From the IMG/VR virus record IMGVR_UViG_3300045988_154481: a stretch of 64,000 nt of DNA; one strand, given 5' to 3'. Under the pieces are notes generated by a model. The model saw nothing but the letters and a program-made list of their open reading frames with translations. It had not been told where the DNA came from and did no database searches. The position numbers and the translations under genes were made by a program. Shown piece by piece: positions 1 through 64,000 of this stretch; position 1 is the first letter of the stretch; the number at the start of each line of letters is the position of its first letter. The DNA is from a virus.

Positions 1-1849
1 AAGGTCTAGATGCATGAGTTCATTCATGAACTTCTGTACTCTTACTATTATCAGAAGTGGTTATAGTTTTCTCTTTATGATTAGTCAGTCCTGTAATTTT
101 GCCTGGGAGTTTTCCTCTTTTAAAAGAGTATTTACTCATAGATGCAGATTGTCTAAAATAAGGATTTTCTATTAATCCAGGTATTGCCAATCATCCTGAA
201 TAAACAGAATTATTTTTAAGTTTATCCTTCCTCTGTGAAAGCCAATTATCAACTCATTTTCGAGTATCTGCCCCATCTTGAGCTTTAATAATTCCTCCAT
301 TACGTTCTGATACTACCTCATTTCCAAGAACACCTGCTCCAAGTATCGCAGGGACTCTTCTAAATAGTTTCAAAATGATATCCTTATTCTCTTTCCAGAA
401 GGTTTCTTTAGCTTGTAAAGCATTAGAGCTTGTAGTTGGATAAAACATATTAGCATCCCAACCTATATCAAAGATTTTTCTAGCTTCTGCTTCAGTTAAT
501 TCTGTAAAAGAAGATCTAATTCCAGCTTCTGCTTTGTAACTCATAATTTTGGAATAGATATCTTTAGCACTATTTTCCTGAGTCATTGCAGATAAGAATT
601 TCTTTGGAAACAATTCTTTCTCTGTATAAGATAATCCTCTTAATCCAAAATCATCTTTAGTTCCAACTAATTCTTGAAGAAGCTGCTTTGATGCAGCCTT
701 CTCTCCTGAACGTAAAGGATTTTGTGCTGCAGGATTTATTTCAAGAATTGTTTCTCCAGTCTTTGCATCTTTAAAGAATGCATAGTCATGTTTTGGATTC
801 CCCAATCTAACTTTAGAAATTTGTTTAGGAACCTCTAATCTTTCAGCTGCAGGAATACTTCCTTTATGAGCATTTCTTAACCATTTTAAAGCACCATGAA
901 AATATTTAGATAAATCATTTCCATAATGTTTATAAATTAAGTTAACCCCTTCTTCTGCAGCTTTTACTGTATTTTTAGCAACTTCAGATGTACCCACTAC
1001 TCCAGGCAGAACAGCTAGTCTGGCCGAATCTTCATCTTCTGTTGCTGAGTAATGGAATAAACCGTAAGGAGTAAATCCTGCTATAATATCAGCTGGAGCT
1101 GAATTTGCTCAACTACTTGAATTGTATGCAGTAGCAATATTGTCTCATTTCCTTCTAAGTCAAGATCTATTATCTGGCCTAATTTCTCCAGTCCCTCCTG
1201 CTTGAAATTTAAGAATTCCTCCATGCTTAGCAGAGGCTATTATTCTTTTTAAAGTATCTTCATACCTTGGGTCTGTTGCATAACCTCCTTTGGCCACTCT
1301 GTCTGCGAAACCAGCTATGTCTCCAGTAAAAGCCTTATATCTATTGTTATTAAGTAGAGAAATTTTATATTTTGCATAGTCTTCTAAAGAATCAAAATCT
1401 CTAAAACTATCATTAATATAAACATCTTTCCCATTAATAACTTCTCTTGTTCTTTTTACAGAGCCTTTTCCTTTAATACCTCCAAAATTGAATTTACCAG
1501 AAGGCTTAGTTCCTCAGGCAGATTCAAGTCCATCTTGTGCAACTAACGCTTTGGCATAGGCTGCATTTAAACCCATTTGAGAAAGGATTCTCTCATAAAT
1601 AGGTAACATAGTAGCCTTAAATTCATTCTTACTTTTAAATGAAGATGAAGTAGTATTTGCACTAATTGTATATGTAGGTTTTGATTCTTTCTCGGCTCTA
1701 GGTTTTTCTTCTGAAGTTTCAATACTATCAATTATAGGGGAGGCAACAGTTTGAGGTCTTGGTTCTTCCCTTTCTTCAGTGTTGAATCTGGGTAAATAAC
1801 CTTGGAGCTCATCTGGCTCTCTTGAAATTTTCCTATACCATGTTTTCAT
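1..1849 (-). CDS. Large protein with a GH73 glucosaminidase domain (tail lysin or peptidoglycan hydrolase). It is partial and runs off the window start. Several in-frame TGA codons are read as Trp.
   Basis: ORFs 254..997(-) and 1514..1849(-) are continuous when TGA is read through; I checked the codons down to position 2 and found no TAA or TAG. The motif FGGIKG...GGYATDPRYEDTLKRII is the FlgJ/GH73 signature. The start is the ATG at 1849..1847. Confidence 0.6.
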
Positions 1850-1905
1850 AATTACATTATTTGATCGCTACAAATATAGTTATAGTTCTATTTAAAACAA
1901 AATAA

Positions 1906-1931
1906 AAGCAGCCTTTTTATGAAGACTGCTT
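1906..1931 (-). terminator. Weak hairpin (aagcag/ctgctt) followed on the minus strand by a T-rich tract, between the M15 and GH73 genes.
   Basis: 6-bp stem with a 14-nt loop, then ttttattttgtttt on the minus strand. Confidence 0.25.
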
Positions 1932-1939
1932 TTAAGAGG

Positions 1940-2368
1940 CTATGCTTTGAAAAAATAGATTTTATTTCCCTTAGTATTTCCTATATCAATATGTAATCAT
2001 GTAATTTCTCCATTATTATCTCATTTTTCTACACGTATAGGATACTTAAGTTTATCTTGATTATTTTCGAGGATTTCTCGCATCTCTTTAGCGGTTAATT
2101 TAGCTGATATTAAATCAAAAGCTTGTCCTTTATAATGATAACCTGTAGGAGTTCCTACTCCACATCCAGGTTCTCTATAACCGCTGTAATTTCTAGAGCC
2201 TCCTGCAGCTCAATTGTTACATATAAGAGGGACATTTAGAATTTCTCTAACGTTCTCCAATGCTTCAAGAGCTTTTGGATCTAGAAATTTTATAGCATCA
2301 TCTCCATATTGATTATATATTTTAGATGATACTAATTCTTTTACTTGAAAGTATTTATTTGCTTGCAT
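1940..2368 (-). CDS. Peptidase M15 family protein (L-Ala-D-Glu or DD-peptidase-like endolysin), 142 aa, with three in-frame TGA.
   Basis: Manual minus-strand translation gives MQANKYFQVKELVSSKIYNQYGDDAIKFLDPKALEALENVREILNVPLICNNWAAGGSRNYSGYREPGCGVGTPTGYHYKGQAFDL...EKWDNNGEITWLHIDIG, and then a TAG stop at plus 1940-1942. The motifs H..G.A.D and WLHID match M15. Confidence 0.55.
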
Positions 2369-2399
2369 CTTTAGTTATGTGTATCAAATTTATAGGTGT

Positions 2400-2756
2400 A
2401 GCTTGAATCTGGACTTAAAGTACAATATTTTCATACATTATGGAGTACTTGATATTGTACCTGTCTGAGATGCCTCCTGCTTAATTACAAGATCCTCCAT
2501 TAAGAATGCAAATCCCCCCCCCCGATTTTGAAAAAATGATTTGTTTTATCATATATTTTTAGTTTTTGCTAAGTTAGAAAAAATTTTGGGAAAATACAAG
2601 AAATTGTGTAGGTATTGTGAGGGAGAGGACAGTTATCTTTTTTGGCCCCCTCCCGTTTTGTTTGGAAAATTGAAAATTTTTTGAGACTAATTTTATGGAG
2701 TTATATTTATACAAATATCTGGGAATAATCCCAATAACAACAAAACTCTCAAAACA
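2400..2756. promoter_or_regulatory. Divergent intergenic region between the minus-strand lysis genes and the plus-strand gene block. It contains a C10 homopolymer at 2514..2523.
   Basis: AT-rich, no ORF on either strand, flanked by oppositely oriented genes. Confidence 0.4.
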
Positions 2757-3323
2757 ATGGCAAAAATCATTTCATCCGTCAAAATTGACGAAACGGCGAT
2801 TTTCTTCACGTCGAACAGACCGACCGAAGGCACTAAAATCTTGTTTCTTTCGACCGAAGCCGCAAACGGCATTCTTACAGGTTACGACAAGAACGAGGAC
2901 GGTGCGGCAGTGTACGCAAACGGCATTCGTTGCATCCTTTGCGACGAAGTGGGTTTGCGTCCTTACGTTATCCCCGTCAACGATTTTATGGCGCAAAGTA
3001 CGGCGTTAATTAACAACAAATTCACGCCGCAGGACGGCCACACAATCACAAAACGCATCCGCACTTTTGGTACATCTGCTTTGCAGGAACTCGGCAATGC
3101 TTGTGCGGTTGCTGTTGTGGGTGCGACCTATCCCATGAAAGTCAAAAAGTTTACATCTGACGACACGTACAATTGGACGACGTTAGGAGTAGACGAAACA
3201 AAGGACACCTATAAATTGAAAGACGGCGTAATCACTTACGACAAGAAAACAATTACCCTTGAAGAGTGTGCCAAATTCTTCGAGGAACACCAGAAACGGC
3301 AGAACGACAGACTTAATAAATAG
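2757..3323 (+). CDS. Hypothetical protein (GC-rich gene, no in-frame TGA).
   Basis: 188-aa ORF ending in TAG. Local GC is about 50%, against about 33% elsewhere. The antisense ORF 2772..2996 has junk-like composition. Confidence 0.5.
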   Translation: MAKIISSVKIDETAIFFTSNRPTEGTKILFLSTEAANGILTGYDKNEDGAAVYANGIRCILCDEVGLRPYVIPVNDFMAQSTALINNKFTPQDGHTITKRIRTFGTSALQELGNACAVAVVGATYPMKVKKFTSDDTYNWTTLGVDETKDTYKLKDGVITYDKKTITLEECAKFFEEHQKRQNDRLNK

Positions 3324-3644
3324 CAATCGAGGGAGTGAGAAATCACTCCCTTTTAATATCTTTAAAACCATGAAAGACATTATCGACGAACCTTTCGAGG
3401 ATTTTTACGCAAATGCAGAAATTGCAGCGTTGAACGAGTGTGCAAACTCTCAAATCATTCAGTTTTAACCCCACAACAACGAAGAAAGGGCATTACGCCC
3501 TTTCTTTTTCTTATGAGGGTATGGAGTTATATTCCTACAAGTCTTTGGGCATCGTGGTATCATAGCCTCATATCATGTATATCCATTTAAAACAAAGCCC
3601 TTTTCCTGCCTAAAGTTGTAGACAATTTAAATTTAAGTTATAAA

Positions 3645-4274
3645 ATGGCAAAAGTACCTGTTCTTAAAATTAAGCAAGAGAACTTCAATGGCATCATGGC
3701 CAATCAGGAGTTCGCAACGCTCCGCATCCAGAATCAGCTGGGTGATCGTTTCTTCATTCCGAAGCCTGAAATGCTCCTCGTCGTAGGTTCGTCGATTCCT
3801 GCACTCGATCGTGATGGCAACACCATCAAGGACGAGAAGGGCAACGAGACGTATCGTTCGGTAGGTCAGCATTTCCCCGCAGTTCGTATCGTCGACGGCA
3901 AGCCGACGGAAGTTGTCGAGCTGTATGTCGGTCAGCTCGTGAAGCTGGACATCAACCGCAAGCTGGTCTTCCCTGGCATCCTTTCGGATTCTCTCCGTAA
4001 GGGTTCGGATGACTTCAAGAAGGCCATCTGCGGGAAGGTTCTGGAGATCACCGAAGAAACCGAATGCGACGATCGCGTCTGGGATGCGAACAACGCTCGC
4101 TGGATGCGCGATCCCGAGGATGACACGAAGTTCGTGTCGCAGAAGAAGCGTGCCTTCAAGTTCGAACCGAAGGCTTCGGCACTGAACGCCGCAGATACCG
4201 ACGAAGCATACAAGATGCTCGAACGGTATATCACCGAGATGTACTCGGAAATCGCTGAGACCGTTGAGAAATAG
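3645..4274 (+). CDS. Hypothetical protein (GC-rich, TGA-free).
   Basis: 209-aa ORF with protein-like composition and a TAG stop. The antisense ORFs 3633..4283 and 3932..4234 are Arg/Leu-rich artefacts. Confidence 0.55.
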   Translation: MAKVPVLKIKQENFNGIMANQEFATLRIQNQLGDRFFIPKPEMLLVVGSSIPALDRDGNTIKDEKGNETYRSVGQHFPAVRIVDGKPTEVVELYVGQLVKLDINRKLVFPGILSDSLRKGSDDFKKAICGKVLEITEETECDDRVWDANNARWMRDPEDDTKFVSQKKRAFKFEPKASALNAADTDEAYKMLERYITEMYSEIAETVEK

Positions 4275-4282
4275 TCTCATCA

Positions 4283-4353
4283 CTCTGAAAGGTAGATGTG
4301 ATTGACCGTATGTAATTACTTATTACGGTAAATATCGCATCTACCTTTCAGAG
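4283..4353. repeat. 16-bp perfect inverted repeat (CTCTGAAAGGTAGATG / CATCTACCTTTCAGAG) enclosing a smaller accgta/tacggt hairpin.
   Basis: Seen directly in sequence. There is no U-tract after it. Confidence 0.7.
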
Positions 4354-4533
4354 ATCCCAATTAAAGCATATACATATTGGGAACTAATTAAAACAAACAT
4401 CAAGATTAACGGAGAGTTTTGTTACATATTGCTACGGGCGATGTAAAGCTGGCTATGTTAAAACTCTCCCCTTAATGCAGCTTTAGCGGTGACAAGCCCG
4501 TGTAAATGCAGAGTCAAGGGTTTTGTTGTTATA

Positions 4534-4567
4534 GGGAGAGGCGTGAGAAACCTCTCCCAAATACTTT
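4534..4567 (+). terminator. GC hairpin gggagagg-N9-cctctccc followed by aaatactttt.
   Basis: 8-bp stem with a weak U tract. Confidence 0.3.
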
Positions 4568-4620
4568 TAAAATTATGGATACATTAGCACTTATTGGAGC
4601 TATTGCAGCGATTATAATCA

Positions 4621-4839
4621 TTGCATACTTACTTCGAGATTTTCTCGACAAACCTTGTAAGTTTTAAGCTTATGAAAGACACAATAAAAGCAGCTATGAA
4701 AGCTGCATTGGCAGATATGGGAGTATCTCAAGATAAATATCAAGCTCTTGAATTTTCTGTAAAAAGTTTACAGGAGATTCGAGAGAATGATGTAGTCATT
4801 CATAAAGAAACAACAGTAGCAATTAAAATAGTTCAGTAA
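4621..4839 (+). CDS. Hypothetical small protein.
   Basis: 72-aa ORF whose stop overlaps the ATGA start of the next gene. Confidence 0.35.
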   Translation: MHTYFEIFSTNLVSFKLMKDTIKAAMKAALADMGVSQDKYQALEFSVKSLQEIRENDVVIHKETTVAIKIVQ

Positions 4840-5174
4840 TGAATAAAAATCTAAGAATCCTTAAATGGATTTATACGGAGGGTTTAAAAGAAAACCCGAT
4901 GCCATATAAAGAGTTAGCTGAGCATTGTGGAGTATGTTCTGCCACAATTGCTTCTGTGGTTCGTAAGCTTGAGGCATTTGGAATTTTAAAGATTTCCGAT
5001 AAAGGTAAAAGAAACGCCAAGTATAAGTGGATCAGCTCTGTGCAACCGAATGAAAGTTTGGCTATCAGAGTAGGTAGAACTAAACTTACTACTATGAATT
5101 TTACTGATTTTGAAGATTCTCGGCTTATTCAGGAATTGAAGAGTCGTGGGTATGTAATCTTCAAAGAAGTATAA
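4839..5174 (+). CDS. Winged-helix DNA-binding protein (MarR-like HTH).
   Basis: The segment YKELAEHCGVCSATIASVVRKLEAFGIL is a typical helix-turn-helix. Confidence 0.45.
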   Translation: MNKNLRILKWIYTEGLKENPMPYKELAEHCGVCSATIASVVRKLEAFGILKISDKGKRNAKYKWISSVQPNESLAIRVGRTKLTTMNFTDFEDSRLIQELKSRGYVIFKEV

Positions 5175-5274
5175 AAATTGAAGAGTAAGGGAGAATTAAT
5201 CTTCCTTACTCTTCAATTTTAAATTCAACCGTTGTAGTTTTTTCTTCTTTGAGTTTATTAATTTCTTTCATAGC

Positions 5275-5919
5275 TCATTGAAGTTGTTTCTTTAGTTGCT
5301 CAATGTCTTCAGTATTCTTTTCTACTTTCTCATTTACATAAAGAACAGCTTGGCAAACTTTAGCCATGTCTATGGCCAAAACAGGTTTGTTATATCCAGC
5401 TTCATCTCTTTCATAAGATGTGAGTTCAGTTATAATATTTAGTTCTTTCATTTCTCTAGTTCTTCGTTTAATTGTACTTACAGAAGTGTTCATTGATGTC
5501 GCAAGTTCTTCTTGTGATTTAGCAACATAAGCATATTCTGTTACAGGATCTTTATAAGCTTGAGCTAAGTAACCCATAATATATCCTTTTGTTTCAGGGG
5601 TTCATTCAGTTTTGGATAAGAATTTTAGAGTTATCCTTTCAAAATCTTCTGTAAGTTTAGTGAACTCATAAACATTAGAATATTTTTTTTTCCTTGTAAC
5701 TTTAATTGCACTCTCTCTTTCTAAATTAGCAATGGCCTTTCTAATAGTTGGGAGTGAACATCCTGAATCTGCTTTAATAGTATCCATAGACGGCCAACAT
5801 TTGAAAGTTTCTTTATTCATATACTTTCTGATATGTGCATAAATATATCAGTCAAGTGCTTTTAAGTTCCATTTCGATGGATGTGGAACTTGTACGTGCT
5901 GTTTATTTGTATAGTCCAT
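5275..5919 (-). CDS. Replication initiator or organiser-like protein, with an N-terminal DnaD-like winged helix and a C-terminal HTH. Two in-frame TGA.
   Basis: ORFs 5275..5577(-) and 5602..5820(-) join through a TGA at plus 5599-5601. They extend upstream through another TGA to the ATG at 5919. The motifs are CWPSMDTIKADSGCSLPTIRKAIANLE and ELATSMNTSVSTIKRR. Confidence 0.55.
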
Positions 5920-5953
5920 ATTATTTGTATTTTTCTTGCAACAAAGATAGAGA

Positions 5954-6058
5954 AATTTTCTCTAAAATTAAAAATTTTCTCTAAAAATTTTCTGTCTGAG
6001 GGTCAAATCTTTCGGTCTGAGGGTCAATTTTTGGGGTCAAATTTTTCGGTATAGGGAT
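5954..6058. repeat. Iteron array: AAATTTTCTCTAAAA x2, then GGGTCAAAT-type repeats x4 (tctgagggtcaaat, tctgagggtcaattt, ggggtcaaattt, agggatcaaatt).
   Basis: Direct repeats at about 20-nt spacing, immediately upstream (on the minus strand) of the initiator-like gene. This is a candidate origin or operator. Confidence 0.55.
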
Positions 6059-6111
6059 CAAATTTTATACACTAACTATATAACCAACTAAACTCGCGTA
6101 ACTATATAATA

Positions 6112-6136
6112 GCGACCACCTTGCGGTGGGTCGCCG
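6112..6136. other. GC-rich hairpin gcgaccacc-ttgc-ggtgggtcgc next to the iterons.
   Basis: Near-perfect 9-bp stem with no U-tract. It could be an origin-associated structure. Confidence 0.3.
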
Positions 6137-6175
6137 AGATGTCCAATTTGGATTTTCGACCTCAAACTTGAAAAT

Positions 6176-6376
6176 ATGTCAGAGTATTCTGCAACAAATA
6201 TAACACAATCAGTACTTCCTAGTGATGATAAAAAGTATCCACTTAAAGAGAATTCTACTATAAATTGGAATATGGATATGTTAATGAGATATTTTGAGGG
6301 TGTGAAAAAGATGAAAGGTGCTAGAGGGGACAGTCAAATCCTTCCTTCCTCTCCAGAAACTTTCTCTCTTTCCTAA
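6176..6376 (+). CDS. Hypothetical small protein.
   Basis: 66-aa ORF. Confidence 0.3.
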   Translation: MSEYSATNITQSVLPSDDKKYPLKENSTINWNMDMLMRYFEGVKKMKGARGDSQILPSSPETFSLS

Positions 6377-6406
6377 ACTCAAAATTCATCTCTAATATCC
6401 TTCCAC

Positions 6407-6613
6407 ATGGTACTTATTCTCAATCCAAATACTAAAGAAGCTACAACTCTCAACCTTTCTGAATTTCAACTCTTCGTTGGAAATCGTCATCTCTCTATAA
6501 AAGATCTCTCTGGAGATCTCGTTATAGAAAACCTTCCAATTAATGAGAATAGAAACTCAAGAAAGCCTTTTCATGTTTCTACTCAACAATACAAATTACA
6601 AATATTCAAATAA
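6407..6613 (+). CDS. Hypothetical small protein.
   Basis: 68-aa ORF. Confidence 0.3.
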   Translation: MVLILNPNTKEATTLNLSEFQLFVGNRHLSIKDLSGDLVIENLPINENRNSRKPFHVSTQQYKLQIFK

Positions 6614-6615
6614 CT

Positions 6616-6852
6616 ATGCCTGTAGAAATGATCATCATGATGATCGGACTTGGACTGGGGAGCCATTTCAGGGATGCTCTGGAAAAGTCAGGTAAAGAGA
6701 CTTTTACCAAAGAAGATCTCATTCCGATCCATGCAAATGCAATCACAAGCTTCTGTGCGGATTTTCGGGACAAGAAAAAGGAAGAGGAGCAGAAATCCAA
6801 AGAGGCAGAGCTCTCGAAACTAGGAATTCTTCCTAAGTCTGGAATTTCGTAA
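6616..6852 (+). CDS. Hypothetical small protein.
   Basis: 78-aa ORF. Confidence 0.35.
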   Translation: MPVEMIIMMIGLGLGSHFRDALEKSGKETFTKEDLIPIHANAITSFCADFRDKKKEEEQKSKEAELSKLGILPKSGIS

Positions 6853-6864
6853 CATAAGGTAACA

Positions 6865-6889
6865 AAAATCCTATCATGACGATGTTAGG
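6865..6889 (+). promoter_or_regulatory. Conserved hairpin motif AAAATCCTATCATGACGATGTTAGG (copy 1 of 2).
   Basis: Imperfect palindrome cctatcat-gacg-atgttagg. A near-identical copy lies at 21268..21292. Confidence 0.4.
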
Positions 6890-7039
6890 TTGTGGTAGTT
6901 TCACACATTATAAAGGAAACTGAGTGTTTAGCTCCACTAAACTTGAGCAAGAGGTTATCACATAAGACCCGTAGACTGATGAATTCTAGAAAAGTGAGTT
7001 GTGGTAGTTATGCCCATCTTGACGAAGATAAAAATAGCA

Positions 7040-7098
7040 TTTGTGAACGGAAAAATTCGATTGCTTTGCAAGGTTGAAAACCCGTCCGTTCCTTTTTT
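7040..7098 (+). terminator. Long-range hairpin gaacgg...ccgttcc followed by T7.
   Basis: Stem plus ttttttt at 7092..7098, downstream of the small-gene cluster. Confidence 0.35.
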
Positions 7099-7137
7099 TG
7101 AAGCTTTTTAAGTTTAACAATATCTAAAATTGTACAC

Positions 7138-7380
7138 ATGGAATACAAAGCAATTTCCAAAAAGACGATGCGATCGAAGGATTTCAAAGCCCTTAAGGCA
7201 AAGAAACCTGGATATCGTATGCACGTTGCAACCACCGAGGACAATACGAAAGAAGTACTCTTTCGTACACCGCGTGGATTCTTTCTTCAAGATTCCTCTG
7301 AACCTGCAATCGAAATCTCTGTAACGCAGGCTCAAGCCTTCTACGACACGTACGGCATCCGAGTTGAAACAGGCTGGTAG
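7138..7380 (+). CDS. Hypothetical protein (GC-richer).
   Basis: 80-aa ORF. Confidence 0.4.
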   Translation: MEYKAISKKTMRSKDFKALKAKKPGYRMHVATTEDNTKEVLFRTPRGFFLQDSSEPAIEISVTQAQAFYDTYGIRVETGW

Positions 7381-7383
7381 ATA

Positions 7384-7533
7384 TGACCAGAGAAGAGCTC
7401 AAAGAAAGAGTATCAAAACTCATTCAAACATTAGAGAACGTTGAGAGATCTCTTCAGTTTACAAATATCCCTGTACACGTTCTCACCAACTACATCAAAG
7501 AAGAAACAAACATCGACATCACAAAAAACTAAA
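7384..7533 (+). CDS. Hypothetical small protein (49 aa, below the ORF track cutoff).
   Basis: ATG..TAA ORF MTREELKERVSKLIQTLENVERSLQFTNIP..., found by manual translation. Confidence 0.3.
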
Positions 7534-7539
7534 AAGATT

Positions 7540-7875
7540 ATGGCAAAGAAAGAAATCAAAAAGCAGACCATCGAAGAGATCCTCGCAGAGCACACTCCGA
7601 CCTCCGACGCCGTCAAGAGTGCAGTCCAGCGTTACAACGAAGAGAAGAAGAAGAAGCAGGAACAGATCATCATCGATACCCTCGGCGCCGTCGACTGTAT
7701 CGTCTCGGACCTCGTGGATAACCTTCGCAGGATCCGCGCAGAAGAGAAACGAGCTCAGCAGCGTATCCTCGACGTGACGGCGGCCAAGGAGGCCTACCTG
7801 GCAGATCCCGATCAGGAGGTTCTGGTCCAGGAGCTTCGTAAGGCAGGTGTCTGCTTTGCTCGTTACACCGAGTAA
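7540..7875 (+). CDS. Hypothetical protein (coiled-coil, GC-rich).
   Basis: The MAKKEIKK start lies inside ORF 7441..7875. The upstream part of that ORF overlaps the 7384 gene in another frame. Confidence 0.45.
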   Translation: MAKKEIKKQTIEEILAEHTPTSDAVKSAVQRYNEEKKKKQEQIIIDTLGAVDCIVSDLVDNLRRIRAEEKRAQQRILDVTAAKEAYLADPDQEVLVQELRKAGVCFARYTE

Positions 7876-8406
7876 CGGGAACTCGTCTAAGCGAGTCTAA
7901 ATAGGTCTTTAAGCTTAGAGCGTCTCTGGTCTTTATGACCAGAGGGTAGATGATAGAAATTTAGAATCATAGAAATTTTAAATTTCTTATAAATTTATTA
8001 TTATTATGTTGATATTAGCCCACCTAATTATTAAATGATATGGAAGAACTTTGAATTCGGAAATAGTTATAAAGGTGGGAATGGAGGATATGGGCCAGTT
8101 CCTTTGAGACAGTACCATATTCAAGTATGTTATCTAGTCAATAATATACTTCAGAGAAGGTTTTATACGCTCTGTTCCATTGTGCTATCAAGCCTTAACC
8201 CGACTTAAATTTAGTCTATGGGACTTTGATCGGTCCCATAGGCTCTTATGTGGTAGCGATTGCCGCGTTTTTCTTCAATTTTGTTCATAGTGTTATTACT
8301 CTCTTCGAAATTGCCACATTTTGCAAGATCTGAGGGTTTGGTTGCAATCCAAGAAGCAGAAGAAAGAAAATGGTTTTGTAAACTAAGTATTTCAAGCAAC
8401 AACGTT

Positions 8407-8481
8407 GCTCGGTTCGTCTAGTTGGCCTAGGACGCAGGATTTTCATTCCTGAAATCATGGGTTCGAATCCCATACCGAGTA
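8407..8481 (+). tRNA. tRNA-Glu(UUC)
   Basis: Manual cloverleaf: acceptor gctcggt/accgagt; Glu-type D-arm gtctagttggcctaggac; anticodon stem cagga/tcctg with loop ttTTCat; T-arm atggg-ttcgaat-cccat. No encoded CCA. Confidence 0.7.
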
Positions 8482-8620
8482 CAATTTAAAATTAAATAAA
8501 TGAAGTCTTTCCTCATAACGTATCTCTTCTACAATGAAGAAGGGATTCCGATTCAAAGTTCTCTTCCTGTTCTTGCTAAAGATGAATCTGATGCAAGAAA
8601 TACTATGAAGTTACTCGCAT

Positions 8621-8893
8621 TTGGGTGCATTGAAATCATATCAATTCAAAGAAATGGATAATGAAACTCTCGGAGGTTGCATGGGAGCAATCATTGGAAT
8701 TGTTGTAATTATCGCTATTGCAGCCTTCTTTATGAGCATTTTCATTTATTTGCTCTGGCCTGTAGTGATTCCCGCAGTATTTCCCAAACTTGTAGCAGAA
8801 GGTTACATTGTAGGTAAACTTTCACCTGCGCTCTCTTTAGGAGTTGCTATACTTTGTGCAAGTCTCTTTAAGGGAACTAGTTACAAAAATTAA
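8621..8893 (+). CDS. Small membrane protein.
   Basis: 90 aa with two hydrophobic helices. Confidence 0.4.
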   Translation: MGALKSYQFKEMDNETLGGCMGAIIGIVVIIAIAAFFMSIFIYLLWPVVIPAVFPKLVAEGYIVGKLSPALSLGVAILCASLFKGTSYKN

Positions 8894-8900
8894 AATTATT

Positions 8901-8974
8901 GGTGGTTTCATCTAGTTGCGTTAGGATACCAGAGTCTCATTCTGGAAACAGAGGTTGGAGTCCTCTAATCACTA
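8901..8974 (+). tRNA. tRNA-Glu(CUC)
   Basis: Acceptor ggtggtt/aatcact; D-arm atctagttgcgttaggat; anticodon stem ccaga/tctgg with loop gtCTCat; T-arm agagg-ttggagt-cctct. Confidence 0.65.
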
Positions 8975-9734
8975 CAAATGTTTAACAATATCACAAATTG
9001 TACTTATAACAAAAAATCTGTTCTCGAATCGCACTCCTTTTGAGAAGTGTTATCTCGTAGAAAACGTAAAACAGCTTTCGTTCATTCCTGGGAATCGTAA
9101 TCTCAGAATGGCTCATGTCAAAAGCATTTTCAAAGCCTTCCTTAACGGAGAGTGGATTCCTCCCGTGTTTGTCACTCCCAAAGGAGAGGTACTGGATGGT
9201 CAGCATCGTATCGCAGCATTTCGTATGCTGAAGGAGAAATACCCTGACAGCAAAGCAGCTCTTCCTGTGATGGTTGTTAATGCAGACGAATCAGCTCTGT
9301 TGTCGGCAATCAAGTTTAATTCGGAACATGCCAATTGGGTGATTGAGGACTACATGAGAGCGCATCTGGAGAAAGGTATTCATGGGTATGAGCAGCTTCG
9401 TGACTTTTTGAAGGCTTACCCTGAATTCGAAATCAAAGCTGCAATCCAGCTTATCAAGGGTAAGCACTCTACGAAAGAGTTCAAAGAAGGAGCTCTGAAA
9501 ATCTCTGACGAAGAGTACATGGAAGCTTCCAAAAAGGCTGCTGCTCTGTGTCTTATCTCAGTGAAACTCAACACCAAGGTTGTTTTCCGTCGGGATGTCG
9601 TGGTGGCATTCTACCGCGTATGGGATAAAATCTCCAATATCCAGACGTATGTCAAACGACTGAGTCTCTTCAAAATGCCGCTCACTGAACCCCGTAAGGA
9701 ATGGGAGAGAGCGTACGAGGACTTACTGCGATAA
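8955..9734 (+). CDS. ParB-like nuclease domain protein. The start is uncertain: the ORF-track ATG lies inside the tRNA 3' end.
   Basis: FIPGNRNLRMAHVKSI...GEVLDGQHRIAAF is the ParB/Srx motif. No in-frame ATG exists between 8975 and the conserved region. Confidence 0.55.
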   Translation: MESSNHYKCLTISQIVLITKNLFSNRTPFEKCYLVENVKQLSFIPGNRNLRMAHVKSIFKAFLNGEWIPPVFVTPKGEVLDGQHRIAAFRMLKEKYPDSKAALPVMVVNADESALLSAIKFNSEHANWVIEDYMRAHLEKGIHGYEQLRDFLKAYPEFEIKAAIQLIKGKHSTKEFKEGALKISDEEYMEASKKAAALCLISVKLNTKVVFRRDVVVAFYRVWDKISNIQTYVKRLSLFKMPLTEPRKEWERAYEDLLR

Positions 9735-9759
9735 GGCCTCTACAAGTTAATAAAGTTTT

Positions 9760-10250
9760 TACTTTATGCCTGCTACGGTTTACGCACGTGTGATTAAATA
9801 GAATTTATAAGGGAGCGAACGCTAATCGTATCGCCACGATCTTAAATCTATTATGAACGCAGGTCGGTGATGGTCACTATCTCAGCCTCGCCACAACGAA
9901 ATACGCGCTGTCTGCTGTTGTTTTCTTTTTATACATAACTTAAATCAACTGGATTAAACCTTGAAGACGGGTAATCCAGAGAGGGAATTAAAGGCAATCC
10001 TTATAAATAAGCCTGTATTTTACTTCTGCCGTGGTGACGCAGATGAATAAGTGTTTGGTTGATTTAAGGTGAATCGTTTTCTTTGATTGTAGGTTCTTGT
10101 CGTAAGAAGTAACCTACGGGTTGTAGAGTTCGGGCTAACAAGCCCTTAAACCTACTTAACCAACTCTACAAGCTTTGTAAATTTAGTCACTTTACAAAGT
10201 GTAGCTCTACCTGCTGAGCGAGTCCTCTTACGGAGTTCGAGGAAGGATGC
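9760..10250. ncRNA. Structured noncoding region, a candidate ncRNA. It has nested helices: ttgtagagtt/aactctacaa enclosing gggct-aaca-agccc, ctttgtaaa-N9-tttacaaag, and ggatta...taatcc.
   Basis: About 700 nt without a credible ORF, local GC about 45%, and many perfect stems read directly from the sequence. Confidence 0.35.
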
Positions 10251-10433
10251 AGGATGACTTGCGCCAAGGTCCGAAGAATGTCTACTTCGTCGACACAGCA
10301 AGAGATCTTTACTTGAAGGCTCATACTTTCTTTGTTTGTCCAGGGAGTGTAAAGATTTTAATATTTATGTGGCCGATTAATTTATCTATATCTGTAGCCT
10401 GGCAAGCGTTGACAATGCAGATATTTTTTTAAT

Positions 10434-10739
10434 TTGAAAATTATGATTGGAATATATATATTCTGGGGAGTGATGACTATCTTATCCTTTTCACTATGGT
10501 TCATTGCAAGAGCTGCGTGGATTCAGGATACTCCTGATAAAAATAAATGTTTTTGGGTTTGTTTAATAGGAACAATTCTTATACAATTTTTATTATTTGC
10601 AGCAGTAGATACCGTAAGACCTAAAACAACTCTTCCGACAGAGAAAGTAAAAATTATTATTAATAGTAATATTCCCAGAGACTCCATAGAATTAATAGTC
10701 AATTCCAATTATGAAGCATATAGTACTGATCTCCCATAA
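10434..10739 (+). CDS. Membrane protein.
   Basis: 101 aa, N-terminal transmembrane helices. Confidence 0.4.
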   Translation: MKIMIGIYIFWGVMTILSFSLWFIARAAWIQDTPDKNKCFWVCLIGTILIQFLLFAAVDTVRPKTTLPTEKVKIIINSNIPRDSIELIVNSNYEAYSTDLP

Positions 10740-11053
10740 TGGGGAAAATTCTTGGGAATCTTTCTCAACTAAAGAAGATGCTCTGCGTTATATGGATTAC
10801 CTCAAAAATCAATATTACAATGACATCATTGTTATTTACGCTATAATTCCTTAAAAATGGGTGAACATCCTAAAACAGAAGAATTTACCACTCAAGAGTA
10901 TTTTGAAACTCTTATTGGTATGCTCAATACTCCTATAGGGAGAAGAAAAAACTCTGAGGACGTCAATAAGTGTGTCCAAGCTCTGGCAAGCGCTCTTCAA
11001 CAGGGGGCAAAGATCATTATTCCTACAAGATAATTTCTAATTAAATAAACAGT

Positions 11054-11248
11054 ATGAAGGGTGGAAAACCTGGACTGAATGTCCGTCGCAAAGGTGCTCT
11101 TGCTCGCCTGGAAGCTACGTATGCAGCTTTCAAAAAAGCAGGAAAAGACAAGGAGAATCCGATTACGGGAAAAACTGTTCCCTACGATCAGGAACTCGCT
11201 CGTATGGAGCGTGAGATGGCAACTCTCAAATCTCGAATCTACAACTAA
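11054..11248 (+). CDS. Small basic protein.
   Basis: 64-aa ORF. Confidence 0.35.
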   Translation: MKGGKPGLNVRRKGALARLEATYAAFKKAGKDKENPITGKTVPYDQELARMEREMATLKSRIYN

Positions 11249-11259
11249 AGAGAAAACAC

Positions 11260-11448
11260 ATGGCAATTATCGGACAAGTACATCGTATTACTGAGAAACT
11301 CAGACTGGAAGCGATGAAAAAAGAAGCACGTCGGACTCGTCATTACATTCAGAAGATCGAGTTCTTCAACCTGAAAACGAAAAAGAAAGAGATTCGGAAG
11401 ATCGAACATTTCAAGCCCAAGAAGAAAGAGGAAGAAACCGCAGCGTAA
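11260..11448 (+). CDS. Small basic, Lys-rich protein.
   Basis: 62-aa ORF. Confidence 0.35.
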   Translation: MAIIGQVHRITEKLRLEAMKKEARRTRHYIQKIEFFNLKTKKKEIRKIEHFKPKKKEEETAA

Positions 11449-11456
11449 AGCTGCAG

Positions 11457-11529
11457 AGAGCTATAGTATTTATAGGTAAGTACACTACTCTAAGGAGTAG
11501 AGATAGAGGTTCAAATCCTCTTAGCTCTC
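11457..11529 (+). tRNA. tRNA-like gene with an irregular anticodon arm (6-nt loop ctaagg, or a 6-bp stem with a 4-nt loop).
   Basis: Good acceptor (agagcta/tagctct), D-stem (gtat/gtac) and T-arm (agagg-ttcaaat-cctct). The anticodon stem ctact/agtag leaves only 6 loop nucleotides. Confidence 0.4.
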
Positions 11530-11666
11530 CAAGACTTTTAAAATTTGTATAATGGAAAAAGTGACACAAAATGTACCTGATACAGGTTGGATAGATCCTG
11601 ATGAATTCGTGAATGACCCTTGTATCGAAGCCATAGAGGATGAAGAACCTCTTAACATAGAATAAT

Positions 11667-12086
11667 ATGTACATAATAACTTTAATTTTAGGAATTGTAG
11701 GTGTCGTCCTTCTTGCTTTTGCAATCAGGGAAGATGAAGATGATCGAGCCTTCCCGTTGGGAATATTATCAGTAGTCTCTCTGATATGCTCAGTGATACT
11801 CTGGTGCTATACTGACACCAAGCATGAACGAGAACAACCCTTAACAACAATTTCAACTTTTGTTGAGGAGCATTCTCAATACCTCTCTCCAACTACAGTG
11901 AGAACTGTAAGTGCAGCACCTATTCGGGAAATGCCTGATGGATGTTTCGTATACAGTGTTATTCTGGTTGATCAGGACTCTATGTATACGTATTCTGCAG
12001 TTTTAGATCCTGAAAACATCGAGGTAGTTAATTTTATTCTCGAAGAATCTATTCCTCGACTCGAAAATCATCAAAATAAAAAATAA
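11667..12086 (+). CDS. Membrane-anchored hypothetical protein.
   Basis: 139 aa with an N-terminal transmembrane segment. Confidence 0.4.
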   Translation: MYIITLILGIVGVVLLAFAIREDEDDRAFPLGILSVVSLICSVILWCYTDTKHEREQPLTTISTFVEEHSQYLSPTTVRTVSAAPIREMPDGCFVYSVILVDQDSMYTYSAVLDPENIEVVNFILEESIPRLENHQNKK

Positions 12087-12089
12087 ACA

Positions 12090-12752
12090 ATGGCAAAAAA
12101 TCGTCTTTTTGGTTGGATGTTCGTTGAGGACTCCAATAAAGAGTCTGAGACAGTTAAGCCTCGTACTTCACAGGAAGCATCTGCTCCTGCTACGGTTGCT
12201 GTTCCCAGTCCTGTCGTAACTTCTGTGCCTGCTCCCACAATTATGGCATCAGGAGATGTAGATACCAAACTGGTGGAACTCCTGGAGCGTAAGATCAACG
12301 AAGCAAATCTTCCTGGCCCTGACTATCTGGAACTTCTTCAGTCAGCGGAACAGATGAAGCAGTATATCCCTGATGAGACTACACGTCTCAAAGCTGCTTT
12401 CGGTTCCATTCAGGGCATGGATCCTCGGATGACGAAGGATGTCGTTCTGGCATCGATTGACACCTATCTGGGTGTGATTGAAGCTGAACGAGGAAAAGCA
12501 AAGCTTCGCATGGAGAAGCTCCGTAAGGAGACTGTCGAGGACAAGGCAGAGGAGTTGAAAGCAACGAATCTTCGTATCGAGCAGCTTCGTGAGGAACTGA
12601 AAACTCTCACGGACAAGTCGATTGATCTCAACTCAGAGATCCAGAAGAATACAGCTGAAACCGCTGCTTTCGAAGCTCGAACGAATGCAACCATCGACAA
12701 GGTTACGAATCGCCTGAGTGAGGACAAGGTCCGACTGGCACAAATTCTGTAA
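12090..12752 (+). CDS. Coiled-coil protein (GC-richer, TGA-free).
   Basis: 220 aa with a long heptad-like C-terminal half. Confidence 0.5.
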   Translation: MAKNRLFGWMFVEDSNKESETVKPRTSQEASAPATVAVPSPVVTSVPAPTIMASGDVDTKLVELLERKINEANLPGPDYLELLQSAEQMKQYIPDETTRLKAAFGSIQGMDPRMTKDVVLASIDTYLGVIEAERGKAKLRMEKLRKETVEDKAEELKATNLRIEQLREELKTLTDKSIDLNSEIQKNTAETAAFEARTNATIDKVTNRLSEDKVRLAQIL

Positions 12753-12754
12753 GT

Positions 12755-13789
12755 ATGATGCTGCCTGAAGGTTCAAGTCTCTCTAACTGGGAAAAACCAG
12801 GAGGCAAAACTGGTATGGTAGTTTTGGGTTTGTTAGGTGCAGGAGGGTTGATGCTTTTTTATAAAGCTCTTCCTTTCCTGATTACCCTGGCATCCAATAC
12901 ACTGTACCTTGGACTGCTCCTGGGATTAATTGCAGGAATTATCTATCTCCTGTGTGATCCCAAGTTCAGGAAAATCTGCTCTGCCACTTACTTTATGTTA
13001 ATGAGAAAGCTGACTGGATTGGTTATCGAAATCGATCCTATTGCTATCGTGGAACAACGTATCCGTGATATGCAGAAAAAGTCAGCTGACATTAAAAAGG
13101 TAATGGGAGATCTCAGAGGTTGTATCATTCGTTCTAAGAACGATATTCAGAACGATACAAGGGAAATGCGTAATTGCATGGATGAAGCACAAGTGTCTGA
13201 GCGTAATGGAAACATTGCAATGGCAACAATTCAGAAACGCCAAGCACTTCGTCTTAAAGAATCGTTGGATGATCAGTTACTTGCTCTTAAGAACTCAGAA
13301 ATGTGGTTTGAAAAGCTTAAAAAGCTTGAAGAGTATGCAAATCTGACAATTCAGGATGTTACTAACGAAGTAAATATTCGAAAGAAAACATTCGAACGAA
13401 TCCGTGCACAGCATAAAGCTTTCAAATCTGTAATGTCTATCGTTAAGGGTGATCCTGACGAATTGGCAATGTTCACTGATGCTATGGATTTCATGGCAAA
13501 AGATATCTCTGATAAGATCGGAGAGATGGAACATGTCATTGACTCTACTACAGGTATGTTGGCTGATTTGGATGCAAAGAATGGTGTTGCCAATATGAGG
13601 GCAGAAGAACTACTGGAACGATACAACAAGTCAGGAATTGACAGTCTCTTTAATAAGTTCTCTGATGGTCGCAAGGCTATCACTGCACCCAAAGTAGGAG
13701 AGTATGTTCAGTTCCAGGAAATTCTCAAAGTCCCTGTAAATGGTAACGAAGTTTCTCCTAAATCCCTCGACGACTTCTGGGGTGAGTAA
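12755..13789 (+). CDS. Membrane-anchored coiled-coil protein. TelA-like is a possibility I could not verify.
   Basis: 344 aa with two N-terminal transmembrane helices. Confidence 0.45.
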   Translation: MMLPEGSSLSNWEKPGGKTGMVVLGLLGAGGLMLFYKALPFLITLASNTLYLGLLLGLIAGIIYLLCDPKFRKICSATYFMLMRKLTGLVIEIDPIAIVEQRIRDMQKKSADIKKVMGDLRGCIIRSKNDIQNDTREMRNCMDEAQVSERNGNIAMATIQKRQALRLKESLDDQLLALKNSEMWFEKLKKLEEYANLTIQDVTNEVNIRKKTFERIRAQHKAFKSVMSIVKGDPDELAMFTDAMDFMAKDISDKIGEMEHVIDSTTGMLADLDAKNGVANMRAEELLERYNKSGIDSLFNKFSDGRKAITAPKVGEYVQFQEILKVPVNGNEVSPKSLDDFWGE

Positions 13790-14525
13790 ATTTTTCCTGA
13801 ATAATAGGAATATTGCTATATGTATTCTTTTGAATACTGTAGTGATATTTCTATTGTCCTTTCACCGATTTCAACATGTCCTTTTGCCACTAGATGTGGC
13901 ATTTACCATATTCTTTATAATAGAGATGATTGTTAAGATTAAATGTCTTGGCAAATCATTCTTTAAGGATAAAGAATGTGTTTTTGATTTATTAATTGTT
14001 GTAGTTTCATCGATCCCATTATTTGGGTTGTTCAGTTTAGATTGGATTCAAGTAATGCGATTAACTCGAATATTTAAGAGTCTTCGATTGTTTGAATTGA
14101 TTCCTAATTACAAAAAGTTACTCATCAATTTTAGGTTAGTAATTCGAAGTTGTATTGGAATCTTAGTAGGATTATCTATTTTGATTTTTCTATTATCAAT
14201 TATTCTGTCTTCTTTATATGGAAGTATTGTTCCAGAGTATTTTGGAAATCCCCTTGAAAGTATTTATTCAGTTTTCCGATTGTTTTCTATTGAGGGTTGG
14301 TATGATATTCCAAATGCTATTGCCGAACATAGTTCCTATATAATGGGATATTTGTCTAAGTTTTTCTTATCAGGTATAGTTCTTGTTTTCGGTATATTCG
14401 GAATGGGATTTGTATCATCTATGTTTATTGATGAGGTAACTTCAGATAATAATGATGAAGTTCTACAACGATTAAGTAAGTTAGAAGAAATTTTAAAGAA
14501 AATACAAGAAAATGGCACAACTTAA
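13740..14525 (+). CDS. Voltage-gated cation channel homologue (single 6TM Ion_trans domain, BacNaV/NaChBac-like). The start is uncertain: the ORF 5' end overlaps the previous gene, and a TTG or GTG near 13830 is possible.
   Basis: S4-like segment RLTRIFKSLRLFEL, with a basic residue every third position. Pore-like motif FRLFSIEGWYD (S/T-x-E-x-W). Six hydrophobic segments, 261 aa. Confidence 0.6.
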   Translation: MVTKFLLNPSTTSGVSKFFLNNRNIAICILLNTVVIFLLSFHRFQHVLLPLDVAFTIFFIIEMIVKIKCLGKSFFKDKECVFDLLIVVVSSIPLFGLFSLDWIQVMRLTRIFKSLRLFELIPNYKKLLINFRLVIRSCIGILVGLSILIFLLSIILSSLYGSIVPEYFGNPLESIYSVFRLFSIEGWYDIPNAIAEHSSYIMGYLSKFFLSGIVLVFGIFGMGFVSSMFIDEVTSDNNDEVLQRLSKLEEILKKIQENGTT

Positions 14526-16038
14526 GCCAGGATTCAAAGTAGTCCTGATCATGGTCGCTGTAATTGCAGCATTTTTCGTAATCAAAGCCGTCGTCCCTTC
14601 CTCCTCGTCGTCGGGGCCATCCTCTACTTCGGGTCTCGGCGACATCTTCGGAGGAAAACCGACCATCAACATCGGAGTTAACACGTATGCGGGGTTTGCT
14701 CCCATCGTGTGGATTAACGGTGGTCTTCGTCCCAATGACGAGTCTATCCTGACTAAGGAGTATGGCATTCGTGCCAATATCATTATCCAGGATGATTTTG
14801 TTGCTGGACGCAACGCTTTCCTGAATGGGGATATCGACCTTATTTATTGTACTACGGATGTATTGGCCGTAGAGATGGGTGAAGGTTCCGCAATGAACAG
14901 TGCTAAGTATGTAATGATGCTTAACCGTTCTCAGGGGGCAGATGCAATGGTAGTTACCAAGAATATTCGTACCGTTGCAGATCTTAAGGGTAAAAAGATT
15001 GCAGTAGCTGAAGGAACTGCATCTCATACTCTTCTTCTGAATATTCTTGAAACGAACGGAATTAGCCAGCATGACGTAACACTTGTGAAAGTTGATAACG
15101 GTGGTGCTGCAGCTGACACATTTAAAGCTGGTCAGGTAGATGCTTGTGTTACATGGGCACCTGATGATCAAGCTTGTGTAGATGCTATTCCTGGTTCGAG
15201 AGTTCTCGTTTCAACCAAACATGCAAAAGACCTTGTAACAGATGGTCTTGTGGGAAAGGCAGAGTGGCTGGATAAGAATCATGACAATGTCAAGAAACTT
15301 ATTTCCGCAATTCTCTATGCTAATTCTACCCTGAATCAGAATCCGAATGCAGTGAAAGAAGCTTCGAAGATCTTCGCAAAAGCGTTTGGAACTGATCCTG
15401 AGTTTGCAGAATTGGGATGTGGGAGTATCTGGTTCGCTACTCTCGGTGATGAAGAAAATTTCTTTGGTATGACTTCCGATTATATGGGAATGAAGGCTGA
15501 AGAAATCTATTCAAAGATGGCTCGAACCTATGCTAGCCTTGGGCTTACTAAAAGTCCTCTGGGTTGGCGTAAAGTTTCCGACATGTCTTTCATCGAAGAG
15601 CTTTCCAGTGAGGGTACTGTGCAGGGCAATCAGGCTCCTCAACCCGCAGTTAAGTTCTCTGCTGTAACATCAGAAGTCAGGGAAAAACAGGCAATTTCTA
15701 ATAAGAAGTTGACTATTAATTTCCCTGTCAATGGTGACATCCTCGACAATGATGCTCGAGCTCTTATTGATCGAGAGTTTGTTCCGATTGCGAAGCAGTT
15801 CAACAATGCACGCGTTCGTATTGAAGGTAATACTGATAATACAGGTAATCGTGCATACAACGAGTCTCTTTCGTCTCGACGGGCTCAGGCTGTAGCTAAT
15901 TATTTAATTAATGACTACGGTTTTGATCCTAATCGGTTCATTATTGTTGGTAACGGTCCTAAGAATGCAATCCGTGACGGTGTGCAGGGTTCCAATATCA
16001 ACTATCGGACAACTGACTTTATGCTCGTAACTGAGTAA
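14512..16038 (+). CDS. ABC transporter substrate-binding protein (NMT1/NitT/TauT-like) fused to a C-terminal OmpA-like domain.
   Basis: Signal-anchor then a Ser-rich linker. C-terminal NTDNTGNRAYNESLSSRRAQAVANYL is the OmpA signature. All Trp codons are TGG. Confidence 0.65.
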   Translation: MAQLKPGFKVVLIMVAVIAAFFVIKAVVPSSSSSGPSSTSGLGDIFGGKPTINIGVNTYAGFAPIVWINGGLRPNDESILTKEYGIRANIIIQDDFVAGRNAFLNGDIDLIYCTTDVLAVEMGEGSAMNSAKYVMMLNRSQGADAMVVTKNIRTVADLKGKKIAVAEGTASHTLLLNILETNGISQHDVTLVKVDNGGAAADTFKAGQVDACVTWAPDDQACVDAIPGSRVLVSTKHAKDLVTDGLVGKAEWLDKNHDNVKKLISAILYANSTLNQNPNAVKEASKIFAKAFGTDPEFAELGCGSIWFATLGDEENFFGMTSDYMGMKAEEIYSKMARTYASLGLTKSPLGWRKVSDMSFIEELSSEGTVQGNQAPQPAVKFSAVTSEVREKQAISNKKLTINFPVNGDILDNDARALIDREFVPIAKQFNNARVRIEGNTDNTGNRAYNESLSSRRAQAVANYLINDYGFDPNRFIIVGNGPKNAIRDGVQGSNINYRTTDFMLVTE

Positions 16039-16039
16039 T

Positions 16040-16876
16040 ATGCAGTTGTTCAAAATGGGTGGGACGATCACCCATAAACAAGCATTGGCAACAGGTATCA
16101 TAGGAGCAATAGTTCTGCTGCTCCTATGGTATCTAGTTACCATGTCAGGAGAAATCATTCGTCCTCAGATTTTACCAAATCCTGTAAATGTGCTCAAGGC
16201 ATATCCAGATTTAATCTCCAACTCAGCTCTCTTTACTAATACTTGGTATACAGTAAAGCTGAACCTTATGGGATATTTCTATGCTTTAATTATTGCAATC
16301 CCTTTGGGCCTTATTATAGGATTGTTTCCCGTTACTAAAGCGTTATTTGGTAAGTACTTTGATGCCCTTCGTTATCTCCCTATACCTGCAGTGTCTGGCA
16401 TTTTTATCGCTGCTATAGGTATTGGATTCGATATGAAGGCTAGTTTTTTAGCTTTCGGCATTATTATTTACATTCTTCCTGTCGTTGTTCAACGAGTTTC
16501 TGAACTTCAGAATCCCGCTAATGATAAGGATTATGTGTATTTACAAACCATTTCAACGTTAGGTGCAACTAATTGGCAGAAATTTCGATATGTTTATTTT
16601 CCTTATGTAATGCAGCGAGTTTCCACTGATGTCATTAATCTAACTGCTATTTCTTACACTTATATAGTGATTGCAGAAACCCTTAACAAGGAAGGTGGCA
16701 TTGGTGCGCTGATAAACATAATGAGCAGACAGTCAAGAACTGCCGAAGTCTATGCACTTCTCTTCTTGATTATTGCTATCGGAATTCTCCAAGATGTCCT
16801 TCTAAAGAAATTGGATGTTGTGCTCTTTCCTTCAAAGTACAATAAGCCATCCATCAAATCCAAAATAATGAAATAA
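16040..16876 (+). CDS. ABC transporter permease.
   Basis: 278 aa with 6 predicted transmembrane segments, sitting between the binding-protein and ATPase genes. Confidence 0.6.
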   Translation: MQLFKMGGTITHKQALATGIIGAIVLLLLWYLVTMSGEIIRPQILPNPVNVLKAYPDLISNSALFTNTWYTVKLNLMGYFYALIIAIPLGLIIGLFPVTKALFGKYFDALRYLPIPAVSGIFIAAIGIGFDMKASFLAFGIIIYILPVVVQRVSELQNPANDKDYVYLQTISTLGATNWQKFRYVYFPYVMQRVSTDVINLTAISYTYIVIAETLNKEGGIGALINIMSRQSRTAEVYALLFLIIAIGILQDVLLKKLDVVLFPSKYNKPSIKSKIMK

Positions 16877-16878
16877 GT

Positions 16879-17715
16879 ATGGGGCTCTTTGATGGTTTAA
16901 CTGGATCCGTTCCAGTTCCCACATCTCGTTGTGAGGCTGTGGATGTAATTAACTTGAAAAATCTTAACCAGTCTTTTGATACTCCTAAAGGAAAGTTCAC
17001 TCTCTTTAAGGATTTTAGTCTGGATATAAAAGATTTCTCAGGAGAAGGGCAGTTTATCAGTATCTTAGGAAAGAGTGGTTGTGGTAAATCTCAGCTGCTC
17101 AAAATCATCTCTGGGCTTACACAGCCAGATTCAGGTGAAGTTCTTGTCTATGGAAAACCACAGACAGGAAAAATTCCTATGGTATTTCAGCAGTATTCTT
17201 CATTTCCATGGATGTCAGTTCTTGACAATGTAAAACTTCCGCTCATACTTCGAGGAGTTTCTGATAAAGAAGCTACAGAGAGGGCTATGAAAATGATCAA
17301 AATTGTAGGTCTGGAAGGTAATGAAACTAAATGGGGTCAATATCCTGTGTTATCAGGAGGACAGCTTCAACGAGTTTCAATGGCGCGAGCCCTGGTTGCA
17401 GATAACAAAATTCTTTTGTTAGATGAAGCCACTGGTGCATTAGATATTGTTATGAAACGAGAGATTCAGAACACCATTTTGGATATCTATTATAACGCCA
17501 AATTCGATCCTACAATCCTCAATGTTACACATAGCATTGAGGAGGCTGTGTATCTCTCAAATCGAATTTACATTTTAGCTCCTAATCCCTGTAAAGTTCA
17601 GGCTGTCATTGATGTTAACTTTGACGGTAGGAGAACTGATGCAATTCGTCAAACTGCAGCATTTGCAAATTATGTGAAACAAGTAGAACAAGTAATGTCA
17701 GAAACACATGAGTAA
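16879..17715 (+). CDS. ABC transporter ATP-binding protein.
   Basis: Walker A GKSGCGKS, signature LSGGQLQRVSMARAL, Walker B LLLDEATGALD. Confidence 0.85.
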   Translation: MGLFDGLTGSVPVPTSRCEAVDVINLKNLNQSFDTPKGKFTLFKDFSLDIKDFSGEGQFISILGKSGCGKSQLLKIISGLTQPDSGEVLVYGKPQTGKIPMVFQQYSSFPWMSVLDNVKLPLILRGVSDKEATERAMKMIKIVGLEGNETKWGQYPVLSGGQLQRVSMARALVADNKILLLDEATGALDIVMKREIQNTILDIYYNAKFDPTILNVTHSIEEAVYLSNRIYILAPNPCKVQAVIDVNFDGRRTDAIRQTAAFANYVKQVEQVMSETHE

Positions 17716-17904
17716 AATCAATTTCAAAGCTTTTCCTATGTATTTCAAGGAGAAGGTCTATGATGCCGAGGGCAATGTAAAGTGTAACAAAGATGGCGAA
17801 ATCGTTTACCAGCGTGTACAGCGTATGGTACGTCATAACGCAGCCTACTTTCCTAACCGAAAGTAAAACGGTTCTTTGAAACTCTGGTCGGGGATTAAAT
17901 TCTC

Positions 17905-17975
17905 CGACTTTTATGGTGGAGTCGTCTAGCGATTTAGGACGCCAGTTCTCAGCTGGAAACAGTAGTTTGAATCTG
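17905..17975 (+). tRNA. tRNA-Glu-like, degenerate (4-bp anticodon stem, loop ttCTCag, 71 nt).
   Basis: Acceptor ggtggag/ctccact; Glu-type D-arm gtctagcgatttaggac; T-arm agtag-tttgaat-ctgct with one GU pair. The anticodon stem ccag/ctgg is closed by a G.A mismatch. Confidence 0.4.
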
Positions 17976-18190
17976 CTCTCCACTACACTATTTTAATTAT
18001 TTAATTTAGTTAGGGGTGCTCCTATATAATGCACGGTAGGATATTACCTAAGTATGCCCGAGCTAGTTGCTGAGAATCTCGTTAAACTTTAGAAATGTGG
18101 GTTTCAGAATTTATAATCCCCGCAGCTAAAAAATTCTTCAGATACTATCAACTGGGAGCCTAACGGTATCCTCTTTGATAGTATCTATTT

Positions 18191-18264
18191 GGTCTGTTCG
18201 TCTAGTGGCTTAGGACATTACCCTCTCAAGGTAAAGACAGTTTAAGGTTCGAATCCTCTACAGA
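18191..18264 (+). tRNA. tRNA-Glu(CUC)-like with a weak T-stem.
   Basis: Acceptor ggtctgt/acagact; D-arm gtctagtggcttaggac; anticodon stem ttacc/ggtaa with loop ctCTCaa. The T-stem taagg/cctct has only 3 base pairs. Confidence 0.45.
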
Positions 18265-18282
18265 CTACTAATATAGTAAACT

Positions 18283-18657
18283 ATGAAACTTAACAAATAT
18301 AAAATGAAAATAGGAATTCCTGAATCTGTGGAATTTCTTGTATATGGAAAAGATAATTTTGAGATTCCCAAGGAGATAGAAGAAATAACTCTTCTTCAGG
18401 AAAATCTCAATAAAGAAGAGTTGGATGCAAACTTTGATCTTCCTATATATGAATTTACTGACTTCATGATTCTCTTCCTTCCTTTTAAAGGAAAACAGAA
18501 GAGAACTAGAGACAAAATTCTAAATGAAGTAGGAATTGTTTGTTGGGGAGACTTAGAAGTTGCGTATTACAACATTCGAAAACATGGAAGTACTCTTTCT
18601 AAAAAGCAGCGAGAGCTAGTTGTTGAAAAATACTCAGAAATAATCAATGGAATATAA
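18283..18657 (+). CDS. Hypothetical protein.
   Basis: 124-aa ORF. Confidence 0.4.
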   Translation: MKLNKYKMKIGIPESVEFLVYGKDNFEIPKEIEEITLLQENLNKEELDANFDLPIYEFTDFMILFLPFKGKQKRTRDKILNEVGIVCWGDLEVAYYNIRKHGSTLSKKQRELVVEKYSEIINGI

Positions 18658-18913
18658 ACGTGTAAAACTCACAAAAGTAGGACTCACTGGTAGAATTCCT
18701 GATGGATTGCATCCTAACGGAATTGAAGTGGGTTATATAGAGGAAGGTTATATGGTAGAACCTCCTAAAGTTGGAGAAATGTTTCTTCTCTATCCTCACA
18801 ATAAAGTAACCTTTGGTAATACTCCCCATTTTCATACCTCTCTTGTAACAGAGGTAATCTCAGATACTGAATTCAGAACGTTAAACAGTTTATATAAAAT
18901 AGAAGTAATATAG
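18647..18913 (+). CDS. Hypothetical protein.
   Basis: 88-aa ORF. Confidence 0.4.
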   Translation: MEYKRVKLTKVGLTGRIPDGLHPNGIEVGYIEEGYMVEPPKVGEMFLLYPHNKVTFGNTPHFHTSLVTEVISDTEFRTLNSLYKIEVI

Positions 18914-18923
18914 AAGGATTAGG

Positions 18924-19130
18924 TTGATGGAGAGACAACTATATAGAGAAGTATGGGTAGGTCCAGGAACAGAACTTATAGAAGTTTCTGAAGAAGAAGT
19001 CAAAGCAGCTAAAGAAGAGTATGCTAAGACAGGCAAATGTGATTGTATCTATATCTATGATGAATTCAGTTACTGTGACTACTATCTAAGGTACTGTGGT
19101 ATCTGTGGAAGCCTTGTTTCATTAATATAA
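18924..19130 (+). CDS. Cys-rich small protein.
   Basis: 68 aa with CDC...C..C...CGIC. Confidence 0.35.
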   Translation: MMERQLYREVWVGPGTELIEVSEEEVKAAKEEYAKTGKCDCIYIYDEFSYCDYYLRYCGICGSLVSLI

Positions 19131-19148
19131 TACCAAGAGAAGTAAATT

Positions 19149-19340
19149 ATGGAAATGCAAGATACACATAAAGGATATTGGCGTATTAATAAGGGTAAGA
19201 CAAAGATTCTGGTGCATCCAGGATCAGCTCATCCTTATAAGCCTACGTCCTTTATTTACAACACAGATCCTCCTTGTAAAAGTAAAGCAGACTTCTACGA
19301 GATCAGAAGGGTTGTCAGATCTCTATATACAGAGGAATAA
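19149..19340 (+). CDS. Hypothetical small protein.
   Basis: 63-aa ORF. Confidence 0.35.
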   Translation: MEMQDTHKGYWRINKGKTKILVHPGSAHPYKPTSFIYNTDPPCKSKADFYEIRRVVRSLYTEE

Positions 19341-20269
19341 CTCTTCGAATATTTTTGCAGTATTGCAGAATAACTACAAGATATGAAGATTCGATTCAAC
19401 AACAAAAAGAAATACTGGTATAAACCAGGGAGAGGATAATAAGTCAAAATCCTGCATTCTTAAGCCGTGTCTCTAATGAGAATTGTAGTTGTAGTATAAT
19501 GGTGGTAAAGGCTAGAGGAAGCTACAACGAAGGCCAACATGATGTGTCTAGATACTTATTATTTTAACAAAGGGCTATATTACCGTATCCAAACCAGAGC
19601 CCTTGAGGCTAAAGGGAGCCATGGATTTTACCATGAGGAAGCTCAAAGCCAACAGTCCACGATATAATGTCTAGAGCGCTGTTAGGGATACACTAATTAG
19701 AGAGGAAGGTCAGACTGGTGTATAGTCGCATATAGAGTATGGCACAGACGAGAGATCTGAATAATAGCCCATTACTAGCACACTCTAATTTTGTAGGCTT
19801 TCAGGCTTAAGTAAAAGACCAAGTGAATCTGTTTAACATCACTAATATCTTAGATATTCTTAAAGGTAATCTTTAGTGGCCGCTGGCCCTCCGTGAGTAC
19901 AGGCTGTGTTTGAAAAGAGGAAGTATAAGAATAGGCAGATACTTGCATACTTGAGAGTCTTTACATCTCCTCAATGACTTGGTAAGAGAGGAGATTTTTA
20001 CATCCCTACACTTTCTCGTGTAGTGCAGACTATAGGAGTTTGATCGCTCCTATAGTCACCGTTTGCTTCAGAGGCTTAAGTTATACTAAGTAAATCTTGC
20101 CTGAATCTAATAAGCTGGAGTGCGAATCTATTCAATGACTTAGTAAAGAGAATAGGATTTTTATATTATATATGGAAGAAATTAAAGAGTATCAAATATT
20201 AGGAATAGGATTTTTAGCGATAGCTATTCTTGCAGGGTTAATCTTAATTCTTATGTAGTTTTTATTTTA
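19341..20269. ncRNA. Candidate large structured ncRNA (ROOL/GOLLD-like ornate RNA) immediately upstream of the tRNA cluster.
   Basis: About 930 nt with no ORF of 60 aa or more on either strand, yet not AT-poor junk. Contains many stems: ctcctc-N15-gaggag, ctataggag-N8-ctcctatag, ggccgctggcc. The motif caatgacttRgtaaaga occurs twice (19969 and 20133). Confidence 0.4.
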
Positions 20270-20342
20270 GGGCCTATAGTTAAAAGGTTTATAACGCACG
20301 ACTCATAATCCTGTATTCCTGGTTCGAGTCCAGGTAGGCCCA
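20270..20342 (+). tRNA. tRNA-Met or Ile2 (CAU)
   Basis: Perfect acceptor gggccta/taggccc; T-arm cctgg-ttcgagt-ccagg; anticodon loop ctCATaa (one mismatch in the anticodon stem). Confidence 0.65.
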
Positions 20343-20361
20343 CTAATTTAAGATATAAGCA

Positions 20362-20655
20362 ATGAATGTAGATAAAGAACATATTATAAGTTATTTCCAA
20401 GATATTATTCATATATGTGAGAAGACGACAACTAGAAATGTTTCTCATCAAATGAGTAATATTAGGATTACTTATAGTTATATTGCTGATAAAGTAAAGG
20501 AGCAATATGGAGAGAACATAGCATATAATAATCTTATGCACGTTGTAGAGCTAGCTTCTGGAGCCACAACTGGCAACATTACTCATAAAGTTGCAACTAT
20601 AAAAGGTTTATGCCGAAGATGTATTGATTTTATTAATGAATACGGATTAGAATAA
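20362..20655 (+). CDS. Hypothetical protein.
   Basis: 97-aa ORF. Confidence 0.4.
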   Translation: MNVDKEHIISYFQDIIHICEKTTTRNVSHQMSNIRITYSYIADKVKEQYGENIAYNNLMHVVELASGATTGNITHKVATIKGLCRRCIDFINEYGLE

Positions 20656-20657
20656 TC

Positions 20658-20915
20658 ATGGGATTTTTAATTTGGATAGTGGCAGGTTCAACAATTCTAT
20701 ATATTTTAACGGTAGATGATTGTGAAGATTTTTTCAGTAAAGTTTTTGTATCTATAATATATTTTAGTATTTTTGTAGCAATAGTTCTCTTTGTTAAGAG
20801 TGATGTAGTGTGTAATATACACATGGAAGCTTATGAAAAGGGGAAGCTTGAGAAAGTATATACTATAAGAGATTCTGATACAACATATAAATGGACCTAC
20901 CGTGAGAAGAATTAG
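20658..20915 (+). CDS. Small membrane protein.
   Basis: 85 aa with an N-terminal transmembrane segment. Confidence 0.4.
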   Translation: MGFLIWIVAGSTILYILTVDDCEDFFSKVFVSIIYFSIFVAIVLFVKSDVVCNIHMEAYEKGKLEKVYTIRDSDTTYKWTYREKN

Positions 20916-21261
20916 TTTTGAAACAGCTAATTTAGCTGCTGAGAAAGGATATGATGAGGACTGTGATTCTGTTTATGATATTTATGGAAATATTATAGAT
21001 ATAGACAACTATGGTTTAGGTATTATTCCTGAATATTGTTGTCCAGCTCCATATCAGGCGGAGTTACAAGAGTGGCTGAGAAACGAGCATGGAGTAAGTG
21101 TATTAGTCTATTTAGATGAAACACTATCATATATATGGACTATTACTTGTTTGCATCCTAGAGCCTCAATCATGGAATATCATCAGTCTAATGAGGTATG
21201 GTGTGGACATTATGAGGATTGCTTAGAAGCAGGCTTACAGGCAGCTTTAAAGCTATCGTAA
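20902..21261 (+). CDS. Hypothetical protein, a paralogue of 44632 and 44877.
   Basis: It shares the C-terminal motif E(D/C)CLEAG..AAL with the other two. Confidence 0.45.
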   Translation: MRRISFETANLAAEKGYDEDCDSVYDIYGNIIDIDNYGLGIIPEYCCPAPYQAELQEWLRNEHGVSVLVYLDETLSYIWTITCLHPRASIMEYHQSNEVWCGHYEDCLEAGLQAALKLS

Positions 21262-21267
21262 ATATTT

Positions 21268-21292
21268 AAAATCCTAATATGACGATATTAGG
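21268..21292 (+). promoter_or_regulatory. Conserved hairpin motif AAAATCCTAATATGACGATATTAGG (copy 2 of 2).
   Basis: Perfect palindrome cctaatat-gacg-atattagg just after a stop codon. It matches 6865..6889. Confidence 0.4.
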
Positions 21293-21484
21293 TCGCAAGT
21301 GCTCTCACTATCGGAGAAAGTAATGGTAGTTAGTAGTTATACTAGTTTAACGTGAATGAAAATAATCTATCGTTGTAGGTTTAATAGTAAAATCCAGTAA
21401 CCTAACAAAGGCAGGAAAATGCAAAAAGTGCTACAGTTTTGTGAAGAGTCAAGGATAACTTGAGAAAGCTAGTCAAAACAAGAT

Positions 21485-21569
21485 GCCGAGATGGCGAAAT
21501 GGCAGCCGCAGGGGACTTAAAATCCCCTGGTCAGTAATGGCCGTGCGGGTTCGACTCCCGCTCTCGGTA
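21485..21569 (+). tRNA. tRNA-Leu(UAA)
   Basis: Acceptor gccgaga/tctcggt; anticodon stem gggga/tcccc with loop ctTAAaa; long variable arm; T-arm gcggg-ttcgact-cccgc. Confidence 0.7.
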
Positions 21570-21754
21570 CAGCAGTTATTTGATTACGCAACTAGGACAA
21601 TAACAGCTTATGCACGAATGCGTCGTGACGATAGGCAGGTGATAGTGAGGAAGACTACCGTAGGAAATGACGGGGCAGACTGTAAAGTTCTATCCAGATA
21701 CTTACCTCCAGCAGTGGCTAAAAGAGTATCATTTTTATTGAAATATTTTAATAT

Positions 21755-21943
21755 ATGGAAATTGGAACTATTATAGCAGCTTGTATAGTTGCTTACTTTC
21801 TTCAACTTGGTATGGGTGCTGTATTGGGAACTAATCAAAATAAGTGGCTAAAGATTGGATTTATTATTCCTGGTATTGGCCTCCTTGTACAGCTCGTATA
21901 TTTATTTTATTGCATGTTCTATATAATGTTTGATGAGGAGTAA
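21755..21943 (+). CDS. Small membrane protein.
   Basis: 62 aa, hydrophobic. Confidence 0.3.
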   Translation: MEIGTIIAACIVAYFLQLGMGAVLGTNQNKWLKIGFIIPGIGLLVQLVYLFYCMFYIMFDEE

Positions 21944-22017
21944 GGCAATAAGGTGACATACAGCAATCTTTTTAAATTATTGCATTTGGGTAAATATGAA
22001 CGTCACCTACCATTGAT

Positions 22018-22091
22018 AGGAGTATGGCGCAATTGGTTAGCGCACCTCCCTGATACGGAGGGGGTTTCTGGTTCGAATCCAGATACTCCTA
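22018..22091 (+). tRNA. tRNA-Ile(GAU)
   Basis: Acceptor aggagta/tactcct; D-stem gcgc/gcgc; anticodon stem cctcc/ggagg with loop ctGATac; T-arm tctgg-ttcgaat-ccaga. Confidence 0.7.
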
Positions 22092-22105
22092 CTAATTACT
22101 TTTAT

Positions 22106-22546
22106 ATGTATAAAATCTTACTTTGTTTACTTTTAGCATTTACTACTAATTATGGATATTCCCAATTAAAGTATAATCAAATAGATATCGAAATCGGGTT
22201 AAGTAGTAGTATTGATGAGCCACATATAAACATGTTATATGTTGGGGGAACTATTTATAATGCATATTTAGAGTTTCAAACCAATGCATTCACAAAAGGA
22301 ATGGGATATAATAACATTATAGATATGAAAGCTATAAATGTTGGAGCTGCCTTTCCTATGTATCAAACTAATAAATTTTCATATATTATAACTCCTAAAA
22401 TTGGTATATGGACTACTAATCCAAATACATATTTTTGTGGAGGATTGAATTTCAGTGTAGTATATAAGTTTATACGAATGTCTTTGCTTACAACATTTGT
22501 AAGAAGTGAGCAATTTATAGGAATTGGCTTAGGAGTTTCATTATAA
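22106..22546 (+). CDS. Secreted or outer-membrane-like protein (signal peptide).
   Basis: The MYKILLCLLLAFTTNYGYSQ start lies after the tRNA. The ORF-track start at 21953 overlaps tRNA-Ile. Confidence 0.4.
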   Translation: MYKILLCLLLAFTTNYGYSQLKYNQIDIEIGLSSSIDEPHINMLYVGGTIYNAYLEFQTNAFTKGMGYNNIIDMKAINVGAAFPMYQTNKFSYIITPKIGIWTTNPNTYFCGGLNFSVVYKFIRMSLLTTFVRSEQFIGIGLGVSL

Positions 22547-22562
22547 GTCCAATTGGGGTGTG

Positions 22563-22637
22563 GTGTAGTGGCGGCACGTTGGATTTTGATTCCAAAAGCA
22601 TCCGTAGGTTCGATTCCTACCACCCCAACAATAATTA
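22563..22637 (+). tRNA. tRNA-Gln(UUG), with an 8-nt variable region
   Basis: Acceptor tggggtg/cacccca; anticodon stem ttgga/tccaa with loop ttTTGat; T-arm gtagg-ttcgatt-cctac. Confidence 0.6.
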
Positions 22638-22837
22638 AAACAACAGTTATGATTTGGTATATTATTTTAGTAATTTTTATCATCTATCTTTTGGTAGTTT
22701 CAGGAATTATGTTTTTCTTTGCAACTAAGTTCGGATTGGTAAATACTATTGTTCAATGGGAAAAGGAAGATACTTTTTATATCTTTTGCCCCATTGTGCA
22801 TTTATTTACATTGTATTATTTCTGGACTCTCAAATAG

Positions 22838-22911
22838 GACGCCTTGCCTGAATTGGTTAAAGGAGCTGCCTGCAAAGCAGTTTTGTGTGGGTTCGAGCCC
22901 TACAGGCGTCT
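22838..22911 (+). tRNA. tRNA-Cys(GCA)
   Basis: Acceptor gacgcct/aggcgtc; anticodon stem gctgc/gcagt with loop ctGCAaa; T-arm gtggg-ttcgagc-cctac. Confidence 0.65.
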
Positions 22912-22928
22912 CATTATAAATTTACATT

Positions 22929-22967
22929 GCGGGGTAGAGCAGAGGCCAGCTCGCCAGCCTCATAACG
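22929..22967 (+). pseudogene. 5' half of a tRNA-Met-like gene (gcggggtagagcag...ctcataa) lacking a T-arm and 3' acceptor.
   Basis: Initiator-like 5' sequence with a CTCATAA loop, but no complementary 3' half downstream. Confidence 0.4.
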
Positions 22968-23066
22968 GACTTATGTCTAAGATGAAGCTTGTCTATTTAT
23001 TTATACGAACCTTTGTAAAGTTCGAAATTTTTTATATATTTGTAGTATAAATTAATAATTAATACT

Positions 23067-23714
23067 ATGAATAAATACTCAAAACAAGAACTAGAAACGT
23101 ATATTTTAAAGGATAAACTTTCATATGCAGCAATTGGAGGCATTTATGGAGTAACTGGAGCGGCAATAAAGAAAGCCGCTTTAAGGTATGGAATTATATT
23201 ACCTAAAAAGAGAACCATAAATGCGAAAGAGAACTTTAGTCACAAAGGGAAATCTAAAGTAGACTCTTTTTCAGATTCAGAATTTATAGAAATTATTTCT
23301 AGTAACATTGGTTGAAAAAATATTGGATCTGCGTTGGGATATACTAACCGCCCATCAAGTGATGTTGTTTCAAATATAAAAAGTAGATGCTCGAAGTTAG
23401 GTATTGAGCCTATTATTGAACAACCTTCTCCAATACTATTTAAAACTAAGGGAGAATTATTATCTTCTAGAAAAAATTACCAAAGTTATAGAAGTTCTAT
23501 TAGAAAACATGCTGAGTTAACTTATTTTAGATCGACTAAGGTTAAAAAATGTGCAATATGTGGATATGATAAACATATAGAAATTGCACATATTAAATCA
23601 GTAGCAGAGTTTGATGATTCTGTAACAATTGCTGAAATCAATTCCATTGATAATCTCATAGCTTTATGCCCTAACCATCATTGAGAATACGATAATGGAT
23701 TGATTACGATATAA
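23067..23714 (+). CDS. HNH homing endonuclease with an N-terminal HTH (two in-frame TGA).
   Basis: ORFs 23067..23315 and 23334..23684 join through a TGA at 23316. The C-terminus reads LCPNHH-W-EYDNGLITI through a second TGA, then stops at TAA at 23712. Confidence 0.75.
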
Positions 23715-23747
23715 GCTGGAGGTCGGAGGTTCGAATCCTCCTCCCGC
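23715..23747 (+). pseudogene. Isolated tRNA 3' half (T-arm ggagg-ttcgaat-cctcc plus acceptor 3' strand tcccgct).
   Basis: There is no complementary 5' acceptor within 90 nt upstream; that sequence is the HNH coding region. Confidence 0.35.
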
Positions 23748-23753
23748 TACTAA

Positions 23754-23838
23754 TTGCGGAGTGTAGTGCGCATGGTAATTGGGTAACCAGCTAGGGTCGC
23801 ATAACCCTAGAGATTCAGGTTCGAATCCTGACTCCGCT
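23754..23838 (+). tRNA. tRNA-like gene, class II length (85 nt), identity unclear.
   Basis: Acceptor gcggagt/actccgc; T-arm tcagg-ttcgaat-cctga; long hairpin ctaggg-tcgcataa-ccctag as a variable arm or anticodon arm. The D and anticodon arms do not fold cleanly by hand. Confidence 0.35.
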
Positions 23839-23916
23839 ACTAATATAAGGTGTCAAACAGCAAACTTTTACAATCGAATGACTTTTAATCATTAAATGAT
23901 GTAGGGATACCTTTCT

Positions 23917-23990
23917 GGAGCATATGGTGTAATTGGCTAACATATCGCCCTGTCACGGCGAAGTTCGGGGTTCGAATCCCCTATGTTCCG
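23917..23990 (+). tRNA. tRNA-Asp(GUC)
   Basis: Acceptor ggagcat/atgttcc (one GU pair); anticodon stem tcgcc/ggcga with loop ctGTCac; T-arm with loop ttcgaat. Confidence 0.6.
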
Positions 23991-24004
23991 CAAAATTATA
24001 ATTT

Positions 24005-24391
24005 ATGGATGTAAAATGGTTATCTGATAAGTCTTTTGTAGTTAAGGGTACTACATATACTGTACAGGTTCCTGTTACTTTAGAGGAAGCTTTGGAAGAG
24101 GTACAAACTGCACTTTCCGAGATAAAAAAGAAAAAGGAGTATTATAAAGGTTTATTGGAAAAACTAAATTTTTCTGATTCTTTTTTGAATAAAGCTCCTA
24201 TCAAAGTAATAGTAGATAAAATTAAAATTGAGGAAGATACATATAAAATGTTATTCTTTCTTAATGAAGAAGAATATAAATATACCTTACATTTAAAAAT
24301 CATTTTAAGAGTACTTGATTTTGTTAACCTAGCATATCATGAACTTGACTATAAAATGAGGTATAAATTAATTCCTGAAGATTTAGACTAA
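24005..24391 (+). CDS. Hypothetical protein.
   Basis: 128-aa ORF. Confidence 0.4.
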   Translation: MDVKWLSDKSFVVKGTTYTVQVPVTLEEALEEVQTALSEIKKKKEYYKGLLEKLNFSDSFLNKAPIKVIVDKIKIEEDTYKMLFFLNEEEYKYTLHLKIILRVLDFVNLAYHELDYKMRYKLIPEDLD

Positions 24392-24459
24392 ATGATAGGT
24401 GCTGATCCTTTATAAATGTGAAAGGCTCTCAAGATATATCTAAATAATAGGAATGATTC

Positions 24460-24548
24460 GGAGGGTTGTCAGAGTTGGTTTATTGTGTCACTCTTGAAAA
24501 GTGATGTACGTGATGAGCGTACCAGGGGTTCGAATCCCTTACCCTCCG
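24460..24548 (+). tRNA. tRNA-Ser(UGA)
   Basis: Acceptor ggagggt/accctcc; anticodon stem tcact/agtga with loop ctTGAaa; long variable arm; T-loop ttcgaat. Confidence 0.7.
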
Positions 24549-24622
24549 CTTTGCGGTAGTAGTTCTTTGTGAAATTCTCTGCGGTATACAGTAAGTGGAA
24601 GCATAAAAGAATTTCACTTTAA

Positions 24623-24694
24623 GCACCTTTGGTGTAATTGGTAACACGATGGTCTCCAAAACCATAGTTTAGAGTTCAAGTCTTTAAGGGTGTG
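24623..24694 (+). tRNA. tRNA-Trp(CCA)
   Basis: Acceptor gcacctt/agggtgt; D-stem gtgt/acac; anticodon stem atggt/accat with loop ctCCAaa; T-arm tagag-ttcaagt-cttta. Confidence 0.65.
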
Positions 24695-24749
24695 CATAGT
24701 TTTATTATTGTTTATTACAAAGTCTCTTCAGCAAATATTATCAATAGGG

Positions 24750-24795
24750 GATTGTAGATCACGGGTTCAAATCCCGTTTATTAGCATAGCTCTAA
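24750..24795 (+). pseudogene. tRNA-like remnant (T-arm acggg-ttcaaat-cccgt without a proper acceptor or D-arm).
   Basis: Only the T-arm is recognisable. It might fold as a D-armless minimal tRNA. Confidence 0.25.
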
Positions 24796-24847
24796 TAATA
24801 GCTCAGTCAGGTAAAGCAACAATATGATATAAATGAGACTTTTTTAT

Positions 24848-24920
24848 CGGGATGTAGCACAGTTGGTAGCGCGCATGCTTTGGGAGCATGAGGCCGCAGG
24901 TTCGAGCCCTGTCATCCCGA
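24848..24920 (+). tRNA. tRNA-Pro(UGG)
   Basis: Acceptor cgggatg/catcccg; anticodon stem catgc/gcatg with loop ttTGGga; T-arm gcagg-ttcgagc-cctgt. Confidence 0.7.
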
Positions 24921-24936
24921 CTATTTCAAACATAAT

Positions 24937-25497
24937 ATGAATAAAATAGATAAGTATTTAAGAAGATTTGCTTATAAGATTGTAACCTCCGAAAGCAAGC
25001 AATCTAGGTATTACACTATTGGTGAGTTAATTGTTAGAGTATCAGATCACATAGGTAGAAATTCTGATGGTGACATATCAATTATCATTGATAGAGAGAA
25101 CTATATATTATATGTTCCAACTACTAATAAAGTAAGTCTTATTCCTTATGAAGATTGTAAGGCTTTGATTAAAGGAATTGTTCTACATGCTTCTTTATTT
25201 TTAACTGGGGATCCTCAATTTCAAAAATCACTGATTAAGGAAAATAGAGCATTAGAAATGCAAGTCCAAACATTAAAGCAGGAATTAAATGATTTGAAAA
25301 CTAGTTCTATAGGTAAACATACTAGTAATACTCCCTTGGTGACTATAAAAACTTTGTTAAATAAATTGACAAAGGGGCAAAAGAAAAGAATTAAGTCTGT
25401 ATATGGGTCTGATTGTTTCTCTAGTATGACTGAGGAACAACTTAGAACAATTTGGAAAAATCCAGAAATTCAAAAATATGTCCAACAAAATAATTAG
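24937..25497 (+). CDS. Hypothetical protein.
   Basis: 186-aa ORF with a coiled-coil segment. Confidence 0.45.
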   Translation: MNKIDKYLRRFAYKIVTSESKQSRYYTIGELIVRVSDHIGRNSDGDISIIIDRENYILYVPTTNKVSLIPYEDCKALIKGIVLHASLFLTGDPQFQKSLIKENRALEMQVQTLKQELNDLKTSSIGKHTSNTPLVTIKTLLNKLTKGQKKRIKSVYGSDCFSSMTEEQLRTIWKNPEIQKYVQQNN

Positions 25498-26284
25498 TAT
25501 GAAATTAAATGTATTACTCGCAAAACTGGAGCAGGGTGCTTCTCAGTTTAAAGCTCTCCTTCGAGATTATACAACCTTCTTTAAGAAGGAGTCAGACAAC
25601 TTTCGAGGGGTTAAAAACACCTACGAACCTCGTCCTGACACTGTAGATCTTCCCAGTGAACGTAAACTCATTGCGGTTGTAACAACTGTAGATGAGAAAT
25701 TTGACTATTTCACTAATATGGTAAAAAGCTATATCAGTGAGATGTTTAATTGTGAAGCAACTAATGCATCGGGAACTGCTCGTGCAGATCTGGTTGTGGA
25801 TGGTAATGTAATTGCTAATCTGAGCAGTCTAGAGCTTCTTAAGCTCAAGTCATTTCTGGAAAATCCTCAGCTTCATGAGATGTTCCAGAACATTCCCGTT
25901 CGTAAAGATTCTGAGATCTGGGAACCATGTACTGAAGAAATGTATGCAGGTCGAGCAATTATGCAGTCTCCCCTTCTGAAAGGTACTAAAAAGTCTATCA
26001 CTAAGACTCAGTACATTTTGGAAGATCCGAATGTTCAGAAGCTCGGCAATGCAACTCACTATCAGCCCCAAATTGCAGTAAAAGATACTGTGATGGAACT
26101 TGGTGATTATACCATGCAGCGTTTCTCTGGTGAATGGACCCCTCGTCAGCGAGCATTAGCTCTTCAGCGTAGAAGTACTCTTCTGTCAGCAACTATTGCT
26201 GCACTGAAAGTAGCAAATGAGGTAGAAGCAGTAAAATCCAATCTGGATTCAGAATGGCTGCTGAACTATCTCCAAGGTAGGTAA
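25478..26284 (+). CDS. Hypothetical protein.
   Basis: 268-aa ORF. Confidence 0.45.
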   Translation: MSNKIISMKLNVLLAKLEQGASQFKALLRDYTTFFKKESDNFRGVKNTYEPRPDTVDLPSERKLIAVVTTVDEKFDYFTNMVKSYISEMFNCEATNASGTARADLVVDGNVIANLSSLELLKLKSFLENPQLHEMFQNIPVRKDSEIWEPCTEEMYAGRAIMQSPLLKGTKKSITKTQYILEDPNVQKLGNATHYQPQIAVKDTVMELGDYTMQRFSGEWTPRQRALALQRRSTLLSATIAALKVANEVEAVKSNLDSEWLLNYLQGR

Positions 26285-26452
26285 TAAAACAAACAAAATA
26301 TTTGACGATAGACTTAGCTTCAGACTTAGACTAAGTAGCAAAGAGCTGTAATATCCTAGATAAATTACAAGGAGCTACATAAGATTTAGTGTCGCGTCAA
26401 AAGCTTTAGTCTCAAGTTAATAAGGATGTGCTAATTCACTAATAAAAAAATC

Positions 26453-26520
26453 ATAAGACTGGGGGTTCGAGTCCCCCATTCGCCGCTAATTAAATCACTA
26501 TATGGCGAATTGGAGAAATG
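26453..26520 (+). pseudogene. Apparently permuted tRNA pieces: a 3' half (ggggg-ttcgagt-ccccc-attcgcc-g) followed 16 nt later by a matching 5' half (ggcgaat-tg-gag-aaatggttaa-ctc).
   Basis: The 5' acceptor GGCGAAT is the exact complement of the upstream 3' strand ATTCGCC, but lies downstream of it. There is no anticodon arm between them. Confidence 0.35.
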
Positions 26521-26643
26521 GTTAACTCGTATGAATACAATAAGTTAAAGTGAGTTAGATGCACATTATCGTACAATATTTAAGAATACTGTAATTCATC
26601 AATGAAGGGGAAGTAAGCGGGCCATGCTTGCTTCTCCATTTTA

Positions 26644-26724
26644 TGGCCCTGTAAGCAAAGTGGTAAAGCTGCTTATATATTCTAGGTTCATAAGTGTGTG
26701 GAGGTTCGAGTCCTTCCATGGCCA
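26644..26724 (+). tRNA. tRNA-like gene (81 nt), anticodon region irregular.
   Basis: Acceptor ggccctg/catggcc (one mismatch); D-stem agc/gct; T-arm ggagg-ttcgagt-ccttc. A candidate anticodon stem gctta/taagt would enclose a 16-nt loop. Confidence 0.3.
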
Positions 26725-26843
26725 CAAATTCTTTACAGTTTTACAATGAATAGGTAACATACAGCAAAGTAAATGGTTTAAGCAAAATTTCTCTTTTAAT
26801 TTAGCGAAAAGGTTCAAGTCCTTATTGTTACCTAGTTTTAGGA

Positions 26844-26930
26844 GCGGGTATGGCGCAATTGGTAGCGCAGATCACTTTTAATGATAAGGGAGCCGAAAGG
26901 CCGTTCAGGGTTCAAGTCCCTGTGCCCGCA
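26844..26930 (+). tRNA. tRNA with anticodon UUU (Lys-type loop ctTTTaa) but a 19-nt variable arm carrying a GAAA tetraloop. It is an atypical class-II-like tRNA.
   Basis: Acceptor gcgggta/tgcccgc; perfect D-stem gcgc/gcgc; anticodon stem gatca/tgata; variable arm agggagccgaaaggccgtt; T-arm caggg-ttcaagt-ccctg. The arm lengths sum to 87 nt. Confidence 0.5.
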
Positions 26931-26949
26931 CAAGTAAAATATATGTTAA

Positions 26950-27567
26950 ATGAGTAGAAAATACACTAAAGAAGAAATAATAAAATGCGTAGAAGGTTCT
27001 AAAACACCTTCTGAATGTTTATTGAAGCTAGGAGTTGCTCCTATTGGAGGAAATTATCCAATGTTGTATAATTTACTAAAATGATATAATATTTCAGTAC
27101 CTTTTAGAATTGGAGCAACTAGGGTTAAAAGTAATTTAAAAAAGAAGTTGATTAATGATAGAGGACATAAATGTGAAATGTGTTTAAATACAGAATGATT
27201 AGAAGATCCTATTCCTTTAGAGCTACATCACATTGATGGAAATCCAGATAACAATGTGGATTCTAATTTAATGCTTCTTTGTCCTAATTGTCATGCTAAA
27301 ACAGATAACTATAAAAGCAAAAATCGGCAAATCAATAAGAAAACCTATGCATGTTCAGAATGTGGTAAAGTTCTAAATTCCGCTTCCATGACTGGATTAT
27401 GTATAACTTGTTTACGTAAATCTTTAAAGAATCCTGTACGACCTTCTAAAGAAGAATTAGAGGAACTTCTAAAGACTAATTCTAAAACAGCACTAGGTAA
27501 GAAGTTTGGAGTTAGTGGCAGAACTATTCTTAAATGATATCGGCAGGATCACGGCATGGATGATTAA
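26950..27567 (+). CDS. HNH homing endonuclease (four in-frame TGA).
   Basis: Manual translation gives CEMCLNTE-W-LEDPIPLELHHIDGNPDNN...LMLLCPNCHAKTDN and the end ...ILK-W-YRQDHGMDD*. The ORF track shows only the 27256..27537 fragment. Confidence 0.8.
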
Positions 27568-27660
27568 TCTTGCATATGTAAAATAAAGTTATTATCTTTG
27601 TAAACACAAGGTTACTTCAGCAAGCTTCTTCTACTGAATTGTATTTTGTTGAACAGCGAT

Positions 27661-27685
27661 CTGGGTTCGAGTCCCAGTTATAGGA
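27661..27685 (+). pseudogene. Isolated tRNA 3' half (ctggg-ttcgagt-cccag-ttatagg-a).
   Basis: No complementary 5' acceptor upstream. Confidence 0.3.
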
Positions 27686-27747
27686 AACTTCAGGGCTGAG
27701 AAGTACTATAGTCGTCTAATGGTAGGATGTAAATTAGAGTAACCTAG

Positions 27748-27820
27748 CCCACTTTGGGAGTATGGCGCAATGGCTAACGCAATCGGCTGTTAACCGATAG
27801 ATTCCAAGTTCGAATCTTGG
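27748..27820 (+). tRNA. tRNA-Asn(GUU)
   Basis: Acceptor gggagta/tgctccc; anticodon stem atcgg/ccgat with loop ctGTTaa; T-arm ccaag-ttcgaat-cttgg. Confidence 0.7.
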
Positions 27821-27844
27821 TGCTCCCGCTTAAAAAGAATAAAA

Positions 27845-28276
27845 ATGACTACTAAACAATTAGGAAATATAGGTGAGGCGAAAGCTCTTGCTAAATTTGT
27901 TGAACTTCAGATACCTGTATATATTCCATTTGGAGATAATGAAAAGTCAGATTTAATTGCTGACTTTAATGGAAAATTAAATAAAGTCCAGGTAAAAACC
28001 TCTGAAGAGTGAATTGATTCAGAGAAATTTGTTATTAGCCTGGTTAGTTCAACAATGCACAGGAACTCTGGGGAGAAGCACAAATATACTCATGAAGAAA
28101 TAGATTATTTTGCGTGCTATAACCTACAAAGTAATGTATTATTTTTATTACCTATCGAAGTTGTTGAGGGACAAACTATGATTACAATAAGACACCCTTA
28201 CGTTAACGTAGGTAAAAATCAATATAAGAGAATTAATTGAGAAGATTATACTTTTGAAAAAGTATGTAAAGCATAA
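27845..28276 (+). CDS. PD-(D/E)xK-type nuclease-like protein (one in-frame TGA).
   Basis: GNIGEAKALAKFVELQIPVYIPFGDNEKSDLIADFNGKLNKVQVKT reads as D...(D/E)xK. It continues past a TGA at 28238 to a TAA at 28274. Confidence 0.4.
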
Positions 28277-28739
28277 TAAAATGATAAAGATTTATCTTGC
28301 AGGTCCGTTTTTCAATGAAAAAGAACGGCATCTTGTAGAAACTGCAGCACTCATTCTGCGTAATCAAGGATATGAAGTTATAGTTCCTATGGAACACTTC
28401 ATTGAAAATGGTGAAAAGTTAACTAATGAAGAGTGGGCACGTGAAGTGTTTGACTATGATGTAGAACAGATCAGAAATGCAGATTGTGTACTTGCAATCT
28501 ACCATGGTCATTATTCTGACAGTGGTACTGCCTGGGAGTTAGGTTTGGCATTTGCACACGATATTACTTGTATCGTTGCTCATGTTGATACAAGTAATGT
28601 AGCAAGTATCATGCCTGTTACTGGATGCTACTACAATATTAAATTCTCAGATATTGGTAAGATAGATCTGAAGAATTTACTTGATAATGAAAGGCCTTCT
28701 TCCAGAGGATTGAATGCTTGGATAGTAGAGCAGAAATAA
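28254..28739 (+). CDS. Nucleoside 2-deoxyribosyltransferase family protein. The start is possibly at 28281.
   Basis: The motifs IYLAGPFF and DSGTAWELGLAFA. Confidence 0.65.
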   Translation: MKKYVKHNKMIKIYLAGPFFNEKERHLVETAALILRNQGYEVIVPMEHFIENGEKLTNEEWAREVFDYDVEQIRNADCVLAIYHGHYSDSGTAWELGLAFAHDITCIVAHVDTSNVASIMPVTGCYYNIKFSDIGKIDLKNLLDNERPSSRGLNAWIVEQK

Positions 28740-28950
28740 CACAACTAGGATTTGTAGTGAAATGTAAAGCCGAGAGTGCGGTATGGACATTGCAGGCTCT
28801 GATATGAAGGCACTCTAATCTATCAGTATTAGTCCAGAGATCAGAAATGATTCAAAGCGAAAATTTCACAGTTGTGTTTTACAAGGTCTCTTACAGCAAC
28901 CTTTATTTAGCAATAGACTTTTAATCTACGGAGCTTTATAGAGACCTTTT
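28740..28950. ncRNA. Structured intergenic element (long-range helix cacaact...agttgtg enclosing gagagtgc...gcactct).
   Basis: Nested inverted repeats and no ORF. Confidence 0.3.
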
Positions 28951-28952
28951 AT

Positions 28953-29024
28953 GAGGTATTGGTGTTAGTGATAGCATATGTGACTTCCAATCACAAGGGG
29001 AGAGTTTGAATCTCTTATACCTCT
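28953..29024 (+). tRNA. tRNA-Gly(UCC)
   Basis: Acceptor gaggtat/atacctc; anticodon stem tgtga/tcaca with loop ctTCCaa; T-arm gagag-tttgaat-ctctt. Confidence 0.65.
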
Positions 29025-29059
29025 CAATTGTAACTAATAATTATTAATAAACTAAATTA

Positions 29060-29794
29060 ATGAAACGTTTTAAAGAACTTTCAGATGATATAATCAGAAC
29101 TGTGTGAAATAACAGTAAAAGTTTGTTTGAAATTTGTAAAAAGTTAGAAATTCATGATAATATTTCTAATAGAAATAAATTAAAAGAATGGGCAGTTAAA
29201 AATAAAGTGGAGATTCCTGTTACTAACATACTTACAAAAGATAGTTATGAAAAGAATCCTAAACTATGTAAACAATGCGGAAATGTAATTTTATGAAGTA
29301 AAAGAGCCAATGACTTTTGTTCCCATTCATGTAGTGCTACATATCTAAATTTAAAAAGAGAGGCCAAGTCAAGTGGTAAGTATGTTCGTGGTGCTACTTC
29401 TATCTGTATAAATTGTGGAAACGTCATACCTGCAAGAAATCAATATTGTAATCACAAATGCCAAGCTGAATATGCCTACAAGGAATTTATCAAACGCTGA
29501 AAAGAAGGTAAAGAATTAGGAATGGCAGGTGAAGATGGATTATCTGCACATATTCGACGATATTTATTAGAGAAGGCTAATTATACCTGTGAAATTCCAG
29601 GATGTGGATGTAATTTCATTAATCCTTATACTAATTTATCCATTCTTCAGATACATCATATTGATGGAGATGCAACTAACAATAAAGAAGAAAATCTCCA
29701 GGTTTTGTGTCCAAATCATCATGCAATGACTGAACATTTTGGATCAAGGAATAAAAATAGTACTAGACGATATCGATACTCTAAAAATAAATAG
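29060..29794 (+). CDS. HNH homing endonuclease (three in-frame TGA).
   Basis: Manual translation 29060..29794 reads ...RTV-W-NNSK...VIL-W-SKRANDFCSHSC...IKR-W-KEGKELGMAGEDG...QIHHIDGD...LCPNHH. The ORF track shows only the last 90 aa. Confidence 0.8.
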
Positions 29795-30019
29795 TTTATA
29801 GGCTAGCTCAAAGCCTATTCGAACAAACTACCGAAGTACAAGGTAATGAGCACTCCCTAAATGTTAGGGTAAAGTCGATGCTGATAGACAATAAAGAAAC
29901 AAGTTAGTTTCATTCAGCAATTTTAGCGGCGTAATAACTCTTAACATATAAATTGATCATTTGTATGGAGTTTCTGTGGCAATAAAAATCAGACGTGCAA
30001 ACTACGATAGTGTTTATAA

Positions 30020-30101
30020 GCCTCCTTGGCACAGCGGCGACTGCAACGGTTTTGTAATCCGTCTTCATTTGAACGCGTCGGTTCGAGTCCGACAGGAGGC
30101 T
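30020..30101 (+). tRNA. Class-II-length tRNA (82 nt). The anticodon is UGU by position, but the loop ttTGTAa also contains GUA. Thr/Tyr is ambiguous.
   Basis: Acceptor gcctcct/aggaggc; D-stem gca/tgc; anticodon stem acggt/tccgt with a T.T mismatch; 14-nt variable arm; T-arm gtcgg-ttcgagt-ccgac. Confidence 0.45.
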
Positions 30102-30128
30102 CTAAAATTTTATTAAAAACTTTATAAT

Positions 30129-30314
30129 ATGTTAGAACTTATAAAGAAATGGTTTGAATTGAAATTTCATGTACATGATTGGGAGACAGTTGAAGAAAAA
30201 TTAAAAAAGGTGTTTGAAAATGACTATCAAAGTCGCCCAGTTAAAGTTGAAAAAGTTTATATACAGCGTTGTAAAATATGTAATAAAATAAGACAATTTC
30301 GTATTAAACTTTAA
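30129..30314 (+). CDS. Hypothetical small protein.
   Basis: 61-aa ORF. Confidence 0.3.
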   Translation: MLELIKKWFELKFHVHDWETVEEKLKKVFENDYQSRPVKVEKVYIQRCKICNKIRQFRIKL

Positions 30315-30321
30315 GTATTTT

Positions 30322-30393
30322 GGGCCATGTAGTGTAAAGGCGAGCACATTTCCTTTGCAAGGAAATAGAGGGGTTCGAATCCCACATGTGTCC
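30322..30393 (+). tRNA. tRNA-Ala(UGC)-like with weak acceptor and T-stems.
   Basis: Perfect anticodon arm tttcc-ttTGCaa-ggaaa. The acceptor pairs 5 of 7 and the T-stem 3 of 5. Confidence 0.4.
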
Positions 30394-30512
30394 ACAATCT
30401 TCTATAAACTAGAGTTCTATATAGAAAGAGTACTGTAATCTGTTAAGGGCTTATAAATCAGACGTTAAAGAAAAAAGTCTTCGGGGCTGAAGAGCCCTGC
30501 TATGAACTTAAT

Positions 30513-30538
30513 TCCAGTAGAAATACTGGAATTTTTTA
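30513..30538 (+). terminator. Rho-independent terminator ttccagta-gaaa-tactggaa then TTTTTT.
   Basis: Perfect 8-bp stem with a GNRA-like loop and a T6 tract. A second hairpin ggggct-gaag-agccc sits at 30484..30498. Confidence 0.7.
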
Positions 30539-30540
30539 TT

Positions 30541-30613
30541 GGGACTGCGGTGTGCGTGGTGCGCTCGTTGGACTGAAAATCCAAAGGTGAACGTTCGACT
30601 CGTTCCAGTCCCA
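30541..30613 (+). tRNA. tRNA-Phe(GAA)
   Basis: Acceptor gggactg/cagtccc; anticodon stem ttgga/tccaa with loop ctGAAaa; T-arm gaacg-ttcgact-cgttc. Confidence 0.7.
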
Positions 30614-30700
30614 CTAATAGGCTACATACAGCAATTAGCTTCTTAATGTATTTTTTTGGATGATAGTGTAGCCTTTCTTTGAAATTAATTATTACAAAAT

Positions 30701-31189
30701 ATGACTTGGTATTTAATTTTATTAGTAATCTCTGCTTGTATCTTAATTGGACAGACAGTTTTATCCTTTATTGGAGGAGAGATTGATGTTGATATGGATA
30801 CAGACATAGATTCGAGTGACATGTTATCTTTTAAGGGTATTGTTCACTTTGTATTTGGATTTTCTCTAACATTGACTACAATGGGAAGAGTTTCAGTACT
30901 ATCTACTTTCGTAGCTGTTTTGGTGGGATTGTTATTTACTGTGATTCTGTTCTATCTTTACAGATACATATATAAGCATCTTCGTCAAGAAATCATCTAT
31001 CAAGATGAAATTAAGGATACTCCCGCACAGGTTTATTATTGGGACTCCGAGTTAAATAAAGGAGAGGTAGTAGTGAAGCTGGAAGGAAGATTAGTATATG
31101 TGGATGCAACATCTACAAAGAATGTTAACTATCAACCTGGAGAATCAGTTATAGTGGAAGGTACACGACATCAAGTAACAATTAAATAA
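30701..31189 (+). CDS. NfeD-like membrane protein.
   Basis: N-terminal transmembrane segments and a C-terminal OB-fold-like GEVVVKLEGRLVYV. It directly precedes the flotillin gene. Confidence 0.5.
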   Translation: MTWYLILLVISACILIGQTVLSFIGGEIDVDMDTDIDSSDMLSFKGIVHFVFGFSLTLTTMGRVSVLSTFVAVLVGLLFTVILFYLYRYIYKHLRQEIIYQDEIKDTPAQVYYWDSELNKGEVVVKLEGRLVYVDATSTKNVNYQPGESVIVEGTRHQVTIK

Positions 31190-31196
31190 TTAAAAG

Positions 31197-32810
31197 ATGA
31201 CTCTATTTATCATTCTCGGTGCAGCACTACTGTTAGTGTTGCTCTCAGTAGTGGGAATTCTCTCACGGTACAGAAAATGTCCTTCTGACAAGATTCTTGT
31301 AATCTTTGGTAAGACGGGAGGCGAAAAATCTGCTAAGTGCATTCATGGAGGAGCAGCTTTCGTGGTACCTATCGTACAGGGTTACAGTTTCATGTCACTT
31401 AAACCTTTGCAGTTTGAGTGTAATCTTCAGAAAGCTCTATCTTCACAGAATATCCGAGTAGATGTTCCAACTACTGTGACTGTAGGTATTTCTACAGAAC
31501 CTGAAGTAATGCAAATGGCTGCAGAGCGATTGCTTGGATTGACTACTGACCAGATTGAAGATCTCGTTAAGGATATTGTATATGGTCAGATGCGTCTAAT
31601 TGTGTCTAATATGACCATTGAAGAGCTGAACTCTGAACGAGACAAGTTCCTGGAAGAAGTGAAGAATGTTGTTGGTGGAGAGCTTCGTAAGATTGGCCTG
31701 CATCTTATCAACGTCAATATCACTGATATCAGGGATGAGGCAGGTTATATCATCGCATTAGGTCAGAAGGACAAAGCAATTGCTCTTAATAAGGCAAATG
31801 TTGAAATCGCTAAGGCTGAAAAAGACGGTGCAACTCAAACTGCAGAGCAGAACAAAATTAAGAACTCTGAAGTTGCTGTAACCCAACGTGAGGAAGCAGT
31901 TGCGGTCGCAGTGGCAAATGCCGAGCGAGATTCCAAGGTTGCAGAAACTCAGCGTACTCGTGATATCAATGTGGCAACTGCTAAAGCAGAAGGTGAGATT
32001 GGTAAAATCGAAGCTGAGAAGACTGTAACAAACAAGAATGCTGAGTTGGAAGTTGTGCGAGCAGATGCTGAAAAGGCTGCAAACACAGCTCGTGTAAAAG
32101 CAGAAGCTGAAGTCGCTAAGGAGAAAGAGCTTGCTCAAGTAGAAGTTGTTAAGGCTGAAGCAAAAGTGCTGCAAGAGCAAGAACTCGCTCAGAAGACTGC
32201 AGAAGAAGCTCGTGCTCAGCGTCAAGAAGCAGCCTTACATGCTGATAAGATTGTACCTGCAGAAATTTCTAAGAAAGAGAGTCTGCTGCGTGCTGAAGCT
32301 TATCAGCTGGAACAGGAGAAAATCGCAGAAACTAATGCTAATAAGACTAAAATCGAAGCTGATGGTAAAGCGCAAGCTGAAGCTCTCAAGGGTGAAGGTG
32401 AGGCTAAAGCCATTACTGCTAAAGGTCTTGCTGAAGCAGAGGTTGTTCGTCAGAAAGGTTTGGCTCAGGCAGAAGCAGAGAAAGCTTCTCTTAAGGCTCA
32501 GGCAGATGGTTTCCGTGAGATGATCGAAGCTGCCAAAACTGATCCTGCGATTGCAATTCAGTTCAAGATGGTTCAAGAAGGAACCTACGAAAACATTGCT
32601 AAGCAACAGGTTGAGGCTTACAAGCACATGAACTTCGGTAATGTGACCATCATGGACACTACGAAGGGTAGAGGCCTCACAGATGTGATGCAGAGCCTTC
32701 TGTCTCAAGTATCCCCCATGCTGAATGTTATGAAAGAAATGAAAATTCCTGGAGTATCAAAGGCATTAGAAGAGAAAACTGAGGATGCTAAATTTCCTGA
32801 AGTTAAGTAA
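31197..32810 (+). CDS. Flotillin (SPFH/band 7 domain, YqiK/FloT-like).
   Basis: N-terminal transmembrane segment, an SPFH region, and a long Ala/Glu-rich coiled coil. The internal ORFs 31758..32225(-), 32146..32523(+) and 32235..32708(-) are repeat artefacts. Confidence 0.75.
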   Translation: MTLFIILGAALLLVLLSVVGILSRYRKCPSDKILVIFGKTGGEKSAKCIHGGAAFVVPIVQGYSFMSLKPLQFECNLQKALSSQNIRVDVPTTVTVGISTEPEVMQMAAERLLGLTTDQIEDLVKDIVYGQMRLIVSNMTIEELNSERDKFLEEVKNVVGGELRKIGLHLINVNITDIRDEAGYIIALGQKDKAIALNKANVEIAKAEKDGATQTAEQNKIKNSEVAVTQREEAVAVAVANAERDSKVAETQRTRDINVATAKAEGEIGKIEAEKTVTNKNAELEVVRADAEKAANTARVKAEAEVAKEKELAQVEVVKAEAKVLQEQELAQKTAEEARAQRQEAALHADKIVPAEISKKESLLRAEAYQLEQEKIAETNANKTKIEADGKAQAEALKGEGEAKAITAKGLAEAEVVRQKGLAQAEAEKASLKAQADGFREMIEAAKTDPAIAIQFKMVQEGTYENIAKQQVEAYKHMNFGNVTIMDTTKGRGLTDVMQSLLSQVSPMLNVMKEMKIPGVSKALEEKTEDAKFPEVK

Positions 32811-32854
32811 TTAATTTCTTTATGAGCTGTATAGTTAATATGCAGCTCTTTTAT

Positions 32855-32940
32855 CCCGACGCGGCTACGATGGTGGAGTGGCACAGCACTGTAAATGCTG
32901 TACATCAGAAACTCATGAGGTTCGAATCCTCACGGCGGGA
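32855..32940 (+). tRNA. tRNA-Tyr(GUA)
   Basis: Acceptor cccgacg/cggcggg (one A.G mismatch); anticodon stem cagca/tgctg with loop ctGTAaa; long variable arm; T-arm tgagg-ttcgaat-cctca. Confidence 0.55.
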
Positions 32941-32955
32941 CTAATTTATATTGAC

Positions 32956-33426
32956 ATGAAAATTGTAGATAATTTTATATTCTTCTGGGGAGGTTGGTTA
33001 AGTAACTTTCATCCTTGTAGAATAGTATTTGGCTCTAAAGTTTTTAAATCATCTGAACAGCTTTTTATGTATCTTAAAGCTTTGCATTTTGGTGATATAG
33101 AAACAGCAGAGAGGATTCTATTAGCAGAGACTCCAAAGGAAGCTAAAACCCTTGGTAGGGAGGTTAGAAACTTTGATGAAAAATCCTGGAATGAGGTTAA
33201 GATTCAGAAAATGTATCTTGCCTTGGAAGGTAAATTTAGCCAAAATAAAGATTTGATGGATAAACTTAAAGACCCAGCATTAAATGGGAAATTCTTTGTT
33301 GAAGCATCTCCCTTTGATAGAGTCTGGGGTATAGGCTATGATCAAGATCATGCACTTCAAAACCAATCAAATTGGGGAGAAAATCTACTTGGTAAGACTC
33401 TTACCTTTTACAGAGAATCTTTATAA
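32956..33426 (+). CDS. NADAR/YbiA family protein.
   Basis: MKIVDNFIFFWGGWLSNFHPC... The motif FFWGG..LSNF is diagnostic. The ORF-track start at 32878 lies inside tRNA-Tyr. Confidence 0.65.
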   Translation: MKIVDNFIFFWGGWLSNFHPCRIVFGSKVFKSSEQLFMYLKALHFGDIETAERILLAETPKEAKTLGREVRNFDEKSWNEVKIQKMYLALEGKFSQNKDLMDKLKDPALNGKFFVEASPFDRVWGIGYDQDHALQNQSNWGENLLGKTLTFYRESL

Positions 33427-33483
33427 ACAATTTGCGGATATTGACATCGCTCAATATCCGCTTTATTTTTAAAACTTAATAAG

Positions 33484-35175
33484 ATGTTTGAAGCAAAAAA
33501 GAAAACATTATTTGCTGTTGATAGCAGTAAATCGGCATCTAAATCAGCCTTTATTCAGGCAGGATTAAAAACTGCAGCAGAAACCACTACAGGTAACGGT
33601 GGTAAAGCCTATTCCAGTACAGGGGATCCCTTCGTTGACCAGTTTGGTAGTACATCTAAGTACAGAGAGATTCGCCCATTTGCAGAAATTGCAAAAGACT
33701 GTGAAATTCTCTGGGCAGAAAATAAAGAAGATACTGTTAAATTTATCTTTTTCTTGCGAATGATTTGTCGTAAGATTAATGATAAAGAGTATGGTACCAA
33801 AGAAGCACAAAAGGGTTCTGAGCTTCGTCATGAAGGTATTATGCGTCTCATCTGGCTACATACCAAAGATAAAGAAGTATTCTGGAAGAATGCTTGGCTG
33901 ATTCCCTTGGTGGGTTCTTGGAAAGATCTCTTCGTTATGCTTCGTTATGACTTAGTTTATAACGGCTGGGAACACCGAGTTCTGGATTGGCGTCGTTTTG
34001 CAGATCTGATTACTGCAGGTCTTGGCTCTGATTCTCAAACGAATCTCATTCGTAAGTATCTTCCTCAGATCAAGGCACGTTCCAAGTGTACTACAGTAAA
34101 GGCACAAGCAAATTGTATGATTGCAAAATGGCTGTGTTCAGAACTTTATGGTGCATCAGGAGCAAAGACAGATGCTGAAAAGTATCAGGTATATCGTTCT
34201 TATGCAAAGATGAAAGCTGCAGGAACAGCACATAGCTGGCAACAGCTTATTTCAAAGCAACGATATACAGAGATTGACTTTGATAAGATTCATGGTCGTG
34301 CCTTAAACCTTCTTGTACACTCCAAGTTCTTAGAGAATCATAATCTCAAAGAGAAGTATCAGGAATGGATAGGAGCTCCAGAGACAAAGGAGGTGAAGTA
34401 CACAGGTTTCGTACATGAGCTCTTTAAACCTATTTGTAACACTGTTCCTTATAATATAGAGCAGCATATCAAAGATACTATTAACAAGCAATTTATGACC
34501 CTTGTTAATAAGTGTAAGGAAGAGGGCAATACTACAGACCTTATCGTAGTACGTGATACTTCTGGTTCAATGGGTGCAGAAGCAACTGGAACTTCCATGT
34601 CTTGCTACAATGTAGGTAAGGCAATTGCTCTGTATTTCTCTTATTTCTTAAGAGGGAGATTCCAAAATGCATGGATTGAGTTTAACTCAAAAGCTATGAT
34701 GCATGAGTGGAAAGGAGAAACTCCTCTGGAGAAATGGTTTAATGACCATTCGGGGTACTATGGAAGTACAAACTTTGAGGGTGTTATTAACCTCTTTGCT
34801 CAGTTGAAGCTTGAAGGTGTTCCAGAAGAGGAATTTCCTAAAGGAATTCTTTGTATCAGTGATTGTGAGTTTGATGCTTCAAGTCTGAATAAGACTTCAG
34901 TTGAAAGAGTCCATGATACATTGACAGCTGCAGGATTTTCTAAAGAGTATGTTGACAATTTTGTCATTTGCCTTTGGAATTTGAGAAATGATTACTACGG
35001 ATATAATGCGCAGAATCGCACTCCATTCCAAACTTATGGTGATGTCAAGAATGTCTACTACATGTCTGGATATTCAGCACAGATTGTATCTTTCTTAAAT
35101 GGAAAGGTACAGACTACACGGGATCTGTTTGATGAGGCTATGAATCAAGAGATTCTGTCTCTCATTAAGATGTAA
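33484..35175 (+). CDS. Large protein with a C-terminal vWA domain (MIDAS DTSGSM). The long N-terminal alpha region could be TROVE/Ro60-like, but this is tentative.
   Basis: LIVVRDTSGSMGAEATGTS...NVGKAIALYF...GSTNFEGV...ILCISDCEFD matches a vWA fold. 563 aa, the size and order expected for Ro60. Confidence 0.55.
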   Translation: MFEAKKKTLFAVDSSKSASKSAFIQAGLKTAAETTTGNGGKAYSSTGDPFVDQFGSTSKYREIRPFAEIAKDCEILWAENKEDTVKFIFFLRMICRKINDKEYGTKEAQKGSELRHEGIMRLIWLHTKDKEVFWKNAWLIPLVGSWKDLFVMLRYDLVYNGWEHRVLDWRRFADLITAGLGSDSQTNLIRKYLPQIKARSKCTTVKAQANCMIAKWLCSELYGASGAKTDAEKYQVYRSYAKMKAAGTAHSWQQLISKQRYTEIDFDKIHGRALNLLVHSKFLENHNLKEKYQEWIGAPETKEVKYTGFVHELFKPICNTVPYNIEQHIKDTINKQFMTLVNKCKEEGNTTDLIVVRDTSGSMGAEATGTSMSCYNVGKAIALYFSYFLRGRFQNAWIEFNSKAMMHEWKGETPLEKWFNDHSGYYGSTNFEGVINLFAQLKLEGVPEEEFPKGILCISDCEFDASSLNKTSVERVHDTLTAAGFSKEYVDNFVICLWNLRNDYYGYNAQNRTPFQTYGDVKNVYYMSGYSAQIVSFLNGKVQTTRDLFDEAMNQEILSLIKM

Positions 35176-35182
35176 ACTCAAT

Positions 35183-35215
35183 AGGCTCTAGTAGAAGTGC
35201 TAGAGCCTTTTTATT
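35183..35215 (+). terminator. Rho-independent terminator aggctctag-N8-ctagagcct then TTTTATT.
   Basis: 9-bp perfect stem with a T-run. Confidence 0.7.
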
Positions 35216-35227
35216 AATAATCTAATT

Positions 35228-35366
35228 ATGGGTAAGTACCTTAAAGATTATCAAATTCCTGATTATTGTGAGGAGGATAAACCTAGAATGCCAAAACGGC
35301 CTAAGAAGTTTAAAGACCAAGAGGGAGGAAAACCTTTAGTAAAGAAAAAGTTCAAGCGATGAAGAG
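35228..35366 (+). CDS. Small basic protein (one TGA).
   Basis: Manual translation gives MGKYLKDYQIPDYCEEDKPRMPKRPKKFKDQEGGKPLVKKKFKR-W-RDDS*. Confidence 0.25.
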
Positions 35367-35645
35367 ATGATTCTTAAGAATATTTAGAAGATTTAATGAA
35401 CCATCAACTGATAGTTCAAAAGAATTTCCTAAAAAAGTAATTGACTTAGAACAATTTGACGATGTATTTATAATTACTAATAAAAAGGTATATAAGGCCT
35501 GGGTTATGAAAAGAACCAGTAGACTTCTACAGATTTTTATTTGGGAGTCTAAAAAGGAGGTAATTATAAATACAATTGGACAAGCTAATTCTAGTGTTAT
35601 TCCTTTTGGCAAGGATAGCTATTTAATTATAAATAAAAAAGATAT

Positions 35646-36227
35646 ATGCGATTACTTGTAGTAGTTGATATGCAAGAAGACTTCATCAGAGGTGCATTAA
35701 CGGTTCCTGGTGCTGAAGAAATAATTTCTCCTATAGAGAGATTAGTTAAAGAGTATATAACAGCAGATGATGCTGTTCTTTTTACTCGGGATACTCATTA
35801 TGAGCATAGTGATACTAGGGGATTTAGTTATGCTATGACTCGTGAAGGTAGAAATCTTCCAATTCTTCATTGCGTTTGTGGAACTGAAGGTCATAAGATT
35901 ATTAAGGAATTTAAACCTTACCTTCGTTCCTGCTATGTAATGGATAAACTAAACAGGTTTGGATTTATTCAGGACGAGTTCAATGATGCCAAGGTAGATG
36001 AAGGAGAATATTTATTTGACCTTACTGGTTACATTACAGAAATTACTCTGGTTGGTGTAGTAACTAACCTTTGTGTTATTTCATGTGCTGTAAGTTTTCA
36101 GCAAATATTCCCTAACGCAGATATCATCATAGATGCTTCCTGCTGTCGTTCTAATAACAATGAACTTCATAACAAAGCTTTAGATGTTATGGAGGGTTTA
36201 CAAATGACTATAATTAATCGTTATTAA
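35646..36227 (+). CDS. pncA: Isochorismatase-family hydrolase (nicotinamidase PncA-like).
   Basis: MRLLVVVDMQEDF...LFTRDTHY...CG is the cysteine-hydrolase fold. Confidence 0.65.
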   Translation: MRLLVVVDMQEDFIRGALTVPGAEEIISPIERLVKEYITADDAVLFTRDTHYEHSDTRGFSYAMTREGRNLPILHCVCGTEGHKIIKEFKPYLRSCYVMDKLNRFGFIQDEFNDAKVDEGEYLFDLTGYITEITLVGVVTNLCVISCAVSFQQIFPNADIIIDASCCRSNNNELHNKALDVMEGLQMTIINRY

Positions 36228-36313
36228 TTTTTTGATTTTTATAAACTTAATGTTTAGAACAGTTTGTGAAATTAAATTTTATTGATATCTTTGTAGTATA
36301 AAACTAATAAAGT

Positions 36314-36802
36314 ATGGATAAAATTTGTTCAAAATGTGGGGAAACTAAAGACATTTCACTCTTTGCTAAGGATCGGCACTCTTCTGATGGATATACTTAT
36401 TGATGTAAAGATTGTAGAAATACAGCAAATAAGAAATATCGGAAAGAAAATCCTGATAAAGTTCAGGAACATAATGAAAAGTGAAAAGATAAAAGAAAAG
36501 AATATTATAGTCTTCCTAAAAATCAAGAAAAGCTTAGAAGACATCATCTCAAGAAAATGTATAATATTACTTTGGAAGACTATGATGCTTTGTTTCAACT
36601 TCAAGGTGGTGTTTGTGCTATATGTGGAAAACCTGAAACAAGCTCAAAGGCTAGTAACTTAGCAGTAGATCATGATCACACAAATGGTAGTATTAGAGGC
36701 CTATTATGTAATAAATGTAATAGAGGCTTAGGATATTTTGAAGATGATGCAACTATTTTGTCTAAAGCTATAGAATATTTAAAAAATAAAGATAATGTTT
36801 AG
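36314..36802 (+). CDS. Recombination endonuclease VII (two in-frame TGA).
   Basis: Manual translation gives CSKCGETKD...GYTY-W-CKDCRN...HNEK-W-KDKR...CAICGKPE...DHDHTNGSIRGLLCNKCNRGLGYF. The ORF track shows only 36557..36802. Confidence 0.8.
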
Positions 36803-38279
36803 ACCGTGTTCAGTCCTCCTTTCAGATTTTTATAAGCAGGATCACCAGCGTCAATATGACCCTAGCATCACTAAGGTAGTTTCTTACTATGTACCTCGTA
36901 AAACTAGGATTCCTGAATTTGATAAGGTAGTAGTTTTTGGTATTCAAGCATTTATTGAGGAGTATCTGATTGAGTACATGAATGAAACTTTCTTTAACCG
37001 TCCCTTAGAAGAAGTTATTGCAGAATATGAATTTGTGATTTCTTCTACTATGGGAGCAGACCGTGTTAACTCGGATAAAATTAAAAACCTTCATGAATTA
37101 GGATATCTTCCTATCGAGATCTGGGCACTTCCTGAGGGATATAAAGTAGGAATGAATGTCCCCTGTATCGAGATTTCTAATACTAATCCAGAATTTGCAT
37201 GGTGTACTAATTTCATTGAAACCTTGATGCTCTCTGAGCTTTGGTATCCAATGTGTGTTGCAACTGCTGTAACTAAATATCGTAGTATCGTAAATGATTT
37301 TTATTCTAAAACTTCTGATATTTCTGGTCGTTCTGCTATTTCTGAGTTCGGATTTAGAAGTTTAGTTGGACTTCATGGTGCTATTAAAGCTTCGTGTGGA
37401 TTTTTGCTCTCTTTTAATAAGACTGCGACTATTCCTGGCATTATGTATGCTTCAAAGTATTATCATACCCCAATGTCTGTAGTAGGTGGAGGTATGGCTT
37501 CTACTGAGCACTCCGTAATGTGTAGTTCTGCTGCCATTGATGGGGATGAAAAAGTTATGATTCGACGCCTCCTTACTGAGGTCTACCCGAATGGATCATT
37601 CTCTATGGTAAGTGATTCCTATGATTACTGGAATGTTGTCGATGAGATTCTTCCATCTCTTAAGGAAGAAATTCTCAGTAGAAACGGCACTTTGTATGTT
37701 CGTGGTGACTCTGGGGATCCTGTAGAAATTGTAACTGAGACAGTTTTCTCTCTTTGGGAGACTTTTGGAGGTACTGTCAACTCTAAAGGGTATAAAGTCT
37801 TAGATCCTCATGTTCGAGCTTTATATGGTGATGGCATCACTCAGTTACGTGCAAAACAGATTTATCAGATTTTGTATGATAAAGGATTCTCTGCAGAGAA
37901 TGTTGCACTTGGTGCAGGAGGATTTTCCATGCTTTCTTACATGGATGAGTTTGGGAATGTGGATATGTTCTCTCGCGATACATTTAATGTAGCAATTAAG
38001 TGCAGCTATGTAGAACAAACCATTGATGGAAAAACTAAATCTATCATGGTCTACAAAGATCCTAAAACGGATTCAGGAATGAAGAAATCCCACAGAGGAT
38101 GTTGTGCTGTTTTCTACAACCATGTAACTGGTGAGTTTGATTGTGATGAAGGTATGACACTGAAAGAAGCTCATAATGAGCCTTTCAATTTACTTCGTCC
38201 TATCTTTTCAGATGGAAAAATGAGAGAGCAAACTACTCTCACAGAAATTCGTAGAACTCTTTGGAACGGGAAATTCTAA
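36795..38279 (+). CDS. nadV: Nicotinamide phosphoribosyltransferase (Nampt/NadV family, or the homologous Namat).
   Basis: Block-by-block similarity to NAMPT: LLSDFYKQDHQRQY, LPIEIWALPEGYKV, NTNPEFAWCTNFIETLMLSELWYPMCVAT, DFGFRS, VSDSYDYWN, RGDSGDP, NSKGYKVLDPHVRALYGDGI, IKCSYV. Confidence 0.9.
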   Translation: MFRPCSVLLSDFYKQDHQRQYDPSITKVVSYYVPRKTRIPEFDKVVVFGIQAFIEEYLIEYMNETFFNRPLEEVIAEYEFVISSTMGADRVNSDKIKNLHELGYLPIEIWALPEGYKVGMNVPCIEISNTNPEFAWCTNFIETLMLSELWYPMCVATAVTKYRSIVNDFYSKTSDISGRSAISEFGFRSLVGLHGAIKASCGFLLSFNKTATIPGIMYASKYYHTPMSVVGGGMASTEHSVMCSSAAIDGDEKVMIRRLLTEVYPNGSFSMVSDSYDYWNVVDEILPSLKEEILSRNGTLYVRGDSGDPVEIVTETVFSLWETFGGTVNSKGYKVLDPHVRALYGDGITQLRAKQIYQILYDKGFSAENVALGAGGFSMLSYMDEFGNVDMFSRDTFNVAIKCSYVEQTIDGKTKSIMVYKDPKTDSGMKKSHRGCCAVFYNHVTGEFDCDEGMTLKEAHNEPFNLLRPIFSDGKMREQTTLTEIRRTLWNGKF

Positions 38280-39049
38280 TGAAAGAAGTATATGAAGGAA
38301 TAGTTTCCTTTCTTAAGAATTATCAAGAACGTACCCATGTGAAAGGGTATGTTCTTGGTATTTCTGGAGGAAAGGATTCTACTGTAGTGGCCAAATTATT
38401 GGTAGATTCTATAGGTAAGGAAAATGTATTAGGTGTGCTAATGCCTAATGGTAAGCAAGCTGATATTGAGGATAGTTATACAGTATGTGACTTTCTTGGT
38501 ATTAACTATACTGTTGTTAATATAGAGAATGCATTTGATGAACTTATTCATCAAATTGATGTTTCGAAAATAACTACAGTGGAAGGGAATGAAGAAAACA
38601 TTCCAGTAACGAAAAAGGCTCTTACTAATGTTCCTCCTCGTATTCGTATGACTATTCTATATACTATAGCTCAGTCTGTAGGATATCGAGTAGCGGGGAC
38701 TAGTAATGCTTCAGAATTATTTATTGGTTGGGGAACTAAATGGGGAGATTTGGCATCTGATATTAATCCTATTTCTCAATTAACATGTTCTGAAGTTATT
38801 TCTTTAGGAGACTATATGGGGCTCCCATATGATCTTATACATAAGACTCCTGCAGATGGATTAACAGGAAAGTCTGATGAAGAAAATTTTGGTTTTACAT
38901 ACAAAGAGCTTGATACTCTTATTGTAAAGCAGCGAAATCTTACTTGCACAGGTAGAATACAATGTGCTTTTACTGAACAAGAATTAAAAATCTTAAAATT
39001 ACATGAAGCTGCGTATCACAAAGATCATGTAATTAAAATACATTATTAA
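38261..39049 (+). CDS. nadE: NAD+ synthetase (NadE family).
   Basis: PP-loop GISGGKDSTVVAKLL and the NadE-like C-terminal half. Confidence 0.8.
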   Translation: MEREILMKEVYEGIVSFLKNYQERTHVKGYVLGISGGKDSTVVAKLLVDSIGKENVLGVLMPNGKQADIEDSYTVCDFLGINYTVVNIENAFDELIHQIDVSKITTVEGNEENIPVTKKALTNVPPRIRMTILYTIAQSVGYRVAGTSNASELFIGWGTKWGDLASDINPISQLTCSEVISLGDYMGLPYDLIHKTPADGLTGKSDEENFGFTYKELDTLIVKQRNLTCTGRIQCAFTEQELKILKLHEAAYHKDHVIKIHY

Positions 39050-39050
39050 T

Positions 39051-39941
39051 ATGGGAAGCGGATCATGGAGTTCTAGCACATATAAAGCTTTTGCTGATAG
39101 CTATACTAAAAAATCCAGAGAAGAAATCTTTCATCAAAGATCTCTACACGAAGAAATGGATCTTACAAAAAGTAAGACACATATTCGAGAATCTAGAGAT
39201 TCTGAGGAACACCCAGAATCTCTTCCAGTTTTCATTGCATTAGATGAAACTGGTTCAATGGGTTCAATTCCTGATAAGATGATCAGGGATTATCTTCCGA
39301 AGTTAATGGATTCTATTATTGATTCTATTGGAGTTAAACACCCTCAAATTCTTTTTATGGGAGTGGGAGATCATGAATGTGATTACTACCCGTGTCAGGT
39401 AGGTCAATTCGAATCTTCAACTGTTGCAATTAATCAGTGTCTCTCTAAAATTTATTTGGAGGGTCGTGGTGGAGGTAATAGTGGAGAATCCTACTTACTT
39501 CCTTGGATTATTGCAGGAAATCATACGTCAATTGATAGTTGGGAAAAGCGAAAGCAAAAAGGATTCCTTTTTACAGTTGGTGATGAACCTACTTTGACAA
39601 GAATAAGTAGGGGAACTTTGGCATCCCTCACTGGAATGGAGTATGAGCGTGATTATACCTGGCAGGAGGCTTATGAACTTGCCTGTGAGAAATATCATGT
39701 GTTTCATATCCATGTTCGACATGGAAGTGAACATTATGATGAGGTAGTAGCTAAACAAATGAAAGAAACTCTTAGAGAAAACTTTATTGTGTGCAAACCT
39801 GATGAAGTTGTAGAAGCCATTTGTGAAGCTATGGGTAAAACTCTAAAAGGTAGCTCTTCAGTAATTGAAGAGGTTTCTGCAGAAAAAACTGTAGAAAATA
39901 CAGAATCAAAACCTAATATATTTGACATACATCGACGATAA
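39051..39941 (+). CDS. vWA-domain protein.
   Basis: The MIDAS-like motif VFIALDETGSMGS. Confidence 0.45.
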   Translation: MGSGSWSSSTYKAFADSYTKKSREEIFHQRSLHEEMDLTKSKTHIRESRDSEEHPESLPVFIALDETGSMGSIPDKMIRDYLPKLMDSIIDSIGVKHPQILFMGVGDHECDYYPCQVGQFESSTVAINQCLSKIYLEGRGGGNSGESYLLPWIIAGNHTSIDSWEKRKQKGFLFTVGDEPTLTRISRGTLASLTGMEYERDYTWQEAYELACEKYHVFHIHVRHGSEHYDEVVAKQMKETLRENFIVCKPDEVVEAICEAMGKTLKGSSSVIEEVSAEKTVENTESKPNIFDIHRR

Positions 39942-41035
39942 TGTATAATATTGTAGTGGGTTGTACGTTTGGCGACGAGGGCAAGGGTCAAGTGACTCAT
40001 GCCCTTTGTTGCGACGCTAAAAGAAAGCGTTTAAAACCTCTGGTTGTTAGATTTTCTGGAGGGCATCAAGCAGGGCATACAGTAACTACTTCATCTGGAA
40101 CAATGCATATATTTTCTTGCTTTGGATCTGGAACATTTGCTGAAGCACCTACCTATTGGATGAAGCAATGTGTTATGGATCCACTACAATGGATGCGGGA
40201 ACGAGAGGAGTTGGATTTCTTAGGATGTAATATCCCTATCCAATATTTTGATCCATATGTACAAGTAACAACTCCTTTTGACGTAATGCTGAATTCTGAA
40301 AGGAGTAAAGGTTTTACAGTAGGAAAAGGGATATGGGAGACTGTTCAGAGACAAAGAGAAGGACTAGCTTTATATGTAAAAGATTTAGCTTTTCCTCAAG
40401 TTGTAAAAATGAAGCTCCGATTAATTAGAGAATGGGCGGAAGATAGACTCCAGTTTAAGGAAACTTATTCAAGATTTACTCATGTTTTCGATAACTTAGA
40501 TTCTTTAGTACATACTTATTGTAAGATTTTTTATCCCAATATAGTATTGGAGGATACGTTATCTAAATTAGCATGGAAAGAAAAGACTTCTGTGATATTT
40601 GAGGGTTCTCAAGGAGTACTTTTGGACCCTAATATTGGATTTTCATATGAATATACCACCCCACTTCCATGTTGTCCATCATGGAACAATCTCCCATTCT
40701 TTTTAAGTGATGATCAACTAATATTTAATTTTGTATATAGATCTTATTTAACAAGACATGGTAAAGGGCCTGTTGGAGGTTCTATATTCAAGGAGATTAA
40801 TAATCCTTATGAAACAAATTTAAATAACCCTTTTCAAGGGGAATTTCAAACTTATGAATTCAATAAGGAATTAGTCTTGTATGGAATTGATCATGTTAAA
40901 TCACACTTTAATCCTGAATATAAGGTAAGGTTGATTGAAACATGTTGTGACATATGTGCAGGACATGACTTAGGAATCCCTTATAATTACTCTATCAAAA
41001 CCTGCAAAAAGAATTTTGACTCTGTATGCAAATAA
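39941..41035 (+). CDS. purA: Adenylosuccinate synthetase.
   Basis: GDEGKGQV...VVRFSGGHQAGHTV is the PurA N-terminal signature. Confidence 0.85.
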   Translation: MYNIVVGCTFGDEGKGQVTHALCCDAKRKRLKPLVVRFSGGHQAGHTVTTSSGTMHIFSCFGSGTFAEAPTYWMKQCVMDPLQWMREREELDFLGCNIPIQYFDPYVQVTTPFDVMLNSERSKGFTVGKGIWETVQRQREGLALYVKDLAFPQVVKMKLRLIREWAEDRLQFKETYSRFTHVFDNLDSLVHTYCKIFYPNIVLEDTLSKLAWKEKTSVIFEGSQGVLLDPNIGFSYEYTTPLPCCPSWNNLPFFLSDDQLIFNFVYRSYLTRHGKGPVGGSIFKEINNPYETNLNNPFQGEFQTYEFNKELVLYGIDHVKSHFNPEYKVRLIETCCDICAGHDLGIPYNYSIKTCKKNFDSVCK

Positions 41036-41832
41036 TTAACTTTTTATACCCAGAAAAGTCAGAAATAAAGTATCGAATTGATACTTATCCTGATTCCCAA
41101 TCCCATCTTGTACTTGAGTCTGAAATGGATAGACGAAAGTCCCTGCTGATCTATACTAGATTATCCAATTTGAATGATATTTGGATTCTAATGCAATTAG
41201 CGGATATTTGTCATCGTCAAGGTATCCAGATTTCCTATCTACAAATAGCTTATTTGTTTGCAGCGCGAACTGATAGATTATTTTCTTTTAATGAGGCATT
41301 AGATTTGGAGCTTGTTAAAAAATGTCTTATCTTTGTACAAGCACAGCAAATTCTAGTACTGGATCCTCATTCTAAGCGTTTGATTACAGAAGGGGTAATT
41401 GATAATGACTGGCCTGCATTCTTTGCTTTAGAACCAGGTTCTAATATTCCAGAGAATGTTTTATTCCCTGACGAAGGTGCCTATCATCGTTACAGTGGGC
41501 TTTTTGACTTTGATACGACATACTATGCTACAAAGTATAGGATTTCAAGAGATAAGTTAGAGGTAAAATTACCTTCTAGAATAAAGCCAAATACTTCTAT
41601 TCTAGTTTTTGATGACTTATGTGATGGTGGAGGAACTTTCTTTGCAATTTATAAAGCATTACAAGACATGGGAGTAACTGATGTGCATTTACGTGTCACA
41701 CATGCTATCCAAAAAGAACCTTTAGTAAAGTTGTCAGAACTTTACAAAACAATAACAATTACCAATTCTTATAAGGATTGGGATAAAGAAGAACTTCCAA
41801 ACAATATAAAAGTAATAAAAGTTTATGAATAA
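41026..41832 (+). CDS. PRPP-synthetase-like phosphoribosyltransferase (Prs, or the Prs-like ADPR-PP synthetase Adps).
   Basis: Type-I PRTase motif ILVFDDLCDGGGTF. 268 aa. Confidence 0.55.
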   Translation: MQIINFLYPEKSEIKYRIDTYPDSQSHLVLESEMDRRKSLLIYTRLSNLNDIWILMQLADICHRQGIQISYLQIAYLFAARTDRLFSFNEALDLELVKKCLIFVQAQQILVLDPHSKRLITEGVIDNDWPAFFALEPGSNIPENVLFPDEGAYHRYSGLFDFDTTYYATKYRISRDKLEVKLPSRIKPNTSILVFDDLCDGGGTFFAIYKALQDMGVTDVHLRVTHAIQKEPLVKLSELYKTITITNSYKDWDKEELPNNIKVIKVYE

Positions 41833-42175
41833 ATTTAATGAAATTCTGAGTGCTACTGGAACTGCAGTACTCAAGAAACGTGCTGAAATCATCAATGCTG
41901 ATGCCCGCGAAGCAGCTAAGGATCAGGTTAATCTCATTGAGAAAGAGATTCGTCAGATTAAGTCCAAGATTATGAATCTGGAGGATCTGTCGATTAAATC
42001 GACCGAATCACTGGTTGTAGGTACAGACTTTAAGGCAGATGAGTGGGTAACTCAGATGTTCAAGCTTCGTGATGACCTGCGCAACGCTGAAATCTGTCTG
42101 GAAATTGCTCAGAATATTTATAATGAGTATTTCACAGAACTTCCTGAAGTAAGCTGCGATAAGAAAGCAGAGTAA
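41825..42175 (+). CDS. Hypothetical coiled-coil protein.
   Basis: 116-aa ORF. Confidence 0.45.
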   Translation: MNKFNEILSATGTAVLKKRAEIINADAREAAKDQVNLIEKEIRQIKSKIMNLEDLSIKSTESLVVGTDFKADEWVTQMFKLRDDLRNAEICLEIAQNIYNEYFTELPEVSCDKKAE

Positions 42176-42181
42176 CTTCAT

Positions 42182-42204
42182 AGGCGGATTTACTCCGCCT
42201 TTTA
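42182..42204 (+). terminator. Rho-independent terminator aggcgga-tttact-ccgcct then TTTTAA.
   Basis: 6 to 7-bp GC stem with a T-run, immediately before the tRNA. Confidence 0.55.
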
Positions 42205-42205
42205 A

Positions 42206-42279
42206 GGGCCTTTAGCTCAATTGAATAGAGCATCTGACTACGAATTAGAAGGTTACAGGTTTGAGTCCTGTAGGGCCCA
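42206..42279 (+). tRNA. tRNA-Arg(ACG)
   Basis: Acceptor gggcctt/agggccc; D-stem gctc/gagc; anticodon stem tctga/ttaga with loop ctACGaa; T-arm acagg-tttgagt-cctgt. Confidence 0.7.
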
Positions 42280-42475
42280 CATATGAAAACTGTTTTATAT
42301 AGAATACAATCAATTGAAGCCCCAGAAAATGAAGGGTTTCGGTATGGCTCATTAAGAACACTATCTAAGACAAAGGTAGATGAAGAAATGTGCTTAAGGA
42401 ATGAGTTTGGAAGTCATTATCTAATTAATGTTCCAGATTATTGAATTTGTGAGATTTTAAAAGAAATAGAAGAAG

Positions 42476-43537
42476 ATGATGTATAGTTTAGATGAAATAG
42501 GTATTTTACCTAGTTCAAAAGCCACGGATATTACAAGTCGTAGTGAGTGTAGTCCTTTAGGAGACTTAGGAACATATCCTATTTTCGTTTCTCCTATGAC
42601 ATCCGTTATTGATGAATCAAATTATCAACTTTTTACAAAGGCTGATGTTCTTCCAATCATTCCAAGACGTGTAGATAATTTACAGTTTAGACTTAATGCG
42701 TGTAACCATGTTTGGTGTGCCTTTAGTTTAAAGGAATTTGAAATGTACTTTTGTGAAGGAGAAGTCTCTGATGAATGTCCTTTAGTACTTATTGATCTGG
42801 CTAATGGTCATATGAAGAAAATTTATGATTTAGTTAAAAAAGCTAAAGAAAGATGGAGTACTATTATCATAATGGTTGGAAATATCGCACACCCAGATAT
42901 TTATTGGGAATGTTGTGACGCAGGAGTAGATTATGTTCGTGTAGGTATTGGAACAGGTAGTGTATGTACTACAGGTGTAAAAACTGGAATACATGCTTCG
43001 ATGGAATGGTTACTACGAAAGTTATCCACCTGTAAGACACTAATTAATGCTTCTCCTAAACCTATGAAAGCTCCTAAAATTATTGCAGATGGAGGCATTT
43101 CTACAATAGATAGAGCTATAAAGTGTTTAGCTTTAGGTGCTGATTATGTTATGATGGGCAAAATGTTTGCACAATGTGAGGAGGCTTGCGGGCAAACTCG
43201 GACAAAAGGACTAGATGATAATCCTGAGACGCTTAGATATTTTATGTCTCTAACTAAAGCAGACAGAGAACGAGTTATTGGACTGTACCCCAAAGAAAGA
43301 CTATACTACGGAATGGCAAGTGAACGTGGTCAAAAGGATATTTCAAACACTAAAAAGGCCGAAGAAGGAATTGAAATTTGGGTTCCTGTTGAATATACTC
43401 TTGAATCTTTACTTTCTCAATTTGATTCTGCATTAAGGTCTGCTATGTCTTATACAGGATGTAGGACTCTTGAAGAATTCAAAAATGTAAAATGGGAGTA
43501 TATGTCTCCCTCTGAAAGAAATGCTTATTACAAATAA
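42476..43537 (+). CDS. GMP reductase or IMPDH-family TIM-barrel enzyme (GuaC-like).
   Basis: VGIGTGSVCTTGV matches the IMPDH/GuaC active-site loop. 353 aa with no CBS insert. Confidence 0.7.
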   Translation: MMYSLDEIGILPSSKATDITSRSECSPLGDLGTYPIFVSPMTSVIDESNYQLFTKADVLPIIPRRVDNLQFRLNACNHVWCAFSLKEFEMYFCEGEVSDECPLVLIDLANGHMKKIYDLVKKAKERWSTIIIMVGNIAHPDIYWECCDAGVDYVRVGIGTGSVCTTGVKTGIHASMEWLLRKLSTCKTLINASPKPMKAPKIIADGGISTIDRAIKCLALGADYVMMGKMFAQCEEACGQTRTKGLDDNPETLRYFMSLTKADRERVIGLYPKERLYYGMASERGQKDISNTKKAEEGIEIWVPVEYTLESLLSQFDSALRSAMSYTGCRTLEEFKNVKWEYMSPSERNAYYK

Positions 43538-43725
43538 AATGAATAATCTTGATTTATACACAGTAATAGTTTTTGGAATCTTTGTTTTATGTTTATTATT
43601 AGGACTTGGATTTGCATTAACTATGTAGTCTGCTCCTTGGGGAATATTCTACTTCGGAGGAATGATCGTGCTTACTATTTATTATCTTAATATATTAAAA
43701 GATAGGATAGAGTAATTAAAGGTTT

Positions 43726-43810
43726 GCGGAGGTGACCAGAATGGATAATGGACCAGTCTTCTAAACTGGCGGCTGAATAGCCATTGTGGGTTCGAGTCCC
43801 ACCCTCCGTA
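43726..43810 (+). tRNA. Class-II-length tRNA (85 nt) with anticodon UCU (loop ctTCTaa) and a long variable arm. The amino-acid identity is ambiguous.
   Basis: Acceptor gcggagg/cctccgt; anticodon stem ccagt/actgg; variable arm cggct-gaat-agccatt; T-arm gtggg-ttcgagt-cccac. Confidence 0.5.
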
Positions 43811-43826
43811 CTAATAACATTATAAT

Positions 43827-44201
43827 ATGGCATGGATATATAGAGATAAAAATGGAGACTTAATGTTCTCCAAAATAAAACCTAAAAAAGTTTATATTTT
43901 CAGATTTAAAAATTATGAAATTCATAAAGAATCAGAAAGTACATGGTCTCCGTTTCTGGACTACAACTATATTATAACAGTTGGGATACCTGAAAGTTAT
44001 TTTGAATCTCCTGGTTATTATGAAGTGAATGATTATGGAGATGATAATGTTCTCAGAAAGGTTTATAAAAATGAATGTGTTTTTGAAGGAGATTATTCTA
44101 TGGGTTTTCCTGTAACATTTAAACCTGAAACAATTGCTACTTTAAAATCTATTGTTGATTTAGAGAATCTTACTATTGAGGATGGATTAATTGAAATATA
44201 A
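43827..44201 (+). CDS. Hypothetical protein.
   Basis: 124-aa ORF. Confidence 0.4.
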   Translation: MAWIYRDKNGDLMFSKIKPKKVYIFRFKNYEIHKESESTWSPFLDYNYIITVGIPESYFESPGYYEVNDYGDDNVLRKVYKNECVFEGDYSMGFPVTFKPETIATLKSIVDLENLTIEDGLIEI

Positions 44202-44464
44202 TGGAGAAAATCAAAATTAACAATAACATTGAAGAAGATCATGTTCCTTTATATAATCCTGAAGGTAAGTTAGTTGGAATTATAGAAAATGAACTAGCTT
44301 TTAATGATGTTCGTATTCAAATCATGGAAAACAAACTAAGAGGGTACTATATTGTATATAAAGGTCAGGTATGTCGAATAGATATTCATGGAGAATTAGA
44401 TATTTGGCCTAATGACTTATATAGGACAAATGTAGACCAACTATCAAAATTATTATGCTTTTAG
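44201..44464 (+). CDS. Hypothetical protein.
   Basis: 87-aa ORF. Confidence 0.4.
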   Translation: MEKIKINNNIEEDHVPLYNPEGKLVGIIENELAFNDVRIQIMENKLRGYYIVYKGQVCRIDIHGELDIWPNDLYRTNVDQLSKLLCF

Positions 44465-44465
44465 T

Positions 44466-44654
44466 ATGAAACAAATAAAAACATACTGTCCAAATTGTGG
44501 TAGGGAAACTATTCATGTTATTTATACAGAAGATGGATATGGGGCTTCTGGTGTAGCAAGAATTTTTTCTACCTTAATTTCTCTTGGAACGTCTAATTTA
44601 GCTTGCACTACATACAGTAAGTGTATTAGTTGTGGAAAGACTAAAGAATTATAA
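44466..44654 (+). CDS. Zinc-ribbon small protein.
   Basis: CPNCG...CISCG. Confidence 0.35.
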   Translation: MKQIKTYCPNCGRETIHVIYTEDGYGASGVARIFSTLISLGTSNLACTTYSKCISCGKTKEL

Positions 44655-44919
44655 AATGATTAATGACCAAATTAAAAAGTTAGCTAATAAAAAGATTCCA
44701 TTATATAATAACTCTTCTAGTTTATATGATATTTTGGATTGGCTGCGGGAGAAAAAATTCCTACATGTAGAGATACAATGGTATCCTCATGGTTGGATGT
44801 TTGTTATTTATAAAATTGATTCTCAAGAGGATGAACCATATGATACTTCCTCTGAAGTATATACTAGTTATCTAGATTGTTTAGAGGCTGGAATTATAAG
44901 AGCATTAAATATTATATAA
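44632..44919 (+). CDS. Hypothetical protein (tandem paralogue A).
   Basis: Shares LHVEI.W.P.G....IY.I.S...EP...SSE.Y..Y..CL.A.I..A.N with 44877..45137. Confidence 0.45.
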   Translation: MERLKNYKMINDQIKKLANKKIPLYNNSSSLYDILDWLREKKFLHVEIQWYPHGWMFVIYKIDSQEDEPYDTSSEVYTSYLDCLEAGIIRALNII

Positions 44920-45137
44920 TTATGAAAAATACAGGTTTACATGATATTCTGGATGAACTAAGAGATAAAGAGTCTTTACATGTAGAAATCGGATGGCATC
45001 CTAATGGATATGCATACGCTATTTATAGAATTAATAGTCGAGATACAGAGCCATGTTATGCTTCTTCTGAAAGATACGATAATTATCGGGAATGCTTAGG
45101 AGCGGCAATTGTAAAAGCAATGAACTTAGTGGATTAA
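44877..45137 (+). CDS. Hypothetical protein (tandem paralogue B).
   Basis: See 44632..44919. A third member lies at 20902..21261. Confidence 0.45.
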   Translation: MFRGWNYKSIKYYIIMKNTGLHDILDELRDKESLHVEIGWHPNGYAYAIYRINSRDTEPCYASSERYDNYRECLGAAIVKAMNLVD

Positions 45138-45142
45138 TAAAA

Positions 45143-45574
45143 ATGAAAACACTTCTTTGGGTAGATGATGCTCGTAATCCAATGGAAGATGATTGGATGA
45201 ATTTTAGTCCAATTGGTAGAAATTGTAAAGTAATATGGGCTCAATCTTACCAAGAAGCAATTGATTTTCTTGAGAAAGAATGGCCTGATGCAATTTGTCT
45301 AGATCATGATTTAGGGGAAGAGAAATCTGGATATGATATAGCTAAGTATATTGTGGATCGGTGTATTGATGAGGGTAAAAAACTTCCTGAGTTTGCTAGT
45401 CAGTCTGCTAATCCTGTTGGAAGGGAAAATATTATTACATTATTGAGCAATTATAAGAGACATGAACTTCTAGATCATATTCAAAAAGTTATTGATTATA
45501 AACATGATTGGCGGAAAGCAGTACAAGAAGGAAAAAGTTTGCCAAAATGGAATGGAAAAATTAAAGTCAATTAA
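45143..45574 (+). CDS. CheY-like receiver-domain-like protein.
   Basis: MKTLLWVDDARNP...DAICLDHDLGEEKSGYDIAKYI fits a receiver fold. Confidence 0.35.
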   Translation: MKTLLWVDDARNPMEDDWMNFSPIGRNCKVIWAQSYQEAIDFLEKEWPDAICLDHDLGEEKSGYDIAKYIVDRCIDEGKKLPEFASQSANPVGRENIITLLSNYKRHELLDHIQKVIDYKHDWRKAVQEGKSLPKWNGKIKVN

Positions 45575-45577
45575 TTT

Positions 45578-45790
45578 ATGACACAGTATATTTATATACA
45601 TACAAACAAATTTTCTAGGTGGTTCCTTTTAAGATATCTTAAAAAGAAAGGTTATACTTTTAGAAATAACATGACTCAGGAGCATATTTTTATTCATCCT
45701 TATGGCAGATATGCTTTTTGCATGTGTGAGAAAATCATAGCTTATGAGGAAGTATGGGCTTGGGTTGTTTTTAACAGTATATTTAAATAA
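45578..45790 (+). CDS. Hypothetical small protein.
   Basis: 70-aa ORF. Confidence 0.3.
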   Translation: MTQYIYIHTNKFSRWFLLRYLKKKGYTFRNNMTQEHIFIHPYGRYAFCMCEKIIAYEEVWAWVVFNSIFK

Positions 45791-45919
45791 TTTTAACAAT
45801 GCTTTACTGTAATATATGTGGATCTCCTTTACGATATATAGGAGAAACTAAGGATGCTAATGGAAATGTTATAAGCATCTATTCGTGTCCAAAATGTAAC
45901 AAGCTAGTTTATATTTAGT

Positions 45920-46300
45920 ATGTTCTTTCTTAATTTAGCTGTATTAATTTTTTGTGGAGCAGTTCTTGGATATGAAAGACAAAAAACTAACAAGGTAATT
46001 GGAATTCGTTCCGTTGTTCTACTGATATTAGGATCTTTTATATTTACATATATCTCTACAAGAATAGGTGGAGACCCTTCTAGAGTAGCTGCCCAGATAG
46101 CTTCTGGAGTTGGCTTTATTGGTGCTGGAATCATTTGGAAGGACAAATCCACTAATATAGCTAACTTAACAACAGCAATTCTCATTTGGGTTATTGCAGC
46201 TCTAGGAAGTATGATTTCTATTGGATTACTTGCTGAAGCAATAGTAATAACAGGAATAATTTACATTGTCCTTAGATTTAATTTTTTAAAGGACGTCTAA
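45920..46300 (+). CDS. mgtC: MgtC/SapB family membrane protein.
   Basis: LGYERQ motif plus 4 transmembrane helices. Confidence 0.7.
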   Translation: MFFLNLAVLIFCGAVLGYERQKTNKVIGIRSVVLLILGSFIFTYISTRIGGDPSRVAAQIASGVGFIGAGIIWKDKSTNIANLTTAILIWVIAALGSMISIGLLAEAIVITGIIYIVLRFNFLKDV

Positions 46301-46306
46301 AGGTTT

Positions 46307-46391
46307 GGAGAGTAATCCTTGATGGTGATAGGGCTTGCCTGCTAAGCAATGTGTGCCTTTCTGGCATGTGGTTCGATTCCACTGCTCTCCG
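46307..46391 (+). tRNA. tRNA-Ser(GCU)
   Basis: Acceptor ggagagt/gctctcc; anticodon loop ctGCTaa; long variable arm; T-arm tgtgg-ttcgatt-ccact. Confidence 0.6.
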
Positions 46392-46415
46392 CAAATAAAT
46401 TAATATTAAAAGGAT

Positions 46416-46610
46416 ATGGAATTTAAAGTAATCAGAATCACTTTTGATAACGGAACAGAACAGGTTTTTAATTTTCAACATGTAAGAGATTTCAGTTATA
46501 ATGAAAAAAATAAATCTGCAACTATAACTATAAAAGGAAACGGACCAAATTGGGATACTCAGATATTTACTAATAATATTACTGAAATATATGTTTCGAA
46601 TCTAGAGTAA
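46416..46610 (+). CDS. Hypothetical small protein.
   Basis: 64-aa ORF between two tRNAs. Confidence 0.35.
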   Translation: MEFKVIRITFDNGTEQVFNFQHVRDFSYNEKNKSATITIKGNGPNWDTQIFTNNITEIYVSNLE

Positions 46611-46618
46611 TTAAGAAT

Positions 46619-46701
46619 GCCTCTGTGGTGGAATTGGTAGACACGTGTGCCTTAGGAGCACATGGACCTAGTCCATGCAGGTTCGAGTCCTGTCAGGGGT
46701 A
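46619..46701 (+). tRNA. tRNA-Leu(UAG)
   Basis: Acceptor gcctctg/caggggt; D-stem gtg/cac; anticodon stem tgtgc/gcaca with loop ctTAGga; variable hairpin tggacctagtcca; T-arm gcagg-ttcgagt-cctgt. Confidence 0.65.
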
Positions 46702-46728
46702 CTTAATAATATTTAAAACTAATATAAA

Positions 46729-47298
46729 ATGAATATTGAAAATTTTTCAACGGCAAATCTTCCTGGTCTAGCAGACCTAGGAGATACTAAAAATTGAGCG
46801 AGTATTAAAGGGATTAAAGGATCTGTAGGTCCTGTGGGATGTTCAGCAACAGGTGTAGGTAGTGGAAATCTTACTTCTACTACCTCAAATTCATACATCC
46901 CTCCAACTACTTATACTAATGGCCTCATTATAGGCTCTAGTAATCCGTATGCATATGGACCAATTAAAACAGAAAGACTTCCTATGAGTGAAGAACTTTA
47001 TTTATATATAACTGGAGGTAAATCCTGTATTTCTACAGCACCTCCTACTTGGAATAGTCAGGAGAACTGTCTTTGGCATGCAAAAGGTTCCCGAGTACTT
47101 TCTATAGAAGGTGATTATGGACTATCTCGTCTTATAAAATCTTATATTGGTTCTGAACTAGATGTAATTTACACATATCTTACTATAAATGGATTTAATG
47201 TTTATGCTACTATTTTAGGACCTTCTGGAGAACTATTTGTAGAAAAGGCACCTATTAAAGGTAAAGAGAATCTAATTCATAGGAGTCGAAAGAAATAA
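46729..47298 (+). CDS. Hypothetical Gly/Ser/Thr-rich protein (one TGA).
   Basis: Manual translation from the ATG at 46729 reads through ...DTKN-W-ASIKG... into ORF 46834..47298. Confidence 0.45.
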
Positions 47299-47309
47299 TA
47301 GAAAGGATT

Positions 47310-47399
47310 GCGCCTGACCCGAGGCGGGGGGGAGGTCTTCAAAACCTCTATGCTGTTGGTCCATCTTCAGCCCTGTGGGATCGTTACCTACCAGGCGTG
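47310..47399 (+). tRNA. Opal suppressor tRNA (anticodon UCA), 90 nt, with a 26-nt variable arm, a non-canonical T-loop (atcgtta) and G73.
   Basis: Acceptor gcgcctg (47310-16) pairs with caggcgt (47392-98). Anticodon stem gaggt/acctc (47332-36 and 47344-48) with loop cTTCAaa; the anticodon TCA is at 47339-41. T-arm gtggg-atcgtta-cctac. Variable-arm helix gctg...cagc. Confidence 0.6.
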
Positions 47400-47415
47400 C
47401 AAATAAGAAGTAAAT

Positions 47416-48000
47416 ATGACTATTAAGGAACAATGTATACATTTACGGGAAGAAGGAAAAACTTATAACGAAATTTGTACTATTCTACACTGTTCTAAAA
47501 GTACAGTTGCATATCATTTGAATACGACTACTAAGATAGCAGCTACAAAATGACAAAGCGAAAACAAATGTAAGGATTGAAAGTACAAATTTATGCATAG
47601 TTGTTCTAACTTTCTAAATCGAAGAGATAGATCTAAACATATCAGAACAATGTGTTCAGATTGAAATAAAAAGTTTAGAACTCACGTATCAGAGTTCAAT
47701 AATAGATATAAAAACAAAGGAAATTTGGCTAATAAATGTTATTACAAGGATGTGTTAACATATCTTAATGGAACTAATGTTAAATGTTATTTAACAGGTA
47801 CACCTATTGATTTGACAAAAGATGATTATTGTTTTGATCATATAGTTCCTGTATCAAAAGGAGGAACTAATGAATTATCAAATCTAGGAGTAACTATTCC
47901 CTCAGCTAATTATTCTAAACATGATTTAACTATAGAGGAATATTTGTCTTTATGTAAACAGGTTTTAGAACACCATGGGTATACTGTAAGTAAAACTTAA
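47416..48000 (+). CDS. HNH homing endonuclease with an N-terminal HTH (three in-frame TGA).
   Basis: Manual translation gives MTIKEQCIHLREEGKTYNEICTILHCSKSTVAYHL...ATK-W-QSENKCKD-W-KYKF...CSD-W-NKKF..., joining ORF 47725..48000 (DHIVPVSKGGTNELSNL). Confidence 0.75.
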
Positions 48001-48004
48001 AAAT

Positions 48005-48508
48005 ATGACTTATAAACAAATTTTTATTGGAGGGATTACTATTCTGGGTATGTATATGCTACTGGGTTTGATGTTAAATTTCCCATGTAAATCAGAAGTG
48101 TCTCCAGTAAACTCTCCTGTAATTATTACAGAAGATTGTGATTCTCTTACAGAGTGGCAAGTTTTTATCATGGCACTTGTTGAAGTAGAATGTGAGAGAA
48201 ATCCAAAAGTAAAATCTAGTAAAAATGCAATAGGCCCATTCCAAATTACTAAAATTTATGTTGATGAAGTTAATAACTTATATAACACTAATTTTGTGTT
48301 AGAGGATGCTTGGGATCTTGATAAAGCTTTAACTATGTTTGAAATGATGAATGACCATTATAATCCAACTAGAGATATTGATAGAGCAATTAAACTACAT
48401 AATCCTGGAGCTGGTAAATGGTATGGGAAAAGAATAAAAGATCGTATGGAACTAATTCGATTTAGTGAAGCACTAAGATTCAAAATTGTTGAACTTTACG
48501 ATAATTAA
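48005..48508 (+). CDS. Signal-anchored putative muramidase or transglycosylase (SAR-endolysin-like).
   Basis: N-terminal transmembrane segment, then AIGPFQITKIYVDEVNN, which resembles the SLT catalytic region. Tentative. Confidence 0.35.
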   Translation: MTYKQIFIGGITILGMYMLLGLMLNFPCKSEVSPVNSPVIITEDCDSLTEWQVFIMALVEVECERNPKVKSSKNAIGPFQITKIYVDEVNNLYNTNFVLEDAWDLDKALTMFEMMNDHYNPTRDIDRAIKLHNPGAGKWYGKRIKDRMELIRFSEALRFKIVELYDN

Positions 48509-48509
48509 T

Positions 48510-48611
48510 ATGTGGTGGTTGATTGGATTACTATTAGCTATTGCTATCATACTTAGTCCTATGTTATGGGCTATTTATAAACATATAACGTATGAGAAGT
48601 TGAATAACTAA
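48510..48611 (+). CDS. Tiny transmembrane peptide (holin-like?).
   Basis: MWWLIGLLLAIAIILSPMLWAIYKH... Confidence 0.2.
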   Translation: MWWLIGLLLAIAIILSPMLWAIYKHITYEKLNN

Positions 48612-49203
48612 AATTTTAAGTGGAGTTGCAATTATTTTAGGAATAACTGTTTACTTCATGAATGTAAGGATAAATGATTTAAATAAATCATTAGATATAT
48701 CCGTTAATAATGAAAAAGCATACTCGGCTGAAAACTCAGCCTTGAAAGAGAGTAATATAGTTTTTAGATTTGAGTTAGCTCAAATGACCCACATGAATGA
48801 TTCAATTCTTGTGAAAATGCGAGAAGTAGCCCAAGAACTCAAAATAAAGGATAAGAAATTAGAATCTTTACAATATCAGTTAGAACATATTTCTAAGTCA
48901 GATACTATTTTTATTAGAGATACTATATTTAAAGATCCTGGTTTTAAACTTGATACGTGTATTCAAGATAAATGGGCTAAAACTTGTCTACATCTTGAAT
49001 ATCCAAATGAAGTAGGAGTGTCAAGCGAGTTTAACAATGAAAAGTATATTATTACTTCTTGGAAAAAAGAACCAATTAAGCAAAGGAAGTGGTTCCTTCC
49101 AAGATGGTTTACGAAAAAACAAAAAATTGTAACTGTTGACGTAGTAGATAAGAATCCTTATGTAACTACAGAAAGACAGAGATTTGTACAAATTGTAGAT
49201 TAA
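48592..49203 (+). CDS. Type-II membrane coiled-coil protein (i-spanin-like), with one TGA near the start.
   Basis: ATG at 48592, then MRS-W-ITKILSGVAIILGITVYF, in frame with ORF 48658..49203. Confidence 0.35.
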
Positions 49204-49470
49204 ATGATTACAACAATACCTACAAAATATGATATAGGGCAGAAAGTATATTTAAAGAAAACTGCTCTTGACTTTTCTCGAGGATATTTCATTGATGTTG
49301 AAGTTCCAGATCCAACTCCTTACATAATTACATCTATTAGAATTCATGTATATCCTGATTATACAAGTATTTATTACCGTATCGATGGAAAACAGGAATC
49401 TATTAGGGAGGATAAAGTATTTAGTTCTTTAGAAGAGGTAGAAGCCCATTGTAAGCATGATTCAGAATAG
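49204..49470 (+). CDS. Hypothetical protein.
   Basis: 88-aa ORF. Confidence 0.4.
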   Translation: MITTIPTKYDIGQKVYLKKTALDFSRGYFIDVEVPDPTPYIITSIRIHVYPDYTSIYYRIDGKQESIREDKVFSSLEEVEAHCKHDSE

Positions 49471-49951
49471 CTTTTTGGAAAAAGGTAAAGAGAAAGAATT
49501 AGAATTTGCCTTAGCTCTTTGCAAAGCTAAAAGTCTTTCGTCCTCTATAATAGAAGAAGCTAGCAAGGAAGATGACATTTATCGTCATATTGATATCTGG
49601 GTGGGAGCAAATAGTTTCGATGTTAAAGCTGCAAAGAAAACCAACCGCTCTGATTTACTTCCTAACTATGATATTCATTGGATAGAACTCAGAAACGTTC
49701 ATGGAGACAAAGGCTGGCTATTCGGGCAAGCTGATTATATAGCCTTTGAGTTGGAAACTACTTGGTGTATCTGTCCAAGAATTTCTTTAATACGGTCTCT
49801 AAAGGGTAAAATTGATTTTTCCAATTTTACTACTAATAGAGATGATATGTTTAGAGTATATAGACGTAAAGATAGATTAGATGCTATTGTTAAAGTCGAT
49901 AGTGATTTTTTGACCAAGGTTACGTCTAGTTTTTTAATTCCTAAAGAATAG
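49457..49951 (+). CDS. Hypothetical protein.
   Basis: 164-aa ORF. Confidence 0.45.
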   Translation: MIQNSFLEKGKEKELEFALALCKAKSLSSSIIEEASKEDDIYRHIDIWVGANSFDVKAAKKTNRSDLLPNYDIHWIELRNVHGDKGWLFGQADYIAFELETTWCICPRISLIRSLKGKIDFSNFTTNRDDMFRVYRRKDRLDAIVKVDSDFLTKVTSSFLIPKE

Positions 49952-49954
49952 ACT

Positions 49955-50137
49955 ATGATTTTCTCTTTAGTGTATTACTTGATTTGTGCAGGTATTATTT
50001 TTGGTTCTGATGACGGAAAACCTTGGAAGTTTTCAGATTATATACTTTTATTGTTTGCAGGTATTTATGCTCCTTTAAGTGTAGGAGTTTATATTGGTAA
50101 ACATTTAAGGGAACACAAGGTATATAAGGAGGATTAA
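49955..50137 (+). CDS. Small membrane protein.
   Basis: 60 aa with 2 transmembrane segments. Confidence 0.3.
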   Translation: MIFSLVYYLICAGIIFGSDDGKPWKFSDYILLLFAGIYAPLSVGVYIGKHLREHKVYKED

Positions 50138-50147
50138 CCTCCTATAT

Positions 50148-50223
50148 GGTGTATATAGCTCAGTTGGTTTAGAGCGCCAGATTGTGGCTCTGGAGGTCAC
50201 CGATTCAAATTCGGTTATACACC
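50148..50223 (+). tRNA. tRNA-His(GUG) with an encoded G-1
   Basis: g-1 then gtgtata/tatacac, discriminator C; D-stem gctc/gagc; anticodon stem ccaga/tctgg with loop ttGTGgc; T-arm accga-ttcaaat-tcggt. Confidence 0.75.
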
Positions 50224-50237
50224 CTAAAATATGAATT

Positions 50238-50561
50238 ATGATTGAACAAAAACTATATCTTAAGAATGGATTCTTATTTGCAAATGGTTTTGAAAGAGTA
50301 GTTCATGGAGGTAGAGGAGATTATATTGAGTTAACAAGAGCACAAATTAAATTACCTTTACTATCTAGATTTGGAAATAAGAATTGGGAAACTACTAATT
50401 CTGAGGATATTTACTATTACTGGTTGTTTCCTGTAGGGTTTCCCGATGTTAAAATTTATAAACAGTGTAAAACTGTAAAATATGCTGATTATAAGGTAGG
50501 ATATTATTATATTTCTCCTAATGAGTTACTTAATTTTAAAGATCCAGAAGAATTATTTTAA
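50238..50561 (+). CDS. Hypothetical protein.
   Basis: 107-aa ORF. Confidence 0.4.
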   Translation: MIEQKLYLKNGFLFANGFERVVHGGRGDYIELTRAQIKLPLLSRFGNKNWETTNSEDIYYYWLFPVGFPDVKIYKQCKTVKYADYKVGYYYISPNELLNFKDPEELF

Positions 50562-50563
50562 AT

Positions 50564-51052
50564 ATGAAAAAATTAAACATTGCACTTGTTGCACATGATG
50601 CAAGGAAAAAGGAATTAATTGATTGGGTTAAATTCAATAAACAGTCATTATATAATCATCATATTATTGCTACAGGCACTACAGGTAAGTTACTTGGCAA
50701 TATCATGGTTAAACAAGTTGCAGAAACAGACTGGAAAGGAAATGAATATTTTGTAAATAAATATTTAAATGTAACCTCTGTTCTTTCTGGACCTCTTGGA
50801 GGAGATCAAATGATTGGTGCAATGATTGCACAAGGTCAAATTGATGTATTAATCTTCTTCTGTGATAATCTTATTACACAAGGACATCAAACAGATATTT
50901 CTGCATTAACTCGATTGGCATCCTTATATAATATTGCATTTGCAACAAATAGAACTACAGCAGACATGATTCTTACTTCGTCATTATTTGCGAATGAAGA
51001 ATATTGTCCTGTAAAAGCGGATTTTAGTAGTTATTTAAATCGCAAACTTTAG
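50564..51052 (+). CDS. mgsA: Methylglyoxal synthase.
   Basis: IALVAHD, ATGTTG, LSGPLGGDQMIGAMIAQGQIDVLIFF and ATNRTTADMIL align with E. coli MgsA. Confidence 0.85.
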   Translation: MKKLNIALVAHDARKKELIDWVKFNKQSLYNHHIIATGTTGKLLGNIMVKQVAETDWKGNEYFVNKYLNVTSVLSGPLGGDQMIGAMIAQGQIDVLIFFCDNLITQGHQTDISALTRLASLYNIAFATNRTTADMILTSSLFANEEYCPVKADFSSYLNRKL

Positions 51053-51054
51053 TT

Positions 51055-51312
51055 ATGTCAAAAAGTCGCAAACTTCCAATTTTTAAAGATAAAGGTCTTA
51101 AAGGCATTTATCACAGAATCGTTAAAAGGAGAATAAAAAATTATTTAAAGAGTAATTTTTTAAGATTACAAGATGAGGATTTTGATTGTAATATTCCAAA
51201 TCCTAAAACAATAGTTAGCGACTACAATTATAGCGATTATACAATCGATTTACGTTATGAAAAAGGTAAAAGATGGGGAGAAGAGTGGAAAGCTAAATTC
51301 TCTAGAAAATAA
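51055..51312 (+). CDS. Hypothetical basic protein.
   Basis: 85-aa ORF. Confidence 0.35.
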   Translation: MSKSRKLPIFKDKGLKGIYHRIVKRRIKNYLKSNFLRLQDEDFDCNIPNPKTIVSDYNYSDYTIDLRYEKGKRWGEEWKAKFSRK

Positions 51313-51438
51313 ACGTATCTTAGATTACATAAAGGCTGTAAGGAAGAAATCAAGGGAAGGGGAGATCCAATTGTATGGAAAACCTCTTCCTAAAACTAAG
51401 ATTAAAGAATCAAAAAAGATATATAAGAGAAATAAAAA

Positions 51439-52815
51439 ATGACTGCATTAGATTTTTTTTATGATGAGTTTGTTGCATTTTGCAATAAGTATGATCTAGT
51501 GGAACAATTTAATAAAGGGTTGCAGATAAAAGGTTTTCCTTACGAGTTAAGCTGTAAACCCTTTATTTTATCTAGGTTATCTCCAGAAATATTTAATTAC
51601 TCTTTACATTGGGCAGAAACTCCTACCCCAAAATCACATTCATGGGGAGAAATTCATGATCTTTGGGCAGAAAAAAGTGCAAAGATAGAAAATAGCTTCA
51701 AGAAGAAATCAAAAGTATTTGAATCATTTCCAGTATACTACTTTAAGTATAAAGGATATGATTATTTAGACTATGTTTCCGATCATATTAGGCAGTTATA
51801 CTATGCAGATCAGTTAATTCCAGTAAGAGTTATAGATGTAGAACAAGTAGACGTAAAAAATGGATGCCCAGAAGGTGTACATATTATTTCAAATATGTCC
51901 ATGTGGGCATTAAAAATGGTGACTAAGTATAGGGGGGTTGTTGAATATAAGGAGTATGACTTAGGAAAGAACATTATTAGAATGTCTGATAAGTTTGTAT
52001 CTATTATGAAAGCATTCCCAGCTGGATTATCTGCCATTCTAGAACTAAATCCTTCTAAAAAGGTCAATTATCTAGATATTGACTATAATACAGGCAAAGT
52101 TTCTTATCTTCCTATAGAGAAAACTCTTAAAAAGGATTTTGAGTCTGTACGTGCATATGCAGATAGTAATAGGAAAACAACTACTATAGGACGATTACTC
52201 AATAAGTTCAATTGGGCCCCTTATCTAGATAGATGTGATATCGAAAGGATATCCAATTTTGTTTCTGGATGTGGAGAAACTCTCAGTGTAGAAATTTGGG
52301 AACCTGAAAAAATACGTATAGCATATTTAGAAGATAATTATGCAGAAGAACTAAGATGTATAAAATCTACATTGCATAATTCTTGTATGCGACGTGCTGA
52401 GTGTCAAGATTTTTTTGAGTTTTATGAAAAAGCTGATGCAAAGATTGCTGTAGCACTTGATGAAAAAGGTAAAGTTTGTGCCAGAGCAATACTTTGGCAA
52501 ATCAATGATTCTTTATACTTTCTGGATAGAATTTACTCAATTAGTCCTTTTTACTATGTAAAGTTCGCAAAAGCTGTTGCAAGTAAGGTTCCTATAGACT
52601 TTTATAAAGTAGATAGAACTATATACAGTATAAAGACTCTCACTGAAGTAGAAATGCCAGTTTATAGATTATTTAGACCGAAGTTAATAAATTATGAAGG
52701 ATTGGTTCCCTATGTAGATACTTTCTATATATTTGATTCTACTTGTGGAGAACTATTGACTGATGCAAAAATTTTTAGACTTCAAACTACCGAAGGAAAT
52801 TTAATACATATATAA
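51439..52815 (+). CDS. Hypothetical protein (458 aa).
   Basis: Long ORF, TGA-free. Confidence 0.5.
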   Translation: MTALDFFYDEFVAFCNKYDLVEQFNKGLQIKGFPYELSCKPFILSRLSPEIFNYSLHWAETPTPKSHSWGEIHDLWAEKSAKIENSFKKKSKVFESFPVYYFKYKGYDYLDYVSDHIRQLYYADQLIPVRVIDVEQVDVKNGCPEGVHIISNMSMWALKMVTKYRGVVEYKEYDLGKNIIRMSDKFVSIMKAFPAGLSAILELNPSKKVNYLDIDYNTGKVSYLPIEKTLKKDFESVRAYADSNRKTTTIGRLLNKFNWAPYLDRCDIERISNFVSGCGETLSVEIWEPEKIRIAYLEDNYAEELRCIKSTLHNSCMRRAECQDFFEFYEKADAKIAVALDEKGKVCARAILWQINDSLYFLDRIYSISPFYYVKFAKAVASKVPIDFYKVDRTIYSIKTLTEVEMPVYRLFRPKLINYEGLVPYVDTFYIFDSTCGELLTDAKIFRLQTTEGNLIHI

Positions 52816-52816
52816 T

Positions 52817-53182
52817 ATGAAAAATGCACGTTTTTATTACAGTGTTCCGCTGAGCACTGTAAAGGTTTTAGTTGTAGGAACTCAAGATTTTATTCCTGAT
52901 GATGTTGCTGGTTTTTACAAATCTTCAATTCAGCCTATGCCTCGAATTACTATTTGTAGTCTGCTTAATGAGGATCGTACAAAATTATCTTTTGGAGTAG
53001 CTGTATGTTCAGCTAAAGATCGTTTCGTAAAGAAGATTGGTCGTGAGTTAGCTTACAAAAGAGCCCTTGAACATCCTTTCAAAGTAGCTGAAGTTACTAA
53101 AGATAATATTCGTGAAGTACGAATGAATGTATCTCAGGCTATTGAAGGAGAAATATGGGCAATGCATCCTAAGAAATTCTAA
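52817..53182 (+). CDS. Hypothetical protein.
   Basis: 121-aa ORF. Confidence 0.45.
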   Translation: MKNARFYYSVPLSTVKVLVVGTQDFIPDDVAGFYKSSIQPMPRITICSLLNEDRTKLSFGVAVCSAKDRFVKKIGRELAYKRALEHPFKVAEVTKDNIREVRMNVSQAIEGEIWAMHPKKF

Positions 53183-53332
53183 TGGAGTACGAAATTATAA
53201 TTCATGGTAAAGTTTCTACTAAAAATGTAGATAAATTCAAAGAATGCTTCGGAAAAGCATTAACAGATAGTGAATCCACCTTTAGGGGGAATACTTATAT
53301 CTATGAATTTACAGAATACGAAGAGGTAAAAG

Positions 53333-53746
53333 ATGATACAGAAAGCTAGGGAATTTACTGTTCCTATTCTTAATGTTAAAGTGTCAATCCTAATTGGAAG
53401 TCCACTATCCGTAGAAAGTTACCTTCAGGATGTTCATAACAAAGTATTCGGACATAGTGCACCAAATGTAGTTGCAGAAACCTTTTATTCTACTGAATCA
53501 GATGTTGATGAGTTTTTGTATATTGCATTATACGATGATACAGATATAAAAGATTCTGCATATAACGTTATACATGAATGTCTTCATGCTGCTCATAAAA
53601 TCTGCACTTTCAGAGGAGTTGAGTTAGATGAAGAGTTTCTATGTTATTTGCAGGGATTCTTAATTAACAAAGTATTTGAATGTTTGAATGCTGAACTGAT
53701 GGTAGTTACAAACCATCAATTGACTGCGGAGGATACTCTGCAATAA
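53333..53746 (+). CDS. Hypothetical protein with an HExxH motif (putative metallopeptidase-like).
   Basis: VIHECLHAAH. Confidence 0.35.
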   Translation: MIQKAREFTVPILNVKVSILIGSPLSVESYLQDVHNKVFGHSAPNVVAETFYSTESDVDEFLYIALYDDTDIKDSAYNVIHECLHAAHKICTFRGVELDEEFLCYLQGFLINKVFECLNAELMVVTNHQLTAEDTLQ

Positions 53747-54123
53747 TAACTCAAAATGGTGAAGTTATAAAAAAACTTTACAGAGGTTATAGAAACACTA
53801 CTAACAACCGTATGGAACTTCTAGGGGTCTTAGAATGTCTTAGATATTTTACAAACCCTGAACAAATAACCATATATTCGGATTCTCAATATGTAGTATC
53901 GAGTATTAACAACAAGCATCTTACCAAGTGGGTTGAAGACAATGATCAATCCAAAAAGAATCTTGATTTGTGATATCCGATTTATGAATTATTGAAGTTT
54001 CATACGGTTACTTTTGTGTGAGTAAAAGGCCACAATAATAACAAATTTAATGAGTTAGCGGATTTATTTGCAACTCATGCAAGTGATTGTTTAGATCTAC
54101 CAGAAGATAATGGTTCATTTTAA
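53680..54123 (+). CDS. rnhA: Ribonuclease HI (three in-frame TGA). It overlaps the 3' end of the previous ORF in another frame.
   Basis: Manual frame-1 translation gives MFEC-W-TDGSYKPSIDCGGYSAII...TTNNRMELLGVLE...YSDSQYVV...NLDL-W-YPIYELLKFHTVTFV-W-VKGHNNNKFNELADLFA. The TGA at 53971 aligns with the Trp of E. coli VDLW, and the TGA at 54019 with the Trp of WVKGH. Confidence 0.8.
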
Positions 54124-54475
54124 GATTAAAAAAGTCGGAAATCACTGGTATCCATGTGTTAATCATGAATATGACAGTGACATATCGTTGGATCCAAAAA
54201 TTGAGAAATATCTCAATAACTACTCTGTAAAATCTGGATATGTGGATGAAGTTACAATAGAGTTGGAAGAGATTCCAATGATAACAGAAGATATTAATTT
54301 AATCTTCTTTAACGAGTCTGATATTACAAGATATTATACTACTGATGACGATTTCAATCTTAGGTTTGAAATCAATGACCATGAATTTGAGATTGATGCA
54401 TATTTATTTGGATGCTTTGAATTGCAATTCAATTTAAATTTCCATGAAAATCTCTATAAATTACATATCTGGTAA
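54110..54475 (+). CDS. Hypothetical acidic protein.
   Basis: 121-aa ORF. Confidence 0.4.
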   Translation: MVHFKIKKVGNHWYPCVNHEYDSDISLDPKIEKYLNNYSVKSGYVDEVTIELEEIPMITEDINLIFFNESDITRYYTTDDDFNLRFEINDHEFEIDAYLFGCFELQFNLNFHENLYKLHIW

Positions 54476-54622
54476 TGAAATATGAAATCAGGATAGTGCA
54501 GATTACTCCCAATGGTTGTTGTTTAGTATATGCTAAAGACTGTGAGACCGATGAGGAAATTGAAGAGATGACAGTGTATAATAAGAAATTACGCTGTTTC
54601 ATGACAAAGGAACGCAAAGACG

Positions 54623-55198
54623 ATGGAATTAAAAACTGAGGCACAGGAATCGACAGAAAAATTAGATATTAAGAGAAGAAAGTGTACTTTATCTGAGAAT
54701 ATTCAAAAACTTTTACTGCGGCAATTAAAGCACGAGCTGTATAATCATAACCTCTATATGAGTTTTTCTAACTTTTATGGAGTGCAAGGATTAGCTGTTC
54801 TGGAACAGTATTATAAAGAACGTGCAGATGAGGAATATCATCATCATTCATGGATTCGTACATATATGAATGAGAATGATGCAGCATATATTTACCCTGA
54901 TATTCCTGCCATTAGTGAAACTTTTGAAGATAATGTAACGCCATTTAAGTTAACTGTAGATAAGGAGATTCAAACAACTCAACTTATTTATGAAATTGTG
55001 GATGCAGCTCTTGAAGAGGGGGACTGGGCCACTTTTAATTGGCTAAATGGAGATAACGATGAAACTGGACGACTTGTTCAAGAACAAGTTGAAGAAGAAT
55101 CAATCTCACGTACTGCTCTAGATATTGCTATGGAGGAAGGTTCTTGGCTTCGTAAGGAGAAATCCATTATGAATGCTTATAAAGGAGATGTTGATTAA
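54623..55198 (+). CDS. Ferritin-like protein.
   Basis: Helix-A-like LKHELYNHNLYMSFSNFY and E..H in KERADEEYHHH. Confidence 0.45.
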   Translation: MELKTEAQESTEKLDIKRRKCTLSENIQKLLLRQLKHELYNHNLYMSFSNFYGVQGLAVLEQYYKERADEEYHHHSWIRTYMNENDAAYIYPDIPAISETFEDNVTPFKLTVDKEIQTTQLIYEIVDAALEEGDWATFNWLNGDNDETGRLVQEQVEEESISRTALDIAMEEGSWLRKEKSIMNAYKGDVD

Positions 55199-55928
55199 GT
55201 TACCCGAAGACATTAATGATCTATATTTCTGTGGTGATATTCATGGTAATTTAGATTATTTAAAGTATTTTATAAATACAGGAGTTGGATTCCCACAAAA
55301 GATATTTAACTCCTGTATTGTTTTATGTGGAGATGTAGGATTAGGATTTTCTCCTGATCTTGAAAGTATGAAGATCTCTTTCTTGAATAAGCTCTGCGAA
55401 AAAACTAATAATTATATTATCGCCATAAGAGGGAATCATGATGATCCTCAACAGTTTAAAAACCTTTATAACAAGAGATTCAAAGCGGTTGAAGATTATT
55501 CTGTAATTCAATATAAAGATAAAAATATCTTGTGTATTGGAGGTGGAACTTCTATAGACAGAATCTATAGAAAAAATAACAAATGGGGATATTGGGAAGA
55601 TGAAAAGATTGTTGAGTTGGATAATTTTGATTCAATTCCATATTGTCAAATTATTGTGTCCCATTGTGCTCCTACCTGTGCATACCCTTATGGAATAGGA
55701 AAGTTAGTAATGGAATTCTGTGATGGAGATGATTCATTACTGGAAGAATTACTTTGGGAGAGAAATTATCTTCAAACTTGCTACGAAGAAATGTCTAAAA
55801 AAGGACCAGTAGAAGATTGGTATTATGGGCATTACCATAGTACTATGGATACTACTGTAGATAATACGAGGTTTCATTTACTTGGTATTAATTACCTTTC
55901 TAGATATTGTTATAATGATTACAATTAA
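55173..55928 (+). CDS. Calcineurin-like metallophosphoesterase (Ser/Thr phosphatase-like).
   Basis: GDIHGN, GDVG, GNHD. Confidence 0.75.
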   Translation: MLIKEMLIKLPEDINDLYFCGDIHGNLDYLKYFINTGVGFPQKIFNSCIVLCGDVGLGFSPDLESMKISFLNKLCEKTNNYIIAIRGNHDDPQQFKNLYNKRFKAVEDYSVIQYKDKNILCIGGGTSIDRIYRKNNKWGYWEDEKIVELDNFDSIPYCQIIVSHCAPTCAYPYGIGKLVMEFCDGDDSLLEELLWERNYLQTCYEEMSKKGPVEDWYYGHYHSTMDTTVDNTRFHLLGINYLSRYCYNDYN

Positions 55929-56232
55929 ATGTTGTTTAGTTGCAGTTCAGACTGGACAATATTCTAAATTGGTGTTTGAGGACCTTAATAGGGATCCTTG
56001 CGATGATTTAAAATATGTCACTGTTGTAATGCTTCCAAATTGAGACTATAAAGATACTCTCAAAATTGGAGATACTGGATATCTGCAATTTGAAAGTGTA
56101 AAAGCTGGAGAAACTCAGTGATATAATAGAGAAATACAAGATTTTGCAGTTTATAAATTTAATGCTAATTATTTTATAAACTTCATTAAACACAAAGAGA
56201 TAAATAATATGAAAGAATTTAAGTTTGATTAA
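55915..56232 (+). CDS. Hypothetical protein (two TGA), overlapping the phosphatase 3' end.
   Basis: Manual translation gives MITIKCCLVAVQTGQYSKLVFEDLNRDPCDDLKYVTVVMLPN-W-DYKD...ETQ-W-YNREIQDF... Confidence 0.35.
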
Positions 56233-56234
56233 AT

Positions 56235-57065
56235 ATGGATACAGAATTTGGAGCTAAGTTAAAGGAAGCTATAACGGCTAAAGACAATGATATTAATAGC
56301 TTGGTATGAAAAGACAAAACTGGTGTAAACATTCGTTTAATGGATATTTCCCAGAATGAACTAAAGCGATATCATCGTCATTGCGAACAAATGCTAACTA
56401 ACAGGGACATTTACAAACCTGGTAAATTAGTAATTCGTGAAAACATCCAAAAATGTTGAGATTCTTGTAATGCTGAATTGTTTGCAAGATATTTAATGCA
56501 TGATTGTGAGACAGATATTAAAACCAATAAAGATCTACTTGACTTTATCAATGTCCAAAGAAAAGCAAATAATGTAGATGTGGAAGACAGTATTTCAGTT
56601 TTATTTACTGGACTTCCTCCTATCTATGAGAAAGTTACTGTAGGGAAGTTAATGGATGTATGTTTTGATAAGCTTGATGTACTTAACAAAAAGATGATTA
56701 CAGACAAGTTTATTATTGCGCAGGGAATCTGACTCACAGACGAAGAAAAACAAGAGCTCACAGAATTAGAAACAGGGGGTAAAATTAGAAATCGAATGGA
56801 AGTTATCAAGGAAAGACTTTGTCTTAATCCTGATATTAGACTGCGTGTAAGTCCTACAGGACTTTCATTTGCTGAGTTTAGAGCTTTAATTCAACTTTCT
56901 GATCTCCCTAAAATATCTTCCTTGTCTACAATTGCTCTTAAAACTCTTAGAGACAAAGTTTTACTGCTTTTGGACAATGATCTTGATTATCATATCAATA
57001 AATGGATGAAAATTAAGAAGGATATTGAACGAGTAGCAGAATATAAAAACTGGAATTTAGATTAG
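56235..57065 (+). CDS. Hypothetical protein, 276 aa (three TGA).
   Basis: Joins ORFs 56478..56732 and 56796..57065 and extends to the ATG at 56235 through TGAs (LV-W-KDK, KC-W-DSC, GI-W-LTDEE). Confidence 0.5.
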
Positions 57066-57090
57066 GTTCTGAAAATTAATTTTAGTAATT

Positions 57091-64000: not shown

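What the first reader, a model, noticed from the sequence alone, without database searches (positions are those of the whole stretch)
22929..27685. Isolated tRNA halves and an apparently permuted tRNA
Five loci look like partial tRNAs. A 5' Met-like half sits at 22929. 3' halves (T-arm plus acceptor 3' strand, no partner) sit at 23715, 26453 and 27661. A T-arm-only remnant sits at 24750. At 26453-26520 the 3' half (…attcgcc-g) is followed 16 nt later by the exactly complementary 5' half (ggcgaat-tg-D-arm), in swapped order. These pieces sit next to HNH homing endonuclease genes. They could be scars of endonuclease-driven rearrangement, split or permuted tRNA genes, or tRNA-derived att sites.
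Basis: seen in the sequence. Interest (0 to 1): 0.55.

Follow-up and report, generated by a model that had tools for sequence, protein, structure and literature searches.

The report
Phage tRNA-mimic Y-like RNAs, split tRNA-Met
The "orphan tRNA halves" are one tRNA-Met gene split by a mobile endonuclease gene plus three conserved small RNAs that copy a tRNA's shape in swapped order. These RNAs belong to a previously undescribed family that sits beside a Ro60-like RNA-binding protein gene in many phages.

Summary
The sequences are real, but they are neither scars nor permuted tRNA genes.

**tRNA-Met.** The 5' half (22929) and the 3' half (23715) are one tRNA-Met(CAU) gene. A 749-nt insertion carrying an HNH endonuclease ORF interrupts its anticodon loop. 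Close relatives have the gene uninterrupted. Distant HNH homologues sit in the same place in other phages' tRNA-Met/Lys genes.

**Permuted elements.** The pieces at 24750, 26453 and 27661 are each a complete circularly permuted tRNA-like domain: anticodon-like stem, T arm, closed 7-bp acceptor hairpin, D arm. This is the architecture of YrlA, the tRNA-mimic Y RNA that partners Ro60.

**Ro60-like gene.** The window encodes a Ro60-fold protein at 33484-35172.

**Distant phages.** In more than 50 distant phage contigs and one cultured cyanophage, homologues of that gene are flanked by tandem arrays of hairpin units. Each unit has a helix and an ACAGCAA motif. Units are separated by GAUA spacers. 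Unit interiors are this same permuted domain, T arms or anticodon-stem-loop look-alikes.

**Support.** Covariation is strong: 61 covariance-model hits, all on the gene's strand.

**Verdict.** This is a new variant of a known kind. Binding to the Ro-like protein and the function are inferred, not shown.

The parts
22928..22965 (+). tRNA-Met(CAU) 5' exon: acceptor 5' strand, D arm, anticodon stem 5' strand CCAGC and loop CTCATAA. The junction is ambiguous within the repeated ATAA.
   Evidence: Uninterrupted orthologue in L013.
22966..23714 (+). 749-nt insertion in the anticodon loop. It has a ~100-nt structured leader with two conserved hairpins, then an HNH endonuclease ORF (23067-23714, with 2 in-frame TGA codons). 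The ORF's stop codon abuts the 3' exon.
   Evidence: Pfam HNH_2, E 2e-11. ARAGORN intron call. Present or absent among relatives. Homologous insertions in other phages.
23715..23750 (+). tRNA-Met(CAU) 3' exon: anticodon stem 3' strand GCTGG, variable loop, T arm and acceptor 3' strand.
24719..24842 (+). Unit B. It has a terminal helix (24719-24726 with 24835-24842) and the motif TTCAGCAA (24727-24734). The permuted tRNA-like domain spans 24751-24823: T arm 24761-24777, acceptor hairpin 24778-24784/24792-24798, then the D arm. The unit ends 5 nt before tRNA-Pro.
   Evidence: (72.3 bits).
26425..26567 (+). Unit C. Its long terminal helix pairs 26425-26440 with 26549-26567 and has no ACAGCAA motif. 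The permuted tRNA-like domain spans 26451-26534, with the acceptor hairpin at 26478-26484/26504-26510. A terminator-like hairpin follows at 26607-26637.
   Evidence: compensatory changes in L009 and L011; 37.4 bits; not in the model seed.
27609..27745 (+). Unit F. It has a terminal helix (27609-27615 with 27739-27745) and the motif TTCAGCAA (27616-27623). The permuted tRNA-like domain spans 27651-27734: T arm 27661-27677, a 6-bp acceptor 27678-27683/27706-27711 capped by an extra hairpin at 27687-27704, and a D arm at 27714-27728.
   Evidence: 7-bp variants in L004 and L014; 37.0 bits.
26751..26834 (+). Unit E. It has a terminal helix, TACAGCAA, an anticodon-arm-like hairpin with an 8-nt loop, and a T arm. 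No tRNA caller recognises it as a tRNA.
23847..23913 (+). Unit with a terminal helix, AAACAGCAA, and a hairpin whose loop CUUUUAA equals the tRNA-Lys(UUU) anticodon loop.
21951..22008 (+). Unit with ATACAGCAA, lying 9 nt upstream of tRNA-Ile.
28883..28948 (+). Unit with TACAGCAA and a CUUUUAA hairpin, upstream of the tRNA at 28953.
30619..30674 (+). Unit with ACAGCAA, downstream of tRNA-Phe.
33484..35175 (+). Gene for a Ro60-like (TROVE-like HEAT ring plus vWA) protein, the inferred protein partner of the units. Pfam families: DUF2828 and DUF7788.
   Evidence: phrog_850, RNA-binding protein; top 7 PDB fold matches are all Ro60/TROVE.

Best explanation
Two different things share this stretch.

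**(A) One tRNA-Met gene interrupted by a mobile endonuclease cassette.**
- The 22929 and 23715 halves are a single tRNA-Met(CAU) gene.
- A mobile 749-nt cassette encoding an HNH homing endonuclease is inserted in its anticodon loop.
- The cassette behaves like a homing element that targets the anticodon-loop DNA of tRNA-Met/Lys genes.
- Whether it is removed from the RNA is not shown. If it is, the mechanism is not that of a classical group I intron.

**(B) Three tRNA-mimic modules of phage small RNAs of the Y RNA / YrlA type.**
- The elements at 24751-24823, 26451-26534 and 27651-27734 are not tRNA genes.
- In each, the RNA's 5' and 3' flanks pair into a terminal helix.
- In B and F the helix is followed on the 5' side by a conserved (U/A)CAGCAA loop motif.
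- The interior folds like a tRNA whose acceptor ends are closed by a loop and whose anticodon loop is opened. The order is: anticodon-like stem, variable loop, T arm, closed 7-bp acceptor hairpin, D arm.

**Shown here:** the structure, its conservation, and its strict genomic linkage to a Ro60-fold protein gene across many phages.

**Inferred steps:**
- The terminal helix plus motif is the docking site for the phage Ro60-like ring.
- The tRNA-shaped module recruits or distracts tRNA-binding factors such as processing, repair or anticodon-nuclease enzymes.
- The units are co-transcribed with the tRNA cluster and released by tRNA-processing cuts. In the window they end 3-10 nt before tRNA 5' ends.
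For: **Architecture**
- Un-permuted B and C are called as tRNAs.
- Rfam YrlA is the only family to hit B. The hit covers exactly its tRNA-like domain: 25.5 bits, model positions 23-86.

**Conservation in close relatives**
- At site B, at least six alleles lie between identical flanks in 15 close relatives. Their 7-bp acceptor stems are fully compensated.
- C and F also show compensatory acceptor changes.

**Covariance model R1**
- It hits C and F, which were not in its seed, at E about 3e-8.
- It finds 61 further domains in 60 distant loci, all on the + strand.
- 90% of cells pair, against about 40% in slid controls. All 7 acceptor pairs show double changes.

**tRNA tertiary signature in those 61 domains**
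- U8 in 61/61, A14 in 61/61, and GG in the D loop in 58/61.
- The 15:48 pair covaries: G:C in 40 and A:U in 11.

**Protein partner**
- The model of 33484-35172 has pLDDT 86.
- Its seven best PDB fold matches are all Ro60/TROVE, including a phage Ro60.
- It shares 24% identity over its full length with mycobacteriophage 'Ro-like RNA binding protein'.

**Genomic linkage**
- 53 of 62 distant homologue loci have at least one helix+ACAGCAA unit within 1.5 kb of the gene, and 44 have two or more.
- Units number 350 on the gene strand against 62 on the other strand.
- 108 inter-unit spacers are exactly 4 nt, and 80 of those read GATA.
- The cultured Leptolyngbya phage Lbo-JY46 has five unannotated units directly after the gene.
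- L016 has two units after the gene and no tRNA in 19 kb.
- An independent pattern scan found true arrays only beside Ro-like genes.

**Published properties of YrlA** (PMC4201824; bioRxiv 10.1101/312249)
- YrlA is a tRNA mimic with a closed acceptor stem and is encoded next to Ro60, also in phages.

**tRNA-Met**
-.
Against: **Membership and binding**
- The defining Ro60-binding motif of YrlA (GNCGAAN0-1G) is absent.
- The Rfam score is far below the gathering threshold (25.5 against 69).
- No experiment links the ACAGCAA helix to the Ro-like protein.

**Position in this phage**
- The units lie 3-12 kb upstream of the Ro-like gene, inside the tRNA cluster, not adjacent to it.
- The gene itself is followed by a terminator-like hairpin (seen by eye).

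**Element-specific weaknesses**
- Element C lacks the ACAGCAA motif.
- The anticodon-like stem is only about 70% paired.
- Minimum-free-energy folding of the AU-rich units does not reproduce the domain.

**Points that leave a tRNA-gene reading open**
- Some domains keep a plausible anticodon loop after the stem (AUGAUAU in B; CUUUUAA and CUGCAAA elsewhere). Descent from real tRNAs is clear, and residual tRNA function cannot be excluded.

**tRNA-Met**
- Intact halves could reflect recent homing rather than splicing.
Confidence: 0.7

Rival explanations
1. The three elements are genuine circularly permuted tRNA genes. The transcript's ends would be cut and ligated at the anticodon loop to form a circle. 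RNase P and a 3' nuclease would then open the acceptor linker to give a normal tRNA, as in Cyanidioschyzon merolae.
For: - The un-permuted sequences are perfect cloverleaves: Ile-GAU and an ACA anticodon.
- Acceptor stems are 7 bp, which suits RNase P.
- The flanks pair and would bring the loop ends together.
- Some domains are followed by a canonical-looking loop sequence.
- Some linkers begin with A-C-C-A.
Against: - Five of the six alleles at site B have no U33/R37-type loop after the stem.
- The junction is a large asymmetric internal loop (24 and 11 nt in B) carrying a conserved non-tRNA motif. By eye it is not a bulge-helix-bulge.
- The same helix+motif scaffold carries interiors that cannot make a tRNA at all: hairpins only, or a T arm only.
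- The window already has tRNA-Ile(GAU) and tRNA-Cys(GCA), and ACA is not a normal anticodon.
- No bacterial or phage pathway for this processing is known (own knowledge).
Confidence: 0.06
2. The pieces are decaying debris of tRNA genes broken by HNH endonuclease activity or by tandem duplication and deletion. They would have no function.
For: - HNH and PD-(D/E)XK endonuclease genes are interspersed in the cluster.
- tRNA content differs between close relatives.
- Tandem tRNAs can mimic the pattern. The model also hits 23715-23791 and 26797-26874, which are junctions of two neighbouring tRNA-like genes.
Against: - Compensatory changes keep every stem paired in 61 independent domains from distant phages.
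- Tertiary-pair covariation is retained.
- All hits are on one strand.
- The domains sit in a conserved scaffold with regular 4-nt spacing.
- F persists with or without the adjacent HNH gene.
Confidence: 0.03
3. The units are structured RNAs that act independently of the Ro-like protein. Examples would be processing or termination signals of tRNA operons, RNase P decoys, or decoys for host anticodon nucleases. On this view the gene linkage reflects only a shared 'RNA island'.
For: - In the window the units abut tRNA 5' ends, with a U-rich tail after the helix.
- Hairpin loops copy the anticodon loops of Lys(UUU), Met, Cys and Gly.
Against: - Only 12 of 62 distant loci have a unit within 60 nt of a tRNA, while 53 of 62 have units within 1.5 kb of the Ro-like gene.
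- L016 has units but no tRNA.
- In about a third of loci the Ro-like gene's own start region folds into the same helix+ACAGCAA form, which suggests recognition by its product.
Confidence: 0.15
4. For the Met halves: the HNH cassette is a true self-splicing or host-spliced intron, so the tRNA-Met remains functional.
For: - The same arrangement occurs with HNH proteins only 44-55% identical in unrelated contigs (L105-107, L121, L122; L119 in tRNA-Lys).
- Both halves are intact there, and the anticodon stems are complementary across the insertion.
- Two leader hairpins are conserved.
- Published precedent: the cyanobacterial tRNA-fMet group I intron carrying the endonuclease I-Ssp6803I (own knowledge).
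Against: - No copy ends in G, and in L105 the 5' exon cannot end in U.
- Only about 100 nt is non-coding.
- Rfam finds no intron or ribozyme family at E<=1 in five loci.
- Intact halves could equally result from recent homing.
Confidence: 0.4

Closest known systems
YrlA (Y RNA-like A; Rfam RF02553), the tRNA-mimic Y RNA partner of bacterial and phage Ro60 (Chen et al. 2014, PMC4201824; Wang et al. 2018, bioRxiv 10.1101/312249)
   Same: - The order of parts is the same: stem formed by the RNA ends, variable region, T arm, closed acceptor stem-loop, D arm.
- tRNA tertiary signatures are kept, including the covarying 15:48 pair.
- It is encoded on the same strand as, and near, a Ro60-fold protein gene.
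- It also occurs in phages.
- The M. smegmatis YrlA likewise has a 7-bp acceptor stem.
   Different: - The GNCGAAN0-1G Ro60-binding motif is absent. An ACAGCAA-type motif sits at the equivalent 5' position.
- The Rfam score is 25.5 bits, against a gathering threshold of 69.
- The protein partner is a divergent family (DUF2828/DUF7788) that Pfam's TROVE model does not recognise.
- In distant phages the units occur as tandem arrays of up to 11 with GAUA spacers.
- Many units carry other tRNA parts instead of the full domain.
- In this window the units are scattered through a tRNA cluster.
Phage Ro60 with Yrl1/Yrl2 of Thermus phage phiLo (PMC12135203), and the abundant unexplained RNAs near the Rsr-like gene of Listeria phage CKA15 (PMC12282133)
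   Same: - A phage-encoded Ro60-fold protein has small structured RNAs encoded beside it.
- phiLo Ro60 is among the best fold matches to the window protein.
- The Listeria phage protein is a sequence homologue.
   Different: - The phiLo Yrls are defined by a CGAA motif and are not described as tRNA-like.
- No arrays are reported for either phage.
Circularly permuted tRNA genes of Cyanidioschyzon merolae, other algae and Thermofilum (own knowledge)
   Same: The 3' half lies upstream of the 5' half, a short linker joins the acceptor strands, and the flanks pair.
   Different: - Those genes carry a bulge-helix-bulge motif cut by the splicing endonuclease and yield real tRNAs.
- Here no such motif was seen by eye, and no such enzyme is known in bacteria or phages.
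- Most alleles have no valid anticodon loop.
- A conserved non-tRNA motif occupies the junction.
Two-piece (permuted) tmRNA (Rfam RF04321)
   Same: It is a bacterial RNA whose tRNA-like domain is encoded in permuted order.
   Different: - The elements have no tag reading frame and no pseudoknots.
- They lack the G3:U70 alanine identity pair (own knowledge); B has A3:U70 and C has C3:G70.
- ARAGORN finds no tmRNA.
- The Rfam hit is only 11 bits.
Endonuclease-bearing group I introns in bacterial tRNA anticodon loops, e.g. cyanobacterial tRNA-fMet with I-Ssp6803I (own knowledge)
   Same: A homing-endonuclease ORF sits inside the anticodon loop of a tRNA-Met gene and is present or absent among relatives.
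   Different: - The splice-junction nucleotides do not fit group I.
- There is no recognisable catalytic core.
- The ORF fills all but about 100 nt of the insertion.

Membership tests
YrlA (Rfam RF02553) | tRNA-like effector domain in the order T arm, closed acceptor stem-loop, D arm, enclosed by a stem | tested here: met
   - The Rfam alignment of B covers model positions 23-86.
- Model R1 hits B, C and F.
- Covariation is shown and the tertiary signature.
YrlA (Rfam RF02553) | Score at or above the Rfam gathering threshold (69 bits) | tested here: not met
   B scores 25.5 bits. C and F are not reported.
YrlA (Rfam RF02553) | GNCGAAN0-1G motif on the 5' strand of the Ro60-binding helix (PMC4201824) | tested here: not met
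   - The motif is not present upstream of B, C or F.
- B and F carry UUCAGCAA instead, and distant units carry ACAGCAA.
YrlA (Rfam RF02553) | Encoded near a Ro60 orthologue | tested here: met
   - A Ro60-fold gene lies at 33484-35172, on the same strand and 6-9 kb away.
- Units are directly adjacent to the gene in 53 of 62 distant loci.
YrlA (Rfam RF02553) | Bound by Ro60 and modified or processed by tRNA enzymes | not testable with these tools
   This needs RIP/EMSA and modification mapping.
Circularly permuted tRNA gene | 3' half upstream of the 5' half, with complementary acceptor strands | tested here: met
Circularly permuted tRNA gene | A valid 7-nt anticodon loop (U33, purine 37) is restored on joining | tested here: not met
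   - Only the window allele of B has such a loop; five other alleles at the same site do not.
- Most distant domains are followed by A-rich sequence.
Circularly permuted tRNA gene | Bulge-helix-bulge motif formed by leader and trailer | tested here: not met
   - By eye only, with no dedicated BHB search.
- The junctions are asymmetric internal loops of 24 and 11 nt (B) or 10 and 14 nt (C) next to 8-16-bp helices.
Two-piece tmRNA | Tag reading frame, pseudoknots and G3:U70 | tested here: not met
   - ARAGORN finds no tmRNA.
- The Rfam tmRNA_permuted hit is 11.2 bits against a threshold of 47.
- Pair 3:70 is A:U in B and C:G in C.
Group I intron in a tRNA gene (for the Met insertion) | 5' exon ends in U, the intron ends in G, and a P3-P9 core is recognisable | tested here: not met
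   - None of five homologous insertions ends in G, and the L105 exon cannot end in U.
- There is no Intron_gpI hit at E<=10 or E<=1.
Homing-endonuclease cassette (for the Met insertion) | Endonuclease ORF, presence/absence polymorphism at one site, and recurrence at the homologous site elsewhere | tested here: met
   - HNH_2 domain.
- Absent in L013, L011 and L003; present in L001, L004, L008 and L012.
- Recurs in the anticodon loops of other phages' tRNA-Met/Lys genes.
Ro60 / TROVE protein (for 33484-35172) | HEAT-repeat ring plus C-terminal vWA domain with a MIDAS motif | tested here: met
   - Full-length Foldseek matches to 9kop, 1yvr, 9l5y, 9nep, 2i91 and 2nvo, E 7e-8 to 3e-4.
- The invariant DTSGSM motif is seen.
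- The Pfam TROVE model itself does not hit; only DUF2828 and DUF7788 do.

The most novel reading that the evidence does not exclude
Many tailed phages may encode a Ro60-like ring protein together with an array of small RNAs that share one docking module (helix plus ACAGCAA). Each RNA would display a different piece of tRNA: the whole elbow-and-acceptor body, a T arm, or the anticodon stem-loop of a particular tRNA (Lys-UUU, Met-CAU, Cys-GCA, Gly-GCC and others).

Such a panel could serve as decoys or sensors for host tRNA-cleaving defence nucleases. It could also act as a scaffold that holds tRNA-repair or processing enzymes. On this reading the hypervariable cassette at 24751-24823 would reflect an arms race. 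The system would be a modular, RNA-based counter-defence of a kind not yet described.
Probability: 0.3. Interest if true: 0.85.

Novelty: new variant of a known kind. Interest (0 to 1): 0.7.

Why it matters
Y RNAs and Ro60 are conserved from bacteria to humans, yet what the tRNA-like YrlA domain does is still unknown.

- **Extent.** This finding extends the system to a large phage protein family that Pfam lists only as domains of unknown function. The search returned 1623 homologues.
- **Organisation.** The RNA partners come as arrays with interchangeable tRNA-part modules.
- **Testable hypothesis.** That arrangement suggests the Ro60-like RNP is aimed at tRNA-directed enzymes during infection. 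The idea can be tested in the cultured Leptolyngbya phage Lbo-JY46.
- **Annotation.** It also explains a class of "orphan tRNA halves" that tRNA finders miss or mis-call in phage genomes.
- **Second element.** It flags an endonuclease cassette specialised for tRNA anticodon loops whose removal mechanism, if any, is unknown.

Tried and rejected
**Met insertion**
- Group I intron: rejected on junction nucleotides and on the absence of Rfam hits.
- Archaeal-type BHB intron: I found no pairing between the loop and the intron ends by eye, and the L105 junction range excludes position 37/38.

**The helix+CAGCAA element**
- Sigma-70 promoter: the scan found no excess over shuffles.
- Plain intrinsic terminator, MITE with terminal inverted repeats, integron attC site, or HDV-like ribozyme: each considered by eye. 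All were rejected because the helix covaries, the motif is strand-specific, and the elements form arrays next to one gene family.

**Searches and methods that led nowhere**
- CTTCAGCAA as an exact motif in the window is not enriched on its own (30 matches against 21 expected). Only motif plus helix is informative.
- Minimum-free-energy folding does not recover the tRNA-like fold in these AU-rich RNAs.
- blastn of the region against cultured phages found only ordinary tRNA and HNH matches.
- The IMG/VR pattern scan returned mostly chance singletons.
- The Burroughs & Aravind 2016 paper on Ro/Y RNA and Band-7/tRNA-like RNA repair systems is not held in the library. I cite it only from memory.
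- Pfam and PHROGs scans of 30 window proteins found no RNA ligase, RtcB, polynucleotide kinase or CCA-adding enzyme.

Full report
**Setting**

The window is part of a ~176-kb phage genome. Its best match is IMG/VR contig 3300045988_162375. G+C content is 35%.

ARAGORN finds 26 tRNAs, all on the + strand. Rfam adds two more tRNAs and a Pistol ribozyme. The finding lies in the densest part of this tRNA cluster.

**The Met halves**

- Joining 22929-22965 to 23715-23749 gives a canonical tRNA-Met(cat).
- The insertion holds an ORF (23067-23714) with an HNH_2 domain, E 2e-11. The ORF's stop codon touches the 3' exon.
- Among 15 close relatives fetched through the neighbouring DUF7873 gene, L013 has the same tRNA-Met uninterrupted, with a compensated anticodon stem. 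L011 and L003 have another intact tRNA-Met at that site. L001, L004, L008 and L012 carry the insertion.
- HNH proteins only 44-55% identical sit in the anticodon loops of tRNA-Met genes in unrelated contigs (L105-107, L121, L122) and of a tRNA-Lys(ctt) gene (L119). Other homologues lie free beside tRNA-Met genes.
- Across these copies the two anticodon-stem strands stay complementary (CCAGC/GCUGG, CUGGG/CCCAG, CAAGG/CCUUG, CUAGG/CCUAG). Two hairpins in the ~100-nt leader are conserved.
- None of the insertions ends in G. In L105 the upstream exon cannot end in U. Rfam reports no intron or ribozyme family.

I conclude that this is a homing-endonuclease cassette specialised for tRNA anticodon loops. 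RNA-level removal is plausible (about 0.4) but unproven, and it would not be a classical group I reaction.

**The three "orphan" 3' halves are permuted tRNA-like domains**

Each 3' half is followed by its own 5' half:

| Element | Acceptor 3' strand | Between the acceptor strands | Acceptor 5' strand | Then |
|---|---|---|---|---|
| B | TTATTAG | 7 nt | CTAATAA | UA, D arm, ACAAT (pairs with upstream ATTGT) |
| C | ATTCGCC | 19 nt | GGCGAAT | D arm, TATGA (pairs with upstream TCATA) |
| F | TTATAG | 22 nt, containing an 18-nt hairpin | CTATAG | D arm |

- Un-permuted B and C are accepted as tRNAs by ARAGORN.
- The only Rfam family to notice B is YrlA. It matches exactly the tRNA-like domain of that model, whose consensus structure has the same order of parts.
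- YrlA is the Y RNA subclass whose effector domain mimics tRNA with a closed acceptor stem. It is encoded next to Ro60 in bacteria and phages (PMC4201824; bioRxiv 10.1101/312249).

**Conservation**

At site B, all 15 relatives share the flanks ...AAAGTCTCTTCAGCAA and GAGACTTTTT.... Between those flanks lie at least six very different alleles. Each has a perfectly compensated 7-bp acceptor stem:
- TTATTAG/CTAATAA
- TTAATAG/CTATTAA
- CCAACTG/CAGTTGG
- CTAACTG/CAGTTAG
- CCAATAG/CTATTGG
- CTGGGTA/TACTCAG

C and F also show compensatory acceptor changes. C's linker varies while its stems are kept. F is intact whether or not the adjacent HNH gene (26950-27567) is present.

I built a covariance model from 19 such domains (A2, R1).
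- In the window it scores B at 72 bits, and C and F, which were not in the seed, at 37 bits each (E about 3e-8).
- The next two hits, 23715-23791 and 26797-26874, are junctions between two neighbouring tRNA-like genes. Chen et al. warned of this artefact.

**A shared scaffold**

B and F sit inside a hairpin whose stem is formed by the flanks. The stems are AAAGUCUC/GAGACUUU in B and GGUUAC/GUAACC in F. On the 5' side the stem is followed by UUCAGCAA.

The same helix+(N)ACAGCAA arrangement occurs at 21951, 23847, 26751, 28883 and 30619, each 3-10 nt from a tRNA. These units have different interiors:
- 23847 and 28883 contain a hairpin with the loop CUUUUAA, the anticodon loop of tRNA-Lys(UUU).
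- 26751 contains an anticodon-arm-like hairpin plus a T arm.

C has a longer terminal helix (26425-26440 with 26549-26567) and no such motif.

**The protein partner**

- ORF 33484-35172 matches only Pfam DUF2828 and DUF7788, and phrog_850 "RNA-binding protein".
- An AlphaFold model built on 40 homologues has pLDDT 86.
- Its seven best PDB fold matches are all Ro60/TROVE structures, aligned over the full length. They include Xenopus Ro60, D. radiodurans Rsr and the Ro60 of Thermus phage phiLo.
- By tblastn it is 24% identical over its full length to mycobacteriophage "Ro-like RNA binding protein". It is also homologous to the DUF2828 protein of P100-like Listeria phages.

**Linkage in distant phages**

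I fetched 80 loci around homologues of this protein, of which about 60 are 42-56% identical.
- 53 of 62 distant loci have at least one helix+ACAGCAA unit within 1.5 kb of the gene, and 44 have two or more.
- Units number 350 on the gene strand against 62 on the other strand.
- Units begin with AG/AA and end with CU/UU.
- 108 consecutive pairs of units are exactly 4 nt apart, and 80 of those spacers read GAUA.
- Arrays reach 11 units.
- The cultured Leptolyngbya phage Lbo-JY46 has five unannotated units immediately after the gene.
- L016 has two units after the gene and no tRNA in 19 kb.
- Only 2 of 295 units overlap an ARAGORN tRNA call. Only 12 of 62 loci have a unit within 60 nt of a tRNA.
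- A sequence-pattern scan of IMG/VR that made no reference to the protein returned mostly chance singletons. Every true array it found lies beside a Ro-like gene.

**Unit interiors and structure**

Model R1 finds 61 permuted domains in 60 distant loci, all on the + strand.
- 90% of cells pair, against about 40% in slid controls.
- All seven acceptor pairs and four of the five T-stem pairs show changes on both sides.
- The alignment is fitted to the model, which favours the structure. The anticodon-like stem pairs in only 70% of cells.
- U8 and A14 are invariant. GG is present in 58 of 61 D loops. The 15:48 tertiary pair covaries as G:C (40) or A:U (11).
- Domains my strict scan missed still sit in scaffolds with variant motifs such as ACAGCAU and ACUGCAA.
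- In my motif scan, 102 of 280 units contain a tRNA-type 5-bp/7-nt-loop hairpin (T arm or anticodon-like), against about 6 expected from shuffles.

**Interpretation**

Shown:
- B, C and F are conserved, structured, tRNA-shaped RNA elements in the YrlA arrangement.
- B and F belong to a large family of helix+ACAGCAA units that is tightly linked to a Ro60-fold gene in many phages.

Inferred:
- The helix and motif bind that protein, by analogy with the conserved helix of Y RNAs.
- The tRNA-like module engages tRNA-binding factors.
- The units are released from tRNA-cluster transcripts.

The permuted-tRNA reading fails on several counts. Valid anticodon loops are lacking in most alleles. The junction is motif-bearing and, by eye, not BHB-like. 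Many scaffolds have interiors that cannot make a tRNA. The scar reading fails on covariation.

Membership of Rfam YrlA fails on score and on the GNCGAAN0-1G motif. I therefore file this as a new variant of the Y RNA/YrlA kind, not as a member of that family.

**Novelty check**

Full-text searches found three relevant papers: the YrlA papers, the phiLo Ro60/Yrl paper (its RNAs carry a CGAA motif and are not described as tRNA-like), and a Listeria phage transcriptome that noted abundant unexplained RNAs near an Rsr-like gene. None describes ACAGCAA arrays or modular tRNA-part units.

The library is incomplete. A 2016 comparative-genomics paper that, as I recall, discusses Ro/Y RNA and Band-7/tRNA-like RNA systems could not be read.

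Noticed in passing
window 23067-23714, 26950-27567, 27845-28276, 29060-29794, 47416-48000; tRNAs at 47310-47400 and 26645-26725: The endonuclease genes (HNH and PD-(D/E)XK) contain 2-3 in-frame TGA codons each and almost no TGG. The core genes use TGG and have no in-frame TGA. No listed ORF needs TGA as its stop. The window also encodes tRNAs with anticodons UCA and CUA (suppressor-like). This suggests partial or mobile-element-specific TGA-to-Trp recoding.
   Followed up: partly
window 7881-7951: A Pistol self-cleaving ribozyme is present at 72.5 bits, well above the Rfam gathering score of 34.5.
   Followed up: no
window 24751-24823 versus L001-L015: The tRNA-like domain of unit B is a hypervariable cassette. 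At least six very different alleles lie between flanks that are essentially identical in otherwise 92-100% identical phages. This could reflect module swapping or diversifying selection.
   Followed up: partly
window 33482-33539; gene starts in L037, L039, L041, L050, L051, L066, L077, L079, L082 and others: In about a third of the loci the 5' end of the Ro60-like gene itself reads AG-AUG-UUU-(G/A)AC-AGC-AAA. It pairs about 40 nt downstream with (A/G)ACAUCU. This reproduces the helix+ACAGCAA unit with the start codon inside the helix, and could be an autoregulatory operator. The window copy is degenerate (GAAGCAA).
   Followed up: partly
window 23756-23838: A tRNA-Met-like gene lies directly after the interrupted tRNA-Met. 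It has a 7-bp acceptor stem, a T arm and a CAU-containing loop of 6 or 8 nt. Its D region is enlarged and branched. Neither ARAGORN nor the Rfam tRNA model calls it. It is present only in L004 and L012 among the relatives.
   Followed up: partly
window 23847-23913 and 28883-28948; L098 6733-6790 and 6893-6956; L071 7381-7443: Several units contain a hairpin whose 7-nt loop is CUUUUAA, the anticodon loop of tRNA-Lys(UUU). That tRNA is the classic target of anticodon nucleases such as PrrC (own knowledge). Other units copy Met, Cys and Gly loops.
   Followed up: partly
window 27845-28276: A PD-(D/E)XK endonuclease (Pfam PDDEXK_5, E 2e-26) starts 16 nt after tRNA-Asn. From memory, this Pfam family includes the tRNA-fMet intron endonuclease I-Ssp6803I.
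   Followed up: no
window 30701-33426 and 35646-43537, 45092-45574: The genes around the Ro-like gene include an NfeD-like membrane protein with a Band-7/SPFH protein, NADAR, isochorismatase, a cREC receiver domain and a vWA protein. By motifs seen by eye, there are also NAMPT-, NadE-, adenylosuccinate-synthetase- and PRPP-synthetase-like genes. This is the kind of NAD/RNA-repair conflict island described for jumbo phages (PMC7824862).
   Followed up: partly
L163 83-159 (Listeria phage AG20, NC_020871.1): A YrlA-like permuted domain (R1 23.9 bits, E 4e-5) lies about 3 kb upstream of the phage's DUF2828 'RNA-binding protein' gene. An annotated tRNA splicing ligase (RtcB) lies 1.2 kb downstream of that gene. 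It may correspond to one of the abundant RNAs reported for the related phage CKA15 (PMC12282133).
   Followed up: partly
window 26844-26931, 30020-30102, 43726-43811, 26645-26725: Several otherwise normal tRNAs (Lys-UUU 88 nt, Thr 83 nt, Arg-UCU 86 nt, CUA-anticodon 81 nt) are unusually long. For the Lys tRNA, the extra sequence appears by eye to lie in the variable region.
   Followed up: no

Follow-up and report, generated by a model that had tools for sequence, protein, structure and literature searches.

Does a group of NAD+ metabolism genes in a gut phage rebuild NAD+ after it has been destroyed, and if so, by which chemistry? The window analysed here is a 64-kb stretch (64,000 nucleotides) of a phage genome of about 170 kb. 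The original prediction, made from the sequence alone, noted a PncA-like gene, a Nampt-like gene, NadE and a Prs-like gene, with endonuclease VII and a vWA gene between them, and suggested an anti-defence system of the NARP1 type. All of these genes are intact and on the plus strand at the positions given for them, and the ORF list and the domain searches agree (Table 1). The gene list was incomplete: it had missed the 364-aa PurA-like gene.

Table 1. Features of the NAD+ gene cluster and its surroundings (positions are those of the window).
Feature	Position	Strand	Basis or remark
NADAR-domain protein	32956..33426	+	PF08719 4.7e-41; own transcription unit
Terminator-like hairpin	35183..35208	+	11-bp stem, then T run; upstream edge of transcription unit
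PncA-like nicotinamidase, 193 aa	35646..36227	+	Isochorismatase family, PF00857 3.8e-20
Endonuclease VII, 81 aa	36557..36802	+	PF02945 1.7e-25
Namat-like type II phosphoribosyltransferase, 494 aa	36795..38279	+	NAMPT_N and NAPRTase domains
NH3-dependent NAD+ synthetase NadE, 262 aa	38261..39049	+	PF02540 4.6e-55
vWA-like protein, 296 aa	39051..39941	+	phrog_2971 1.9e-38; vWA-like DxTGS motif
Divergent adenylosuccinate-synthetase-like (PurA-like) protein, 364 aa	39941..41035	+	PF00709 5.7e-30
Adps-like Prs-family pyrophosphokinase, 268 aa	41026..41832	+	phrog_619 4.5e-37

The cluster from the PncA gene to the Adps-like gene appears to form a single transcription unit, because its genes overlap at their ends and no strong terminator lies within it; on the plus strand, no terminator-like site comparable to the upstream hairpin was found between 35208 and 43800. 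The Adps-like gene lies 2.7 kb away from the transferase gene, with NadE, the vWA gene and the PurA-like gene in between.

Whether the 268-aa protein is a Prs or an Adps was a question that the original prediction had left to a phylogeny. In our tree it falls within a single phage Adps clade that is distant from E. coli Prs, against which it scores 14 bits, compared to 24-151 bits against Prs-like proteins that adjoin Namat-like genes. It is under all of the NCBIfam Prs cut-offs, as is the SPbetaL1 Adps. Its PP loop reads DDLCDGGGTF, versus DDMIDTGGTL in E. coli Prs, and resembles that of ICP1 Adps (D212-D213-I214-C215-D216-x-A218-A219-S220-F221), and its C-terminus is short, with 64 residues past the PP loop versus 87 in E. 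coli Prs. A housekeeping Prs identity is rejected by the bit scores, the cut-offs, the clade and the PP loop. The protein shares 35-37% identity with crAss-like phage proteins that adjoin E215 Namat-like genes, and its gene and the Adps genes of the other four-gene modules described below are not orthologues. We propose that the Adps gene of this phage lineage comes from the crAss-like phage branch.

Judged by PDB search scores, the 494-aa transferase is likewise much nearer to Namat than to cellular Nampt: it gives 375 bits against SPbetaL1 Namat (9w5x) and 294 bits against 9ke8, compared to about 195 bits against human or Xanthomonas Nampt. In a neighbour-joining tree built without a cellular Nampt outgroup, its clade is the sister of D/E-type Namat. 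A PncB-type nicotinate phosphoribosyltransferase was also considered and rejected. The PncB models TIGR01513, NF006696 and NF009131 give 31-37 bits against NCBIfam cut-offs of 297-503, and the sole model that the transferase passes, NF006629, is passed by SPbetaL1 Namat too.

The original prediction had seen no NMNAT and took this to favour NARP1 over NARP2. This was borne out among the roughly 83 ORFs of the window, where neither NMNAT (PF01467) nor Nudix (PF00293) gave a match. Neither the window nor 150 loci show a NadD-like match or an HxGH motif; NadD is also missing at about 230 related phage and bacterial loci, and neither PnuC nor NadR is among the Pfam matches in the window. As a phage-encoded route to restored NAD+, the cluster would resemble NARP2, which pairs KVP40 Nampt with NMNAT/Nudix, and NARP3, which consists of PnuC and NadR, yet it differs from both in these missing families and in having a Prs-like partner.

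The base pocket of the transferase tells a different story from that of Namat (residue numbering follows SPbetaL1 Namat). In the alignment, D215 is replaced by Ala and A242 by Ser, and D13, Y15, F189, R192, H245, R306, D308, R399, D400, R40 and F392 are kept. Of the best 120 database homologues, 114 have Ala at position 215 and the other 6 have Ser. Ten of 491 columns split A/S215 from D/E215 types perfectly, most of them flanking the nicotinamide pocket (184, 187, 215, 235-242, 271, 304); both types share their ribose-phosphate, AMP-phosphate and catalytic residues. In human Nampt, Asp219, the equivalent of Namat D215, forms a hydrogen bond with the amide and sets the specificity for nicotinamide. 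Changing this residue in Nampt is reported to allow the use of nicotinate. From the lost hydrogen-bonding Asp, the gained Ser and the gene context, we infer that nicotinate is the substrate of the transferase.

This gene context is not a peculiarity of one phage. More than 100 divergent viral contigs carry the set of PncA, Prs-like, Nampt-like and NadE genes, and so do 66 of the 80 best-matching bacterial loci. Among 50,697 deposited phage records, a NadE-like gene is present in only 49 and a PncA-like gene in only 8. Because the set recurs in divergent contigs even though these genes are rare in phages, the grouping is not due to chance. Of 110 viral loci with A/S215 transferases, 105 have NadE, 106 have PncA and 100 have all three partners; among 35 D/E215 viral loci, 34 have the Prs-like gene and none has NadE or PncA. 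After dereplication at 80% identity, PncA/NadE linkage is 27/29 for A/S215 versus 0/25 for D/E215 (Fisher 4e-13), a statistic whose lineages are phylogenetically non-independent and may reflect two or three origins. Across the roughly 230 phage and bacterial loci, PncA/NadE-linked transferases all have Ala/Ser215 and Ser242, and all Asp/Glu215-type Namat loci are without both genes. PncA and NadE, which had been taken for extra partners, are integral and obligate partners of the A/S215 transferase variant.

These observations bear directly on the simplest alternative, that the cluster is standard NARP1 (nicotinamide + ADPR-PP to NAD+) and that PncA and NadE lie beside it without being related to it. 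Although Adps-like and Namat-like genes do share one unit without an NMNAT, we consider this reading very improbable: the amide-binding Asp is Ala, and D215A lowers Namat activity about 8-fold; PncA would destroy the nicotinamide substrate; and A/S215 is tied to PncA and NadE in phages and bacteria alike.

The usual module runs PncA-Prs-transferase-NadE with the genes abutting. In the lineage of the window the order is rearranged, and an endonuclease VII element and the vWA plus PurA-like pair are inserted. In the close relatives L007, L015 and L019, NadE or Prs is truncated or lost, and the module is therefore dispensable.

A bacterial counterpart exists in gut Clostridia. The best 80 bacterial matches all have A215 and S242, NrtR is adjacent in 51 of these loci and NadD in 0, and one Clostridium copy of the operon has a clearly chromosomal setting. 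NrtR is an ADPR-responsive regulator that controls prs-nadV operons (Shewanella, Acinetobacter; gamma-proteobacteria). Those operons also combine a dedicated Prs paralogue with a NadV-family gene, but they comprise two genes and are without pncA and nadE. Phages seem to have taken over from bacteria an operon for recycling ADPR and nicotinamide.

We put the probability at about 60% that the module encodes a four-enzyme variant of NARP1, in which NAD+ would be rebuilt from ADP-ribose and nicotinamide via nicotinate and deamidated intermediates. The PncA-like protein would first convert nicotinamide to nicotinate and NH3. Its best PDB match is the yeast nicotinamidase Pnc1 (2h0r), and the Asp/Lys/Cys triad (Asp8) and the Asp-His-His metal site are conserved in the Pnc1 alignment; family and active site are thus evident, its substrate is presumed, and the protein is under the NCBIfam E. 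coli-type cut-off. The Adps-like protein, placed by clade and motif, would then make ADPR-PP and AMP from ADPR and ATP, as SPbetaL1 and ICP1 Adps do, and the Namat-like transferase would join nicotinate and ADPR-PP to give NaAD and PPi. Finally, NadE would convert NaAD to NAD+. The family of this last enzyme is plain (TIGR00552, 181 bits against a cut-off of 63.65): its best PDB matches are NH3-dependent NadE, and it is a single-domain protein with the SGGxDS loop and without a glutaminase domain. Its translation may in fact begin at the ATG at 38279. The NH3 freed by PncA could be reused by NadE.

The proposed route resembles the Preiss-Handler pathway (PncA-PncB-NadD-NadE) in having PncA first and NadE last, in its deamidated intermediates and in the presence of NrtR with the bacterial versions. 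It differs in that the Adps-like and Namat-like pair would replace PncB and NadD, so that no adenylyltransferase would be needed, and in that the donor would be ADPR-PP versus PRPP. It would cost one ATP more than NARP1, which counts against it.

A rival scheme keeps the Preiss-Handler chemistry: the Prs-like protein would make PRPP, the A215 transferase would act as a PncB analogue and form NaMN from nicotinate supplied by PncA, host NadD would make NaAD, and the phage NadE would act last. Such a route would also work, because every host has NadD. PncA and NadE bracket both routes equally, Namat keeps PRPP activity in vitro, and known pncA-pncB-nadE operons can be without nadD in the unit. 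In one phage lineage (L158/L159), a small (137-aa) cytidylyltransferase-like gene lies immediately 3' of NadE.

The clamp of the transferase speaks to this rival on both sides. In Namat, a double mutation of R40 and F392 made ADPR-PP-dependent NAD+ synthesis about 17-fold lower and spared PRPP activity. Both residues are kept here: an Arg aligns with R40, as expected from the Namat clamp-loop rule that a stacking Arg, Lys or Tyr is supplied, and position 392, which is Ala in Xanthomonas Nampt and Gln in 9ke8, is Phe. However, the clamp helix, GGFSMLSYMDEFGNVDMFSRD, departs from the Namat motif GSXΦXΦXΦTRD (11 residues, aromatic at 3 and 7). It has 21 residues, with a 10-residue insertion; the position-3 aromatic (F392) is kept, and there is no clear equivalent of Tyr396 (position 7). 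A Ser215 subclade of transferases is also without Arg/Lys40. Because of the altered motif and this subclade, a preference of the transferase for ADPR-PP over PRPP is uncertain. The Phass-1 transferase, encoded in a tight nicotinamidase-Prs-Nampt-x-NadE operon, has a classical 11-residue Namat clamp (GAYTYQYVTRD), yet carries A215 and S242.

Against the PRPP scheme, the Prs-like proteins of all modules belong to the Adps clade and have its type of PP loop and its short C-terminus, and the Adps assayed in the original NARP1 study yielded no measurable product from ribose-5-phosphate. The window protein keeps R40 and F392, which Namat requires for ADPR-PP but not for PRPP, and the 80 bacterial homologues all carry R40 together with an aromatic at 392 (Phe in 79 and Tyr in 1). 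The linked regulator NrtR senses ADPR, and NadD is missing throughout the loci surveyed. Taken together, we regard PRPP as an unlikely donor.

The remaining genes were considered individually. Endonuclease VII is a mobile insertion outside the pathway: its presence varies between relatives that are 98-99% identical, and where it is missing, the PncA gene directly abuts the transferase gene. The vWA-like protein has no Pfam or NCBIfam match. Its gene is always paired with the PurA-like gene, and the pair is an occasional accessory: distant loci (e.g. L053, L060, L064, L067, L070, L075, L078) carry it within the module, with 31-36% identity, and only 3 of 29 dereplicated lineages have it. The PurA-like protein is short at the C-terminus and gives 52-54 bits against PurA structures. 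Identity as PurA, or as PurZ of the 2-aminoadenine genome pathway, was rejected: in NCBIfam it is under the curated cut-offs for PurA (85 bits versus 402) and PurZ (29.5 versus 300), and no PurZ structure matched.

Outside the cluster, the window encodes further proteins that process ADP-ribose derivatives: NADAR, cREC and one that resembles nucleoside deoxyribosyltransferase. For the NADAR gene a start at 32956 is probable, since the longer version of the ORF overlaps tRNA-Tyr. At several loci of the Ser215 type, the transferase and NadE genes have a NADAR gene between them; no enrichment is seen after dereplication (5/29 versus 3/25). The NADAR protein is possibly an accessory that processes ADP-ribose derivatives.

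What the module does for the phage is a separate matter. It is not intrinsically an anti-defence invention, because Clostridia also carry it as a chromosomal operon, frequently with NrtR linked to it; for the phage, an anti-defence role is inferred. It could instead be ordinary auxiliary salvage, a bacterial recycling operon that lifts NAD+ for phage replication with either chemistry. This alternative concerns purpose rather than mechanism and overlaps with the four-enzyme reading. The setting of the operon in many gut Clostridia (chromosomal and NrtR-linked), the assorted NAD+ synthesis genes already reported in gut jumbo phages and the loss of module parts in some close relatives are consistent with it. 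Nevertheless, the two-gene relative NARP1 is an experimentally shown anti-defence system that uses ADPR, ADPR is normally scarce in uninfected B. subtilis according to the NARP1 study, and the window carries the further genes for ADP-ribose derivatives. We regard salvage with no anti-defence purpose as fairly unlikely. The signs of ordinary salvage named in the original prediction (a NadV-like transferase, a housekeeping Prs and an NMNAT elsewhere) are not seen in the scores, the clade or the window search.

As for NARP1 itself (Adps plus Namat; SPbetaL1, Bas63, ICP1), the predicted kinship held for the pair of an Adps-clade pyrophosphokinase and a Namat-like transferase, and failed for a plain nicotinamide enzyme, given Ala at 215 and Ser at 242. 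Shared with NARP1 are this pair without an NMNAT, the conserved catalytic core, R40 and aromatic 392, and the presumed input ADPR. Unlike NARP1, the module has four genes rather than two, nicotinamidase and NadE always accompany the pair, and in the transferase Ala/Ser215 and Ser242 replace Asp and Ala, and the clamp helix is usually longer by 9-10 residues. The predicted intermediates are nicotinate and NaAD. The adjacent Adps/Namat operon of NARP1 also contrasts with the window, where the core genes are not adjacent; in most relatives they are, but within a four-gene operon.

The inputs of the proposed four-enzyme route, ADP-ribose and nicotinamide, are the products of NADase attack, and in the phage the module could keep up NAD+ during infection, including against NAD+-depleting defences. 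If this is correct, the direct formation of NaAD from nicotinate and ADPR-PP by the transferase would be a new reaction, and the nicotinic-acid route would be an undescribed variant of the phage NARP1 counter-defence pathway.

The window appears to come from a large phage genome. Its genes are nearly all on the + strand, its G+C content is about 35%, and it has 26 tRNA genes between 8407 and 50224, including suppressors with CTA (amber) and TCA (opal) anticodons. A megablast search of the window against deposited phages gave no match, and human-gut samples in IMG/VR contain relatives, 98-99% identical, on contigs of 140-178 kb. The annotated gut phage Phass-1, which shares the NAD module, has been assigned to the 'code 15' clade, in which late genes are TAG-recoded; together with the suppressor tRNAs, this suggests that the window phage may also recode stop codons.

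Features of the window discussed in the text (strand and length given where reported)
Feature	Position	Strand	Length
Ion-transport protein	13740-14525		
NMT1/THI5-like substrate-binding protein	14512-16038		
ABC permease	16040-16876		
ABC ATPase	16879-17715		
Suppressor tRNAs (CTA, TCA)	26645-26725 and 47310-47400		
Nucleoside 2-deoxyribosyltransferase-like protein	28254-28739		
NADAR-domain protein	32956-33426		
Terminator-like hairpin, strong	33434-33461		
DUF2828/DUF7788 protein	33484-35175		563 aa
Terminator-like hairpin, strong	35183-35208		
PncA-like	35646-36227	+	193 aa
Endonuclease VII	36557-36802	+	81 aa
Nampt-family transferase	36795-38279	+	494 aa
NadE	38261-39049	+	262 aa
vWA-like protein	39051-39941	+	296 aa
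TTGACA-16-TATAAT, perfect match	39922-39949		
Adenylosuccinate-synthetase-like (PurA-like) protein	39941-41035	+	364 aa
Prs-like protein	41026-41832	+	268 aa
GMP-reductase/IMPDH-like protein	42476-43537		353 aa
cREC_REC protein	45092-45574		

All of the genes that the original prediction listed between 35646 and 41832 were confirmed, but it had overlooked the PurA-like gene. From the endonuclease VII gene through the Prs-like gene, successive genes abut or overlap, and no + strand hairpin comparable to the two in the table was found after 35208 up to 43800, so the cluster is probably a single transcription unit. A perfect TTGACA-16-TATAAT match lies within it. The endonuclease VII gene is present in some of the 98-99% identical relatives and absent from others; where it is absent, PncA adjoins the transferase gene, which marks the segment at about 36228-36794 as a mobile insertion. 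The DUF2828/DUF7788 gene (phrog_850, annotated 'RNA-binding protein', Ro60/vWA-like) is flanked by the two strong hairpins and forms its own unit outside the NAD module.

By sequence, the 494-aa transferase is nearer to Namat, the transferase of the NARP1 pathway, than to canonical Nampt, as had been suspected. Against solved structures it reaches 375 bits with SPbetaL1 Namat (9w5x, 9w5w), 294 with 9ke8 and about 195 with Nampt from human or Xanthomonas. Its catalytic core is complete (D13, Y15, F189, R192, H245, R306, D308, R399, D400; SPbetaL1 Namat numbering throughout), and it keeps the clamp residues R40 and F392, the latter being Ala in Xanthomonas Nampt and Gln in 9ke8. In Namat, mutating R40 and F392 together lowers ADPR-PP-dependent synthesis about 17-fold and spares PRPP activity. 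Retention of both residues thus counts against the main rival reading, a PRPP-based route relying on host NadD, although that route gains from an altered clamp: in place of the 11-residue clamp-helix motif of the published Namat definition, the window protein has a 21-residue version, GGFSMLSYMDEFGNVDMFSRD. A second difference lies in the base pocket, where the nicotinamide-contacting D215 and A242 of Namat are replaced by Ala215 and Ser242. D215 is the counterpart of human Nampt Asp219, which specifies nicotinamide as the substrate by hydrogen-bonding its amide, and the D215A change in Namat lowers activity about 8-fold. Among the homologues, an 830-aa Nampt-like protein (P0036) proved to carry an intein inside the conserved RGD/SGDP motif, ruling out a gene fusion.

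The evidence places the 268-aa Prs-like protein with Adps, the NARP1 enzyme that makes ADPR-PP, and not with housekeeping Prs, in line with the NARP1 assignment proposed earlier. Canonical Prs structures match it weakly (40 bits at best; 14 bits for E. coli Prs), and it reaches none of the NCBIfam Prs cut-offs. The same is true of SPbetaL1 Adps, an experimentally verified enzyme with which the window protein shares 26% identity. Closer Prs-like relatives (35-37% identity) are encoded by crAss-like and Lak phages, and in the crAss-like phages cr85_1 and DAC15 the Prs-like gene adjoins a Namat-like gene with Glu215 and the classical clamp motif. The PP loop of the window protein, DDLCDGGGTF, differs from the canonical DDMIDTGGTL and resembles that of ICP1 Adps, in which the donor loop is remodelled (D212-D213-I214-C215-D216-x-A218-A219-S220-F221). 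The window protein retains the catalytic Lys, His and Arg-x-Asp-Arg elements and lacks the C-terminal helices of Prs. In neighbour-joining trees (trimmed MAFFT alignments, no bootstrap, E. coli Prs as the only canonical outgroup), the phage Prs-like proteins all group in a single clade, distant from E. coli Prs, with the window protein in the crAss-like branch. This Adps-clade position further weakens the PRPP-based route.

PncA and NadE had been regarded as non-standard extras, a view that did not hold: on gene content, they are obligate partners of the Ala/Ser215 variant of the transferase. The four-gene set (PncA, Prs homologue, transferase, NadE) is present in MT835544, with proteins 23-51% identical to those of the window, in almost every one of 75 additional loci from IMG/VR (43-52% identity to the window transferase), and in Phass-1 as a tight nicotinamidase-Prs-Nampt-x-NadE operon. 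For contrast, we sampled relatives of SPbetaL1 Namat and typed every transferase at position 215. A Prs-like gene accompanies 34 of the 35 Asp/Glu215 loci, none of which has NadE, PncA or all three partners, whereas the 110 Ala/Ser215 loci have Prs-like genes in 107 cases, NadE in 105, PncA in 106 and all three in 100. After dereplication at 80% identity, the PncA/NadE split is 27/29 (Ala/Ser) versus 0/25 (Asp/Glu). Such partners are rare in deposited phage genomes, with NadE-like genes in 49 of 50,697 records and PncA-like genes in 8, nearly all gut-derived.

The split extends through the base pocket. Position 242 is Ala in all Asp/Glu215 proteins and Ser in all Ala/Ser215 proteins, and 10 of 491 columns separate the types without overlap (97, 184, 187, 215, 235, 239, 240, 242, 271, 304), most of them surrounding the nicotinamide pocket. 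Residues binding the ribose phosphate and the AMP phosphate are unchanged between types, as is the adenine-stacking aromatic. The Phass-1 transferase has the classical Namat clamp, GAYTYQYVTRD, yet carries A215, S242 and the full operon, which indicates that the base-pocket switch does not depend on the insertion in the clamp. Position 40 is Met in the Ser215 subclade, a point in favour of the PRPP-based route.

The same operon is found in bacteria. One Clostridium sp. contig, on which the neighbouring genes are plainly chromosomal, has isochorismatase, Prs-like, Nampt-like, NadE and NrtR genes consecutively. Scanning one genome per GTDB species, we took the best 80 loci, which are mostly from gut Clostridia (Lachnospiraceae, Ruminococcus, Oscillospiraceae). 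Every one of them has R40, A215 and S242, residue 392 is aromatic (F in 79, Y in 1), all four genes occur in the order PncA-Prs-transferase-NadE in 66, and NrtR is adjacent in 51; NadD was found at none of the 80. A repressor related to Nudix proteins, NrtR is released by ADP-ribose, and its known targets include prs-nadV and pncA-pncB-nadD-nadE operons. This link to ADPR is a further argument against the PRPP-based route.

If PncA makes nicotinate and NadE takes NaAD, the two intervening enzymes would have to turn nicotinate into NaAD. Given an Adps-clade pyrophosphokinase, a Namat-like transferase and no adenylyltransferase, a two-step ADPR-PP route is the simplest chemistry. What the analysis establishes is the identity of the genes, their conserved residues and their co-occurrence; from these we infer the substrates as follows: PncA would yield nicotinate, the Adps-like enzyme would convert ADPR and ATP to ADPR-PP, the transferase would combine nicotinate with ADPR-PP to form NaAD, and NadE would use up the NaAD, with ammonia from PncA available to this NH3-dependent enzyme. 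NAD+ would thus be rebuilt from both NADase products at a cost of two ATP, the Adps-like and Namat-like pair standing in for PncB and NadD. It is tempting to speculate that, because nicotinamidase-salvaging hosts deamidate nicotinamide rapidly, a transferase that uses nicotinate would fit the base that is available.

Profile searches found no NMNAT, Nudix, PnuC or NadR within the 64-kb window, on which ground we rejected NARP2 and NARP3; this agrees with the original prediction on NMNAT. The PRPP-based route draws some support from a small (137-aa) cytidylyltransferase-like gene immediately 3' of NadE in one lineage, a 206-214-kb phage-like contig (L158/L159); it is absent from all other loci, and we rejected it as a NaMN adenylyltransferase because it adjoins NadE in that lineage only. 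The same contig has an NrtR-like winged-helix gene upstream of the module and a DUF7487 endonuclease-like insertion. Taken together, we put at about 0.5 the probability of the joint reading: a new nicotinate ADP-ribose transferase (nicotinate + ADPR-PP to NaAD) in a self-contained four-enzyme pathway of PncA, Adps, transferase and NadE that needs neither NaMN nor NadD, occurs widely in gut Clostridia under the control of the ADPR sensor NrtR, and has repeatedly been captured by gut phages against NAD+-depleting immunity. The phage copy may serve either anti-defence or general NAD+ supply.

The vWA and PurA-like pair lies between NadE and Adps in the window, lies between PncA and Adps in several distant loci (31-36% identity), and occurs in 3 of 29 dereplicated lineages. 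The PurA-like protein is short and divergent and falls below both PurA and PurZ cut-offs, for which reason we rejected a PurZ (Z-genome) reading. The GMP-reductase/IMPDH-like gene follows a tRNA-Arg shortly downstream of the cluster, and its product is below all curated cut-offs; this gene and the PurA-like one together hint at a role in purine interconversion. The NADAR gene directly follows a tRNA-Tyr and ends at a strong terminator in the window, and a NADAR gene lies between transferase and NadE in several Ser215-type loci. Some lineages share NADAR, the vWA and PurA-like pair or a 139-aa protein, but none is enriched after dereplication and we left them out of the core module. The cREC_REC cyclic-phosphate-processing receiver domain protein (PF20274, 8.5e-21) and the nucleoside 2-deoxyribosyltransferase-like protein (PF05014, 9.5e-23, with a weak TIR_2 match) are candidates for further members of an ADP-ribose network. 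Elsewhere, a run of membrane transport genes (13740-17715) includes a substrate-binding protein fused to an OmpA-like domain. In three close relatives (L007, L015, L019), NadE is truncated, the Adps-like gene is lost or truncated and the vWA and PurA-like genes are gone, suggesting that the module is decaying in some lineages.

NARP1, NARP2, NARP3, accessory enzymes feeding NARP1 and bacterial NARP1 homologues have been described already, and one paper catalogues gut jumbo phage NAD+ genes by canonical pathways only. Within our incomplete coverage of the literature on NARP with NadE, PncA, nicotinic acid or NaAD, we found neither this variant, nor a link of NadE or PncA to the Adps/Namat pair, nor a nicotinate-using Namat. 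If correct, our reading would extend phage NAD+ reconstitution by a new reaction and a fourth pathway architecture, and would explain an arrangement that is senseless as currently annotated: a nicotinamidase sharing an operon with a so-called nicotinamide phosphoribosyltransferase. Base specificity in the Nampt/Namat family would become predictable from positions 215 (Asp/Glu versus Ala/Ser) and 242 (Ala versus Ser), where current pipelines label all such genes "nicotinate" or "nicotinamide phosphoribosyltransferase" without distinction. It would also suggest that NARP1-like chemistry was first a bacterial ADPR recycling system under NrtR and that phages acquired it later. As the module is common in human-gut phages and Clostridia, it is relevant to predictions of how phages escape NADase defences and to modelling gut niacin and NAD metabolism.

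Follow-up and report, generated by a model that had tools for sequence, protein, structure and literature searches.

How does a phage that uses UGA as a sense codon read that codon, when the only transfer RNA gene in view that could do so hardly looks like a tRNA? This question is raised by a 90-nt element in a 64,000-nt stretch of DNA (hereafter the window) from the ~170-kb genome of a human-gut phage (IMG/VR record IMGVR_UViG_3300045988_154481). A first-pass annotation, made from the sequence alone, had described the element as a dedicated opal-suppressor tRNA(UCA) with a 7-bp acceptor stem carrying G1.U72 and G73, 5-bp anticodon and T stems, a noncanonical T loop and a 26-nt variable arm with its own helix, and had read it as a class II or Sec-like tRNA repurposed to decode UGA, without SECIS, selA or selB context. 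Below, we first ask whether the element is a tRNA, then which amino acid it is likely to carry, and finally where it came from. The features of the locus are collected in Table 1.

Table 1. Coordinates (window numbering) of the tRNA(UCA) gene, its parts, the adjacent gene, and other window genes used in the analysis.
Position	Strand	Feature	Supporting observation
47310..47399	+	tRNA(UCA) gene, "Type A" opal suppressor; no encoded CCA, next bases CAA	ARAGORN; minimum free-energy cloverleaf; covariation; conservation, with intron-split alleles in relatives
47310..47316	+	Acceptor stem, 5' strand GCGCCUG, pairing with 47392-47398 (CAGGCGU); G1.U72 and C2-G71	Invariant in all variants
47318..47328	+	Miniature D arm: 4-bp stem CCCG/CGGG, 3-nt loop AGG; only A8 (47317) links it to the acceptor	Two compensatory pairs in relatives L055/L108 (CUCA/UGAG)
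47331..47349	+	Anticodon arm: 6-bp stem GGAGGU/ACCUCU, loop CUUCAAA; anticodon UCA at 47339-47341	G-C to A-U compensatory change in relatives L014/L015/L103; probable group I intron site of L036 and L193 between 47339 and 47340
47352..47371	+	Variable-arm hairpin GCUG-UU-GG-UCCA-UC-UU-CAGC; apical UCCA at 47360-47363	Invariant in all Type A variants; UCCA in the apical loop of the extra arm in all 36 distinct related 7/5+G73 tRNA(UCA) sequences
47375..47391	+	T arm: stem GUGGG/CCUAC, noncanonical loop AUCGUUA (GGCGGUA in the L055 lineage)	Sequence of the window and of the variants
47399..47399	+	Discriminator G73	Major bacterial TrpRS determinant (PMC9976931)
47416..48000	+	HTH + HNH-like endonuclease gene; three in-frame TGA codons (47551, 47578, 47662), no TGG; forms a cassette with the tRNA	Pfam HNH_4/HNH_5/HTH_23 hits just below cut-off; homology to relatives breaks at 47308 and resumes at 47991 or 48125
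24623..24695	+	Canonical phage tRNA-Trp(CCA) with G1.U72 and G73; comparison for identity elements	tRNA prediction
53680..54123	+	RNase H gene, 3 in-frame TGA codons; a client of the suppressor	PDB alignment places TGA at the invariant W of NxDLW, at W/F/K of the VKGH motif, and at Y/F before TDGS
58029..59249	+	Helicase gene, 6 in-frame TGA codons; a client of the suppressor	TGA columns 14, 64 and 157 are W in 47 of 47 homologues; TGA and TGG interchange in relatives' DNA

The sequence and its described features were confirmed, and the observation in the first-pass annotation thus holds, with two refinements. The anticodon stem can be extended to 6 bp by a closing G.U pair, and the D arm is strikingly small. 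The element has the acceptor, T and anticodon arms expected of a cloverleaf, with U33 and a purine at position 37, and 25 to 26 nt, including a hairpin, lie between the anticodon and T stems. The conserved D loop (G18 G19, 7–11 nt) and T loop (T54 Psi55 C56 ... A58) are lacking, the D loop being AGG or AAG in the variants, and only a possible G19–C56 pair is retained. ARAGORN reported a tRNA-SeC(tca) at 47310-47400, and the minimum free-energy structure from RNAfold is the cloverleaf described here.

Taken alone, the single-sequence evidence is marginal. The fold z-score is only −0.73, which is uninformative, and searches with the Rfam tRNA (RF00005) and tRNA-Sec (RF01852) models returned no hit at the locus at the gathering threshold or at E ≤ 10, nor did the tRNA model at E ≤ 1 in L055. 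ARAGORN misses two of the three natural variants. We regard the absence of an Rfam match as a property of this tRNA rather than as evidence against it. A scan for promoters and terminators gave nothing above shuffled expectation. The T loop GGGAUCGUUACC also occurs in unrelated phage tRNA-Asp genes, and the motif alone is therefore not diagnostic.

Comparative data provide the stronger case. The element is identical in 10 other IMG/VR contigs and 13 metagenome contigs, from different samples, whereas the flanks vary. Searches of IMG/VR, the metagenome set and GTDB genomes with exact and gapped patterns yielded only three sequence variants, plus one intron-bearing contig binned as Clostridium; three of the four genome hits were chance matches in coding DNA. 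Across the three variants, 28 of 28 base pairs are kept, three pairs change on both sides, and none is broken, although covariation consequently rests on three pairs. The element is an island of 61% GC in flanks of 29–34% GC and is intergenic, lying between a stop codon at 47298 and an ATG at 47416. Being part of a protein gene had been named beforehand as a refuting condition, and this was not observed.

In two relatives, L036 and L193, the same gene is split by a probable group I intron of ~600 nt located exactly between U34 and C35; the window copy is uninterrupted. The Rfam group I model gave no hit with the ORF-containing introns of L036 and of another relative, L030. Only an ORF-less, 341-nt version gave a full-length alignment to Intron_gpI, which was weak and below the gathering threshold (18.3 bits, E = 0.024), and we therefore refer to the intron as probable group I. 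The intron ORF matches PF11645 and PDB 2OST.

These observations bear on the idea that the element is a decaying pseudogene, left behind by endonuclease or intron traffic, with UGA being decoded by something else. In favor of this idea, the D and T loops are degenerate, covariance models do not detect the element, and the locus is clearly a hotspot for mobile elements. However, the sequence is conserved exactly in 24 contigs including the window, every stem change is compensatory, and intron-bearing copies keep their exons intact. Moreover, the element is mutually exclusive with a well-formed allele at the same site in two phage lineages (see below), and it is the only UCA tRNA in the window of a phage that needs one. 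We consider the pseudogene reading very unlikely.

Which amino acid does the tRNA carry? Stop codon usage on plus-strand ORFs of the window is TAA 49, TAG 8 and TGA 4, and none of the four TGA cases is credible, in accordance with genetic code 4. TGA occupies Trp positions in replication genes and homing-endonuclease genes (Table 1). The helicase homologues are themselves translated from TGA; as a check on circularity, we therefore inspected the codons in their DNA and used standard-code RNase H sequences from the PDB. Relatives encode all Trp by TGA and swap TGA with TGG at invariant W columns. In GenBank phage records we found no similar DNA, and the nearest helicase, in unannotated fecal contigs, is 36–39% identical.

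With respect to the bacterial Trp identity set, the tRNA has G73 and a Trp-type acceptor (1:72 being A-U or G.U in this set), with five of seven acceptor positions identical to those of the phage's own tRNA-Trp(CCA), whose acceptor strand is GCACCUU. In the anticodon, C35 and A36 are present, whereas position 34 is U, as expected for an opal reader, and a second UCCA sits in the loop of the extra arm.

The ARAGORN label suggests a selenocysteine tRNA inserting Sec at special UGA codons, and G73 and the long variable arm would fit. However, ARAGORN gives this label to any long-arm UCA tRNA, including the Type B allele described below, the acceptor/T geometry is 7/5 rather than the 13-bp branch (8/5) of bacterial tRNA-Sec, and the D arm has 4 bp and a 3-nt loop instead of 6 bp and a 4-nt loop. 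No SelA, SelB or SelD domain was found among the window ORFs scanned, and TGA is abundant, aligns with Trp and interchanges with TGG. The selenocysteine reading is thus contradicted by the available data and was rejected as highly improbable.

Charging by SerRS, as for tRNA-Ser or allo-tRNAs, would lead to UGA being read as serine. G73 and a long variable arm are the recognition features of SerRS (PMC7609411), so that mis-serylation cannot be excluded by sequence alone, and nine Sec/allo-like UCA tRNAs with 8/4-type geometry exist in other viral contigs. On the other hand, besides the codon evidence, the tRNA has C2-G71 rather than the Ser-type G2-C71, and C2-G71 is reported as an antideterminant for E. 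coli SerRS (PMC9976931). The geometry is neither 8/4 nor 9/3, the D arm is unlike that of tRNA-Ser, and the allele family is built on a tRNA-Trp body. We consider the serine reading very unlikely as well.

The alleles found at this locus bear on the origin of the element. Related phages carry either the Type A tRNA or a second allele, Type B, which is a canonical tRNA-Trp(CCA) body with an extra UCA anticodon hairpin inserted between positions 26 and 27, such that the old CCA hairpin becomes the variable arm. Type B is supported by 98.1% pairing with 12 compensatory pairs, scores 59.5 bits with the Rfam tRNA model, and reverts to a tRNA-Trp(CCA) call upon deletion of 22 nt. Two relatives, L054 and L055, carry Type B and Type A, respectively, after the same upstream sequence, and a further relative, L052, has a plain 72-nt Trp-like tRNA(UCA) just upstream of the same neighboring gene. 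Both alleles can be split at U34|C35 by a probable group I intron encoding a PD-(D/E)XK or HNH endonuclease. Type A shares with this family, defined here and of which Type B is the common allele, an NGGU-CUUCAAA-ACCN anticodon arm followed by an extra hairpin with UCCA in its loop, 7/5 geometry, G73 and the genomic slot. It lacks the canonical tRNA-Trp D arm and T loop and the 7-nt anticodon-like loop of the extra hairpin, having a UCCA tetraloop on an irregular stem instead.

The interpretation in the first-pass annotation is therefore only partly supported. A dedicated UGA decoder of unusual architecture and the absence of selenocysteine context are supported, and no second UCA tRNA exists in the window, but an origin as a repurposed class II or Sec-like tRNA is not supported. 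The long variable arm is best read as a Trp-lineage extra arm rather than a Ser/Sec-type arm. The tiny D loop, the adjacent TGA-containing HNH gene, and the mobile, allelic nature of the locus had been missed.

Our preferred explanation, held with fairly high confidence, is that the gene encodes a functional, tryptophan-accepting opal-suppressor tRNA that reads UGA, and probably UGG by U34 wobble, thereby allowing the phage to translate its genes in code 4 inside a host presumed to use the standard code. The analysis itself establishes the purifying and compensatory selection on the cloverleaf, the absence of credible TGA stops in the window, the use of TGA at Trp positions, the lack of another UCA tRNA in the window, and the two alleles with their shared intron site. 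The remainder is inferred from sequence alone, namely that the transcript is processed and receives CCA, that host TrpRS, or an unseen phage TrpRS, charges it through G73, the Trp-like acceptor stem and C35/A36, and that it competes with RF2 at UGA. Since only 64 kb of the genome is visible, another UGA decoder, a phage TrpRS or RF1 could lie outside the window. It is likewise an inference that Type A is a strongly derived family member, in which the irregular extra arm keeps only the UCCA motif, and that the tRNA+HNH unit, a swappable cassette, spreads by endonuclease-driven allele replacement.

A possible refinement, which we put forward only tentatively, is that the extra arm mimics a Trp anticodon, with the exposed UCCA supplying the C34-C35-A36 determinant normally read by TrpRS and compensating for U34. 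One tRNA would then carry one anticodon for the ribosome and one for the synthetase. All 36 distinct long-arm 7/5+G73 tRNA(UCA) sequences have UCCA in the apical loop of the extra arm, as CUCCAAA, GUCCAAA or GUCCACA. The invariant loops in our alignment were partly forced by the initial search pattern, and we therefore repeated the search with a pattern that leaves the extra arm free, which accounts for about half of these sequences. The stem under the loop covaries (three of five pairs are compensatory), and Type A keeps its whole arm invariant while its D stem and T loop change. A separate tRNA-Trp(CCA) is present in both Type A and Type B genomes, which makes it unlikely that the CCA hairpin of Type B is needed to decode UGG, and the anticodon bases are major TrpRS determinants (PMC9976931). 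However, the tip of a variable arm lies far from where the anticodon sits on a synthetase, no structural precedent is known to us, and the Type A loop has only 4 nt. In addition, tRNA-Trp(UCA) is charged by bacterial TrpRS without such an arm (cited in Borges et al., bioRxiv 10.1101/2021.08.26.457843), and L052 has a plain version. Conservation of UCCA could also reflect another partner, such as a modification enzyme, a nuclease decoy, a T-box or a phage protein.

In the boldest version of this idea, which is equally tentative, these phages have separated the two jobs of the anticodon, with the UCA anticodon arm decoding UGA and the UCCA loop serving as the identity or another recognition element for TrpRS or another Trp-tRNA-specific factor. 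The family would have arisen when an intron-carrying UCA hairpin was inserted into a tRNA-Trp(CCA) gene, and would spread as a homing cassette, Type A being its most reduced form and invisible to covariance-model tRNA finders.

These findings matter for three reasons. Borges et al. detected TGA suppressor tRNAs in only 35% of code-4 phages and guessed that noncanonical tRNAs escape detection; the present locus, with one allele that lacks a match to the Rfam models and others hidden by introns of 341–707 nt, provides concrete cases and may help explain the gap. A model built from these sequences could be used to re-screen recoded phages. Second, a tRNA-Trp with a long extra arm bearing a conserved UCCA loop is unusual and suggests a testable new way of keeping synthetase identity while changing the decoding anticodon, which is of interest for genetic-code engineering. 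Third, the tRNA is embedded in selfish-element traffic, with an adjacent HNH gene whose Trp codons are all TGA and with intron endonuclease ORFs, which links the spread of a genetic-code change to homing.

Compared with known systems, the closest are the TGA suppressor tRNAs of code-4 gut phages (Borges et al.; AP1/HF2 tRNA-Trp(UCA), PMC12636597), which share the phage-borne UCA tRNA, the reading of TGA as Trp, G73 (in the AP1 tRNA), a low-GC phage in which no credible gene ends in TGA, and homing-endonuclease genes enriched in TGA. Those examples were found by standard tRNA predictors, and we found no report describing a long extra arm, a 3-nt D loop, a non-TPsiC T loop or intron-split alleles; no TrpRS or RF1 lies next to the present tRNA. 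Natural tRNA-Trp(UCA) of code-4 organisms (Mycoplasma, mitochondria) is likewise a U34 derivative of tRNA-Trp that reads UGA and UGG, but is an ordinary class I cloverleaf or a mitochondrial form, and none is known to have an extra CCA-loop arm. Class II tRNAs, tRNA-Sec and allo-tRNAs (Mukai et al. 2017, PMC5389517) share the long variable arm with its own helix, G73, the UCA anticodon in some members and the ARAGORN SeC label, whereas the present tRNA has 7/5 geometry instead of 8/5, 8/4 or 9/3, a tiny D arm, C2-G71, codon evidence pointing to Trp, and a UCCA-bearing arm that is best read as derived from a Trp anticodon arm. tRNA-Pyl and other compact-core tRNAs (PMC7609411) also have one nucleotide between the acceptor and D stems, a very small D loop, a T loop lacking T54-Psi55 and a 6-bp anticodon stem, and read a stop codon; tRNA-Pyl, however, has a 3-nt variable loop and reads UAG with PylRS, whereas here G19 and C56 may still pair and the variable region is 25 nt. 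Finally, bacterial tRNA genes can be split by group I introns in the anticodon loop, as in cyanobacterial tRNA-Leu(UAA) and in Synechocystis tRNA-fMet, whose intron encodes the PD-(D/E)XK endonuclease I-Ssp6803I (PDB 2OST). In relatives of the phage (L036, L193, L030 and others), the intron similarly sits after position 34, ends in G, has R/S-like core motifs and encodes a PF11645/2OST-like endonuclease. What differs is that the interrupted gene is a phage suppressor tRNA, and that the intron ORF itself starts M-x-x-W with W encoded by TGA, so its translation needs the tRNA that it interrupts.

The suppressor tRNA gene reads GCGCCTGACCCGAGGCGGGGGGGAGGTCTTCAAAACCTCTATGCTGTTGGTCCATCTTCAGCCCTGTGGGATCGTTACCTACCAGGCGTG and was reported by ARAGORN as tRNA-SeC(tca) at 47310–47400, one of 26 tRNA genes on the + strand. 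The minimum-energy structure predicted by RNAfold is a cloverleaf with a 7-bp acceptor stem containing G1.U72, a single linker nucleotide (A8), a 4-bp D stem with a 3-nt loop, a 6-bp anticodon stem with the loop CUUCAAA, a 20-nt hairpin in the variable region, a 5-bp T stem with the loop AUCGUUA, and discriminator G73. The structural description given in the first-pass annotation is thus accurate. Taken alone, however, the call is weak, since the fold z-score is only -0.73 and the Rfam tRNA and tRNA-Sec models gave no hit, either at gathering threshold or at E<=10 on a 211-nt slice. The element lies between a stop codon at 47298 and an ATG at 47416, and forms a 61% GC island in 29–34% GC flanks, being one of only five such 90-nt stretches in the window. 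The coordinates of this gene and of the other features considered here are listed in the table below.

Coordinates of the suppressor tRNA gene, its genomic neighbors, and other features in the window and in related contigs
Location	Strand	Feature
window 47310-47399	+	Suppressor tRNA(UCA) gene, Type A
window 47416-48000	+	Adjacent gene, HTH + HNH-like protein
window 48005-48508		Gene with a homologue in L052
window 24623-24695		tRNA-Trp(CCA)
window 53680-54123		RNase H
window 58029-59249		Helicase
window 23067-23714, 26950-27567, 27845-28276, 29060-29794, 36314-36802, 47416-48000	+	Six free-standing homing-endonuclease-like genes
window 26844-26931, 43726-43811, 30020-30102	+	Class I tRNAs Lys(UUU), Arg(UCU) and Thr(UGU) with an extra hairpin
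window 26645-26725	+	tRNA-Pyl(cta) by ARAGORN
window 11457-11530	+	tRNA-like gene with a 6-nt anticodon loop
window 8901-8974, 17915-17986, 18191-18268	+	Three tRNA genes with CUC-type (Glu) anticodon loops
window 7881-7951	+	Pistol self-cleaving ribozyme (RF02679)
window 32956-39049 and 13740-17715	+	Auxiliary metabolic genes (two sets)
L030 5320-5925; L036 4736-5335; L058 395-1101		Endonuclease ORFs inside introns of the suppressor tRNA gene
L193	-	Endonuclease ORF inside an intron of the suppressor tRNA gene

Comparative data show that this is a real tRNA under selection. An exact-pattern scan found the identical 91 nt in 10 IMG/VR contigs of 89–172 kb, whereas the flanking bases differ, and a looser pattern applied to the metagenome collection added 13 contigs, including human-gut assemblies of 165–176 kb. 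Only two other variants were found. In the contigs L014, L015, and L103 (handles beginning with L denote contigs compared with the window), a G-C pair in the anticodon stem is changed to A-U. In L055 and L108, two D-stem pairs are changed (CCCG/CGGG to CUCA/UGAG), together with three T-loop bases, one D-loop base, and one base (U to A) just before the T stem. In the alignment of the three sequences, which are the only Type A variants that exist, all 28 pairs stay paired, three pairs change on both sides, and none breaks. ARAGORN fails on both variants, so the window copy sits at the edge of what that program detects.

In L036, the same gene is split, with positions 1–30 and 31–91 lying about 600 nt apart, so that the insertion falls exactly between U34 and C35. 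L193 shows the same for the L055-type variant, with a 602-nt insert. In these inserts, the last 5' exon base is U, the intron ends in G, and the 3' core is conserved. They encode a PF11645 PD-(D/E)XK endonuclease, whose nearest solved relative is 2OST, and which is replaced by an HNH endonuclease in L049 and L071. An ORF-less 341-nt version in L062 aligns end to end with Rfam Intron_gpI, including the R and S core motifs, although the score is only 18.3 bits (E=0.024), which is below gathering. Based on this sub-threshold match, the position, the end nucleotides, and the encoded endonucleases, we call these probable group I introns. Their position matches that of the classical bacterial tRNA introns, and it also confirms independently which loop is the anticodon loop.

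Among + strand ORFs of at least 90 aa, stop usage is TAA 49, TAG 8, and TGA 4. None of the four TGA cases is a credible stop: one is an out-of-frame ORF, two are read-through genes, and one is followed two codons later by TAA. At least 15 well-supported genes contain in-frame TGA. When the RNase H was compared with solved RNase HI structures from standard-code organisms, one TGA aligned with the invariant Trp of NxDLW, one with W, F, or K before VKGH, and one with Y or F before TDGS. The helicase has six TGA codons; in 47 homologues, three of these columns are W in 47 of 47, and the others are mostly W or Y. Because these homologues are themselves recoded, we examined their DNA, which showed that relatives encode all or most Trp as TGA (7 TGA and 0 TGG in L053–L055), and that TGA and TGG replace each other at invariant Trp columns between the window and L056 or L053. 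TGA is therefore Trp, and the phage uses code 4. For the gene that ARAGORN calls tRNA-Pyl(cta), which has an oversized anticodon loop and scores 39.4 bits against the Rfam tRNA model, a role as a possible amber suppressor has to be weighed against the observation that TAG ends 8 of the 61 + strand ORFs of at least 90 aa and 14 of 77 code-4 ORFs, so TAG is probably still a stop.

No other UCA tRNA was found in the window, which covers 64 kb of a roughly 170-kb genome. The two tRNAs found only by Rfam are Gly(UCC) and a CUC-type tRNA. Of the three separate tRNA genes with CUC-type (Glu) anticodon loops, the first is seen only by Rfam and the second only by ARAGORN. A further tRNA-like gene (Rfam 47.7 bits) has an anticodon loop of only 6 nt, for which ARAGORN reports a 2-nt "anticodon" aa, whereas the tRNA-Trp(CCA) of the window is normal. 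None of the window ORFs scanned has SelA, SelB, SelD, TrpRS, or release-factor domains. The window also carries auxiliary metabolic genes, one set being for NAD salvage (NADAR, isochorismatase-type, nicotinamide phosphoribosyltransferase, and NAD synthase) and the other comprising an ion-transport protein, an OmpA/NMT1-like binding protein, an ABC permease, and an ABC ATPase. A pistol ribozyme scores 72.5 bits against a gathering score of 34.5.

Alignment of 12.5 kb around the tRNA with relatives showed that homology stops at 47308 and resumes at 47991 or 48125 in L030, L032, L033, L045, and L047–L049. The replaced block is exactly the tRNA plus the next gene, which encodes an HTH + HNH-like protein (Pfam hits just under cut-off) and has three in-frame TGA codons and no TGG. 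In those relatives, the slot holds a different gene, here called Type B, as opposed to the Type A of the window: GGGGATGTAGTGTAATGGTAGCACA-GCGGTCTT[intron]CAAAACCGT-AAAC-GGGGTCTCCAAAACTCC-AGGT-GTGGGTTCGAATCCTAC-CATCTCTG. In a second lineage of phages, whose helicase is about 48% identical, L054 carries an intronless Type B and L055 carries Type A, both after the same upstream sequence. The two forms are therefore alternative alleles of one function.

A pattern scan found Type B in 39 IMG/VR loci, with introns of 0 or 341–707 nt. Sixteen distinct spliced sequences support a five-helix structure, in which 98.1% of cells are paired and 12 pairs show changes on both sides, three of them among the five pairs of the second hairpin. 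Rfam scores intronless Type B at 59.5 bits, with the UCA hairpin as the anticodon arm and the second hairpin as an insertion in the variable region. Removal of the first hairpin and its linker (22 nt) leaves a sequence that ARAGORN calls tRNA-Trp(CCA). So Type B is a tRNA-Trp(CCA) body with an added UCA anticodon arm, often intron-bearing, between positions 26 and 27. A more distant relative, L052, carries an ordinary 72-nt Trp-like tRNA(UCA) with G1.U72 and G73, about 350 nt upstream of its homologue of the window's 48005–48508 gene.

Type A shares several features with Type B and with the phage's tRNA-Trp(CCA), namely G73 and a 1:72 wobble or A-U pair, an acceptor stem matching the phage's own tRNA-Trp(CCA) at 5 of 7 positions, the GGUCUUCAAAACC anticodon core, and, in many members, the GUGGG/CCUAC T stem. 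The first-pass reading of a dedicated UGA-decoding tRNA with an unusual architecture is supported, but the origin that it proposed, a class II or Sec-like tRNA repurposed as a UGA decoder, is not supported. To avoid the bias of our first pattern, we searched with a pattern that leaves the extra arm free. Every one of the 36 distinct sequences with 7/5 geometry and G73 has UCCA in the apical loop of the extra arm, as CUCCAAA, GUCCAAA, GUCCACA, and similar, and the arm of Type A, GCUG-UU-GG-UCCA-UC-UU-CAGC, keeps the same motif. Nine other hits, in the IMG/VR contigs L149, L153, L154, L161, L164, L171–L173, and L188, are UCA tRNAs of 8/4-type, Sec-like or allo-like geometry, with a longer acceptor, a 4-bp T stem, and a long arm without UCCA. 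In L176, a 344-kb IMG/VR contig, a class II-shaped tRNA with a Ser/Leu-like D arm and a long arm has the anticodon loop CUCCAAA (CCA). Long extra arms seem to be a habit of this phage group, since three class I tRNAs of the window, Lys(UUU), Arg(UCU), and Thr(UGU), are 83–88 nt long because they carry an extra hairpin in the variable region, and relatives have both short (73–75 nt) and long (86–88 nt) Arg(UCU) versions.

What makes Type A different is its reduced core, with a single linker nucleotide, a 3-nt D loop, and a T loop without T54 or Psi55, which also differs between variants. In these respects it resembles tRNA-Pyl-like compact tRNAs (PMC7609411). A G19–C56 contact may survive, as inferred from the constancy of the last D-loop G and T-loop C56. 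The unusual T loop GGGGAUCGUUACCCC (A54/U58 swapped) also occurs in tRNA-Asp(GUC) genes of unrelated tRNA-rich viral contigs (L011, L012, L016, L018, L025, and L027–L029), some of which also carry tmRNA genes.

Taken together, the data establish a selected cloverleaf with a UCA anticodon, located in a phage that uses TGA as Trp and has no other UCA tRNA in view, and interchangeable with a clearly Trp-derived allele. How the tRNA works is inferred from sequence alone. In this view, it would be transcribed with its neighbors, and would be trimmed and given CCA, because the gene continues CAA. No convincing promoter or terminator was found. TrpRS would charge it with Trp through G73, the acceptor stem, and C35/A36 (determinants per PMC9976931), and it would compete with RF2 at UGA. 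C2–G71, which is reported as an anti-determinant in Escherichia coli (PMC9976931), may guard against SerRS. The clients would include the replication genes and every homing-endonuclease gene in the tRNA region. Of the six such free-standing genes in or near this region, five are HNH-type by sequence motifs and one is a PF11645 PD-(D/E)XK by Pfam; five use TGA for all Trp codons, and the sixth (29060–29794) has 3 TGA and 1 TGG. The intron ORFs in relatives begin M-x-x-W with W encoded by TGA, and translation of the endonuclease should therefore depend on the spliced product of the gene that it interrupts.

The invariant UCCA over a covarying stem argues for a sequence-specific partner of the extra arm. 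A separate tRNA-Trp(CCA) is present in both Type A and Type B genomes, so the loop is not needed to read UGG. The most interesting reading, that the arm acts as a Trp anticodon mimic for TrpRS, remains possible but is in our view more doubtful than likely.

Phage opal suppressors that read TGA as Trp have been described previously (Borges et al.; PMC12636597), and in function the present tRNA belongs with them. In the literature library searched, to which this absence is limited, we found no description of a tRNA-Trp suppressor with a long UCCA-loop arm, of the reduced Type A core, or of suppressor tRNA genes split by group I introns, and no GenBank phage record in the collection contains similar DNA. 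Borges et al. explicitly suspected the existence of undetected noncanonical suppressor tRNAs, since only 35% of code-4 phages had a detected one. Type A, which gets no Rfam tRNA or tRNA-Sec hit, and the intron-split alleles, which are not found by Rfam or ARAGORN, are both concrete candidates for that gap.
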